Source: a virus | Taxonomy: Duplodnaviria; Heunggongvirae; Uroviricota; Caudoviricetes | DNA: 17,536 nucleotides | Reading direction: 5' to 3' (one strand) | IMG/VR virus record: IMGVR_UViG_2648501186_000010 | Location: 1-17,536 of that record | Position numbers and translations under genes: made by a program | Notes under the pieces: generated by a model | The model's database searches: none | What the model was told of the DNA's origin: nothing | Seen by the model: the letters and a program-made list of their open reading frames with translations, nothing else | Shown: positions 1 to 17,536 of the stretch, in pieces | Layout of the letters: each line of letters opens with the position of its first letter | How positions within the stretch are numbered: the first letter of the stretch is position 1

Positions 1-333
1 TTACTGGCAGGCTTTTTGTCCAATGTAGTATGCAATTGAGCGGTCAACTATAGGGGCCATATTTGGATCTGGTGCTGAGTTATTCATCTGCTCGATGGTC
101 TCACCGTCTCCAAGATATTTAACTGTCCCGGCAGTACAGTCGTACAGCCGCTTTGAATATGATGTTCCAGACGGCCCCTTTCTTTCAGTTGTTATAGTAG
201 CCATGCTGCCGTCGCGAGTCTTATCTAAAATCGTGTAACTAGCCTTCGTATCTGTTGGCACATAAACAACCTCAGCCGCAAACACATTAAATGAAACTGC
301 TGCCCCTACAGCTAATATAATGAAATTTTTCAT
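1..333 (-). CDS. Small secreted protein of unknown function (N-terminal signal peptide, two Cys in mature part); probably host flank or cargo
   Basis: ORF 1..393 begins at TTG; internal ATG at 333 gives MKNFIILAVGAAVSFNVFAAEVV..., a classic signal peptide with AxA-like cleavage site. Stop codon sits at the window edge. Lies outside the candidate att repeat. Confidence 0.5.
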   Translation of the reverse strand: MKNFIILAVGAAVSFNVFAAEVVYVPTDTKASYTILDKTRDGSMATITTERKGPSGTSYSKRLYDCTAGTVKYLGDGETIEQMNNSAPDPNMAPIVDRSIAYYIGQKACQ

Positions 334-354
334 ATCCCTATTCCTATCATTTGA

Positions 355-380
355 GTATGCAATAATCCTATCAAGGAACT
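355..380. repeat. Candidate attachment-site core, left copy (attR in P2 convention)
   Basis: gtATGCAATaATCCtaTCAAGGAac at 355..380 matches taATGCAATcATCCc-TCAAGGAtc at 17357..17380 (7+4+7 identical blocks, one indel). Located just beyond the terminal phage gene on this side. Confidence 0.4.
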
Positions 381-412
381 GAGAAAACGACAAAACCCGC
401 GTTTTGCGGGCT
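381..412 (-). terminator. Rho-independent terminator after the gpD-like gene
   Basis: Minus strand reads CCCGC-aaaac-GCGGG followed by ttttgtcgttttctc (stem 406..410 / 396..400, T-rich tail 381..395), directly downstream of the CDS ending at 424. Confidence 0.55.
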
Positions 413-423
413 GTCTGGAATGG

Positions 424-2124
424 TCAGGCAATGATGTTCTGGTACTTGCTCCGGGTCTGTCCGGCCTTTGTCGCCGTCCGGGTAAACGCTCCGGCATTGG
501 TTGGCGTACCAACACTGGGGTGCGAATGACTCGCACATTGCTGCGCCAGCTCTGCCAGTAAATCAATGGTGTCCAACATCATGGTCAGCGTGTTTACACT
601 TTCACTGCCGATATGGACGGTTGGCCCCATAATCTGCTGACCGCCCGATGCCACCGATTTGCGTAATGCAGCAATCTTTTCAGTCAGGGTTCCCCCCACA
701 TCCACATCTACGGCTCCCGCCACCTTAGTGGACTGTTTCTCGGTTATCTCAGTTTCGTCATTCCCTTCAATGCTGGCCAGCCTGTTACCTTTCACCGCCT
801 GGCTATAATCACCGGCGCTTACATGCTGGATGGCTCCGGCCAGCAGTGTGGCGGTTCCCAGTACCGTGGTTTTATCCGTGGCTTTCACCGTGGTTTCACG
901 GCTGACCAGCTCGCGCTGTTCTGTATCGGCTTTTACGGTTCGCACCATTGATGTTTCTCTGATGGTCTGATCGGTCTGCCTTACCCAGTCTCCAGCCTGC
1001 GTCACTCTCTGGGATACTTCTTCCCGCTGCTGCTGCAATTGCTCACCGGGTTTAACGTCCGGCAGGCTGGTACCATCCGGCAGGGTCTGCCTGATAAAGG
1101 GTTTATCCGGTCTGCCTCCCGTGAATGCAACCTCAACCAGCGTCCCTTCTGGCGGAAACTGAAACATACCCGAATCATTCCCGGCCATTGGTACCGGCAG
1201 CGGCACCGCTGAATAAACAGGTGTCTGATTGTCCGGATTTCCGTCTGCGTCAAGCAGCTGCACGTCCACGGCGTAACGTGGACGGAAGGGATCGGCAAAG
1301 TTACCGCTTTTTACCGGCTCTGAATGCGCCACGACTCTGGCCATCTTTGGCAAATGAAGCCCGGATGCCAGTTCCGGGTAATGGCTTTCAATCTGCCGTT
1401 GCGCCGGTGTTTTCTGCAAAGGTTTACCCGTTGCGCGGTTTCTCGGCGTCCATGTGATCGCCATCGTGTCATTAGTCAGGTGAACTTTAGTCACGCGTTC
1501 ACCGTTCATCTCCACCCCTGGCCGCATAGTCTGGATCACTGGTAATGTCACAGAGTTACCACCAGCAGCCCCCTGGCTGAACTCTGACGGGATTTCTACG
1601 GGACGACCGGCAAACAATGACTTTTCTGCACCGCCGACGTAAAGCGAACCATCAGGCAACTGGTACCAGATGTAATCCTGGATACTGAACGCCCTGCCCA
1701 GATTGTTCAGCAACTGATAGCCGGTACCGTTATGAGTAAAATGTGGGATAGGGGTATCGCTGTACTGTGCATCAGGCACACTGACCGTGATCCCGCTGTT
1801 TTCTTCCAGCCAGCCCGCAATTTCACGCAAAGTCGGGTGCTGAAACGAACATGGCCACATCCTTTCAAACACACCTACCAGTTCACGAATGAACAGACGC
1901 TGAAAACCGTTTTCTGCGGGCTGCGATCGCTCCACGTACCCCGTAAACCAGCGCAAAAGCAGATCGGTATACCCCACATCCAGCCGCACCAGTTTTCCGG
2001 TGTAATCGGTTGTTGTCTCTGCGGTGATGAAGCCCCGACCGCAGCTGTTCAGCTCCAGTACCAGGCTGGCATCCACCAGGTGAATTTCATCCGTTGAAAG
2101 GTAAAGACGTTTTACTGGTTTCAT
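424..2124 (-). CDS. Tail baseplate hub protein, gpD / gp27 / VgrG-like N-terminal region with ~180 aa C-terminal extension
   Basis: 566 aa. N-terminal segment RWFTGYVERSQPAENGFQRLFIRELVGVFERMWPCSFQHPTLREIAGWLEENSGI fits the conserved R-F-G-V...R-FQ...EI...L-E-G pattern of the gp27/gpD hub family. Position after the tape-measure gene and a gpU-like gene matches P2 T-U-D order. ATG at 2124 lies 2 nt after the upstream gene stop. Confidence 0.5.
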   Translation of the reverse strand: MKPVKRLYLSTDEIHLVDASLVLELNSCGRGFITAETTTDYTGKLVRLDVGYTDLLLRWFTGYVERSQPAENGFQRLFIRELVGVFERMWPCSFQHPTLREIAGWLEENSGITVSVPDAQYSDTPIPHFTHNGTGYQLLNNLGRAFSIQDYIWYQLPDGSLYVGGAEKSLFAGRPVEIPSEFSQGAAGGNSVTLPVIQTMRPGVEMNGERVTKVHLTNDTMAITWTPRNRATGKPLQKTPAQRQIESHYPELASGLHLPKMARVVAHSEPVKSGNFADPFRPRYAVDVQLLDADGNPDNQTPVYSAVPLPVPMAGNDSGMFQFPPEGTLVEVAFTGGRPDKPFIRQTLPDGTSLPDVKPGEQLQQQREEVSQRVTQAGDWVRQTDQTIRETSMVRTVKADTEQRELVSRETTVKATDKTTVLGTATLLAGAIQHVSAGDYSQAVKGNRLASIEGNDETEITEKQSTKVAGAVDVDVGGTLTEKIAALRKSVASGGQQIMGPTVHIGSESVNTLTMMLDTIDLLAELAQQCASHSHPSVGTPTNAGAFTRTATKAGQTRSKYQNIIA

Positions 2125-2126
2125 TA

Positions 2127-2672
2127 TTAACCCAAAGCATCATTGACGGGCTTCAGCACCTTGCGTTCAAACCACGTCAGTTTTTCTTCATCCTCTCCGG
2201 CAGACTGGCCACCGGACTGTCCCGCACTACCGGCAGTCTGTTTTTTTGCGGTCGTCTTACCTGTTGCCCTGGCCTCTCGCTTTTCCTGCACGCTGATATG
2301 TTCCGCCAGTGTGAATGTCACCAGCCAGGACATTTTCCCGTCCTGCTGGGGCGCATCCAGCATTCCGCTGAACGTTGCTTCACGAAAATTAACTGCACGG
2401 GCAACTTCATGCGCCACGCGGTACTTCTGACGATTACCACTGGCATCGGTAGCACTGGCCAGCTCAAAAATACGCTTCAGTATTTCAGGCTGTTTAAAAG
2501 GTATTTCACCGCTGATCCGCAGTTCCTTTCCCTTTGCTCCCTGCTCTGATTTTGTTGTGGCGCTGGTCTGGCCGGACTGATCTTTATCCTGAAACTGCTG
2601 TGAAACGGTCACCCGCATGTTTTTCAGCTGGATGGCCTCGCCATTAAGCACCAGTGTCGGGATCGAAGTCAT
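2127..2672 (-). CDS. Phage tail protein, gpU-like by position (between tape measure and hub)
   Basis: 181 aa ORF, ATG at 2672 preceded by AAGGGA. Structured N-terminal ~120 aa and Gly/Ser/Ala/Thr/Lys-rich C-terminal tail. Assignment is by synteny only. Confidence 0.4.
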   Translation of the reverse strand: MTSIPTLVLNGEAIQLKNMRVTVSQQFQDKDQSGQTSATTKSEQGAKGKELRISGEIPFKQPEILKRIFELASATDASGNRQKYRVAHEVARAVNFREATFSGMLDAPQQDGKMSWLVTFTLAEHISVQEKREARATGKTTAKKQTAGSAGQSGGQSAGEDEEKLTWFERKVLKPVNDALG

Positions 2673-3811
2673 GAATCATTCCCTTTATTCCATCAAGATT
2701 ATCACCAACCAGCATCATGGCTGCGGTGTAAACGGCAGACTGCTGCGGAATGTCCTTCATCAGTTCCAGTAACGTGGTGCCGGTGTCTCCGCTGGCAGTA
2801 AAAACCCACGCTCTGGCACTTTTTCCCTGTAAATCATTCAGGCCGCTGACCACGTCACTGATAAGCTGGTCACGCAGCTGCGTGAACTCGCCCAGCTGTT
2901 TTTTCAGCCCTTCGATATCAAACCCGGCACCCGCCGCCTTTTGTGCCTGGCTGATTGCCGCAGCAGATAAAGCAACCCTGCTGGTTGGTAACCGCCGTTA
3001 ACGCCCCCCAGATCCCGCGCAATCCCATCATGATGAATCTGGATACTCCCATCACGATATTGGCCACCGCCCCCACGGCGGCAAAGCTCAGTAGTGCCAT
3101 CGACGCATAACCAATCACACGGGCAATGTTAGGAAATAACTGCATCCAGCGGGCAAAGGTCTGCCCCATATCAGCCAGGCGATTCAGAACCGGATACAGC
3201 ACCGGGATCAGCGTCAGCCCGATCACGGTCTGAATGGCTTTCAGGATTTGCACAAAGCGATCCCACGGCTTAACCATTTTTTGAGCCATTTCCTGGGTAC
3301 GCTTCAGACCGTCCGCGCCGCCCAGTTCGGTGATGTTCCGCTGAAGTAACGCGACATTGCCGTAAAGCTGTTTAACCACTGCAGAACTGTCACCAAAGGC
3401 TGCATCCAGTTCCGCCTGGGCTTTCAGGTTCCCTTCAAGGCTTTTGCCATATTTGCCCTGCAACTTGATCAGCATTTCAGGCATGGACAGCATTTTGCCG
3501 GTGGAGTCAGTAAAGGACAGCCCCAGCTTTTTAGCGCCATCAATCGCACCAGTCATAAATCCTTCATAGGCGCTGCTGGCTTCCGTTCCCAGTGTCCGCT
3601 GAAGTTGCCCCAGAATGGCCAGCTGTTCATCCAGTCCCACGCCGTAGTTAGTCCCTACGCCGCGCGCACCTTCCATCAAATCCTTGATAGTGGCCATTTC
3701 TGTGCCAAATGTTTTGCGCATATAAACCATCTTGCCCGCCAGCTGCTCGGCAAATTCAACCTTGCCCAGTCTGGCGGCATCGGCGGAAAAGTTACCAAAC
3801 ATCTGCCCCAT
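2644..3811 (-). pseudogene. Tail tape measure protein (gpT-like) remnant: 5' end lost or fused to L, internal frameshift near 2983..2997
   Basis: Frame B (3811 down to ~2985) encodes a TMP-like domain with hydrophobic segments (VIGLTLIPVLYPVL, VIGYASMALLSFAAVGAVANIVMGV), then runs into junk and a stop at 2918. Protein-like sequence resumes in frame A (~2997 down to 2644: SRVALSAAAISQAQKAAGAGFDIEGL...IHDFDPDTGA). Frame B stays open upstream of the ATG at 3811 to a stop at 3938 with no convincing start. Confidence 0.55.
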
Positions 3812-4230
3812 AAATTCCGCCGTGTCCGCCGCTGTGGACTTGAGCGCAAAAGCCAGGGTATTTCCATACTTTCCTGTCCCGGATGAGTATCGCGCCGCCC
3901 GATAGTGGCGAACTCCCCCAGCAGATCCGCTTTTGCCCTAGCAAAAACGGCCTTCATATACTGGGCGCACAGGCTGTTCAGTCCGCCCATTTTTACACCT
4001 GGTACCTCTGCCGCCAGCGTGTAGCCTTTCGCTATCCAACTGGACTCCACGTTTTCCAGTTCCGCATTCACCTCCGCCACCGCTGCAAGCAACGCCTGGC
4101 TGATGGTGTCAGCGTCAATATCTGGCGGTAGTGACCGCTGCGCTTGAAAATCCTTCAGATTCAGATCTGGCCAGAATCCGTTATTGGTCAGCGGTTCATC
4201 CTGATAATCCAGCGGCTTTCCGCTAAACAT
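3676..4230 (-). CDS. L: Head completion/stabilisation protein gpL-like; 3' third looks out of frame or chimeric
   Basis: Immediately downstream of gpM as in P2. N-terminal two thirds protein-like (FWPDLNLKDFQAQRSLPPDIDADTISQALLAAVAEVNAELENV...). Last ~70 codons are Arg/Pro/Trp-rich and overlap the TMP frame by >100 nt. ATG at 4230 preceded by GGGGGA; the ORF could also start at GTG 4281. Confidence 0.5.
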   Translation of the reverse strand: MFSGKPLDYQDEPLTNNGFWPDLNLKDFQAQRSLPPDIDADTISQALLAAVAEVNAELENVESSWIAKGYTLAAEVPGVKMGGLNSLCAQYMKAVFARAKADLLGEFATIGRRDTHPGQESMEIPWLLRSSPQRRTRRNLWGRCLVTFPPMPPDWARLNLPSSWRARWFICAKHLAQKWPLSRI

Positions 4231-4326
4231 AAATCCCCCGAAAAAGGCGGACTGGCCGGTTTCCACGGCGCAGTTACACACAAGGTGTTCTGCCCTCCAC
4301 CGCGTCCGCCTGGCTTGCGGTAGTCT

Positions 4327-5028
4327 TTACCCTTGAGTCAGTTTTCGGATACGGGCGGCAATTGTCTGCCGCGCCGTTCTGACGCCAATTTTTGAGTAGT
4401 GTTTTTCTGCAATAGCCAGCAGCTGATCGGCTTTTTCCAGCGTTTCAATATCATCCACGCCCGCCGCCGTTTTCTGGCCATCGTCATTGCGTAGCAACTC
4501 CTGACCGGCAAACTTGAACCATTTGGCCGTCACCTGCTCATGCAGTCGCCAGGTGTTTGCCACCCGCTCAAACGTGCGGGTGAAATAAGGCTCCACACTT
4601 TCCCCGCGCCCTGCGGTTTCCTGCGCCCATGCCAGCATCGTATCCGCCACGAAAGTGGGAAAATTGCTGCGTAACCGATCCGGGGTTGCCTGCTGCTGGC
4701 TGATAGCAATGTCAGCCCAGTCCAGCGCCTTATCCAGATCGCCCACGTCAAACAGCCAGATAACACACCAGGCAAAAACCGGATTTGCATACTCCTGGCC
4801 ACTCTCCAGATAGGCTTCCACAGTGGGAACCCAGCGCGGCAACAGCACATTGCGTTTGTACTCGACGCGATCGGCGATGGTAGGCAGACTTCGAATATAT
4901 TCCACATCCGTTTCCAGCGCCCTGACCAGCAAGTGCATACTTTCCGTGGTTTCCAGTGCCTGGCTGCGCTTCAGCTTTTGTTCCATCGCAATACGCTGGC
5001 TGTGACGCTGCGCGGGGGAAAGTGCCAT
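4327..5028 (-). CDS. M: Terminase small (endonuclease) subunit, gpM-like
   Basis: 233 aa, between capsid gene N and L as in P2. ATG at 5028 lies 3 nt after the N stop, preceded by GGAGGG. Confidence 0.75.
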   Translation of the reverse strand: MALSPAQRHSQRIAMEQKLKRSQALETTESMHLLVRALETDVEYIRSLPTIADRVEYKRNVLLPRWVPTVEAYLESGQEYANPVFAWCVIWLFDVGDLDKALDWADIAISQQQATPDRLRSNFPTFVADTMLAWAQETAGRGESVEPYFTRTFERVANTWRLHEQVTAKWFKFAGQELLRNDDGQKTAAGVDDIETLEKADQLLAIAEKHYSKIGVRTARQTIAARIRKLTQG

Positions 5029-5031
5029 TTA

Positions 5032-6054
5032 TCAACCCTCCACCGGTTCGGAGACTTTGCCGATTGTCACAGCGGATTCATCAATAGCCGCATACAGCTC
5101 CGGCACTTCCACCGCGTAACCTTCATTGCGCAGGTATTTGTTTTCGAACTGCTTACGATCTTCAACAAACTCCGCCTTACGCATACGGGTATTGCGCTGG
5201 GTGTAGATGTGCAGGTTAGAAAGCGGCGTAACCACCATGCGTTTACCCGGCATAAACGGCGGGATAATAGCCGGACGGCCAGCAATGGTGCTTCCCAGCA
5301 TCTGCGCCGCGATTTTTTCAGTCGGACGGTCTGCTGCCTGATACAGTCGGTATTGTTCAGCTGCGACCAGATCGGCACCAACCAGAACAACCAGACGCGG
5401 GTCATTGCGGAACTGTGCCGGGATTTTGGCGTTAATCAGATCGGACGCCATTGCATCCAGTGATTTGTAATCCCCGGCCTCATCAAGCACCACGGCATCC
5501 GTCATAATCTGATTGCCGCCCAGCAGCGTTTTCATACGCTCATGCCAGCCAACGTTCACATCCTCGCCGTTCGGGTTAGTTTCCGGATCAGTGGTTTTCG
5601 CGCGACTTTTACCGTTAAAACCAATGCGCAACATATCCAGCGCAAAAGCCTGCGTGGTGAATGCCTGTACCAAGTTGTAAAACTCGTTTTCGTCCTTACC
5701 GGCGTTTGCCCAGACAGAAAGCAGATCCCAGCGCAACGCGGCACAGCTGTCTGTTTCAACCAGGGAATAGTCATTACCGTCAACGCCTACCTGACGAATG
5801 AAACGGCCATTTTCGCTGCGGCCGGTATGCAGCACAGAGGAACCGACAGAGATCACCTGGCCACTCAGCTGGTCAACATCCAGACAGGTGATCATGTTCA
5901 GGAACTCGACGGACTCCAGCAACGCAAGACGCAGCGCATTTTCCTGCGGGTCATTCAGGGAAAAATATCGACTGGTATCACGCGCACCAAACTGCTGCGC
6001 CATCCCCGCCGAATATTTATCCAGTAAATCCCGCGCACGATTATTAAGGTGCAT
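5032..6054 (-). CDS. N: Major capsid protein, P2 gpN family
   Basis: 340 aa from ATG 6054 (AAGGAG RBS just upstream; the track ORF extends to TTG 6069). Recalled similarity to the P2 N region (FNGKSRAKTTDPETNPNGEDVNVGWHERMK, PRLVVLVGADLV). Synteny O-N-M. Confidence 0.85.
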   Translation of the reverse strand: MHLNNRARDLLDKYSAGMAQQFGARDTSRYFSLNDPQENALRLALLESVEFLNMITCLDVDQLSGQVISVGSSVLHTGRSENGRFIRQVGVDGNDYSLVETDSCAALRWDLLSVWANAGKDENEFYNLVQAFTTQAFALDMLRIGFNGKSRAKTTDPETNPNGEDVNVGWHERMKTLLGGNQIMTDAVVLDEAGDYKSLDAMASDLINAKIPAQFRNDPRLVVLVGADLVAAEQYRLYQAADRPTEKIAAQMLGSTIAGRPAIIPPFMPGKRMVVTPLSNLHIYTQRNTRMRKAEFVEDRKQFENKYLRNEGYAVEVPELYAAIDESAVTIGKVSEPVEG

Positions 6055-6116
6055 AAAACTCCTTCGCAATTAAGCGATTTAAAAATATATTCTGGGCTAA
6101 TTAGCAATAAAGCGAA

Positions 6117-6920
6117 TTACAGGAAATTAAATTTCCCGGCTTTATCTTTTATAGTACGCCCCGGTGTACGGGTGTTTTTATTACCCAGTTCGTTAAAGCG
6201 GGTTACGATTTCTTTTGCATTATCGCGAATTGCCGCAAATTCCTGCGTATCCACCACTTCAGCAATTGTGTCAACATCACCCTGAACGTCATTCAGTTGA
6301 GTTTCAATTTTCGCCACTCGCGCTTCCAGATCGTTCACCACATTGGCAAGCGCCTGTAATTTATCTTCATCCGGAGCAGGATTATCCTGCGGCGTTTCAT
6401 CTTCAAACTTTGGCTTAATACCAAACAGTTTCTGCCAGTTCTTCATTCTTGCTTCCTGTTTAATTTTTCCGTCGCGGGAAATTACACAGCTGTAATATCC
6501 CTGCTTTGTTAATTTATTGCGCCGACTACTAAAGCGCAGCCGTGTGGTGCCAACGCTGGCAGGTGTATCTGTTACCGCCAGCCCTTTCAGGTAAGTACGC
6601 CCGCTACCGCGCCAGTTTTCTTCCGGCTCAATGGAGAAGAACAAAAGCTGATCTTCATGATTTGCGAAAATCAGACGCATATTCGGGCAAAGGCTGACAT
6701 ATAACCGTGCCAGTCCATCTTCACCATCATTCCAGGTGGCTTCCAGCACTTCACCAAAATTCCCGCAATCATCCTCATGTTCTGGCCAGATTAAAGCGAC
6801 ATAGTGGCTATAGTCATAGGTTTCCCCCATATCAATGATCCACTGCCGTTTAATTACCCTGCCATCAACGGTATCCCCTTCAGTAGCAACACACAGCCAG
6901 TCAGTTTTTAAATGTGACAT
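6117..6920 (-). CDS. O: Capsid scaffolding protein, gpO family
   Basis: 267 aa from ATG 6920 (GGGGGG RBS). N-terminus WLCVATEGDTVDGRVI resembles the gpO N-terminal motif, with a coiled-coil-like C-terminal half. Divergent from P as in P2. Confidence 0.8.
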   Translation of the reverse strand: MSHLKTDWLCVATEGDTVDGRVIKRQWIIDMGETYDYSHYVALIWPEHEDDCGNFGEVLEATWNDGEDGLARLYVSLCPNMRLIFANHEDQLLFFSIEPEENWRGSGRTYLKGLAVTDTPASVGTTRLRFSSRRNKLTKQGYYSCVISRDGKIKQEARMKNWQKLFGIKPKFEDETPQDNPAPDEDKLQALANVVNDLEARVAKIETQLNDVQGDVDTIAEVVDTQEFAAIRDNAKEIVTRFNELGNKNTRTPGRTIKDKAGKFNFL

Positions 6921-7002
6921 ATCCCCCCTGTTCCACTCCCTGACGCTGCAAACCAATTATTGCCAAATAAAACCACCACCGCATTACGCTTTATTCTGAA
7001 CA

Positions 7003-7027
7003 GTTCGGTTATAACGCTTTACCGAAC
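7003..7027. promoter_or_regulatory. Perfect 7 bp inverted repeat (GTTCGGT-N11-ACCGAAC) in the O/P divergent intergenic region; candidate late-activator binding site
   Basis: gttcggt (7003..7009), 11 nt spacer, accgaac (7021..7027). Centred ~67 bp upstream of the P start and ~95 bp upstream of the O start, where P2-type late promoters carry an upstream activator dyad. Confidence 0.3.
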
Positions 7028-7081
7028 AGACACGAATTAACACCACCGTTTTTTCATCACAGCCACGGCATAATTATCCGC

Positions 7082-8857
7082 ATGGCTAAATACTCTGAAG
7101 AATTAAAAGGCGTTGTTCGCGCACTTTATCTGCGCCGCTATACGCCAAAGGAAATCGCATCTGAATTAAATCTGCCGAATGCGCGGATCGTTTACTACTG
7201 GGCGGAGAAATACAGCTGGGCGGATTTGCTCAGTTTTGAAAGCACAGAGGAAGCAATTGAACGCCGTTACCAGCTGCTGGCCAGCCGCGATAACAAAACC
7301 GATCTCGACCTGGAAGAAATGGACATGCTCATTGCTCATGCCACGAAACTGCGTGCGCAGAGTAATAAACACAAAGAGAAAATGGCCAGCGGTCAGAGTT
7401 CCGGGCAAGCAGCTGCGCGGGACAACAATGACGACGAATCACGCAGCAAACGGAAATACAAGAAAAACGATATTACGTCGCTGACGCAGGAGGACTTTGA
7501 CGCATGGGCTGAAGAACATCTTTTTGAATATCAGAAACACCTGCGCAATAACATTGGCCAGCTTGTCAGGAACATCCTGAAAAGCCGCCAGATCGGTGCG
7601 ACCTGGTATTTTGCGTTTGAAGCGTTTGAAAACGCGGTGATGACCGGCGATCCGCAAATCTTTCTGTCAGCGTCAAAGGCACAGGCTGAAGTGTTCCGGT
7701 CTTACATCGTGAATATTGCAGAGCAGTATTTCGGTATTACGCTAACCGGCAACCCGATCCGCTTAAGCAACGGCGCAGAACTGCGTTTTCTCTCCACCAA
7801 CAAAAACACCGCCCAGTCCTACAGTGGCCACCTGTACTGTGACGAATATTTCTGGGTGCCAAACTTTGCAAAACTTAACGAAGTGGCCAGCGCAATGGCC
7901 ACACATGACAAGTGGCGCACCACCTATTTTTCAACGCCATCGGCAAAAACGCACCAGGCTTACCCGTTCTGGACGGGCGATGAGTGGAAACAGGGCAGTA
8001 AAAAACGTGCGGCCATTAAGTTTCCGTCCTTTAACGACATGCGTGACGGCGGGCGACTCTGCCCGGATGGGCAATGGCGCTACGTCATTACGATGGAAGA
8101 TGCCATTGCGGGCGGTTTCAACCTGGCGAACATCGAGAAACTTCGCAACCGCTACAACGACGCCACTTTTAACATGCTCTATATGTGCGTGTTCGTTGAC
8201 AGCAAAGATTCCGTTTTCAGCTTTTCTGACCTAGAAGCCTGCGGCGTTGAAATCGACACCTGGCAGGATCACAACCCTGATGCAACGCGGCCATTCGGTG
8301 ACAGGCCAGTTTGGGGCGGCTTTGACCCGGCTCGCAGCGGTGATTTGTCTTGTTTTGTCATCATCGCCCCGCCGATGCTCGCCGTGGAGAAGTTCCGCGT
8401 TCTGAAGGTGATTTACTGGAAAGGCATGAACTTCCGGTATCAGGCAAAACAGATCGAGCAGTTGTTCAAAAAATACAACTTCACTTATCTGGGAGTAGAC
8501 GTTACCGGCATTGGCCAGGGTGTTTTTGACAACATTCAGCATTTTGCCATGCGCGTGGCCGTCCCTATTCGTTACGACCTGAACACCAAAAATCAACTGG
8601 TGCTGAAAGCGGTGGACGTGGTGGAAAGCCAACGTATTGAGTGGGATAAAAACCTGAAAGAGATCGCGGCCAGCTTTATGTCTGTGCGCCGAACCACCAC
8701 ACAAAGCGGCAACGCCATGACGTTTGTCGCTGACCGCAGCCAGGATACTGGCCACGCGGAGGCGTTCTGGGCGATTACCCACGGTCTGCATAACGAACCC
8801 CTTAACTATGAAAACAAACCTAAATCCCGCTGGGGTGTAAGGAAAGAGGCAGCATGA
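7082..8857 (+). CDS. P: Terminase large (ATPase) subunit, gpP family
   Basis: 591 aa (P2 gpP is about 590). Divergent from O, and its stop overlaps the Q start (ATGA), as in P2-like phages. Confidence 0.9.
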   Translation: MAKYSEELKGVVRALYLRRYTPKEIASELNLPNARIVYYWAEKYSWADLLSFESTEEAIERRYQLLASRDNKTDLDLEEMDMLIAHATKLRAQSNKHKEKMASGQSSGQAAARDNNDDESRSKRKYKKNDITSLTQEDFDAWAEEHLFEYQKHLRNNIGQLVRNILKSRQIGATWYFAFEAFENAVMTGDPQIFLSASKAQAEVFRSYIVNIAEQYFGITLTGNPIRLSNGAELRFLSTNKNTAQSYSGHLYCDEYFWVPNFAKLNEVASAMATHDKWRTTYFSTPSAKTHQAYPFWTGDEWKQGSKKRAAIKFPSFNDMRDGGRLCPDGQWRYVITMEDAIAGGFNLANIEKLRNRYNDATFNMLYMCVFVDSKDSVFSFSDLEACGVEIDTWQDHNPDATRPFGDRPVWGGFDPARSGDLSCFVIIAPPMLAVEKFRVLKVIYWKGMNFRYQAKQIEQLFKKYNFTYLGVDVTGIGQGVFDNIQHFAMRVAVPIRYDLNTKNQLVLKAVDVVESQRIEWDKNLKEIAASFMSVRRTTTQSGNAMTFVADRSQDTGHAEAFWAITHGLHNEPLNYENKPKSRWGVRKEAA

Positions 8858-9915
8858 GTAAAAAGAAACGCTTTGTTAAGCGCGACCAGCGCGGCGACAA
8901 ATCAAAAAAGATGAGCATTATCACATTCGGCAAACCTGAACCGGTTCTGACTACCGGCACAGATTACCGTGATATCTGGTACGACAATGCCGCCGATCAC
9001 TTCACCCAGCCGATTGACCGGCTGGCACTCGCACAGCTGATTAATCTTAACGGTCAGCACGGCGGCATCATTCACGCCCGCAAAAACATGATTGTTTCAG
9101 ACTACCTGGGGGGCGGGCTTATTCACGACCAGCTGGAAGCGGCAGCGTTTGACTATATAACCTTTGGGGATATTGCGATTGCCAAAATTCGTAACGGCTG
9201 GGGCGACGTGATCGCACTTGAACCCTTGCCCGGTCTGTATATTCGCCGCCGCAAAGTCAGAGATAACGCCCTGGATAAGCCCGGTGACTACGTGGTGTTA
9301 CAGGAAGGAGAACCGCAGGTATGGCCAGAAGAAGATATTATCTTCATCAAAATGTATGACCCACAACAGCATATCTACGGACTGCCGGACTACATCGGCG
9401 GTGTACATTCCGCGTTACTTAACAGTGAAGCGGTCATTTTCCGACGCCGCTATTACCACAACGGTGCGCACACAGGCGGTATTCTTTATACTCGCGATCC
9501 CAGCATGACGGACGAAATGGAGGAAGAAATTGAACAGCAGCTGCGTGACAGCAAAGGGATCGGTAACTTCTCCACCATCCTTGTAAACATTCCCGGTGGA
9601 GACGGCGACGCCATCAAATTCATTGAAATGGGGGATATTTCCGCGAAGGATGAATTTGCCAACATCAAAAACATCAGCGCCCAGGACATTCTGAACGCGC
9701 ACCGTTTCCCTGCCGGCCTCGCCGGTATTGTCCCGCAGAACACTGCCGGACTGGGGGATGTTGAAAAGGCTGAACGCATTTACAAGAAAAGCGAAATTGC
9801 CCCCATCCAGCGCCGTTTCATGCTGGCCGTTAACAACGATCCTGAAATACCGGAAAGGCTGCACCTTAACTTTGATTTAAGTTACACAGAATCAACGGAT
9901 AAGGGTGCGGCATGA
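8854..9915 (+). CDS. Q: Portal (capsid vertex) protein, gpQ family
   Basis: 353 aa directly downstream of and overlapping P; size and position match P2 gpQ. Confidence 0.9.
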   Translation: MSKKKRFVKRDQRGDKSKKMSIITFGKPEPVLTTGTDYRDIWYDNAADHFTQPIDRLALAQLINLNGQHGGIIHARKNMIVSDYLGGGLIHDQLEAAAFDYITFGDIAIAKIRNGWGDVIALEPLPGLYIRRRKVRDNALDKPGDYVVLQEGEPQVWPEEDIIFIKMYDPQQHIYGLPDYIGGVHSALLNSEAVIFRRRYYHNGAHTGGILYTRDPSMTDEMEEEIEQQLRDSKGIGNFSTILVNIPGGDGDAIKFIEMGDISAKDEFANIKNISAQDILNAHRFPAGLAGIVPQNTAGLGDVEKAERIYKKSEIAPIQRRFMLAVNNDPEIPERLHLNFDLSYTESTDKGAA

Positions 9916-9965
9916 GGCGAAAGAGGCTAAAATCCAGGCATCATTTAACAGCTGGAGCATGGAAT

Positions 9966-10235
9966 ATGCGAGTTCTGAAAATCGAATGCCCGGAATGCGG
10001 CTCAAAGGCTGTTATTCGTAAAACAAACAGGAAGCACCGGCAGATTGCCGATATTTACTGTGCCTGTTCAGATGTTGAGTGTGGCCACACGTTTGTTATG
10101 AATCTGACGTTCTCCCACACTCTCAGCCCCAGCGCTAAAACGGGTGATGCGATGGTGCAAAAAATACTGAATGCACTTTCACCCGATCAGCGCCAGATGG
10201 CATTAGACCTACTGAAAGCGACTCCCGCCGCCTGA
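9966..10235 (+). CDS. Ogr/Delta-family zinc-finger late transcription activator, with ~45 aa C-terminal extension
   Basis: MRVLKIECPECGSKAVIRKTNRKHRQIADIYCACSDVECGHTF matches the Ogr/Delta C-x2-C ... C-x4-C..TF pattern (P2 Ogr, 186 B). GGAG 9 nt upstream of ATG 9966; an alternative ATG at 9912 overlaps the Q stop. Confidence 0.7.
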   Translation: MRVLKIECPECGSKAVIRKTNRKHRQIADIYCACSDVECGHTFVMNLTFSHTLSPSAKTGDAMVQKILNALSPDQRQMALDLLKATPAA

Positions 10236-10415
10236 AATGCCCCCATTCTGGGGGCGTTGCCCTTCCTTTTTAACTATTTCGCGAACCTCTCCCGCAAGCT
10301 CTCCAATCCAGGCCAAAGCGATTGTTTTTTCTCTCTGGTTACTTTCGTAAACATGGGCAATTTTGGCCAATAACTCAATGCGTTCCAGCTGTGCCGACGC
10401 CTCCAAAAGATCCAT
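10209..10415 (-). CDS. Small protein (68 aa), candidate SOS-inducible antirepressor-type gene (Tum-like by position and regulation only)
   Basis: ATG at 10415 with GGGGG-containing RBS; helical-looking sequence (LERIELLAKIAHVYESNQREKTIALAWIGELAGEVREIVKK). A LexA-box-like site lies 25 bp upstream. Same strand as and downstream of A, where P2/186 carry accessory genes (tin/old, tum). Confidence 0.4.
   Translation of the reverse strand: MDLLEASAQLERIELLAKIAHVYESNQREKTIALAWIGELAGEVREIVKKEGQRPQNGGISGGGSRFQ
10240..10270 (+). terminator. Possible terminator hairpin after the ogr-like gene
   Basis: GCCCCCA-ttc-TGGGGGC stem-loop (10240..10256) followed by gttgcccttccttttt; the T-tract is offset from the stem, so weak. 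Confidence 0.3.
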
Positions 10416-10439
10416 TTAGCCCCCACAAGCAATAAATAA

Positions 10440-10455
10440 CTGGATATACATACAG
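10440..10455. promoter_or_regulatory. LexA-box-like site (CTGG-ATATACAT-ACAG; minus strand CTGTATGTATATCCAG)
   Basis: CTG-N10-CAG core with AT-rich centre; 14 of 16 matches to the CTGTATATATATACAG consensus. A minus-strand TTGTCA -35-like hexamer lies about 50 bp upstream of the box. Confidence 0.4.
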
Positions 10456-10534
10456 TACACCTTAAAGCACGAATTGTGAAATTTAATTTCCTGCCATCTA
10501 CTGACAAATGAATGCCTTTCACATAATTACACCG

Positions 10535-12556
10535 CTATAACCACCCCGGCCACAGTTCCTGCAATGGCTCGTTTTGAGTCTCTTTAAGCCGCCCGTTGCG
10601 GTAAATCAGAGCGCCCTGACCAAATCTCAAACCACTACCCCGCAAGAGAATGGCTATTTCTTCATCAGAACCATCAAAACCCCGACTGCGTAATTCCAGT
10701 TTTAACCGTCTGCGGGCTCCCCCCTCCGTACAGTTATTGACAGAACTCCAAGGGGCGGCGTTGCCGCCAGAAAAACCCGCCTCCGCTGGCGCTTCGGCCA
10801 ACTTCGCAACCTTTTGCCACTTAACCAGACGGGTGCAAACTTCTGAATCAGGAACCAAAGGAGAATAAACCCCCTGTATGCGCTGCACGTCCTCTGCATA
10901 CTCGTTGCCCTGTTCCGTAATTTCATAGGCCAGACGAACAACCAGATCACGGCGGGCAACCAGTGCACCGCCCTGCGCCTGGGTATATGCAGCCCAGTCC
11001 CCGACATCAGCAGCGGCCAGAACCGCATCCATTCTGCGATCGGTCAGCACCTGATCCCGCAACCGACGCAGCTCACGCCAGACAGTTACCGGCGCACCAC
11101 CAATCTGCTGAAACTGACGAATACGCCAGCGTGAAGCCCATGCAGAAACGGACTTAGCCATATCACGCAGGTTTTCGCCGGTTTCTTCGTCATGCTCACC
11201 ATCCAGCGCAAAACCATCAATATTTTTTGAAATGTATTTCGCGATGTAGCCCGTGGCCGAACCTTTGGCGGGATCGATAGCTTCAACATGAAAACGCGCC
11301 TTCAGCGCCTTTTCAGATTGCAGTTCTTCAGAATCGGTAATTCTGGCGTGATAGCAAAGAATATCGCGTACCGTGTCCACGTCATGCGGACGCATAAAAA
11401 GCAACATATGCCAGTGCGGTGTCCCGTCATGGTGAGGCTCAACAACCCGAAACCCAAATACATGAATACCCGCACGCGAGATCGCTGCGCGTGCTTTTGC
11501 CCATACGCCGCATAAATAGCGCTGGGTATCCTGCGGCGTACATCCATCCCATTGCGATACAAAGCCACCTTTGCTGTGCACTGCGTGGAAACGTGATGGC
11601 GCGGTGATGGTGTAAAACTCACCGGCCAGCCCTTCTTCATTGGCCATATCTTCAAACCCTCGCATTCTTACCATTAGTTCACATCGACGGATCGCCGGAT
11701 TTGCAACGCTGCGGTGCACCATGCTGTCCAGTGCAATGCGCAGCCCCTCATCATTCAGCAGATCAAACTTTTTAAAGAACTCCAGATTCCGCTTTTTCTG
11801 GTCTATCCATTCGTCCAGTGTTTTGCGGGATACATAAGCGCTGGCCGCTTTTTGTACCTGTCCCACCGCGATGGCCATATGTTCGCGCTGCATATCACGC
11901 GCACGTTTAAGACGTAGGTACCACCATTCCGGCGCCATCATGCGCAGTATCCCGGATTCCGCCTTACGCATTTCCAGTTGACCTTCATTGGCCTCATGTT
12001 CAGCCCAGTACGGCGGCTGGTTATTCAGCATCAGGCAACCCGCGCAAAGATGGCGGTATGATTCCAAGGTGCGGCGATGCAGCTCTCTGGCGTCGTCAGT
12101 GCCAGAGTCAAACTGTTCGGTGAAGTCATAAAGTGACTGGGAAATCCAACCAGATACCTGGCCAGCCAGTTTTTTAAGATCAGGACGGTCTAGTGACGGC
12201 AAGCGCTCCATCGACTTACCAAAAGGAAGATCAGCAGCGTCAGCGGCCAGCGAGTAACGCGCAGCCACTTTGCGCAGACGTGGCAATACACTCCCGCCGA
12301 TAGTCTGGCGCAGGAATGTATTGGCACGGCGACGCCCGTCACGACCAGCAAACAGCTTTTCGTAACGACGGCCAAAATACCCGGCTAACCAGTCGGGTAT
12401 CTCATGAAGGTACTGTGAGCGCCATTCGTAATCCTGTGGGTTAACCGCCCACAGGCGGCGCTCAGTGAGCGTGGCGTCTGTAGGTGTACCCGGTGCGAAC
12501 GTTTCACGCCGCCAGGTATCGACGGCGTGATGTTGGCCATTGGCGACAGGAGTCAT
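10535..12556 (-). CDS. A: Rolling-circle replication initiator (gpA family, HUH endonuclease)
   Basis: 673 aa with HUH-type motif (GTPHWHMLLF) and catalytic-Tyr motif (YIAKYISK) typical of P2/186 A proteins. Start ATG overlaps the dam stop (ATGA). Confidence 0.85.
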   Translation of the reverse strand: MTPVANGQHHAVDTWRRETFAPGTPTDATLTERRLWAVNPQDYEWRSQYLHEIPDWLAGYFGRRYEKLFAGRDGRRRANTFLRQTIGGSVLPRLRKVAARYSLAADAADLPFGKSMERLPSLDRPDLKKLAGQVSGWISQSLYDFTEQFDSGTDDARELHRRTLESYRHLCAGCLMLNNQPPYWAEHEANEGQLEMRKAESGILRMMAPEWWYLRLKRARDMQREHMAIAVGQVQKAASAYVSRKTLDEWIDQKKRNLEFFKKFDLLNDEGLRIALDSMVHRSVANPAIRRCELMVRMRGFEDMANEEGLAGEFYTITAPSRFHAVHSKGGFVSQWDGCTPQDTQRYLCGVWAKARAAISRAGIHVFGFRVVEPHHDGTPHWHMLLFMRPHDVDTVRDILCYHARITDSEELQSEKALKARFHVEAIDPAKGSATGYIAKYISKNIDGFALDGEHDEETGENLRDMAKSVSAWASRWRIRQFQQIGGAPVTVWRELRRLRDQVLTDRRMDAVLAAADVGDWAAYTQAQGGALVARRDLVVRLAYEITEQGNEYAEDVQRIQGVYSPLVPDSEVCTRLVKWQKVAKLAEAPAEAGFSGGNAAPWSSVNNCTEGGARRRLKLELRSRGFDGSDEEIAILLRGSGLRFGQGALIYRNGRLKETQNEPLQELWPGWL

Positions 12557-13413
12557 GCGCAGGCCATCGCTATAGAACCAAGCGGCGACTTCAGAATTAA
12601 CTCTGCGGCAACTTTCTGGCTTGCAGCTGCGGCACCAACACTACGTGGGGCATTAATGCGAACGGCTTCAAATCCGGCGTACAGGTAATGCACCATTTCC
12701 AGATCGGCATTAGAGGCCACAACCGGCACACCTTTTCTGGCCAGACGGCGCAACTTACGCGCCAGCCTCCCCTGATCCATGTGCGAAAAACCGCGCTCAT
12801 GGTAAGCGGTGAAATTGTCGCTTTCAGTCAGATAAGGCGGATCACAGTAAACAACGTCATTCCCGTCCCGAACCAAATCGAGCGTTTCTGAATAGTGGGC
12901 AGTAATGAACGTTGCGCGTTTCGCTTTTTCAGCAAAGGCACGGATTTCATCAGCGGGAAAATAAGGCTTTTTGTACTTACCGAACGGGACGTTGAACTGG
13001 CCTCGGCGATTATACCGGCACAGGCCATTGAAGCAGTGGCGATTCAGGTACAGGAAACGCGCAGCATTTTCAACAGATTCAGAACCGGCCTTACCACCAG
13101 AAAGATTGAAAGCATCACGCACTGCGTAATAGAAAATGGCACGGCTTTCTTCATCACCTAACGAACCGGCAGTAAACAGGATCTCCAGCTCATTCAGCAG
13201 CGCATCAGTGTGATACGCCATCGCCTTATAAAGATTAACCAGATCAGGATTCACATCTGCGATCAGATACTCGTCATAATCCGTATTCATCATGACAGCG
13301 CAGGAACCTGCGAACGGTTCAACCAGGCGTTTACCTTCTGGAAGGTGCGGACGCAGCATAGGCATAAGGCGGGCTTTGCTGCCCACCCATTTAAGCGGAG
13401 TTTTTATTGCCAT
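12553..13413 (-). CDS. dam: DNA adenine (N6) methyltransferase, Dam-like
   Basis: Motif I (VEPFAGSCAV) and motif IV DPPY; Dam-like N-terminus (WVGSKARL). ATG at 13413 chosen over the upstream in-frame start of the track ORF. Confidence 0.85.
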   Translation of the reverse strand: MAIKTPLKWVGSKARLMPMLRPHLPEGKRLVEPFAGSCAVMMNTDYDEYLIADVNPDLVNLYKAMAYHTDALLNELEILFTAGSLGDEESRAIFYYAVRDAFNLSGGKAGSESVENAARFLYLNRHCFNGLCRYNRRGQFNVPFGKYKKPYFPADEIRAFAEKAKRATFITAHYSETLDLVRDGNDVVYCDPPYLTESDNFTAYHERGFSHMDQGRLARKLRRLARKGVPVVASNADLEMVHYLYAGFEAVRINAPRSVGAAAASQKVAAELILKSPLGSIAMACA

Positions 13414-13637
13414 GCCGCACCGCCTTTGCTGCAAATCGCCGCGGCTTCTTCGCGGATCAACTCAACGATTTCCGTTGCGCTTAAACCTTCATTGGCTGCA
13501 TGGGTGGCCAGCTTATTCAGACGGGTGGAACACAAATCAGCAGCAGCGGCTTTACCTTCCTGCGTGGCTTTGGTGAGCATTGCCAGCAGGTCAGTGACTG
13601 ATTTTGTTGCGGGTAAATCCTGACGTGTCATATGCAT
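13404..13637 (-). CDS. Hypothetical small early protein (77 aa)
   Basis: ATG 13637 (or 13631) with AAGGA RBS; helical, Ala/Glu-rich; 3' end overlaps the dam start by 10 nt. No recognisable motif. Confidence 0.5.
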   Translation of the reverse strand: MHMTRQDLPATKSVTDLLAMLTKATQEGKAAAADLCSTRLNKLATHAANEGLSATEIVELIREEAAAICSKGGAAWQ

Positions 13638-13704
13638 TTTGGTTTCCTTAAGGCAAAAGAATCCCCGGCCACTTGAAACATGGCCAAAAAATTCAGGCGG
13701 TTAA

Positions 13705-14106
13705 TTAGTGAAAAGTGGGGTGTACTGTGGCAGCTGAGTAGTTCGGTACCGGAATCAGGTGCAGTTCATAGGTTGTCCGCCACCACTCCTGGATCAGTGC
13801 ATTTATCTCGCCAACTCCCAGCGCCCCGGCTGTATAGAAAATCGCACGAATCCCCGCCAGCGCTTCTATCTGGGCTTCTTTGCTTTCCGCTTCGCGATAC
13901 ACGCAGCACCAGAAAGCGGCATTGATCGCCAGCCAGTGACGCGGATTCGTCATGTGCTCGGTGTCATTGAAGAAGAACGGATGCAAAGCGATGCGGCCAT
14001 TTTTACTGGTGCTTTTCTCTGTAAACACTACAGCGTAGTTATGCGGGACACCCCACACAGCCAGTTCAGCCCCCAACGATTTACCCTCAACGGAAATAAT
14101 GGTCAT
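13705..14106 (-). CDS. Hypothetical early protein (133 aa)
   Basis: ATG at 14104..14106 overlaps the upstream gene stop (TAATG coupling). Trp/Cys-containing sequence with no family I recognise. Confidence 0.55.
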   Translation of the reverse strand: MTIISVEGKSLGAELAVWGVPHNYAVVFTEKSTSKNGRIALHPFFFNDTEHMTNPRHWLAINAAFWCCVYREAESKEAQIEALAGIRAIFYTAGALGVGEINALIQEWWRTTYELHLIPVPNYSAATVHPTFH

Positions 14107-14534
14107 TAGTGATTCCCCTGTTGCTGGAACTTATGGACGATATGAGGTGCAATCACCATCTGTACCCCACTACTGCTATAAATTGGATGTGCCTTTTTGA
14201 TCGGGCGGTTCGCGGTGCGCTTTGAAAAATCGCTGTCACGTAAACTGCCGAAACCTTCAAACGTTAACCGCGCCCGTGAAATGCCCTGGCGCAGTTGAAT
14301 CATGTCCCGATAGCCCAGGCGTTCATAAATCTCACGCCAGCAACATTTGCTTAAGTGGGCTTTAAATGCCCCGGAACCAGAAGTAACCGCAGCAGCATGA
14401 AGCACCACGCCGCGCCACTCCGGTGTTAAGTTGTCCCACCATTCAGCGGCCTCGCTGCTTTCGTTGAAGTATTTGCGGCGAATCTGTTTTAAATGCTCCA
14501 GCCCGCGCTTTTGCTGTTCCTGGCTAATCGCCAT
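14106..14534 (-). CDS. Hypothetical early protein (143 aa from ATG 14534; the ORF could instead start at GTG 14729, giving 207 aa)
   Basis: ATG 14534 preceded by GGGGG RBS (tataGGGGGcgttATG). The longer model starts at a GTG overlapping the cII stop. Occupies the fil/dhr/B position of 186/P2. Confidence 0.5.
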   Translation of the reverse strand: MAISQEQQKRGLEHLKQIRRKYFNESSEAAEWWDNLTPEWRGVVLHAAAVTSGSGAFKAHLSKCCWREIYERLGYRDMIQLRQGISRARLTFEGFGSLRDSDFSKRTANRPIKKAHPIYSSSGVQMVIAPHIVHKFQQQGNH

Positions 14535-14542
14535 AACGCCCC

Positions 14543-14716
14543 CTATAGTCCCATCAGACGACGCCACCACGGGCGGCGCGGCTGCTGGCCATTGAATTTG
14601 TACATGTGGCCAGGGTTCCAGCGCTGACCGTTTGGCAGTTCTATCCAGCCCGTTGAACCACTCGGCAACTGCATGGCTGGTGATTCTTTTTTCAGGTAAG
14701 TGACAAACGCTTTCAT
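14543..14716 (-). CDS. Candidate small ORF (57 aa) directly downstream of cII, alternative frame to the 207 aa model
   Basis: ATG at 14716 preceded by GAGGGA RBS, 10 nt after the cII stop; the stop at 14543..14545 lies 8 nt before the ATG at 14534. Translation MKAFVTYLKKESPAMQLPSGSTGWIELPNGQRWNPGHMYKFNGQQPRRPWWRRLMGL. Below the size cutoff of the supplied track. Confidence 0.3.
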   Translation of the reverse strand: MKAFVTYLKKESPAMQLPSGSTGWIELPNGQRWNPGHMYKFNGQQPRRPWWRRLMGL

Positions 14717-14725
14717 GGTGTTCCC

Positions 14726-15229
14726 TCACATCAGGCCGGTGGCGTTGGTTGTGACCAGCTCCACCGCCGCAGCCAGAACAGGCGCAGAGTGAATACGGCT
14801 TTCAACGGTATAAGCCAGCACGGATAAGCTACGGATTGCATCGCGGGCACGATCCAGAATTTGAGTACGGCGGGCGGCAGTCATATAGCCAGTTGATACG
14901 GCTTCCCCAGCAATCGCGCCCACACTGGCTGTGGCACTCAGTGCGCACAACTGCATGTTGCCTTCTGTGGCATTGTTCACCGGCACGGATGGAAGGCAGT
15001 TAATCTGACCTAACATCCCATCAAGCAAACGCGCATCTTCGGTGTAATCCGTGATAGCCAAAAGCTCATCACAGGTCAGGCGGTGCGGTTGTGCTGGGTT
15101 CAGTTTGTTGCGCAGGATCTGCGGCCTCATACCAACGGCAGCGGCCACATCTTCAAGATTGTGCTCAATTGCAAATGCTCGGCAAGCCGCATCAAAGTGC
15201 GCATGTTTAGAGGTCTGGTAATCAAACAT
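14726..15229 (-). CDS. cII: CII-like transcriptional activator (phage 186 CII family)
   Basis: N-terminus MFDYQTSKHAHFDAACRAFA closely resembles my recollection of 186 CII (MFDFQVSKHPHYDEACRAFA), with similar length (167 aa). Sits between apl and the early genes; GGGAGAGG RBS. Confidence 0.8.
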   Translation of the reverse strand: MFDYQTSKHAHFDAACRAFAIEHNLEDVAAAVGMRPQILRNKLNPAQPHRLTCDELLAITDYTEDARLLDGMLGQINCLPSVPVNNATEGNMQLCALSATASVGAIAGEAVSTGYMTAARRTQILDRARDAIRSLSVLAYTVESRIHSAPVLAAAVELVTTNATGLM

Positions 15230-15259
15230 TGTTTGCCTCTCCCGAATCCGTAGGATGGA

Positions 15260-15481
15260 TTACGCGTTAAGCGAAATGTCACATTCGCTTAAAGCCTGAA
15301 TAGTGAGCGCGGCCATGTTGACTTCGACCAAGCCTTTCTTCTGCTTACCCTTCGGCTTAATAGGTAATTTCCCGTATTCGATCAGGTTCCTGGCGGTTTC
15401 TTTGTTGGTACCAGTACGGCGGCAATACTCGTCTAAAGGCAGGTATGGCTCAGGGATGATGATTGTAATGTTCGGACGCAT
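15260..15481 (-). CDS. apl: Apl/Cox-type excisionase and switch regulator
   Basis: 73 aa from ATG 15481 (GGAG RBS). First gene of the operon divergent from cI; small basic protein with HTH-like segment (TGTNKETARNLIEYGKLPIKPKG). Confidence 0.7.
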   Translation of the reverse strand: MRPNITIIIPEPYLPLDEYCRRTGTNKETARNLIEYGKLPIKPKGKQKKGLVEVNMAALTIQALSECDISLNA

Positions 15482-15502
15482 GAGGCAAACTCCACAAGTT
15501 AA

Positions 15503-15520
15503 CCTGTACGGCAATACAGG
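15503..15520. promoter_or_regulatory. Inverted repeat CCTGTA-N6-TACAGG in the switch region (operator candidate; also fits CTGT-N8-ACAG)
   Basis: Perfect 6 bp arms. Sits between TTAACC (15500..15505) and TTATAT (15523..15528), which have -35/-10-like spacing on the plus strand toward cI. Confidence 0.3.
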
Positions 15521-15566
15521 GTTATATAAGGCAACATTCAAAATATGGAGCCAGATTAATTCGCGT

Positions 15567-15596
15567 TTCGAGAAGTGTCAATTTTAATTTCTCGAA
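15567..15596. promoter_or_regulatory. Perfect 8 bp inverted repeat TTCGAGAA-N14-TTCTCGAA overlapping a minus-strand TTGACA hexamer (candidate pR operator)
   Basis: Arms at 15567..15574 and 15589..15596. The spacer contains tgtcaa (15576..15581), i.e. TTGACA on the minus strand, a plausible -35 for the apl/cII operon. Lies 21 bp upstream of the cI start. Confidence 0.35.
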
Positions 15597-15616
15597 TCGA
15601 GACTTATGGATTCGCT

Positions 15617-16198
15617 ATGAGCACATTTAAAATCGACCTAAACGTAGATAGCACACCGATTCTTGACAGGGTGATCGAGGCTTACGGATTTACGCAGAAG
15701 TTACAGCTCGCGGAACATCTGGACATGGCAGCCAGTTCTCTTTCTTCACGCTACAAGCGTGGAGTTTTCCCGGCAGACATTGTCGTGAAATGTGTAGCCG
15801 AAACAGGCGCTAATCTGGAGTGGCTGGCGACAGGACAGGGACGTAAATTTAATGATGATGAATTAGACATACTCAAAATACCGCGCAGCAAGATTGTTGA
15901 TGGCCAACTCTATGACGCTGGCACACTTATGCTTGATAAAGTCATCTTCCTGCCTGGTAAGCCCTTACCGCAACAACCGATTTGTGTTCTGGATGGCCTT
16001 GTTCAGTACATTGTTGACCAGTCTTATTCTGAAGTTTATGACGATGATTGGTTGGTTGAAGTTGAAGGAAAAACAAGCGTCCGCACTCTTACACGGATTC
16101 CGGTACGAAAAGTCAGAGTTAGCGGTGTTGGTATGGCATTTGATTGCGGAATTGACGACATAAAAATCATAGGCCGCGTTGTTCTGACGATAAAATAA
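15617..16198 (+). CDS. cI: CI immunity repressor (phage 186 CI family)
   Basis: LDRVIEAYGFTQKLQLAEHLDMAASSLSSRYKRGVFPADIVVKCVAETGANLEWLATGQG matches my recollection of the 186 CI N-terminal HTH domain; C-terminal FDCGIDDIKIIGRVV also matches. ATG 15617 gives 193 aa (186 CI is 192). Stop is 1 nt before the int ATG. Confidence 0.85.
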   Translation: MSTFKIDLNVDSTPILDRVIEAYGFTQKLQLAEHLDMAASSLSSRYKRGVFPADIVVKCVAETGANLEWLATGQGRKFNDDELDILKIPRSKIVDGQLYDAGTLMLDKVIFLPGKPLPQQPICVLDGLVQYIVDQSYSEVYDDDWLVEVEGKTSVRTLTRIPVRKVRVSGVGMAFDCGIDDIKIIGRVVLTIK

Positions 16199-16199
16199 A

Positions 16200-17240
16200 A
16201 TGAGCGTTCGTAAACTTCCTACAGGCGAATGGATCGCCGACTTCTACACCGTCAACCGCAGTAATGGCAAGAACGGGAAGCGTATACGTAAAAAATTTGC
16301 CACGAAAGGGGAAGCCCTGGCATTCGAAAACCATACGCTTCAGAAAGTAGACGCAGCTCCGTGGCTGGGTGAAGGGAAGGACAAGCGAACTTTAATAGAT
16401 CTGATAACAATGTGGTATGAACGCCACGGCGTAGCTTTGAGCAATGGCGAAAAGCGTAAAAATGCTATGACCTGGGCGGCGGAATGCATGGGATTCCCGC
16501 TGGCCACAGAATTTAATGCCCAGTTGTTCACAGCCTACCGCGCTAAAAGGCTGGATGGGCATTATGCCCGTACCAACAGAGTATCTAAGGTTTCCCCGAA
16601 AACTATGAACCTTGAACATGCTTACTTCCTGGCTATGTTCAACGAGCTGAAACGGATTGGTGAATGGTCAGCACCCAACCCACTAGAAAACGTCAGACAG
16701 TATCGTACTGATGAAACCGAAATGGCTTTCCTCACTACCGAAGAAATTGATCGGCTTTTACTGGAATGCAAACGAAGTAAAGTTAAGTACCTAGAATTAG
16801 TTGTCAAAATCTGCCTTGCTACCGGCGCAAGGTGGAATGAGGCGGCAACGCTGAAAAGCTCCCAGATCGCCGGGGGTAAAGTCACGTTCGTCAAAACCAA
16901 AGGGAAGCGCAACAGAACAATTCCCCTTGATGATGAACTTCTGTCCGAATTGCCTGAAACAAAAGGCGCTCTGTTCCCCAAGCCCTGCTACAACGCTTTC
17001 CGCTCTGCTCTGGAACGTGCAGGCATTGAACTCCCCTCCGGCCAGCTTACCCATGTACTGCGCCATACATTTGCCAGCCACTTTATGATGAACGGCGGAA
17101 ACATTCTGGTTCTGCAAAAAATTCTCGGCCACGCTGACATCACTATGACAATGCGTTATGCCCATTTCGCCCCAAGCCACCTTGAAGATGCCGTGCGACT
17201 TAACCCCTTAAAATGTCGCAAAAATGTCGCGACAGCTTAG
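16200..17240 (+). CDS. int: Tyrosine recombinase / phage integrase (P2/186 Int family)
   Basis: 346 aa with C-terminal catalytic motifs (LRHTFASHF...ILGHADITMTMRYAHF). Immediately downstream of cI, as in 186. Confidence 0.9.
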   Translation: MSVRKLPTGEWIADFYTVNRSNGKNGKRIRKKFATKGEALAFENHTLQKVDAAPWLGEGKDKRTLIDLITMWYERHGVALSNGEKRKNAMTWAAECMGFPLATEFNAQLFTAYRAKRLDGHYARTNRVSKVSPKTMNLEHAYFLAMFNELKRIGEWSAPNPLENVRQYRTDETEMAFLTTEEIDRLLLECKRSKVKYLELVVKICLATGARWNEAATLKSSQIAGGKVTFVKTKGKRNRTIPLDDELLSELPETKGALFPKPCYNAFRSALERAGIELPSGQLTHVLRHTFASHFMMNGGNILVLQKILGHADITMTMRYAHFAPSHLEDAVRLNPLKCRKNVATA

Positions 17241-17355
17241 AAATACTGCCGAATACTCACAGATATTAACTAACGTAACTTATTGATAACACTGTAAGTT
17301 ATTGTTTTTCGTAGATAGTTGATGCTTTATAATATAGCCTGTGCTATATCTGTAT

Positions 17356-17381
17356 GTAATGCAATCATCCCTCAAGGATCG
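17356..17381. repeat. Candidate attachment-site core, right copy (attL), downstream of int
   Basis: Imperfect direct repeat of 355..380 (see that feature). Lies in an AT-rich stretch 115 bp after the int stop. Confidence 0.4.
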
Positions 17382-17407
17382 ACGGGATTAGCAAGTCAGG
17401 AGGTCTT

Positions 17408-17536
17408 ATGAATGAGTTCAAGAGGTGTATGCGCGTGTTTAGTCATTCTCCCTTTAAAGTACGGTTAATGCTGCTCTCTATGTTGTGCGATATGGTCAAC
17501 AACAAACCGCAGCAAGATAAACCTTCCGATAAATAG
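17408..17536 (+). CDS. Small ORF (42 aa), hydrophobic and Cys-containing; probably a flanking host gene
   Basis: Strong RBS (CAGGAGG, 4 nt spacer) before ATG 17408; the stop is the last codon of the window. Translation MNEFKRCMRVFSHSPFKVRLMLLSMLCDMVNNKPQQDKPSDK. Confidence 0.4.
   Translation: MNEFKRCMRVFSHSPFKVRLMLLSMLCDMVNNKPQQDKPSDK

Follow-up and report, generated by a model that had tools for sequence, protein, structure and literature searches.

Very probably a young defective prophage of an ESSI-2-like phage, carrying two internal deletions in its late genes

The DNA analysed here (the window, 17,536 bp at its full length) very probably represents a young defective prophage of an ESSI-2-like phage that has suffered two internal deletions. 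All 17,536 bases fall into three colinear blocks that are 99.9% identical to an intact ESSI-2-like prophage of E. coli 1919D3 (NZ_CP046006.1, 3,052,2xx-3,081,1xx), which was used as the reference. The BLAST blocks span window positions 1-2990, 2985-3862 and 3861-17536. The two elements are separated by just 19 substitutions and share gene order and orientation outside the deletions, while the difference in size between them is exactly 10,163 bp (4,818 + 5,345). Since each flank is 99.9% identical over 0.9-13.7 kb and the breakpoints are base-precise, a chance resemblance was dismissed. An earlier reading of the window, made from its letters only (the sequence-only reading), had preferred a decaying prophage, and it is this option that the two late-operon deletions, viewed against the intact prophage, best support.

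The element is integrated in the chromosome beside its own integrase gene, at the mntR/mntS site that it shares with the 1919D3 prophage: mntS (17408..17536) lies downstream of the integrase gene, and the opposite flank, as seen in the identical locus of another assembly, consists of mntR, ybiR and ldtB. A search for the att core returned an 11-bp common motif alone (TATAATATAGC), weak evidence that was used just to approximate the element size at ~18.8 kb. The window is 94.6-95.5% identical to phages ESSI2_ev015, ev129 and ev040 over 83-84% of its length, and 77% identical to Cronobacter phage ESSI-2. Judged by these sequence identities, the element is derived from an ESSI-2-like temperate myophage of the genus Quadragintavirus (Peduoviridae), the taxonomy being that of the NC_049395.1 record. 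In the reference, a complete set of tail and lysis genes lies between the breakpoints (RefSeq annotation and PHROG matches), and the late region of this prophage type is 100% identical in six other complete genomes.

The first deletion junction was placed at 3861..3862 by a three-way alignment with both flanks of the 1919D3 prophage and by the BLAST blocks. Here, 4,818 bp are gone, with a 2-bp microhomology (TT) at the junction, and codon 123 of the 150-codon gpL gene is fused, with a shift of frame, to codon 128 of the tape measure protein (TMP) gene; the terminator, neck, sheath, tube, holin, endolysin, spanin and chaperone genes have been removed. What is left of gpL (head-tail adaptor/head completion) are its N-terminal 123 codons (3862..4230, minus strand; Pfam Phage_GPL, E=2e-31), colinear with positions 20001..20370 of the 1919D3 locus, so that the last 27 of 150 residues (~18%) are absent. 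The gpL-like ORF (3676..4281, or 3676..4230 from the annotated ATG) accordingly matches only positions 1-108 of the 139 in the Phage_GPL profile, as against positions 4-157 of 158 in PHROG 71 ('head-tail adaptor Ad1') for the intact gpL of the reference. Beyond the junction, the ORF runs on in the wrong frame over TMP-derived DNA for 61 codons and a stop (3676..3861, minus strand): its translation reads ...GQESM and then EIPWLLRSSPQRRTRRNLWGR..., the start of a nonsense tail, and Pfam returned no match beyond residue 137 of the 201-aa ORF. The truncated gpL fusion was also looked up as an exact product of 184 aa and of 201 aa, without a hit, which probably reflects gene callers skipping that ORF, and a PDB sequence search with intact gpL returned no solved relative.

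The sequence-only reading had remarked that the L frame turns Arg/Pro/Trp-rich and had proposed a deletion fusing gene L to an internal part of gene T. Both points are upheld, the former by the Phage_GPL match, which stops and is followed by unrelated sequence, and the latter by alignment to the 99.9%-identical intact prophage. Its breakpoint estimate of 3870..3940 pointed to a real L/T junction, but one that sits at 3861/3862, 8 nt outside that range.

The TMP-derived DNA is an internal, 875-bp fragment of the tape measure gene (codons 128 to ~420 of 655; 2988..3862, minus strand), 99.9% identical to positions 14307..15184 of the 1919D3 locus and falling within the annotated TMP CDS (13598..15565). 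It has neither the native start nor the native stop, and the TMP-like frame matches only positions 63-201 of the PhageMin_Tail profile. The longest ORF in this remnant (2918..3811, minus strand) begins at an internal ATG and encodes 297 aa, of which 275 are TMP residues 145-419 at 100% identity and the remaining 22 are frameshifted junk residues, the frame ending at a stop at 2918. Upstream of that ATG, at 3811, the frame is open from 3937, as had been noticed from the sequence. The proposal that 2644..3937 forms one TMP reading frame did not survive, however, as a second junction at 2988-2990 splits the TMP DNA from another gene. This second deletion was overlooked in the sequence-only reading, which proposed a single one.

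The second junction (2988..2990) was established by three-way alignment and by the BLAST blocks 1-2990 and 2985-3862. It marks the loss of 5,345 bp, has an exact GTA microhomology (5/6 over 2985-2990), and leads from TMP codon ~420 to codon ~127 of a 241-codon late gene, out of frame; baseplate and tail fibre genes have been removed. Of the 241-codon gene, the intact homologue of which belongs to PHROG 1677 (E=2e-75), the N-terminal half is deleted and only the C-terminal 114 codons persist (2644..2987, minus strand), colinear with positions 8621..8964 of the CDS at 8621..9346 in the 1919D3 locus. The frame of this stub differs from the TMP frame.

Relative to the 1919D3 prophage, 15 genes are wholly lost and three are left as out-of-frame stubs, so that genes for virion formation and lysis are absent or truncated. 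The losses comprise the tail terminator, neck, sheath, tube, holin, endolysin, spanin, hypothetical, tail chaperone and DUF6890 genes, together with the DUF2590 gene, baseplate J, a tail protein, the tail fibre and a fibre assembly gene. The claim that lysis and most tail genes are missing is thus correct, with the qualification that the two last baseplate genes survive intact. One encodes a 181-aa baseplate-complex protein of the HP1 ORF34 family (2127..2672, minus strand; Pfam PF25759, E=8e-54) and has no stops; the other encodes a 566-aa baseplate or spike-like protein (424..2124, minus strand; PHROG 2258 'baseplate protein', E=5e-279) with weak Phage_base_V and Gp5_C matches. Each differs from its 1919D3 counterpart by one amino acid.

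The 20 remaining CDS are all intact, with 0-2 amino acid differences each from the reference. Pfam matches identify the small terminase (4327..5028), the P2-family capsid (5032..6054) and the gpO scaffold (6117..6920) on the minus strand, and the large terminase (7082..8857) and portal (8854..9915) on the plus strand, all free of internal stops. The early region (9912..17240) holds 12 CDS, all full length; named after the RefSeq annotation of the 1919D3 prophage, they include an ogr-like late activator, the gpA replication endonuclease, a Dam methylase, a CII-like regulator, a Cox-like protein, the CI repressor and the integrase. It had been stated that integrase, switch, replication, terminase, portal and capsid genes are kept; these, and the scaffold gene, are indeed intact, although the head module is incomplete, as gpL lacks its last 27 residues. 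The surviving genes are in unusually pristine condition, and superficially the kept set looks like that of a capsid-forming satellite.

The defective prophage is very probably the product of two illegitimate-recombination deletions at 2-3 bp of microhomology, which together took 10,163 bp out of the late operon: the first spans gpL codon 124 to TMP codon 127, and the second TMP codon ~420 to codon ~127 of the downstream 241-codon gene. No observation directly speaks against this account. As no further lesion has accumulated, these deletions appear to be recent. The element would be unable to make tails or complete heads or to lyse the cell, yet it probably maintains lysogeny and immunity, and perhaps it excises and replicates.

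The double-deletion element is found, 100% identical, on a handful of other assemblies, and the 297-aa TMP-remnant product has been called on 17 public contigs. Both junctions are identical in independently assembled NCBI and Logan contigs from several sequencing runs, which are 100% identical over 13.8 kb, and the contigs bearing them reach ~313 kb. In contrast, not one of 5,426 complete E. coli genomes carries the double deletion, and exact scans for the first junction found it neither among 185,579 species-representative genomes nor in the JGI metagenomes. Decay of this phage group is more widespread than this one variant: of the 52 complete E. coli genomes that gave a match, no more than 26 keep at least 80% of the late region, and the other 26 display many differing, partial patterns. 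PSJ-16 carries a ~4-kb remnant of the same phage at mntR/mntS and must have decayed independently, since it retains the gpL 3' end that is deleted in the window. Stubs in other decayed prophages of the group are annotated as 'partial in the middle of a contig'.

Among the other explanations, the one that survives best, though we consider it unlikely, is that of a domesticated remnant kept for host benefit, be it superinfection immunity conferred by CI, a cargo gene for serine acetyltransferase or the Dam methylase, with the deletions having been selected for abolishing lysis. Genes for regulation and integration are intact, as are the cargo genes, and loss of the lysis genes lifts the cost of induction; furthermore, this proposal is compatible with a defective prophage rather than opposed to it. 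Long-term retention, however, is without evidence for an element that is rare and merely 19 substitutions away from the intact phage, and head genes of no obvious host benefit have been kept too.

It is far less probable that the element is a helper-dependent or nascent capsid-forming satellite, which would build its own P2-type heads and borrow the adaptor, tails and lysis functions of an ESSI-2-like phage. The intact set of integrase, CI/Cox switch, gpA, both terminases, portal, scaffold, capsid and ogr-like activator would suit such a lifestyle, as would the absence of holin, endolysin, spanin, sheath, tube and fibre genes, and two prophages at the ybjL site (of E. coli EcPF15 and 300709) have likewise kept head genes and lost tail and lysis genes. 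Against this, the gpL of the window, short of ~18% of its residues, carries the 61-residue nonsense tail, and neither junction falls on a clean gene boundary, both being frameshifted stubs. [quoted passage not shown] The known copies are all 100% identical and the junction is missing from the complete E. coli, species-representative and JGI metagenome sets, so that nothing points to spread or to diversification since the deletions. Moreover, in EcPF15 and 300709 the deletion begins within the small terminase gene, and these head-retaining relatives are therefore unable to package DNA. Finally, going by general knowledge of cos packaging, ~18.8 kb would fill just ~65% of a head sized for ~29 kb. 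The sequence-only reading had already ranked a helper-dependent capsid element as the less likely option, and the broken adaptor, leftover baseplate genes and frameshifted junctions make it very unlikely, the loss of the last gpL residues weakening it further. We would give only a very slim chance to the related idea of a proto-satellite at birth, which excises, replicates and packages its 18.8 kb in its own heads while a co-infecting ESSI-2-like phage provides gpL, tails and lysis; if true, it would show that capsid-forming satellites can arise from Peduoviridae through simple deletion.

An assembly or scaffolding artefact, in which the host has an intact prophage and the assembler dropped 10 kb, can be set aside with near certainty: the junctions do occur only in draft and Logan assemblies and in no complete, closed E. 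coli genome, but both recur across an NCBI assembly and the Logan assemblies of several runs, on the long contigs noted above, they carry only 2-3 bp of microhomology and no repeat able to collapse an assembly, and an 875-bp island between two gaps is atypical of assembler errors.

The case has little importance outside annotation. There, the three ORFs in 2644..4281 should be listed as pseudogene fragments and not as genes, and the proper label for the locus is a defective Quadragintavirus prophage, neither an intact phage nor a satellite. Still, it offers a clean, base-resolved case of early prophage decay, with two microhomology deletions and no other lesions, and together with other deletion variants of the phage group it could help in studying how and where prophages first become inactivated.

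Comparison with known systems places the element among the ESSI-2-like phages. It resembles P2/186 in its P2-family capsid, gpO scaffold, gpM, gpL, gpP/gpQ-type terminase and portal, as well as in gpA, the ogr-like activator and the CI/Cox-type switch, but its relatives possess a DUF2586-type sheath, HP1 ORF34-type baseplate genes and a different tail and lysis order. The late genes of the intact relatives run L, terminator, neck, sheath, tube, holin, endolysin, spanin, hypothetical, chaperone, DUF6890 and T, followed by baseplate, fibre and then three more genes. The P2/186 frame assumed in the sequence-only reading (L, about 15 genes, then T) was consequently rejected, as the relatives are ESSI-2-like Quadragintavirus phages in which lysis lies between the tube and chaperone genes and baseplate and fibre follow T; with the order so different, the P2 list (X, Y, K, R, S, V, W, J, I, H, G, FI, FII, E) is not transferable one-to-one. 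ESSI-2 and the ESSI2_ev phages have the same late gene order as the intact relative of the window and are complete at ~29-31 kb, with sheath, tube, lysis cassette, 655-aa TMP, baseplate and fibres, most of which the window is without. The ESSI2_ev phages are plaque-forming temperate isolates from infant gut viromes (PMC6969025), and as these phages of ~30.6 kb share the gene order of the intact prophage, the intact gene design is infectious.

Like cfPICIs, the element encodes capsid, portal and both terminase subunits itself and lacks holin, sheath, tube and fibre genes; it differs in its P2-type head and P2-type regulatory and replication module, in its broken adaptor, leftover baseplate genes and frameshifted junctions, and in having no diversified family. 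Specifically, the holin is absent, but PHROG 2258 and HP1_ORF34 proteins and a PhageMin_Tail fragment are present; the sole adaptor, gpL (PHROG 71), is cut at 123/150 and both terminator and neck are deleted; and in place of a PICI-type left module (integrase, AlpA/MerR/Stl, primase-replicase) the 99.9%-identical 1919D3 annotation shows a P2-type one with CI repressor, Cox-like and CII-like proteins and gpA. On these three grounds a cfPICI identity was rejected. A P4-like satellite was likewise rejected, as the element has capsid, scaffold, portal and terminase genes of its own; the annotation of the 1919D3 prophage lists no Sid, Psu or alpha gene, and the ogr/Delta-like zinc-finger gene is common to the window element and the intact phage. 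Parallels are found in the EcPF15, 300709 and PSJ-16 prophages, with late genes internally deleted as in the window, but with breakpoints that differ from those of the window and are independent of them.

The ORF listing and Pfam scans of the window reveal a gene arrangement of the P2-family temperate phage type. On the minus strand lie genes for the gpO scaffold (6117..6920), a P2-family major capsid protein (5032..6054) and the small terminase gpM (4327..5028), followed by a gpL-like ORF (3676..4281, annotated ATG at 4230), a 297-aa ORF that matches PhageMin_Tail in part (2918..3811), a 69-aa ORF (2644..2853; ORF listing), an HP1_ORF34 baseplate-complex gene (2127..2672) and a 566-aa baseplate/spike-like gene (424..2124). 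The plus strand carries the large terminase (7082..8857), the portal (8854..9915) and, directly downstream of the portal gene, an intact ogr/Delta-like zinc-finger late activator (9912-10235). An early region of gpA, Dam, CII-like, Cox-like, CI and integrase genes comes next, with the host gene mntS at the right edge.

When window positions 1..7000 were searched by megablast in 5,426 complete E. coli genomes, seven showed 99.9% identity ending exactly at 3861. In the L001 locus of E. coli 1919D3, mntR and mntS flank a complete prophage, and the entire window aligns with L001 by BLAST in three colinear blocks: 1-2990 with L001 5978-8967 (99.93%), 2985-3862 with L001 14307-15184 (99.89%) and 3861-17536 with L001 20001-33676 (99.88%). 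This comparison with a complete relative, as proposed in the earlier sequence-only reading, located both deletions: the window is shorter than L001 by exactly 10,163 bp, of which the loss at junction 1 accounts for 4,818 bp and that at junction 2 for 5,345 bp. In a three-way alignment, junction 1 displays 2 bp of microhomology (TT) and junction 2 displays 3 bp if exact (GTA), or 5/6 over 2985-2990; such short microhomology fits illegitimate recombination.

The gpL-like ORF matches Phage_GPL over profile positions 1-108/139 only, and its translation switches abruptly after ...THPGQESM into EIPWLLRSSPQRRTRRNLWGR..., the turn into unrelated sequence that had been noticed from the sequence alone. 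Intact gpL has 150 codons and matches PHROG 71 'head-tail adaptor Ad1' over the entire length of that profile (PHROG scan). In the window, gpL codon 123 ends at 3862 and is joined to codon 128 of the tape measure (TMP) gene in a different frame, so that 61 nonsense codons precede a stop at 3676. The PhageMin_Tail match of the TMP-like frame does not begin until profile position 63, and the frame is indeed open above its first ATG (3811) up to 3937 without a start codon; the suspected fusion of L to an internal part of T is borne out by the BLAST blocks, with the junction at 3861/3862. The region 2644..3937 had also been taken as one frame, but a second junction divides it into pieces of two genes. 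TMP-derived DNA covers 2988..3862 (codons 128 to ~420 of 655), and the 297-aa ORF is 100% identical to TMP residues 145-419 up to its last 22 residues, which are frameshifted. At junction 2, the TMP fragment is fused out of frame to approximately codon 127 of a 241-codon late gene of PHROG 1677, a function-unknown family, of which the last 114 codons alone are left (2644..2987). Truncated TMPs of 413-414 aa in other E. coli assemblies (P0008, P0009 and P0015, one of them on a 254-kb contig) cover residues 1 to ~412 at 96% identity and end no more than ~8 codons away from the TMP breakpoint of deletion 2 (~codon 420), which may reflect coincidence or a fragile spot.

RefSeq annotations for L001 and phage ESSI2_ev015, in addition to PHROG scans, identify the lost genes. 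Deletion 1 removed the tail terminator, neck/tail completion protein, sheath and tube, the lysis genes (holin, M15 endolysin and Rz-like spanin), the chaperone for tail assembly, a DUF6890 gene, one small hypothetical gene and the first 127 residues of TMP. Deletion 2 removed the C-terminus of TMP along with baseplate J, the tail fibre and its assembly protein, another tail protein and a DUF2590 gene. Together, 15 genes are wholly gone and 3 truncated, in agreement with the claim that lysis and most tail genes are missing. All other L001 CDS are full-length ORFs in the window (19 prophage genes and the flanking mntS); none has an internal stop, and each differs from its L001 counterpart by 0-2 amino acids. 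They include the integrase, switch, replication, terminase, portal and capsid genes correctly listed as kept. Substitutions relative to L001 number 19 in all. The deleted element would likely still confer CI immunity, and its excision and replication may persist; tail building and cell lysis would be beyond it, as would head completion, because gpL is truncated.

The exact 297-aa remnant was called on 17 public contigs, including NCBI GCA_932906455.1 and several Logan runs. Three carrier loci are 100% identical to the window across both junctions, for 13.8 kb in L005 and L006 and for the full 2.5 kb of L007, and both junctions are therefore real and reproducible. The double-deletion architecture occurs in no complete E. 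coli genome (megablast, 5,426 searched), and junction 1 was not found in 185,579 species-representative genomes or in JGI metagenomes. The carriers show no diversification, in keeping with one recent clone. The host flank of L005 (14000-19788, against L001 1-4561; mntR, ybiR, ldtB and ybiT) differs from that of 1919D3 by 0.68% (31/4,561 bases), against ~0.1% for the prophage, which suggests that different E. coli lineages recently gained the phage horizontally, here shortly before the deletions. An 11-bp motif, TATAATATAGC, common to both prophage-host boundaries (window 17328-17338, L001 4562-4572), is a candidate att core, although so short a match could be chance; it lies inside the mntR-mntS intergenic region, and the prophage thus parts mntS from mntR.

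The late region is matched in 52 complete E. coli genomes: 26 of them retain 80% or more of that region, and the remainder present many differing partial patterns. Two relatives at the ybjL site, in EcPF15 (L002 14390-14418) and 300709 (L003 about 13753-14424), with 86-94% identity, have lost the tail and lysis block and keep the scaffold, capsid, large terminase and portal genes; their deletions begin inside the small terminase gene, at about codons 44 and 70, and extend into the 241-codon gene or that for fibre assembly. These losses are independent. At mntR/mntS, PSJ-16 (L008 4001-6393) retains ~4 kb of the same phage (99.8%, at least three deletions), in which part of the 566-aa baseplate gene, a piece of the terminator and a gpL 3' fragment survive beside an integrase gene truncated at its 5' end. 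Decay has gone further in this remnant than in the window, and independently, since the remnant keeps the gpL 3' end missing in the window. The varied deletion patterns argue for unselected or loosely selected prophage erosion, and not for a conserved head-only design.

We are confident that the window is a young defective prophage made by two microhomology-mediated deletions, an ordinary and already well-understood phenomenon. A decaying prophage was the preferred sequence-only reading and is correct, once the second deletion, another phage subgroup and a compromised head-completion gene are added. Domestication for immunity or the cargo gene is compatible with this explanation but improbable. 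A helper-dependent satellite that forms its own capsids is highly improbable: the element departs from the cfPICI criteria (PMC10085698), in that it retains tail components, its head-tail adaptor is broken and its regulatory and replication module is P2-type. Furthermore, both junctions are frameshifted stubs, no diversified family of such elements exists, and a genome of ~18.8 kb, as sized from the weak 11-bp att candidate, would under-fill a ~29 kb head. Least credible of all is an assembly artefact, since the same junctions recur in independent assemblies and the microhomology offers no repeat able to collapse an assembly.

The nearest named phages of this defective prophage are Escherichia phages ESSI2_ev015, ev129 and ev040 (94.6-95.5% identity over 83-84% of the window), classed as Peduoviridae, genus Quadragintavirus, followed by Cronobacter phage ESSI-2 (77%). 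The ESSI2_ev phages were isolated from infant gut viromes as temperate coliphages that form plaques (PMC6969025), and the intact architecture is therefore that of a working phage. A serine acetyltransferase (hexapeptide-repeat) gene, likely lysogenic-conversion cargo, lies outside the window at the prophage left end (L005 14433-15146, L001 4652-5356); it is also present in ESSI2_ev015 and is kept in the deleted element and the PSJ-16 remnant. The late gene order of the ESSI2_ev/ESSI-2 phages differs from that of P2/186, and the P2/186 gene list initially invoked is thus not literal, while its tally of about 15 missing genes was right. The ogr-like gene sits just 3' of the portal in the window, whereas the ogr of P2 is placed elsewhere.

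Follow-up and report, generated by a model that had tools for sequence, protein, structure and literature searches.

A probable SOS-induction module with a short, DinI-less tum gene in a 186-like prophage of Escherichia coli

Phage 186, unlike P2, is SOS-inducible through the LexA-controlled antirepressor Tum. A LexA-box-like site in front of a small ORF downstream of the replication gene A, in the DNA analysed here (17,536 nt of IMG/VR record IMGVR_UViG_2648501186_000010, hereafter the window), raises the question of whether this locus is a 186-style SOS-induction module, as a sequence-only reading of the same DNA had proposed. The proposal is supported by homology of the ORF to Tum, by promoter hexamers of the 186 p95 type combined with a LexA box, and by CI, CII and Apl-like genes of the 186 type. 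We consider it highly probable that the locus is the SOS-induction module of a 186-like E. coli prophage, with an antirepressor gene, tum, under LexA control. The mechanism is already well known; what is new is an example that the databases leave unnamed.

The window represents a P2/186-like E. coli prophage (Peduoviridae, ESSI-2/Quadragintavirus-type). Among sequenced phages it is closest to ESSI2_ev040, ev015 and ev129 (Quadragintavirus) and to Salmonella phage S.Kent 1-2-1. Several E. coli strains have identical DNA in their chromosomes, and the region occurs in 25 of 5426 complete genomes. On the plus strand, terminase, portal and ogr follow one another and converge on tum. The minus strand carries tum, gpA, a Dam methylase, a DUF2732 protein and, further along, Fil, CII and an Apl-like gene; divergent from the last of these, on the plus strand, lie CI and then the integrase. 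The genes on which the argument draws are the following.

9912..10235, plus strand: Ogr/Delta-type zinc-finger late-gene activator, convergent with tum (PF04606, E 9e-20; phrog_603, E 7e-45)
10535..12556, minus strand: replication endonuclease gpA, encoded upstream of tum and in the same direction (PF05840, E 6e-105)
15617..16198, plus strand: CI immunity repressor of the 186 type (PF07022, E 6e-23, and PF16452, E 4e-31)
14726..15541, minus strand: CI-repressed early lytic operon, with the Apl-like gene at 15260-15481 and CII at 14726-15229 (CII, PF06892, E 1.8e-46)

The listed ORF for CI starts at 15575, and PGAP begins the gene of an identical prophage at Met15 (15617), which is likely the real start. 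The Apl-like ORF was assigned by its position and by PGAP annotation. Because a 186-type CI, CII and an Apl-like gene are all present, the lysogeny switch is of the 186 type and not of the P2 C/Cox type.

The host gene mntS occupies the right end of the window (17408-17536), placing the integrated prophage next to mntS, past the integrase (16200-17240). Measured against L170, the intact prophage of E. coli XYEH3934, the window is missing positions 2679-8017 and 8896-13711 of L170, two blocks of ~5.3 kb and ~4.8 kb (~10 kb in total) whose junctions lie at window positions ~2985-2990 and ~3861 and whose genes encode tail fibre, baseplate, tape measure, lysis and tail sheath/tube functions. The window copy is either a defective prophage or a mis-assembly, with the SOS module itself intact; since ~10 kb of tail and lysis genes are absent, induction of this particular copy may not yield phage. 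In P2 and 186, the cos site is flanked by the right-end genes on one side and portal on the other. Searching the window with the P2 cos 19-mer and with the 186 cos region gave no match, and between 9915 and 10535 portal, ogr and tum abut or overlap, leaving no intergenic space.

The first component of the proposed module is its operator.

10438..10457, minus strand: candidate LexA operator (SOS box), TACTGTATGTATATCCAGTT on the minus strand, identified by consensus match, heterology index and conservation

The LexA-box-like 16-mer described in the sequence-only reading, CTGGATATACATACAG, is present at 10440-10455 (CTGTATGTATATCCAG on the minus strand). It does lie upstream of the ATG of the small ORF, at a distance slightly shorter than the 25 bp originally given: 24 nt separate the 16-mer from the ATG, and 22 nt separate the full 20-mer from it. 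One could suppose that such a palindrome arose by chance and regulates nothing, and the bare CTG-N10-CAG pattern is indeed common: the window has 10 occurrences where 4.4 would be expected. The extended site tells against this. The 20-mer at 10438-10457, AACTGGATATACATACAGTA, has three mismatches to TACTGTATATATATACAGTA and is the only 20-mer of the window within three mismatches of that sequence, where 0.00 would be expected.

Scoring the site with a LexA position weight matrix had been suggested together with the original observation. We used the Berg-von Hippel/Lewis heterology index (HI), with a matrix built from 16 E. coli LexA operators that were each checked as an exact 20-mer upstream of an SOS gene in K-12 MG1655. 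The site scored an HI of 2.2, the best in the window and well ahead of the runner-up at 10.3, and none of 200 shuffled sequences came as low (best 6.26). When the 16 real K-12 operators were scored by leave-one-out, their HI values ran from 1.1 to 11.6 and only that of umuDC (1.13) was better than the window site. An earlier matrix derived from 27 sites gave an HI of 2.39, leaving the picture unchanged. With an HI inside the range of real operators, the site has the properties predicted of an E. coli-type LexA operator.

The box is also conserved. Among the 78 IMG/VR loci for which upstream sequence was available, 76 carry a LexA box (HI up to 7.3) that ends 15-29 nt from the start codon, and the box persists in loci whose protein has dropped to 38% identity and whose flanking DNA can no longer be aligned. 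The order of gpA, LexA box and tum, followed by convergent ogr and portal, is constant wherever flanks are present among the 80 IMG/VR loci. An expectation of zero for the 20-mer, shuffles that come nowhere near its HI, and an invariant position in 76 of 78 loci despite diverged flanks effectively refute a chance match, to which we assign a negligible probability.

Both exceptions among the 78 loci affect the box itself. In L082 the left half-site has been lost. In L014 (IMGVR_UViG_2791354791_000011), an ISL3-family insertion sequence occupies 1641-2973, in the exact centre of the LexA box; it encodes a 406-aa transposase (PF01610, E 1e-55) and is flanked by an 8-bp target duplication, ATGTATAT. 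The insertion parts the promoter and the left half-site from tum, and looks like a natural knock-out of SOS inducibility.

Two other sites in the window bear some likeness to a LexA operator. The second-best 20-mer, CGCCGAATATTTATCCAGTA at 6007-6026, has an HI of 10.3 and is without the left CTG; it is probably a chance match, because some of the 200 shuffles scored better. At 15502-15521, in the apl/cI switch region, ACCTGTACGGCAATACAGGG forms a CTGTA-N6-TACAG palindrome with an HI of 13.6-14.8, at best a very weak LexA-like site and more likely an operator for CI or Apl.

Around the box, the following promoter and ribosome-binding elements can be recognised.

10475..10480, minus strand: -35 hexamer TTCACA of a p95-like promoter, identical with the annotated 186 p95 -35 and assigned by analogy
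10452..10457, minus strand: -10 hexamer TACTGT, which is at the same time the left half-site of the LexA box, identical with the annotated 186 p95 -10
10421..10425, minus strand: G-rich Shine-Dalgarno-like element GGGGG, 5 nt before the tum ATG, read from the sequence

On the minus strand, 17 nt separate TTCACA (10480..10475) from TACTGT (10457..10452). In both the window and the p95 promoter of the 186 record, the LexA site begins at the same T of the -10 TACTGT. TTTCACA is kept in most of the related loci, where an element of the GGAGG or GGGGG type also stands at an equal distance before the start. A generic sigma-70 scan passed over the p95-like pair and returned a different, weaker one, TTGTCA/TAAATT at 10507..10480, so the promoter is assigned by analogy with 186 and by conservation. 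On this assignment the box would cover the promoter of tum, with the LexA operator overlapping the -10 hexamer.

We then turn to the gene behind the operator. The 68-aa minus-strand ORF that the sequence-only reading placed downstream of the box was recovered at 10415..10209 with an ATG start, and its 3′ end overlaps the convergent ogr gene (9912-10235) by 27 nt, as that reading had stated. In PHROGs, the ORF matches phrog_698 (3.8e-22), phrog_8554 (6.5e-11) and phrog_1993 (1e-3), all three listed under ‘unknown function’. The N-terminal 60 residues of 186 Tum match the same three families, and two further phage proteins fall among them, Fels-2 STM2728 in phrog_698 (6e-38) and PSP3 TumA in phrog_1993. 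An alignment to 186 Tum had been put forward as a check on the original proposal, and it bore the proposal out for the N-terminal half of the protein: BLASTP aligned ORF residues 4-41 with Tum residues 5-42 (32% identity, E 1e-5), and hhalign aligned a 25-sequence profile with Tum residues 5-43 at 92.5% probability. The window ORF shares 35% identity (E 9e-9) with ECHS_RS04495, the 62-aa protein of prophage DuoHS in E. coli HS, and likewise 35% with the short Tum of Fels-2; the DuoHS and Fels-2 proteins are 97% identical to each other, and both belong to phrog_698. Identity of the ORF to characterised Tum proteins is low, at 32-35% across ~40 residues. A profile search of 1.84 billion representative proteins yielded 77 relatives, all of them short (36-112 aa); the fused 146-aa Tum was not among the hits at E ≤ 0.001. 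Homologues of the ORF are found in Escherichia, Salmonella, Citrobacter, Cronobacter, Raoultella and Pluralibacter, and every one is named ‘hypothetical’.

Tum of 186 combines an antirepressor, which makes up its N-terminal half, with a fused DinI-like half (Lemire et al., PMC3121763). The alignments indicate that the window ORF is homologous to this N-terminal antirepressor half and is without the DinI-like half. A tblastn search of the window and of the 3-kb flanks of 80 related loci, with the Tum C-terminal half and E. coli DinI as queries, detected no DinI homologue, and the same search recovered the DinI parts of 186, PSP3 and Fels-2, which served as controls. The sequence-only reading had also suggested an alignment of the ORF with DinI-like proteins. 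A DinI-like identity is rejected because no DinI homologue occurs in the window or its relatives; the ORF itself matches no DinI profile (PF06183/NF007893), and its alignment to Tum ends at residue 43, before the DinI part. Assignment as a full-length Tum-DinI fusion, or as one member of a tumA-tumB pair, was likewise rejected, there being no fused or adjacent DinI-like domain. Judged on its sequence, the ORF is best classed as a TumA-type (short Tum), DinI-less protein, and agrees with that family in every sequence-level feature.

Comparison with characterised phages places the locus among several related arrangements. As in the window, p95-tum of 186 has its gene downstream of A on the same strand, with -35 TTCACA, -10 TACTGT and a LexA box over the -10; 186 also shares the CI, CII and Apl switch and an homologous stretch of ~40 N-terminal Tum residues. 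Unlike the window protein, 186 Tum is 146 aa long with a DinI-like C-terminal half (phrog_189, NF007893). The 186 tum gene is followed by orf97 and then cos, whereas in the window orf97 is absent and tum ends tail to tail inside ogr. In Fels-2 and PSP3 the Tum halves are separate genes, and the upstream gene of PSP3 has antirepressor activity (PMC3121763). In the PSP3 record, TumA carries the annotation ‘UV induction of prophage’. Like the window ORF, PSP3 TumA is a stand-alone protein of ~60 aa equal to the 5′ half of tum, with a LexA box upstream; it differs in having the DinI homologue tumB directly downstream, and its family, phrog_1993, is matched only weakly by the window ORF (E 1e-3).

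Two relatives of the same PHROG are Fels-2 STM2728 and DuoHS ECHS_RS04495, which like the window ORF are stand-alone, helical phrog_698 proteins encoded downstream of gpA behind a LexA box. These short Tum proteins have 62 aa against 68 aa in the window. They are preceded by two overlapping LexA boxes and have a DinI-like gene directly downstream, whereas the window shows one box and lacks a DinI gene; other genes separate their tum region from the portal gene, whereas the window tum overlaps ogr. The minor distinctive features of the window locus are thus its single LexA box, its want of a DinI partner and its tail-to-tail overlap with ogr. A wider parallel exists in GfoA and GftA of the Gifsy prophages and AntC of N15, which share the logic of a small LexA-repressed antirepressor that inactivates a non-cleavable repressor (PMC3121763). 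These belong to other phage types, unlike the window, and the Gifsy operon begins with a dinI homologue; no search returned a sequence relationship of the window ORF to GfoA, GftA or AntC.

The overlap with ogr makes it necessary to ask which parts of the ORF behave as a gene, and here the ORF divides into two.

10266..10415, minus strand: tum core, codons 1-50, a helical-hairpin TumA-type domain (phrog_698, 3.8e-22; hhalign; dN/dS; AlphaFold2)
10209..10265, minus strand: tum tail, codons 51-68 and stop, spanning the ogr hairpin and the final 27 nt of that gene
10240..10256, plus strand: GC-rich hairpin GCCCCCATTCTGGGGGC followed by a T-rich stretch, read from the sequence, inside the tum tail

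Across 41 distinct 68-codon alleles, dN/dS for codons 1-50 was 0.09-0.29 in most comparisons with an estimable dS, and for codons 51-68 it was ~0.5-2.9, with no clear constraint on the tum frame. Purifying selection thus acts on codons 1-50 and not on the tail that overlaps ogr. An AlphaFold2 model of the ORF has helices at residues 2-22 and 27-53 and a disordered tail (mean pLDDT 82), with pLDDT above 90 across most of the core and below 50 at residues 61-68. Where ogr is not adjacent, the tail differs in length and sequence, and the best explanation of its apparent conservation elsewhere (GGxSGGGSRFQ) is constraint on the other strand. Since the tail is encoded by the ogr hairpin together with the last 27 nt of ogr, and the core is constrained, the functional unit is a helical hairpin of ~50 residues.

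The hairpin at 10240..10256 is likely the intrinsic terminator of the portal-ogr transcript; a terminator scan called an overlapping hairpin at 10250-10266, and homologous loci have cleaner terminator hairpins followed by a T-run. There is no convincing minus-strand terminator 3′ of the tum ORF. A transcript that starts at the p95-like promoter must therefore overlap at least 27 nt of ogr, and this might be taken to mean that the main output of the locus is RNA, an SOS-induced antisense transcript into the convergent ogr/portal operon that modulates late genes, with the ORF incidental to it. We regard this as very improbable. Codons 1-50 are under purifying selection and the protein is conserved down to 38% identity, from which it follows that the ORF is translated and selected. 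Moreover, 9 of the 80 loci have 0.7-1.3 kb between tum and ogr and still keep both box and ORF, and a search of Rfam with 9800-10800 gave no match.

The nine loci with this extra DNA between the tum 3′ end and ogr are L038, L040, L050, L063, L064, L066, L067, L069 and L077; they mark the tum-ogr junction as a candidate cargo insertion site.

Operator quality and conservation, promoter architecture, homology, purifying selection, synteny and a 186-type CI are all observed at this locus, and by analogy with 186 they suggest how a LexA-controlled tum would work here. In the lysogen, host LexA would occupy 10438-10457, over the -10 hexamer of the p95-like promoter, and keep tum silent. DNA damage would activate RecA, LexA would cleave itself and the promoter would fire, so that transcription would be SOS-dependent. 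The product would be a helical-hairpin protein of ~50 residues with an unconstrained tail. Tum would then bind the non-cleavable 186-type CI and stop it from binding its operators, and this inactivation of CI would derepress pR and the early lytic operon (apl, cII, through to A), leading to lytic development. These proposed steps follow established knowledge of 186.

If Tum acts on CI, the two proteins might be expected to diverge together. Among 59 dereplicated prophages drawn from the related loci L088-L167, the Mantel correlation between Tum and CI divergence was r = 0.44, falling to a partial r of about -0.1 when CII was controlled for. Tum correlated with gpA, Ogr, portal and CII at r = 0.78-0.92, CII being the highest (0.92), and CI co-varied with Apl (r = 0.85) and Int (r = 0.74). 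The test thus gave no specific Tum-CI signal. Almost identical Tum cores were paired with CIs of merely 37-70% identity; the CIs of the window and of DuoHS are 34% identical over their full length. Such missing co-variation is unexpected for a highly specific antirepressor-repressor pair.

These correlations also bear on a different reading, in which the gene is SOS-controlled and its product is an accessory protein acting on some other target (CII, RecA or anti-defence) and no antirepressor of CI. This reading would account for a Tum that does not track CI and tracks CII best of all, and it is helped by the searches of known families and structures: Pfam and NCBIfam scans of the ORF gave no family match, a profile search of PDB sequences returned noise only (E ≥ 0.8), and Foldseek of the AlphaFold2 model against the PDB found generic helical hairpins, none at E ≤ 0.001, so that no curated family or solved structure assigns the fold a function. 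Set against this is the behaviour of CI, Apl and Int, which form a mobile immunity/integration module. Because this module recombines, the high Tum-CII correlation is explained equally well by shared vertical descent. In addition, the ORF is homologous to the very part of Tum that carries antirepressor activity (PMC3121763), and its position and promoter are as in 186. In the Phollow study, deletion of the DuoHS tum (ECHS_RS04495), like lexA(Ind-), abolished induction by mitomycin C (PMC12055606), and this gene, required for induction, belongs to the same PHROG as the window ORF. A target other than CI is improbable in our judgement.

Retaining CI as the target, either Tum recognises a conserved surface of CI or its specificity is looser than a lock-and-key fit. 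It is possible, if rather doubtful, that the short Tum of this lineage is a broad-specificity antirepressor that binds a conserved surface of 186-type CI and needs no DinI partner. Broad specificity, if true, would be the reason why near-identical Tum cores stand beside CIs of 37-70% identity. A single allele of Tum could in that case act on prophages of several immunity types and induce even heteroimmune P2/186-like ones resident in the same cell, a situation that resembles the crosstalk among Gifsy prophages. The mismatch between Tum and CI variation thereby raises a testable question about antirepressor specificity and cross-induction.

The LexA-tum reading predicts that widespread enterobacterial P2/186-like prophages, in Escherichia, Salmonella, Citrobacter, Cronobacter and other hosts, are SOS-induced via an antirepressor and not by repressor cleavage. 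The gene itself is easily overlooked. Of the 25 complete E. coli genomes that carry the region, 15 were listed with their PGAP annotation, and the ORF is unannotated in most of these and ‘hypothetical’ in the rest. Genes of this kind are left unnamed or unannotated because the antirepressor half of Tum lies outside every Pfam and NCBIfam model; our 25-sequence alignment could seed such a family model. In one of the closest phages, ESSI2_ev040, the annotated gene encodes 86 aa and has its start within the LexA box, which is probably wrong.

Follow-up and report, generated by a model that had tools for sequence, protein, structure and literature searches.

The assembly of the replisome in P2-like phages is only partly understood, both with regard to the roles of gpB and with regard to the depression of host replication by Dhr. 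In P2, the B protein reportedly interacts with DnaB (Odegrip et al. 2000); gpB binds this host helicase and is needed in lagging-strand synthesis. A difference in DnaC dependence has been reported between P2 and 186, and gpB may confer DnaC independence in P2. Directly ahead of the tR1-type terminator, the early operon has a slot that is filled with unrelated genes in different genera: B in P2, dhr in 186 and, in some Yersinia phages, a short gene of the gpB-like type. According to the record of 186, tR1 and the other terminators of the region are subject to anti-termination in early lytic development. The factor responsible is not named in the records or literature found, and literature on 186 tR1 or antitermination was searched for and none was found. 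A further note in the 186 record, at orf84, states that coupling is needed for the translation of A.

Layout of the early lytic operon

The window, i.e. the whole stretch of 17,536 nucleotides that was analyzed, is identified by sequence comparison as an E. coli prophage of the ESSI-2/Quadragintavirus type of P2/186-like phages. Near-identical copies (99.9% over a query of 1.5 kb) are carried by E. coli lysogens such as strain 1919D3 (NZ_CP046006). An earlier note on this DNA had described two uncharacterised proteins of 133 aa and 77 aa in an early lytic operon. The location in such an operon of a P2/186-like prophage, the coordinates of both ORFs (Table 1) and the Trp- and Cys-containing peptides quoted from the 133-aa translation were all verified, and every source name for the two proteins is either "hypothetical" or "DUF2732". 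The gene order is apl - cII - fil - orf142 - orf133 - (tR1-like terminator) - DUF2732 - dam - A. The upstream neighbour of orf133 is thus not the switch with cII, as had been assumed, but orf142, which is preceded by fil. Both genes had been merged into one mechanical ORF of 207 aa. Annotations of fil exist in ESSI2_ev015 and in E. coli genomes of RefSeq, the gene is conserved between 186 and the window with 39% identity (tblastn), and the orthologue in L182 carries PF10893.

The tight packing proposed for the two ORFs was found at their outer ends. The TAA stop codon of orf142 (14108-14106) and the ATG of orf133 (14106-14104) have one base in common in a TAATG overlap. On the other side, the DUF2732 ORF ends at 13404 and overlaps dam, whose start codon (MAIKTPLKW...) lies at 13413, by 10 nt; dam in turn overlaps the start of A by 4 nt and encodes 286 aa, the same length as the annotated homologue. 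Packing does not extend to the junction of the two ORFs themselves, which are separated by a conserved 67-nt spacer with a hairpin and a T-tract.

Table 1. Features of the early operon segment, in window coordinates
Feature	Position	Strand	Description and basis
orf133	13705..14106	(-)	133 aa, phrog_3935; last gene ahead of the tR1-like terminator
77-aa DUF2732 gene	13404..13637	(-)	first gene past the terminator; positional orthologue of P2 Orf80 and 186 orf80
Putative tR1-like intrinsic terminator or attenuator	13652..13690	(-)	scan match, conservation of stem and tail
Ribosome-binding region ahead of DUF2732, TTAAGGAAACCAAA followed by ATG	13638..13651	(-)	read from the sequence; near-invariant across loci
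Conserved multi-frame stop box TAATTAACC, ending orf133	13699..13707	(-)	comparison across phages
TAATG stop/start overlap, orf142 to orf133	14104..14108	(-)	read from the sequence
orf142	14106..14534	(-)	basic 142-aa protein, phrog_33841; probable remote relative of P2 gpB/Phage_RepB
fil	14543..14716	(-)	DUF2724, 186 Fil family, cell-division inhibitor homologue; annotation and sequence similarity
dam	12553..13413	(-)	D12-class N6-adenine methyltransferase, PF02086 5.5e-66

A scan of positions 12400-15700 detected no promoter-like site where 3.1 were expected, and an Rfam search of the same region gave no match. As no promoter-like site was found inside the early block, both genes should be silent in the lysogen. 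This speaks against a role in superinfection exclusion or another lysogenic-conversion trait, which had been suggested from a general expectation for accessory genes of P2-like phages. Both genes belong to the CI-repressed early lytic operon, and the P2 conversion genes old, tin and fun reside at other loci, with tin beyond A. Membrane or secretion features were not detected; GRAVY is close to 0, and AF2 yields a soluble helical fold. A conversion trait is considered most improbable.

The two ORFs are real coding genes, are subject to purifying selection and form part of the fixed backbone of the lineage. The dN/dS values against 53-75 unique orthologues ranged from 0.04 to 0.13 (0.04-0.12 for orf133 and 0.06-0.13 for the 77-aa protein). 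The order fil-orf142-orf133-spacer-DUF2732 proved to be fixed in 92 of 93 related loci, and the 1-nt overlap of orf142 and orf133 was kept in 87 of the 93. The same layout recurs at 40-49% identity in Pantoea, in Yersinia YenM_324 and in L182. The region had been described as variable. This applies to the slot before the terminator, which differs across genera, but not to the two genes within the lineage, where variability is instead found downstream. There, DUF2732 and A are 27 to 1869 nt apart across related loci, and the genes encountered encode an exonuclease, a DUF3850 protein or a PAPS-reductase-like protein in relatives and Dam in the window.

This conservation is relevant for the proposal, made in the earlier note, that one or both proteins are early counter-defence factors (anti-restriction or anti-immune) that would shield the phage DNA. 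Both genes are indeed early, small and uncharacterised, and genes of the DNA-modification or protection type are located downstream here and in relatives. However, fixed backbone genes are unlike the variable cargo expected in an arms race, the strong purifying selection is accompanied by no visible diversification, and DUF2732 is kept across genera with different hosts. PADLOC and NCBIfam searches returned only noise for the 77-aa protein (12.8 bits in PADLOC) and nothing for orf133. The near-neutral pI values (6.13 for orf133 and 6.05 for the 77-aa protein) argue against a DNA mimic. Counter-defence is an unlikely function for these proteins.

The terminator junction and the DUF2732 gene

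The spacer between orf133 and the DUF2732 gene measures 66-67 nt in 84 of the 93 loci. Its hairpin was found by the terminator scan and is also the centroid fold, whereas the fold energy of the whole 67-nt spacer is unremarkable (z -0.54). The putative terminator stem GGCCAT/GTGGCC pairs positions ~13685-13680 with 13672-13667 and is followed by the tail GGGGATTCTTTTGCC, with a T-tract that is short and interrupted. The hairpin is kept in 52 unique variants. Stem cells are paired in 91% of cases, whereas sliding the stem lowers this share to 23-47%; the substitutions allow G-U pairing on the (-) strand. The tail matches those of the annotated 186 tR1 (GGGCATTCTTTTGCC) and of a putative P2 terminator (GGGCTTCTTTTTGCC). 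A hairpin with the tail GGG[GC][AT]TTCTTTTGCC is common to the window, to 186 tR1 and to the putative rho-independent terminator after P2 B, while the stem sequence is genus-specific (GGCCAY/RTGGCC here, GGCG/CGCC in 186 and CGCAC/GTGCG in P2). The TAATTAAC stop box before the terminator and the ribosome-binding site of DUF2732 after it are likewise shared with 186 and P2. This box also ends unrelated upstream genes, namely 186 dhr, P2 B and genes of two Yersinia phages, and it is present as the variant TAATAAATCC in L182. The terminator places the two ORFs in different segments of the operon.

The absence of a recognised motif in both proteins, as noted earlier, holds for orf133, which has no Pfam family. 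The 77-aa protein is a member of Pfam DUF2732 (PF10809), scoring 44.5 bits where 25 are required (E 1.5e-11), with residues 10-67 aligned to positions 8-67 of the 75-position profile. PF10809 is present in all 120 homologues listed for the protein, which also matches phrog_128 (2.3e-21). Sequence similarity and position identify it as orthologous to the DUF2732 proteins P2 Orf80 and 186 orf80 (CP80). The 186 protein has the same length of 77 aa, shares 33% identity over 49 aa and is annotated in GenBank as "not essential". The DUF2732 gene also has the same place in 186 and P2: it comes first past the early-operon terminator, overlaps its downstream neighbour and lies upstream of A. It thereby always leads the terminator-distal segment, which is the replication-proximal one. 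The gene that follows DUF2732 differs: dam in the window, orf81 (DksA-like) in 186, an orf81 annotated as a replication initiation protein in P2, and A itself in some Yersinia phages. Few genes of the region are kept as widely as DUF2732, which is found in P2, 186, Yersinia and Pantoea phages and in the present phage. A search for literature mentions of DUF2732 gave nothing relevant. The AF2 model (pLDDT 79) predicts a helical hairpin of helix 10-50 and helix 54-71.

The position of orf133 and DUF2732 on either side of a conserved terminator raises the possibility that one of them is an antiterminator or attenuator protein, which would control read-through of the tR1-like element and time the replication segment. 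The terminator and DUF2732 form a conserved pair in P2, 186 and the present phage, and tR1 of 186 is recorded as anti-terminated. Yet, P2 and 186 have the same terminator without orf133, and 186 orf80 is non-essential even though the essential gene A lies downstream of tR1. An RNA-binding or RNAP-binding fold was not recognised in orf133 or DUF2732, and with such a short and interrupted T-tract simple partial read-through may suffice. An antitermination role is therefore judged highly unlikely for either protein.

The 133-aa protein and its gpB-like neighbour

Homology to replication accessory proteins, which the earlier note had named as evidence against its reading, was found only weakly and only for orf142, and neither for orf133 nor for the 77-aa protein. 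The orf142 product (pI 9.95) is probably a divergent gpB/RepB-type protein and a remote homologue of P2 gpB, as judged by profile comparison. Direct BLASTP of orf142 against P2 B was not significant, and the link depends on one bridging sequence. This sequence, gp07 of Yersinia phage YenM_324, is annotated as GpB and shares 30% identity with orf142 (1e-9; 4.8e-16 with the HMM). Both gp07 (~1e-5) and P2 B match phrog_14551 and phrog_5349. In hhalign, orf142 and gpB aligned over 68 collinear columns with an E-value of 0.0011 and a probability of 20%, which is below conventional significance. Weak matches to phrog_602 were obtained for 9 of 28 members of the orf142 family, and orf142 and gpB-like proteins share a collinear motif that roughly reads (L/F)..R...(C/L)(F/L)HA..(L/V)..........E......L...I..L. 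All 80 IMG/VR loci returned for P2 B were 99-100% identical to it, so that the gpB alignment was not widened by them. Literature on YenM_324 was searched for and none was found. In position, orf142 (followed by orf133) and P2 B occupy the same slot before the terminator, P2 B being without an orf133-like partner.

The 133-aa protein itself gives a full-length match to phrog_3935 (E 8.3e-52, residues 1-124 aligned to profile positions 1-133 of 133), as does gp10 of Vibrio phage PV94 (1.8e-59). No annotation, Pfam entry, solved structure or literature was found for this PHROG. Homologues of orf133 amounted to 93 clusters at 90% identity and to 34 at 50% among 1.84 billion representative proteins. 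A Pfam scan of all 33 members of the orf133 family with E-values up to 10 did not reveal a consistent weak family, and orf133 itself gave no match in Pfam, NCBIfam or PADLOC. Structure prediction and profile searches, which had been recommended as checks, resulted in a helical protein without an informative structural match. The AF2 model (mean pLDDT 81) is folded and mostly helical from residue 1 to about 112, with a tail from residue 115 that is of low confidence. It had no Foldseek match in BFVD, and a PDB sequence search with the orf133 and DUF2732 family profiles yielded nothing below E 0.4. Only W66, W108 and W109 are invariant across distant homologues, and R87 and H116 are nearly so. 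This pattern suggests a protein without a conserved catalytic constellation. The C-terminal tail is conserved (LHxxPAPNxSA) and presumably flexible.

Several candidate relationships of orf133 were rejected. It is neither a relative of gpB nor a C-terminal half that became separated from P2 B, given a BLASTP E-value of 24 and an hhalign probability of 0.2%; the HMM of the orf133 family did not report P2 B, with the best of 2000 shuffles at 6.6 bits. It is not a homologue of Dhr either (hhalign probability 0.3%; phrog_3935 versus phrog_6069). A 1286-aa match, P0113, was recognised as a repeat artefact. Fusion (Rosetta-stone) proteins of orf142 and orf133 were absent from the homologue matches.

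The orf133 gene is always the terminal gene of the terminator-proximal segment and is translationally coupled to orf142. In Vibrio-type phages, an orf133 relative with ~25% identity lies between a RepB/gpB-like gene and A, with one or two other genes intervening between RepB and the orf133 relative. Such a relative is absent from P2, 186 and several Yersinia phages. As all of these replicate, orf133 can be an accessory factor at most.

That this site is typical for host-takeover genes had been argued in the earlier note, and the equivalent 186 stretch does hold the host-interference genes fil and dhr. Orf133 could accordingly be an independent takeover factor like 186 Fil or Dhr, which would hit division, transcription or metabolism and be dispensable for phage replication. 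Its map position is that of dhr in 186: it lies downstream of fil, no other gene separates it from tR1, and its expression starts at pR. Small size, a non-enzymatic nature and restriction to one lineage are typical of such proteins and apply to orf133 as well, and the lack of an internal promoter-like site in the scan points to expression from the early lytic promoter only. However, the 66-aa Dhr and the 133-aa orf133 have no sequence similarity. The coupling to orf142, seen in 87 of 93 loci, and the co-distribution with the orf142 family suggest a shared task instead, and the orf133 relative persists beside RepB-type genes in distant Vibrio phages. An independent takeover function is possible, albeit doubtful.

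Proposed roles and meaning for the family

The preferred explanation, to which a probability of roughly 40% is assigned, is that orf133 is a non-enzymatic partner of the gpB-like protein on the replication machinery and that DUF2732 is a helical-hairpin accessory protein heading the DUF2732-dam-A chain. Orf133 would be made in step with orf142 and act on the replication machinery by binding other proteins. It could aid the gpB-like protein in the capture of DnaB for the phage. Alternatively, it could deprive the host replisome of DnaB, in the manner of dhr at the same map position of 186. The DUF2732 protein would be a dispensable and probably oligomeric helical hairpin. Its strongly initiated translation after the terminator may start a ribosome relay through the overlapping DUF2732-dam-A genes, and the protein itself probably serves A-dependent replication and not host takeover. 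As 186 orf80 is annotated as non-essential, any role of DUF2732 in replication must be subtle.

A bolder version, to which only a slim chance is given, is that orf142 and orf133 form an undescribed two-protein helicase-capture module that loads or sequesters DnaB without DnaC and shuts down host replication, or else that orf133 is a tR1 read-through factor. Such a module would consist of a DnaB binder of the RepB/gpB type and a helical adaptor, whose conserved C-terminal tail might dock on a component of the host replisome. Both genes are ordinary phage "dark matter" and not a new kind of system, and the findings are unsurprising to a specialist.

Annotation of the region would be improved by naming the 77-aa gene as orthologous to P2 Orf80 and 186 orf80, and by dividing the mechanical 207-aa ORF into fil and a gene of the gpB-like type. 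The junction of stop box, terminator and DUF2732 is a module boundary and accounts for which parts of the early region are mosaic in Peduoviridae and which are not. Under the preferred explanation, orf133, whose translation is always linked to that of a gpB-like gene within one branch of these phages, is a candidate for a missing replication accessory factor of the P2-like replisome.

Two genes in the early operon of the prophage

The 1.5 kb around the two small genes is 94-96% identical to Escherichia phages ESSI2_ev015, ev040 and ev129 (Peduoviridae, Quadragintavirus) and 99.7-99.9% identical to prophages of eight complete E. coli genomes; this query was matched in 31 of 5426 genomes, every match being chromosomal. 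Uncharacterised ORFs of 133 and 77 amino acids had been proposed in the earlier note, and both were found where it placed them, with the quoted peptides present in the translation. The TAATG at 14108-14104, in which the TAA of the upstream gene orf142 and the ATG of orf133 have one base in common, was verified, as was the 10-nt overlap of the 77-aa ORF with the dam ATG at 13413. The description of the genes as tightly packed holds for this upstream coupling and for the dam overlap, but not between the two ORFs, which are 67 nt apart. A mechanically called 207-aa ORF (14106-14729, minus strand) proved to be two genes merged, orf142 and, in a different frame, fil. Nei-Gojobori comparisons with 53-75 unique orthologous sequences, with synonymous divergence up to saturation, yielded dN/dS values of 0.04-0.12 for orf133, 0.06-0.13 for the 77-aa gene and mostly 0.05-0.16 for orf142 (0.32 in one comparison). 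Both orf133 and the 77-aa ORF are real genes. Sigma-70 promoter-like sites were absent from both strands of positions 12400-15700 (3.3 kb, 3.1 sites expected from shuffles), consistent with transcription from the switch as one long unit. A role in lysogenic conversion is unlikely, because no promoter-like site lies inside the gene block.

Genes of the window, identified by Pfam and PHROG scans, and positions of the junction upstream of DUF2732 in the window and in related loci
Feature	Record	Positions	Strand
int	window	16200-17240	not minus
186-type CI repressor (cI)	window	15575-16198	not minus
Cox/Apl-like protein	window	within 15260-15541	-
CII (Phage_CP76)	window	14726-15229	-
fil (Fil family)	window	14543-14716	-
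orf142 (142 aa)	window	14106-14534	-
orf133	window	13705-14106	-
77-aa ORF (DUF2732)	window	13404-13637	-
D12-class Dam methylase (dam)	window	12553-13413	-
Replication endonuclease A	window	10535-12556	-
Junction	window	13638-13707	-
Junction	L002	2860-2945	
Junction	L015 (P2)	2452-2530	
Junction	L016	3900-3995	
Junction	L018	2675-2755	

The DUF2732 gene and the terminator junction

The 77-aa protein, in which no motif had been recognised, matches Pfam DUF2732 (44.5 bits against a cut-off of 25) and phrog_128 (2.3e-21). The GenBank records of 186 (orf80, also 77 aa, 33% identical to the window protein over 49 residues) and P2 (Orf80) both contain an orthologous gene in the same placement, as the first early-operon gene after terminator tR1 in 186 and after a "putative rho-independent terminator" behind gene B in P2. 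The 77-aa ORF is a member of this known, widespread family and not variable cargo. For 186 orf80 the record states "unknown function; not essential".

The 67-nt spacer between the two ORFs reads TTAACCGCCTGAATTTTTT-GGCCAT-gtttcaa-GTGGCC-GGGGATTCTTTTGCC-TTAAGGAAACCAAA-ATG on the sense strand; it is terminator-like by consensus scan and its centroid fold is a hairpin. Its length is 66-67 nt in 84 of 93 related loci, with 52 sequence variants. Stem cells in a 25-sequence alignment were paired in 91% of cases, against 23-47% when the partner column was slid, and the stem substitutions (GC to GU, CG to UG and AU to GU, with UG, CG or UA as the sixth pair) are tolerable for an RNA on this strand. 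The total fold energy of the spacer was unremarkable (z -0.54), and Rfam contained no match for it. The 3' tail is matched in the annotated 186 tR1 (GGGCATTCTTTTGCC) and in the P2 terminator (GGGCTTCTTTTTGCC); each genus has a different stem. A multi-frame stop box, TAATTAAC, ends unrelated upstream genes in the window, 186, P2 and two Yersinia phages, and takes a variant form in locus L182. We read the succession of stop box, putative tR1-type terminator and DUF2732 ribosome-binding site as a conserved module junction. The junction thus puts the two ORFs in separate segments, with orf133 last in the terminator-proximal block and DUF2732 first in the distal block leading to A. The stop box, a hairpin, a GGG[GC][AT]TTCTTTTGCC tail and the DUF2732 ribosome-binding site are common to P2, 186, the Yersinia phages and this prophage despite the unrelated upstream genes; the tail flanking the T-run is strictly conserved, and the junction looks like a mosaic module boundary. 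In the 186 record, tR1 is among several regional terminators that are anti-terminated in early lytic development; a rival proposal, for orf133 or DUF2732, is regulation of tR1 read-through.

Translation of DUF2732 probably starts a translational relay toward A, since its strong, conserved ribosome-binding site directly follows the terminator and DUF2732 overlaps dam, which in turn overlaps A. According to the 186 record, translation of A requires translation to the end of orf84, and a terminator within A is active if A is untranslated. The amino-acid sequence of DUF2732 is under purifying selection and the product therefore matters too, probably as a small oligomeric accessory.

Gene order around orf133 in related phages

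Gene order was compared across 93 loci, each encoding an orf133 relative (12 species-representative genomes, 80 IMG/VR contigs and ESSI2_ev015). The order fil-orf142-orf133-DUF2732 is fixed in 92 of them, and the one-base overlap between the orf142 stop and the orf133 start is kept in 87. The two genes had been assigned to the variable region between cII and A; with this order constant, the variable region lies downstream of them, from DUF2732 to A, a distance ranging from 27 to 1869 nt among the related loci. Close relatives have a 3'-5' exonuclease gene and a DUF3850 (ASCH-like) gene inserted between DUF2732 and dam. Only dam separates DUF2732 from A in the window, and dam is missing from eight loci (among L001, L003-L014 and L100-L179). 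The same layout was found at 40-49% identity in Pantoea dispersa pESL4.2, Yersinia phage vB_YenM_324 and a metagenomic contig. In the Vibrio-type phages PV94 and L181, where identity falls to about 25%, the orf133 relative is still preceded by cII and a RepB-type gene and followed by A; one or two further small genes lie in between.

In the pESL4.2 record (NZ_CP109855.1, 30.8 kb, circular) the genes int, cI, cII, fil, the orf133 relative, DUF2732, dam and A follow a P2-like order; the entry was deposited as a non-mobilizable plasmid but most likely represents the circularised genome of a P2-like phage. Defence-type domains, namely nSTAND3 with a weak Mrr_cat match and SRA_ScoMcrA with a weak HNH match, occur in genes adjoining cI in L181 (positions 1-2552; GCA_000695255.1 contig JMIB01000045.1), a distant P2-like prophage.

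orf142 as a probable gpB-like neighbour and the possible role of orf133

Searches of Pfam, NCBIfam and PADLOC gave no match for orf133, while phrog_3935 matched over its full length (8.3e-52). A search of 5.8 billion proteins returned 93 clusters, none of them named and every one from Enterobacterales; with a profile, only 34 proteins were found among 1.84 billion representatives, only 24 of them at E up to 1e-10. Matches of this profile in six stretches (E 2e-7) of P0113, a highly repetitive Cys/Ser/Leu-rich protein of 1286 aa, are a low-complexity or repeat artefact and identify no relative. By tblastn, orf133 was detected in 14 of 50,697 phage records, comprising ESSI-2-type phages, YenM_324 and, weakly, Vibrio phages; P2 and 186 were absent from these matches. 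The AlphaFold2 model (33 sequences, mean pLDDT 81, pTM 0.75) predicts a small N-terminal alpha/beta part and long helices at 55-72, 76-96 and 99-112, with a low-confidence tail from residue 115 whose sequence is conserved within Enterobacterales (ELHxxPAPNxSA...H). Invariance among distant family members is limited to W66, W108 and W109, with R87 and H116 close to invariant, and these conserved residues do not resemble an active site. Near-neutral in pI (6.1), orf133 is not a hydrophobic protein; it most likely works by binding and not as an enzyme. Comparisons with P2 B and with 186 Dhr showed no similarity.

For orf142, a basic protein, several comparisons point to gpB. YenM_324 gp07, annotated "replication protein GpB", is 30% identical to it (1e-9), matches the orf142 family HMM at 4.8e-16 and matches phrog_5349 and phrog_14551, both at about 1e-5; P2 B matches the same two at 1.7e-5 and 1.2e-11. 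L181 encodes a 95-aa protein with a precomputed Pfam assignment to Phage_RepB; over 49 residues it shares 43% identity with P2 B. Alignment of the orf142 family with a five-member gpB alignment (hhalign) gave E 0.0011, probability 20% and 68 collinear columns, and phrog_602, strongly matched by P2 B, is weakly matched by 9 of 28 family members. From these similarities orf142 is a probable remote gpB/RepB relative (about 65-70%). A RepB-like domain may be duplicated within P2 B (L015 1959-2459): two of its segments, 44-80 (E 1e-9) and 106-158 (E 0.003), are both matched by residues 45-94 of a gpB-like Yersinia protein of 103 aa.

We infer that production of orf133 is tied to that of the gpB-like protein and that its target would be the replication machinery. 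It could help to capture DnaB for the phage or, like dhr, which occupies this map position in 186, could reduce replication of the host. Rival proposals are an independent host-takeover factor and a counter-defence protein.

The 77-aa gene was already known as a DUF and orf133 as a PHROG, one more P2-like accessory gene. The new results are the division of the 207-aa ORF into two genes, the probable gpB relative next to orf133, the conserved stop-box/terminator/DUF2732 junction and the downstream placement of the variable region. For the specialist these results are no surprise; they provide annotation and a mild lead on the assembly of the P2-type replisome.

Follow-up and report, generated by a model that had tools for sequence, protein, structure and literature searches.

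The DNA immediately downstream of the cII gene in the 17,536-nt viral stretch analysed here (the window) can be read in two ways, either as one open frame of 207 codons or as a 57-aa ORF followed by a longer ORF that shares the end of the 207-codon frame. The question that this locus raises is which of the two readings corresponds to genes. The first-pass annotation, which relied on the sequence alone, had called the gene structure ambiguous. Its coordinates for the 207-codon frame (14106-14729) and for the start codons ATG 14716 and ATG 14534 are right, and so are its statements that the GTG overlaps the cII stop, that no internal methionine follows for 65 codons, and that the 57-aa ORF stops 8 nt ahead of ATG 14534, which is preceded by GGGGG. 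Only 142 aa are encoded by the downstream ORF, which had been given as 143 aa. The features of the region are compiled in Table 1.

Table 1. Features of the region downstream of cII, in window positions
Feature	Position	Strand	Size	Assignment or remark
cII gene	14726..15229	-	167 aa	Pfam PF06892 Phage_CP76, E = 1.8e-46
207-codon open frame	14106..14729	-	207 codons	GTG 14729-14727 overlaps the cII stop; not a gene
Shine-Dalgarno-like GAGGGA of fil	14722..14727	-		overlaps the cII stop, 5 nt before ATG 14716
fil homologue	14543..14716	-	57 aa + TAG stop (14545-14543)	Pfam PF10893
Shine-Dalgarno-like AGGGGG of the 142-aa gene	14539..14544	-		overlaps the fil stop, 4 nt before ATG 14534
142-aa gene	14106..14534	-	429 nt with stop	phrog_33841, E = 6.8e-39
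133-aa gene	13705..14106	-	133 aa	phrog_3935, E = 8e-52
Terminator-like hairpin	13652..13690	-	11-pair stem + T-rich tail	consensus scan

For a 99.9%-identical prophage, that of E. coli 1919D3 (RefSeq, PGAP), the public annotation lists a 'phage filamentation protein Fil family protein' (174 nt) and a 'hypothetical protein' (429 nt) downstream of the cII gene, which is named 'phage regulatory CII family protein'. The same two genes have been annotated by RefSeq on the Escherichia phage ESSI2_ev015 (Peduoviridae, Quadragintavirus). Its gp35 and gp34 are identical to the window in architecture and spacing, the Fil proteins being 100% and the 142-aa proteins 98% identical; ESSI2_ev015 differs in that two additional genes separate the DUF2732 gene from dam, but not in the fil/142-aa region. 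Because the public annotation has two genes here, there is no real ambiguity of gene structure, and both genes are ordinary and already known from existing prophage annotation. The value of the present finding thus lies mainly in quality control, the public annotation being correct at present. If the longest ORF were called at this place, a real 57-aa host-takeover gene would be lost and the next protein would be given a false N-terminus of 65 residues.

On the minus strand, the order of the genes is cox/apl, cII, fil, the 142-aa gene, the 133-aa gene, a putative terminator-like hairpin, the DUF2732 gene, dam and A. With high probability, the stretch after cII belongs to the early lytic operon of a P2/186-like prophage and contains two distinct and translationally adjacent genes. 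The evidence described below establishes the two-gene structure, and from the relatives of the two proteins we infer their functions. The 133-aa gene, whose ATG shares bases with the stop codon of the 142-aa gene (TAATG), accompanies the latter as a conserved partner on its downstream side; it is also located 3' of the 142-aa homologue in the Yersinia phage YenM_324 and the Cronobacter phage ESSI-2. The hairpin, which separates the 133-aa gene from the DUF2732 gene, corresponds in position to tR1 of phage 186, located after dhr, and to the putative terminator that follows B in phage P2.

The 57-aa ORF matches Pfam family PF10893, to which Fil of phage 186 belongs, with 40.1 bits, the cut-off being 25 (E = 3e-10). 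Among the PHROGs, it matches phrog_7623 (E = 4.5e-30) and phrog_816, 'cell division inhibitor' (E = 3.3e-8), and PF10893 is present in 77 of 77 database homologues of the window's Fil. Judged by sequence, the matches to PF10893 and PHROG 7623 are far beyond chance and identify the ORF as a member of the phage 186 Fil family. The suggestion of the first-pass annotation that a short host-takeover gene as in 186 might be located here was therefore well founded, since the small ORF belongs to the 186 Fil family. Like the ORF in the window, 186 Fil (NP_052282; PF10893, formerly DUF2724) is small and encoded first after cII in the early lytic operon, and both proteins have the N-terminal core F..L.K.SP....GWI...G.RW.P. 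However, with 57 aa the window's Fil is shorter than 186 Fil (75 aa), the alignment is limited to aa 3-35 (39% identity), the basic and aromatic C-terminal tail (PRRPWWRRLMGL) is unlike that of 186 Fil, and the best PHROG is 7623 and not 816. The order cox-cII-fil is common to the window, 186, ev015, ev040, YenM_324 and E. coli prophages. In Cronobacter ESSI-2, a Fil ORF is present at the same place and has been left unannotated.

The fil reading frame is intact in all distinct IMG/VR loci (68/68) and in all reference loci (10/10). Its variable columns are distributed over the three codon positions as 2/2/18, and dN/dS in this frame is 0.02-0.15, which indicates that the frame is maintained by purifying selection. 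As noted in the GenBank record of phage 186, its Fil protein has filamentation activity. By homology, the window's Fil probably blocks host cell division as well, which would happen once the early operon is expressed. A literature search for the mechanism of Fil, DUF2724 and PF10893 returned nothing relevant, and the AF2 model of Fil is too poor for use (pLDDT 60, pTM 0.22). Small early phage proteins that cause filamentation are known from lambda (Kil) and T7 (Gp0.4) (PMC3961180, PMC13423816). They act on FtsZ; they resemble the window's Fil in being small and early but have no sequence relationship to it.

The junctions of the genes also argue for two translation starts. For the 57-aa ORF, the first-pass annotation had described a ribosome-binding site, GAGGGA, 10 nt after the cII stop. 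The motif is present, but it overlaps the cII stop, while it is the ATG that starts at the tenth nucleotide after the stop. Ahead of fil, GAGG/GGGA is kept in 10/10 reference loci with a variable spacer of 7-10 nt. Likewise, loci from four genera (Escherichia, Salmonella, Cronobacter and Yersinia) have kept GGGGG at a distance of 4-5 nt from the ATG or GTG of the next gene, and the start ATG of the 142-aa gene is kept in 68/68 loci. The junction between fil and the next gene occurs in seven forms, five with a spacer (7, 8, 9, 11 or 12 nt) and two in which the genes overlap (by 4 or 11 nt). Therefore, the relative frame of the two genes takes all three possible values, while ATG 14534 and its GGGGG stay fixed. 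Translation of the 142-aa gene starts at ATG 14534, and as AGGGGG overlaps the fil stop, ribosomes leaving fil could re-engage there.

The first methionine of the 207-codon frame is codon 66, and the 65 codons preceding it are an off-frame read-through of fil. Only the window and its nearest relatives have it unbroken (3/10 reference and 7/68 IMG/VR loci). Followed upstream, the 142-aa frame stays open for no more than 3-60 codons at 7 of the 10 reference loci and 61 of the 68 IMG/VR loci, and the long frame is interrupted there by stop codons, by 1-nt indels in both spacers and by alternative Fil tails. Its dN/dS is 0.4-2.1, and homologues carry stops. The comparison of conservation and dN/dS in both frames, which had been proposed as a check, came out clearly: the 57-aa frame is kept with synonymous-biased substitutions and the 207-aa frame has acquired stops and frameshifts, which is the opposite of a family preserving only the 207-aa frame with stop codons in the 57-aa frame. 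A single 207-aa protein translated from the GTG, with the 57-aa ORF as a non-coding shadow, would agree with the open frame in the window and in two reference loci (L001 and L003), and the ATGTGA at the 3' end of cII (...CTG ATG TGA) looks like a coupling signal. However, no Shine-Dalgarno sequence precedes the GTG, the frame is closed in the large majority of related loci counted above, its dN/dS lies around 1 or above, the 57-aa frame has a significant Pfam match and evolves under purifying selection, and all database homologues of the C-terminal part begin at the internal methionine. On these comparative data, the reading as one protein is to be regarded as already refuted, its probability being practically nil.

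The two genes could also be accompanied by a minor long isoform of the 142-aa protein, specific for the sub-lineage and produced by termination-reinitiation at ATGTGA. Such an isoform is very improbable. It is true that the window, ev015 and about 10% of the related loci have an uninterrupted frame beginning at GTG 14729, and that, if Fil is recoded synonymously, just 4.2% of the sequences retain this open frame. However, the N-terminal extension is not conserved and shows no sign of selection, translation would have to pass through the efficiently initiated fil frame, and open runs of comparable length are common out of frame in neighbouring genes: of seven genes checked within the window, five have off-frame stretches of 56-121 codons free of stops. 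Given the recoding and off-frame-run figures, the openness of the long frame is not remarkable. The 207-codon frame is best understood as an accidental stop-free off-frame reading of fil that is limited to the window's sub-lineage. A dual-coding overlap was also considered and rejected, as the fil frame alone is conserved and the long frame has stops and frameshifts in most relatives. The database protein P0178, which resembles a fusion of Fil with the product of the second gene, had raised the idea of a programmed frameshift or Fil fusion. This idea was rejected as well: both genes carry nonsense codons at this locus, a decayed copy, and the apparent fusion is a gene-caller artefact.

The second of the two genes encodes a protein of a small family (phrog_33841) that is confined to Enterobacterales prophages; in a set of 1.84 billion proteins, it forms only about 40 clusters at 50% identity. 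The 105 homologues of the 142-aa protein are mostly 141-146 aa long, and none is near 207 aa. According to an AF2 model of moderate quality (pLDDT 67), residues 1-93 would form a helical N-terminal domain, to which a low-confidence linker is joined; the C-terminal part has a conserved motif, VQMVIAP. No Pfam family is matched by the 142-aa protein, none of the three proteins gave a match in NCBIfam or PADLOC, a direct comparison with P2 Orf78 found nothing, and a genome-contig search with the single 142-aa sequence yielded no confirmed locus. The expectation that fil and dhr follow cII as in 186 holds for fil. However, the second gene is not dhr; its product gives no BLASTP alignment to 186 Dhr, and the two proteins, both encoded directly after fil, differ in size and PHROG (Dhr, 66 aa, phrog_6069). 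By these comparisons, the 142-aa protein is not a Dhr homologue.

Several profile comparisons point to the replication protein B of phage P2 (gpB, PF26815), whose gene has the corresponding place in the operon, ahead of the terminator and the DUF2732 gene. Using hhalign, a diverse alignment of the 142-aa family could be aligned with the gpB family with Prob 43% and E = 2.5e-4 (aa 26-108 on gpB aa 29-102). The score of 30.5 exceeds those of 200 column shuffles (mean 12.9, maximum 23.5) and that of the reversed control (14.8). Moreover, PHROGs 5349 and 14551 are significantly matched by members of both families, and an HMM of a remote subgroup scores 24/24 gpB sequences in the same register, albeit weakly (7-16 bits). 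The helical make-up and the motif W..L....R..(V/L)(L/F)HA with the following helix are common to the 142-aa protein and P2 gpB. A narrow profile of the 142-aa family was negative against the gpB family (Prob 0.8%), a fold search gave no support for the link, the 142-aa protein shows no pairwise similarity to P2 gpB, and PF26815, which is present in all listed gpB relatives, is found in 0/105 homologues of the 142-aa protein among precomputed Pfam hits. The link to gpB is moderate and not proven. We consider it slightly favoured that the 142-aa protein is related to the N-terminal half of P2 gpB, as a protein with a single domain. The alignment covers only aa ~29-104 of the two-part, ~166-aa architecture of gpB, and the 142-aa family lacks the second repeat and the C-terminal half (aa ~105-166), in place of which it has the linker and VQMVIAP. 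P2 has no counterpart of the extra coupled 133-aa gene. The comparison of the 133-aa protein with the gpB family was negative, and the protein is therefore not the missing C-terminal half of gpB.

According to a record note and to citations of Odegrip et al. 2000, P2 B binds the host DnaB and is needed for lagging-strand synthesis of the phage; P2 B is also named in a list of DnaB helicase loaders that cites the same study (PMC12661323). By analogy, the 142-aa protein may act in phage DNA replication via binding of the host DnaB helicase, a role that we hold with less confidence than the homology itself. The alternative to be weighed against this is that the second gene serves not replication but host takeover or anti-defence, its product being functionally analogous to 186 Dhr. 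For such a function speak the position next to fil, which in 186 is taken by dhr, the lack of a Pfam or NCBIfam family, the restriction of a small family to Enterobacterales prophages, and the disordered linker with an invariant short C-terminal motif, which is typical of docking peptides; for example, the VQMVIAP peptide might sequester a host replication protein. However, there is neither similarity to Dhr nor a shared PHROG, and the profile, HMM and PHROG links lead to gpB instead. With regard to anti-defence, which the first-pass annotation had brought up for compact early ORFs, nothing points there, including the PADLOC scan. We regard a Dhr-like function as rather unlikely. It would be compatible with DnaB binding, so that the two readings are not exclusive.

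The possible link to gpB provides the 142-aa protein, which has no annotated function, with a testable hypothesis, namely DnaB binding. More tentatively, phrog_33841 could represent an unrecognised single-domain branch of the gpB superfamily, in which the C-terminal half has been swapped for the linker, which would be flexible, and for VQMVIAP as an invariant docking peptide, and which partners with the coupled 133-aa gene. If this were true, P2-like phages would have a new way to recruit or sequester the host replicative helicase.

In the window, cII is followed by two genes, a 57-aa homologue of fil and a 142-aa gene (gene 2), as far as this can be established by sequence comparison. The first-pass annotation had weighed this arrangement against a single 207-aa ORF, and its coordinates all proved correct when the sequence was re-checked, apart from the length of the downstream ORF, which is 142 and not 143 aa. 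A frame of 207 codons starts with GTG 14729, which shares nucleotides with the cII TGA; its first Met is codon 66. The 57-codon ORF runs from ATG 14716 to a TAG stop at 14545-14543, and ATG 14534 is found 8 nt past its end. GAGGGA (14727-14722) overlaps the cII stop and AGGGGG (14544-14539) overlaps the fil stop, each at Shine-Dalgarno distance from the ATG that follows (14716 and 14534, respectively), and the gene 2 stop shares bases with the start codon of the 133-aa gene (TAATG). The arrangement GGGGG, 4-5 nt and ATG or GTG is kept in Escherichia, Salmonella, Cronobacter and Yersinia. Because of this overlapping Shine-Dalgarno, stop and start geometry, translation may be coupled from cII to fil, gene 2 and the 133-aa gene, and fil and gene 2 are members of a tightly packed early operon.

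Features of the immunity and early region of the prophage
Feature	Coordinates	Strand	Remark
int	16200-17240	+	immunity/early region
cI	end at 16198	+	immunity/early region
cox/apl		-	early region, listed before cII
cII	14726-15229	-	precedes the region in question
fil homologue (57 aa)	14543-14716	-
gene 2 (142 aa)	14106-14534	-
133-aa gene	13705-14106	-	after gene 2
terminator-like hairpin	13652-13690	-	11-pair stem and T-rich tail; between 133-aa and DUF2732 genes
DUF2732 gene	13404-13637	-	after the 133-aa gene
dam		-	after the DUF2732 gene
replication endonuclease A	10535-12556	-

The 57-aa product matches Pfam PF10893 (Phage_186_Fil) with 40.1 bits at a gathering score of 25, as well as phrog_7623 (4.5e-30) and phrog_816 'cell division inhibitor' (3.3e-8). 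Among 5.8 billion clustered proteins it has 77 relatives, all of which (77/77) carry PF10893. The same search yielded 105 relatives of the 142-aa protein, mostly of 141-146 aa and none near 207 aa. The 207-aa product matches phrog_33841 from no earlier than residue 77, corresponding to residue 12 in the 142-aa form. In an alignment of 30 of the 105 relatives, the first residue is Met in 29 and a GTG-encoded Val in the remaining one; the shorter, more distant relatives in this alignment lack about seven N-terminal residues. In the E. coli 1919D3 prophage, which is 99.9% identical, PGAP placed a 'phage filamentation protein Fil family protein' of 174 nt and, after it, a 'hypothetical protein' of 429 nt, and RefSeq contains the same two-gene annotation for the phages ev015 and ev040. 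The gene structure is identical to that of RefSeq, and hence already known.

The Fil frame is unbroken in each of ten reference loci (Escherichia, Salmonella, Cronobacter and Yersinia), and in seven of these the upstream extension of the 142-aa frame stops within 3-25 codons. The long frame is broken by the loss of 1 nt from the cII-fil spacer (reference locus L009), by the gain of 1 nt in the spacer between fil and gene 2 (L007), by a G-to-A substitution that replaces Gly with Ser in Fil and produces TAG in the long frame (L008 and L009), and by alternative Fil C-terminal tails having an 11-nt overlap with the next start (L002 and L006). A further 80 IMG/VR loci represent 68 distinct upstream sequences; Fil is intact and gene 2 starts with ATG in all 68, and the long frame extends to the cII stop in only seven. 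The junction of fil and gene 2 takes seven forms in these loci (spacers of 7, 8, 9, 11 and 12 nt and overlaps of 4 and 11 nt), so that the two genes are found in every possible relative frame.

Within the first 42 Fil codons of seven Escherichia and Salmonella sequences, 2, 2 and 18 columns vary at codon positions 1, 2 and 3, respectively. Nei-Gojobori dN/dS values are 0.02-0.15 in the Fil frame and 0.4-2.1 in the long frame, in which stops are present. The first-pass annotation had named homologues that keep the 207-aa frame alone, with synonymous-biased substitutions there and stops in the 57-aa frame, as what would refute its observation; the reverse was seen, the Fil frame being kept and the long frame containing stops. 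Statistically, there is nothing unusual about the long open frame; it stays open in 4.2% of synonymous Fil recodings, and off-frame open runs of 56-121 codons occur in neighbouring genes. The alternative preferred at first reading, a short gene after cII as in 186, is borne out by the PF10893 match and by conservation. The Fil assignment is routine family membership and the region after cII is ordinary.

According to the phage 186 GenBank record, overexpressed Fil blocks cell division, and by family membership the 57-aa protein would be expected to do so during lytic development. Literature searches revealed no paper defining the target of Fil. Its conserved part comprises residues 1-42 (MKAFVTYLK..SP...L.SG..GWIELPNGQRWNP.H.YKFN) and is followed by a basic, aromatic stretch (PRRPWWRRL), while the far C-terminus varies freely. 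The AF2 model contains only a low-confidence hairpin around WIELPNGQRW (pLDDT 60), which would fit a peptide folding on its target. Variation is concentrated in the C-terminal tail and at the junction with gene 2 (window 14543-14590 and the corresponding positions in IMG/VR loci L014-L093). There are at least three tail types, namely 57 aa ending in LMGL, 64-67 aa ending in GGRYGH or GGSYGH, and 75 aa. The GGRYG at the end of the longer forms is simply what results when the next gene's Shine-Dalgarno sequence and start codon are translated.

An identity with Dhr, which is encoded right after fil in 186, was rejected by comparison with Dhr and by the PHROG assignment, and the 142-aa protein has no match in Pfam, NCBIfam or PADLOC. 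The family is small; when 1.84 billion representative proteins were searched exhaustively with an HMM, 40 clusters reached E ≤1e-3. One homologue (30% identity, 1e-9), from Yersinia phage YenM_324, bears the annotation 'replication protein GpB'. Comparison with P2 gpB was negative both pairwise and with a narrow family profile. By using hhalign, a broader alignment with remote members matched a 24-sequence gpB alignment (Prob 43%, E = 2.5e-4; residues 26-108 of the family against gpB residues 29-102) with a score of 30.5. None of 200 column-shuffled controls reached this score (mean 12.9, sd 2.6, maximum 23.5), nor did a reversed control (14.8). Furthermore, phrog_5349 is matched by 11 of 28 family members (best 3.6e-10) and 9 of 24 gpB members, and phrog_14551 by 9 of 28 (best 8.7e-8) and 24 of 24 (best 3.5e-12), respectively. 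All 24 gpB sequences also receive scores, weak ones of 7-16 bits but in a common register, from an HMM built on the remote subgroup. Gene 2 also occupies exactly the operon place of P2 B, and the hairpin behind the 133-aa gene (13690-13662) is equivalent in position to tR1 of phage 186 and to the putative P2 terminator after B.

Because of these profile, PHROG and HMM links and the shared operon place, we slightly favour the view that gpB has a distant, single-domain relative in the 142-aa protein. The protein lies outside PF26815 as currently defined and lacks the C-terminal half of gpB. This modest suggestion of remote homology seems, as far as we have seen, to be unrecorded for phrog_33841 in the libraries searched. 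In the citing passages of PMC12661323 and PMC11087808, P2 B is counted among the DnaB helicase loaders for its interaction with DnaB (Odegrip et al. 2000), and recruitment of DnaB by the 142-aa protein would be a reasonable hypothesis. In P2 gpB itself (2459-2959 of the P2 locus, L011), the motif R..L.V.FHA.L / RRTLFMHAGL seems to be repeated internally, with copies at aa ~41-53 and ~101-115. The first of these is matched well, and the second weakly, by the remote-subgroup HMM.

The AF2 model of the 142-aa protein (pLDDT 67) consists of a helical domain (residues 1-93) and a low-confidence linker; just ahead of the last helix (130-140) is a short stretch, VQMVIAP, that includes the invariant M126, A129 and P130. 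Fold searches with the protein gave nothing useful. The invariant motif (V/P)(Q/E)M(V/I)IAP after the variable linker (residues ~124-132; window 14130-14160) is kept from Escherichia to Cronobacter and Jejubacter and looks like a putative docking peptide. The N-terminal ~30 residues are mosaic in E. coli MFDS1019527 (L008 867-950), in which a 'EHCKRMRLQINPAYSDAGNWWDNL' version like the Cronobacter ESSI-2 type is joined to an E. coli-type remainder; this mosaic N-terminus suggests recombination inside the gene.

The right half of the window corresponds to the immunity and early region of a prophage of the P2/186-like type (Peduoviridae). Among named phages, ESSI2_ev015, ev040 and ev129 of Escherichia (genus Quadragintavirus) come closest, with 92-96% identity, and nine complete E. 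coli genomes contain a copy at ≥99% identity. The integration site adjoins the host gene mntS, which forms the end of the window (17408-17536, plus strand); the 1919D3 prophage is integrated beside mntS as well. In the window, around 13404-13434, dam directly follows the DUF2732 gene, whereas ev015 and ev040 have two extra genes in between (L001 3386-4302), annotated 'DNA polymerase exonuclease subunit' and 'RNA-binding protein', which is a mosaic difference of the early operon. Compared with the 1919D3 prophage (L094), two internal late-gene blocks are missing, and both cut into the tape-measure gene. The ~5.3-kb block comprises its 3' part together with baseplate J, the tail fibre and the fibre's assembly protein; the ~4.8-kb block comprises its 5' part along with the lysis genes and the region of the tail sheath and tube. 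The junctions lie at 2985-2990 and 3861-3862 with microhomologies of 6 and 2 nt; the window represents a defective prophage or else a spliced sequence, and its early region is intact.

A decayed copy of the fil-gene 2 module is present in L012 (1459-2070; JGI contig Ga0615068_0049) and L013, having nonsense codons at K2 and Y7 of fil and a stop at W33 of the 142-aa gene. A 79-aa 'Fil-gene 2 fusion' (P0178) was dismissed as a spurious gene call on this copy. The fil/gene 2 structure really is mis-annotated in the record of Cronobacter phage ESSI-2 (NC_047854), which leaves a 63-aa Fil homologue (63% identical; L004 1308-1499) unannotated and places three mutually overlapping 'hypothetical' CDSs across the homologue of the 142-aa gene.

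Follow-up and report, generated by a model that had tools for sequence, protein, structure and literature searches.

The described systems closest to the locus studied here are the lysis-lysogeny switches of the coliphages 186 and P2. The switch of 186 (Eganvirus, Peduoviridae) is a standard model for transcriptional interference and for repression by a wheel-shaped repressor oligomer, and has been studied almost entirely in that one phage. The C repressor of P2 is small (about 99 aa) and of separate origin. Two direct repeats serve as its binding sites, and cII is absent from P2 (PMC3448106; PMC1904268). The P2 early promoters Pe and Pc are face to face, and the Cox-type excisionase also represses, binding direct repeats both at the switch and at att (PMC7498355; PMC3448106). 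For 186, three CI operators at the lytic promoter pR were described, two helical turns apart, together with two distal sites, FL and FR, which flank pR at a distance of about 300 bp (PMC3675496). The Apl sites of 186 are direct repeats with a spacing of 10-11 bp, found at pR-pL and at att, and three adjacent sites are needed; the start-to-start distance in P2-like phages is 40-60 bp (PMC7498355).

We investigated a DNA stretch of 17,536 nt (the window), which gene calls, Pfam and RefSeq annotation identified as a P2-like prophage of E. coli with the 186 gene order. The 135-bp interval between its apl-like and cI genes is most likely the lysis-lysogeny control region of a 186-type prophage with its own immunity specificity. 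Overall, it is a new example of a known switch type plus one conserved hairpin of unexplained role; the hairpin apart, phage control regions of this kind are ordinary and well understood. The locus resembles P2 Pe-Pc in its predicted face-to-face promoters and its Cox-type repeats, but differs from it in having a 186 CI-type repressor and a cII gene. We consider it likely that the complete model holds, that is, a lytic promoter controlled by CI operators, a facing pL, Apl repeats, and a separate hairpin that acts in RNA. The computations themselves establish the layout and its conservation, the covariation, the association of CI type with operator type, and the second repeat array; the transcription starts, the binding of CI and Apl, and the promoter interference in this model are what we infer by homology with 186.

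Gene Order and the 135-bp Interval

The genes int and cI lie on one strand and apl, cII and fil on the other, as in 186. Two genes border the interval:

15260-15481, minus strand: apl/cox-like gene of 73 aa (MRPNITI...), first gene of the lytic operon, assigned by PHROG 575
15617-16198, plus strand: cI immunity repressor gene of 193 aa, assigned by Pfam, identity to 186 CI and RefSeq annotation

The interval (15482-15616) is exactly the 135 bp from the apl-like ATG (15481, minus strand) to the cI ATG (15617). The cI product carries both Pfam domains of 186 CI, Phage_CI_repr (PF07022, E = 6e-23) and Phage_CI_C (PF16452, E = 3.5e-31), and thus the helix-turn-helix (N-terminal) and oligomerisation (C-terminal) domains that characterize this repressor family; its RefSeq name is 'phage repressor protein CI'. 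Its identity to 186 CI was 45% over 94% of the length. Because this identity is so limited and the operator sequences also differ, the immunity appears distinct from that of 186. The apl-like product matched PHROG 575, 'Cox-like excisionase and repressor' (E = 1.5e-27), and had no match in the Pfam search; 186 Apl, in contrast, has 87 aa. The cII-family protein matched Phage_CP76 (E = 1.8e-46), and a Fil family protein and an integrase were also present in the window. An inverted repeat of the form 7-N13-7 at the cII start resembles the annotated CII site of 186, a further likeness between the two loci. The gene order, the CI domains and PHROG 575 together bear out the 186-type immunity switch proposed in the preliminary description.

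Close homologues of this Apl type (64-82% identical) were found in only four sequenced phage isolates, with three further matches at 41%. Megablast against phage records gave a single match of 90 nt, and the possibility that the window is 186 itself was rejected on this ground. The comparisons below were made with about 390-395 related prophage loci, from which distinct-sequence subsets were drawn for each analysis; the apl-like gene was kept in about 395 loci. Ten strains, among them E. coli CM2010-0578/1, have the region of the window at an identity of 99% or higher. This prophage family holds dozens of natural immunity types with a shared layout.

Both inverted repeats and all four hexamers of the preliminary description were recovered in the sequence. 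The arms of the first repeat (dyad 1), TTCGAGAA at 15567-15574 and TTCTCGAA at 15589-15596, are 14 nt apart, with the minus-strand TTGACA (15581-15576) within the spacer. A repeat finder extended dyad 1 to 18-nt arms with 83% complementarity, and TTCGAGAA occurs in the 17.5-kb window at these two places only. The arms of the second repeat (dyad 2), CCTGTA (15503-15508) and TACAGG (15515-15520), are 6 nt apart, and the plus-strand hexamers TTAACC and TTATAT lie at 15499-15504 and 15522-15527. Of dinucleotide-preserving shuffles of the 135 bp, 3.7% gave a perfect inverted repeat whose arms were 8 nt and whose spacer was 0-20 nt, and 21% gave one with 6-nt arms and a 3-10 nt spacer. Within this one sequence, both dyads are only mildly unusual; the evidence that they are real features is comparative.

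Predicted Promoters and CI Operators

Four conserved hexamers define the two candidate promoters:

15576-15581, minus strand: TTGACA, -35 hexamer of the predicted lytic promoter (pR equivalent), conserved in relatives
15553-15558, minus strand: TAATCT, -10 hexamer of the predicted lytic promoter, start predicted near 15546
15463-15468, plus strand: TTGTAA, predicted pL -35, inside apl codons 5-7, invariant
15486-15491, plus strand: CAAACT, predicted pL -10, 4 nt upstream of the apl ATG, start predicted near 15498

A TTGnnn hexamer 17 bp from a TAnnnT hexamer was found at the equivalent place in nearly all of 188 distinct relatives. The minus-strand TTGACA noted earlier is the conserved -35 hexamer of this pair, and it was unchanged throughout the immunity group of the window. 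At the -10 position, relatives have TAATCT, TAACCT, TAGCCT or TAGAGT, and the spacer was 17 bp in 136 of 187. The predicted lytic promoter is thus TTGACA-17-TAATCT, which would drive apl-cII-fil from the minus strand. Its -35 hexamer lies 36 bp from the cI ATG, compared with 15 bp in 186.

Sequence comparison pointed to these predicted CI operators:

15560-15574, no strand assigned: CI operator O1, TTCGC-GTTTC-GAGAA, filling the 17-bp pR spacer; its right half is TTCGAGAA
15589-15603, no strand assigned: CI operator O2, TTCTC-GAATC-GAGAC, upstream of the pR -35; its left half is TTCTCGAA
15261-15275, no strand assigned: FR-like candidate for a distal CI site, TACGCGTTAAGCGAA, located at the stop codon of apl, 299 bp from O1

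The predicted operators have a 15-bp form, TTCnC-N5-GnGAA, and TTCTCGAWTCGAGAA with up to three mismatches occurs in the 17.5 kb at O1 and O2 alone. In 62.5% of 160 distinct relatives, compared with 5.8% of shuffles, the pR spacer element had a further copy upstream of the -35, usually at a distance of 28-29 bp; O1 and O2 are 29 bp apart, centre to centre. In relatives, a 15-mer that is particular to the respective immunity type is present twice and often three times, and the orientation of the repeated unit was direct in 44 and inverted in 56. Because relatives repeat a unit of 13-15 bp in both orientations, the 15-mer is the repeat unit and not the N14 dyad. Therefore, the earlier description of dyad 1 holds as far as a relation to the repressor is concerned, but the single N14 dyad does not stand: by sequence comparison, dyad 1 consists of the inner halves of two separate predicted CI operators. 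Some members of the same immunity group have TTTAGCGAA in O1, which breaks dyad 1 yet gives a perfect TTCGC-N5-GCGAA. Within this group the operator arms were conserved, while 15583-15588, the 6 nt between the -35 and O2, were variable. Moreover, each CI helix-turn-helix variant was linked to one operator family, as in the variant of the window (25 of 25 loci). This one-to-one pairing offers material for the specificity code of the repressor family. The immunity-type-specific sites overlap the predicted lytic promoter, which CI would silence through O1 in the spacer and O2 just upstream of the -35.

In 186 also, a CI palindrome fills the spacer of the lytic promoter. For the comparison with 186 operators suggested earlier, we used the FL and FR sites annotated in the GenBank record (TTCAC-N5-GTGAA), and the 15-bp sites of the window share their TTCxC-N5-GxGAA geometry. 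The arrangement differs, with two recognizable operators 29 bp apart here and three operators two helical turns apart in 186. In most relatives a third copy lies 31-34 bp on the other side of O1; no such copy is recognizable in this window. An operator spacing of about 29-33 bp, unlike that reported for 186, bears on how DNA wraps around the CI wheel.

186 has extra operators about 300 bp away, and candidates for such sites were enriched, family-wide, in the present prophages: in 94 loci, 15-mers resembling their own operators numbered 35 at -350 to -250 (5.3 expected) and 28 at +250 to +350 (4.7 expected). The FR-like candidate in the window has one mismatch to TTCNC-N5-GNGAA, which is not significant alone, and we propose it tentatively, as apl coding also constrains this stretch, which other immunity types share. 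A site equivalent to FL was not found in this window. The inverted repeat at the 3' end of apl (15267-15292) was rejected as the FR equivalent, since its sequence is the same in all immunity types. Dyad 1 folds as RNA in the cI leader (z = -3.98); a conserved cI-leader RNA hairpin was rejected here because 44 of 100 relatives carry the operators in direct orientation.

On the lysogenic side, TTGTAA was unchanged in 132 of 132 distinct sequences. In 145 of 145, apl codons 5 (ATT) and 6 (ACA) were free of synonymous change, in contrast to the freely varying codons next to them. The -10 hexamer was always CAnnnT (CAAACT in 105, CAAAAT in 19, CATCAT and others in 8), and the TTGTAA-CAAACT spacing is 17 bp. 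Both hexamers occupy the places of the annotated 186 pL elements relative to the apl ATG: TTGTAA lies at nt 14-19 of the reading frame, as does the 186 -35 (TTGCGA), and CAAACT has the same offset from apl as the 186 -10 (CATGAT). The conserved hexamers place the predicted starts, 15546 on the minus strand and 15498 on the plus strand, about 48 bp apart. This distance is shorter than the 62 bp of 186 and fits the usual range of P2-like phages, which counts in favor of the pL candidate. The lysogenic promoter is probably TTGTAA/CAAACT, a better candidate than TTAACC/TTATAT. Nevertheless, its invariance could have another origin, such as an Apl-like GGCAAAC site, the Shine-Dalgarno spacer or the region where translation is initiated. 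The conserved hexamers also indicate that, as proposed earlier, the two promoters are most likely face to face. The weak lysogenic promoter would then be subject to interference from the lytic promoter until CI represses the latter, as in 186.

We also observed that CAAACT overlaps the Shine-Dalgarno and spacer region of apl, so that its conservation has more than one possible cause. In addition, both predicted promoters are weak matches to the consensus and fall below scanner thresholds; a consensus promoter and terminator scan of 15200-15900 on both strands gave no match at its thresholds.

Direct Repeats as Predicted Sites for an Apl/Cox-Type Protein

Two triple arrays were found in the window:

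15509-15538, plus strand: three direct repeats with a 10-bp period, CGGCAATACA, GGGTTATATA and AGGCAACATT, predicted Apl/Cox operators between the promoters
17242-17271, minus strand: second triple array, AGTTAATATC, TGTGAGTATT and CGGCAGTATT, directly after the int stop codon, predicted Apl sites of an attachment-site arm

Autocorrelation gave peaks at +10 (0.62) and +20 (0.64) over a background of about 0.25, and a weaker peak at -25, which corresponds to the Apl-like GGCAAAC. A position weight matrix was trained on the relatives, leaving out the window itself. With this matrix, the array in the switch was the top match (32.3 bits) and the array beside int the second-best match in the whole window (24.8 bits); the best of 100 shuffles reached 17.4 bits. 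TTATAT is the degenerate middle unit of the three-unit array. As in 186, predicted direct-repeat sites for an excisionase-type protein are present both between the promoters and beside int, and they are one helical turn apart. The 186 switch differs in having seven repeats, compared with three here, and the predicted repeats of the window are of the GGCAATA type. By this analogy, the GGCAATA repeats between the two starts would bind the Apl/Cox-type excisionase-repressor, and the set beside int would serve excision.

Dyad 2 and Competing Readings

15503-15520, no strand assigned: dyad 2 hairpin with a 6-bp stem, CCTGTA/TACAGG, and a 6-nt loop, CGGCAA, recognized by covariation

The arms of dyad 2 covary in the relatives. 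Pairing was retained in 89% of cells, compared with 62% in shuffles and 27-42% for slid partners. All 7 of 7 pairs had changed on both sides, with 250 doubly changed cells compared with 86 in shuffles. In the enlarged set, 139 of 146 distinct 30-mer variants form the hairpin, and each of the five inner positions was Watson-Crick in 134-138 of these 139. At least 6 different operator types, and 2 Apl types, accompany these arms in the relatives. Because they vary with compensation across operator and Apl types, no sequence-specific protein appears to read them. The earlier proposal that dyad 2 is an operator in the spacer of a TTAACC/TTATAT promoter was not supported, since the hexamers are unconserved and the stem varies, with compensation, independently of CI and Apl type. 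No counterpart of this hairpin is present in 186. Dyad 2 would form a separate layer, present in both convergent transcripts and most likely acting in RNA.

Three other readings of the dyads were weighed against this model. According to the preliminary description, each perfect dyad is one operator, with TTCGAGAA-N14-TTCTCGAA as one CI (or Apl) site covering the lytic -35 and CCTGTA-N6-TACAGG as a repressor site within a TTAACC-17-TTATAT promoter. The sequences are indeed exactly as described, a distance of 22 bp (about two helical turns) separates the centres of the inner half-sites of dyad 1, which form the best conserved parts of O1 and O2, and TTAACC-17-TTATAT agrees with 7 of 12 consensus positions, equal to TTGTAA/CAAACT. 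However, relatives repeat the 13-15-bp unit two or three times, the TTTAGCGAA variants exchange the perfect repeat for a perfect operator, and the compensated changes in the arms of dyad 2 cut across operator and Apl types. TTATAT also lacks the conserved A at position 2 of the -10, where relatives have GGCAATA or similar, and only about 12 bp would separate the starts, in contrast to the usual 40-60 bp (PMC7498355). We regard one operator per dyad as improbable.

It is still less probable that dyad 2 is a LexA (SOS) box through which the switch senses DNA damage directly. The half-site geometry reported earlier, CTGT-N8-ACAG, is present at 15504-15519, but the LexA reading of it does not hold in most relatives, whose stems (CCGATA, TGGATA, TTGAATG and others) contain no CTGT/ACAG, with a heterology index of 27-45 in representative relatives: complementarity was conserved at the orthologous position and the LexA motif was not. 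The heterology index of dyad 2 was about 13.0, an approximate value from a matrix of 25 accepted sites; it is better than the median of random CTGT-N8-ACAG sequences (16) but within their range, and worse than that of every one of these sites (maximum 12.2). In each half, the six outermost bases match the sulA box exactly, which counts for the LexA reading. Against it, SOS induction of 186 acts via the LexA-controlled antirepressor Tum, encoded elsewhere in the genome, and with a LexA site over the lysogenic transcript, CI would rise upon induction, which is the wrong direction. The remaining alternative, that dyad 2 has no function of its own and owes its symmetry to the Apl array or to neighbouring signals, agrees with the loop and the first two stem positions being part of Apl repeat 1, with distant relatives that keep the repeats without any dyad, and with the frequency of 6-nt inverted repeats in shuffles (21%). 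On the other hand, the left arm lies outside the array and nevertheless follows the changes at the variable linker positions within repeat 1, and the doubly changed pairs, the slid controls and the near-complete Watson-Crick pairing of the inner positions all speak against a side effect. We hold this alternative to be quite unlikely.

The hairpin acting in RNA, as favored above, would lie close to where the cI transcript is predicted to begin (a few nucleotides away), and its distance to the ribosome-binding site of apl, which it precedes, is 9 nt. Such a hairpin may help to show whether RNA structure aids interference or the stability of the repressor mRNA. It is conceivable, though on balance rather doubtful, that this covarying hairpin in the middle of the ~48-bp convergent overlap is a dedicated part of the switch that is absent from the described P2/186-type switches, for example a hairpin in the nascent RNA that restrains backtracking or causes a pause, or a 5' stabilizer. 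If so, a pause or backtracking hairpin would bias head-on collisions and promoter occlusion between lytic and lysogenic polymerases, a 5' stabilizer would raise CI output from a weak promoter, and, as the loop is also the first predicted Apl operator, one element of 18 bp would serve the excisionase as a DNA site and the transcription process as an RNA structure. Stem-loops at the 5' end, such as that of the ompA leader, stabilize E. coli mRNAs. Dyad 2 resembles them in being a short predicted hairpin near the 5' end of the cI transcript whose structure is kept and whose sequence is not; unlike them, it is also inside the convergent apl leader, and the analogy is one of several candidates.

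The strand and the process that may use the hairpin are suggested by homology with 186. An early 4:0 excess of A:C over G:T among single internal mismatches had pointed to the apl transcript as the hairpin strand; with 395 loci the ratio became 5:3 (counted as lineages), and this assignment was dropped. The left arm was likewise rejected as an inverted Apl site, for by inspection other Apl groups showed no similarity beyond the stem. Rfam 15 gave no match up to E = 10 in 15100-15750, and no intrinsic terminator (a G+C-rich hairpin followed by a T run) was found in 15200-15900 on either strand; a T run follows the dyad 2 stem in a few relatives only. The predicted energies of the hairpin were -7.3 kcal/mol on the plus strand and -7.9 kcal/mol on the minus strand, and both strands fold equally well.

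Setting of the switch and chance expectation

The window holds a P2-like E. coli prophage with mntS as its integration neighbour; the prophage was found in 29 of 5426 complete genomes. The plus-strand gene is cI, whose product contains both Pfam domains of the repressor of coliphage 186 and shares 45% identity with 186 CI; an integrase gene lies downstream. The minus-strand genes encode a Cox-like excisionase-repressor (PHROG 575), a 186-type CII (Pfam Phage_CP76) and Fil, in a gene order identical to that of 186, whose GenBank record (annotating pR, pL, CI sites, Apl sites, FL, FR, pE and the CII site) was the mapped reference. The switch interval is exactly 135 bp, from the ATG of the minus-strand 73-codon gene apl (15481) to the ATG of cI (15617), and every feature of the preliminary description was confirmed in it.

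Features of the preliminary description
15499-15504, TTAACC, hexamer taken for a promoter element
15503-15508, CCTGTA, left arm of the second inverted repeat (dyad 2)
15515-15520, TACAGG, right arm of dyad 2
15522-15527, TTATAT, hexamer taken for a promoter element
15567-15574, TTCGAGAA, arm of the first inverted repeat (dyad 1)
15581-15576, minus strand, TTGACA between the arms of dyad 1
15589-15596, TTCTCGAA, arm of dyad 1

Among dinucleotide shuffles of the 135 bp, a perfect repeat with 8-nt arms appeared in 3.7% and one with 6-nt arms in 21%; judged on the single sequence, both repeats are only mildly unusual. A consensus scanner returned no promoter and no terminator in the switch region, and the functional case therefore depends on relatives. 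About 395 loci were gathered from genomes, viral contigs and metagenomes with CI and several Apl-like variants as queries, and all were reoriented to match the window. In outline the earlier reading held: an immunity switch whose promoters face each other and whose repressor sites cover the lytic promoter. It did not hold for the unit seen in dyad 1, for what dyad 2 is, for where the lysogenic promoter lies, or for LexA. The region is a new representative of a well-studied kind of switch, that of 186, and has an immunity type of its own; its sole feature without a described counterpart is a covarying hairpin with a predicted Apl operator in its loop.

Predicted promoters and repressor operators

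Of 188 distinct switch regions, nearly all had a minus-strand TTGnnn and TAnnnT, 17 bp apart, at the equivalent position; the window's members are TTGACA and TAATCT. The spacer of this predicted lytic promoter, the pR equivalent, contains a 15-mer that is found again upstream of the -35, usually 28-29 bp away centre to centre; such a recurrence (at least 10 of 13 positions) was detected in 62.5% of 160 distinct regions, compared with 5.8% of shuffles. The element varies by lineage (e.g., TTAGATAATATCTAA, TTCGACTTAATCGAG, ATCGTATTAAGCGAC), its two copies covary, and there is one element family per CI helix-turn-helix variant: the variant of the window occurs in 25 loci, every one of which has TTCGCGTTTCGAGAA or a close derivative. 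Across the 17.5 kb searched, the idealised 15-mer matched at two places only.

Predicted CI operators
15560-15574, O1, TTCGC-GTTTC-GAGAA
15589-15603, O2, TTCTC-GAATC-GAGAC

Dyad 1, previously treated as one unit, actually consists of two half-sites from separate 15-mers, the right one of O1 and the left one of O2. Among members of the window's immunity group the half-sites were kept and 15583-15588, between the -35 and O2, was freely variable; in two variants of this group TTTAGCGAA in O1 breaks the repeat of the preliminary description and makes TTCGC-N5-GCGAA perfect. The annotated distal CI sites FL and FR of 186 (TTCAC-N5-GTGAA) have the same geometry, with 5-bp half-sites 5 bp apart, and the pR spacer of 186 is likewise filled by a palindrome. 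Dyad 1 is predicted to fold as a hairpin in plus-strand RNA, and its symmetry was rejected as an RNA feature because the operator copies are in direct orientation in 44 of 100 relatives. Shortly after the predicted pR -10, GGAG (plus; CTCC on the minus strand) at 15547-15550 was kept across different immunity types, and is therefore ascribed to a conserved G+C-rich discriminator and start region; its position ruled out a ribosome-binding site for cI.

In the annotated lysogenic promoter of 186, pL, the -10 is CATGAT, 4 nt upstream of the start codon of apl, and the -35 is TTGCGA, which occupies apl nt 14-19. Two window hexamers lie at exactly these offsets.

Predicted pL elements
15463-15468, plus strand, TTGTAA, -35
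15486-15491, plus strand, CAAACT, -10

TTGTAA was unchanged in 132 of 132 distinct sequences, and apl codons 5 (ATT) and 6 (ACA) showed zero synonymous changes among 145 variants, where codons 2, 3, 4, 7, 9, 10 and 12 were free. The CAnnnT form was always kept at the -10 position, and the apl ribosome-binding region could be another cause of the conservation of CAAACT. With pL predicted to start near 15498 and the lytic promoter near 15546, the two starts would be ~48 bp apart, which fits the 40-60 bp between starts in P2-like phages (PMC7498355). The preliminary description had seen the plus-strand promoter-like element in TTAACC/TTATAT. Considering that these hexamers are unconserved in relatives, that TTATAT has no A at position 2 of the -10 hexamer, and that such a promoter would leave the starts ~12 bp apart, we favour the counterpart of the 186 pL position for the predicted promoter. 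Moreover, ATGTTTA-N13-CAAACAT at the cII start (15203-15229) has the 7-N13-7 geometry and nearly the half-sites of the annotated 186 CII site, and because of this resemblance it probably marks a CII-activated establishment promoter (pE) reading through apl towards cI.

A covarying hairpin in the switch

The arms of dyad 2 change in sequence among relatives and keep their complementarity (CCGATA/TATCGG, TGGATA/TATCCA, CTGACA/TGTCAG, CCACA/TGTGG, TTGAATG/CATTCAA), and the 6-nt loop is constant, (C)GGCAA or a near variant. With the loop motif as anchor, 108 distinct 30-mers were compared: 89.1% of cells were paired, where column shuffles gave 61.9% and slid partners 27-42%, two-sided changes occurred at all seven pairs, and the covariation score was 0.79 versus 0.29. 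In an enlarged set, 139 of 146 distinct 30-mers formed the hairpin, and every one of the five inner positions was Watson-Crick paired in 134-138 of these 139. A given stem is found alongside six or more operator types, a given operator type alongside several stems, and stems differ even between phages whose Apl recognition regions are identical. We infer that pairing is the selected property, because no sequence-specific protein appears to read the arms. The stem keeps its pairing independently of operator type and Apl type.

The LexA proposal rested on the match of the window copy to CTGT-N8-ACAG. With a heterology-index matrix from 25 E. coli sites, which gives approximate values, this copy scored ~13.0, just past the weakest accepted site (12.2) and within the range of random CTGT-N8-ACAG sequences, and representative relatives scored 27-45. 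Given these indices, LexA binding is not what is conserved at dyad 2, and for the window copy it would be at best marginal. A terminator was likewise rejected, the terminator scan being empty, and the hairpin matched no Rfam family.

Relative to the predicted pL start the hairpin is 2-6 nt downstream, and it precedes the apl Shine-Dalgarno by 9 nt, a position that puts it in both predicted convergent transcripts. Its folding energy is about equal on the two strands (-7.3 and -7.9 kcal/mol). An assignment to apl-strand RNA from an excess of A:C mismatches (G.U there) was abandoned when an early 4:0 fell to 5:3 with more data. Because distant relatives have the three repeats without the dyad, the hairpin is an accessory and not the switch core. 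As to its role, our leading guesses are that it stabilises the 5' end of the cI transcript or is an element of the apl leader; a role in convergent polymerase collisions is a possibility, and would be more novel.

Apl-type arrays and further sites

The 8-mer that begins within the loop was repeated at +10 (mean identity 0.62) and +20 (0.64), compared with ~0.25 elsewhere, and did not recur at +30 or -10. On sequence grounds the loop of dyad 2 is a predicted Apl site, the first of three repeats, and the TTATAT of the preliminary description is the degenerate middle unit. Repeat type tracks the Apl variant (GGCAATA, GCCAATA, GCAACATTC, and TCTATTTG in more distant relatives). The window was scanned for three units of 10-bp period with a weight matrix from relatives alone. 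The switch array was the top match at 32.3 bits, followed at 24.8 bits by an array beginning two bases past the int stop codon; among 100 shuffles the highest score was 17.4 bits.

Apl-type arrays and distal CI candidate
15509-15538, predicted Apl array of the switch, units CGGCAATACA, GGGTTATATA, AGGCAACATT
17242-17271, minus strand, second Apl-type array, three units, 10-bp period
15261-15275, TACGCGTTAAGCGAA, FR-like candidate, the window's single distal candidate

The second array occupies the expected place of the attachment site's phage arm and is probably its excisionase site. 186 Apl and P2 Cox also have two arrays, between the early promoters and at att, and efficient binding of 186 Apl requires three adjacent sites (PMC7498355). 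Unit number differs among close relatives: locus L075 has one GGGCAATAAT unit more than L055, L184 has four CAACATTC units, and L203 is another example; the array therefore grows and shrinks in whole 10-bp units. Inside the int 3' end there are two copies of AAAATGTCGC at a period of 11 bp (17210-17230); these repeats may be integrase arm-type sites, although the arm consensus that PMC3448106 quotes for the 186 type differs from them.

For further CI sites, 94 loci were each scanned for 15-mers like their own operators.

Additional operator-like matches in the 94 loci, by position from O1
-31 to -34, third copy, 54 matches, 2.2 expected
-350 to -250, distal class, 35 matches, 5.3 expected
+250 to +350, distal class, 28 matches, 4.7 expected

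The third copy, 31-34 bp from O1 in most relatives, overlaps the third Apl repeat. The two distal classes, ~300 bp either side of the lytic promoter, mirror FL and FR, which lie ~300 bp from pR in 186 (PMC3675496). Neither the third copy nor an FL-like site was found in the window. The FR-like assignment of 15261-15275 is tentative, because that sequence is also under apl coding constraint and is common to other immunity types.

Within the last apl codons (LSECDISLN), TTAAGCGAA-N8-TTCGCTTAA forms a perfect 9-bp inverted repeat (15267-15292), with predicted energies of -12.4 (plus) and -13.8 kcal/mol (minus) and z of about -4 to -5. It is identical across all immunity types, with compensatory synonymous changes in some relatives (AGC/TCG to AGT/TCA). 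Among the mismatches, those equivalent to G.U pairs on the apl-sense strand outnumbered the opposite kind by 67 to 25, a hint that the apl-cII junction carries an RNA hairpin.
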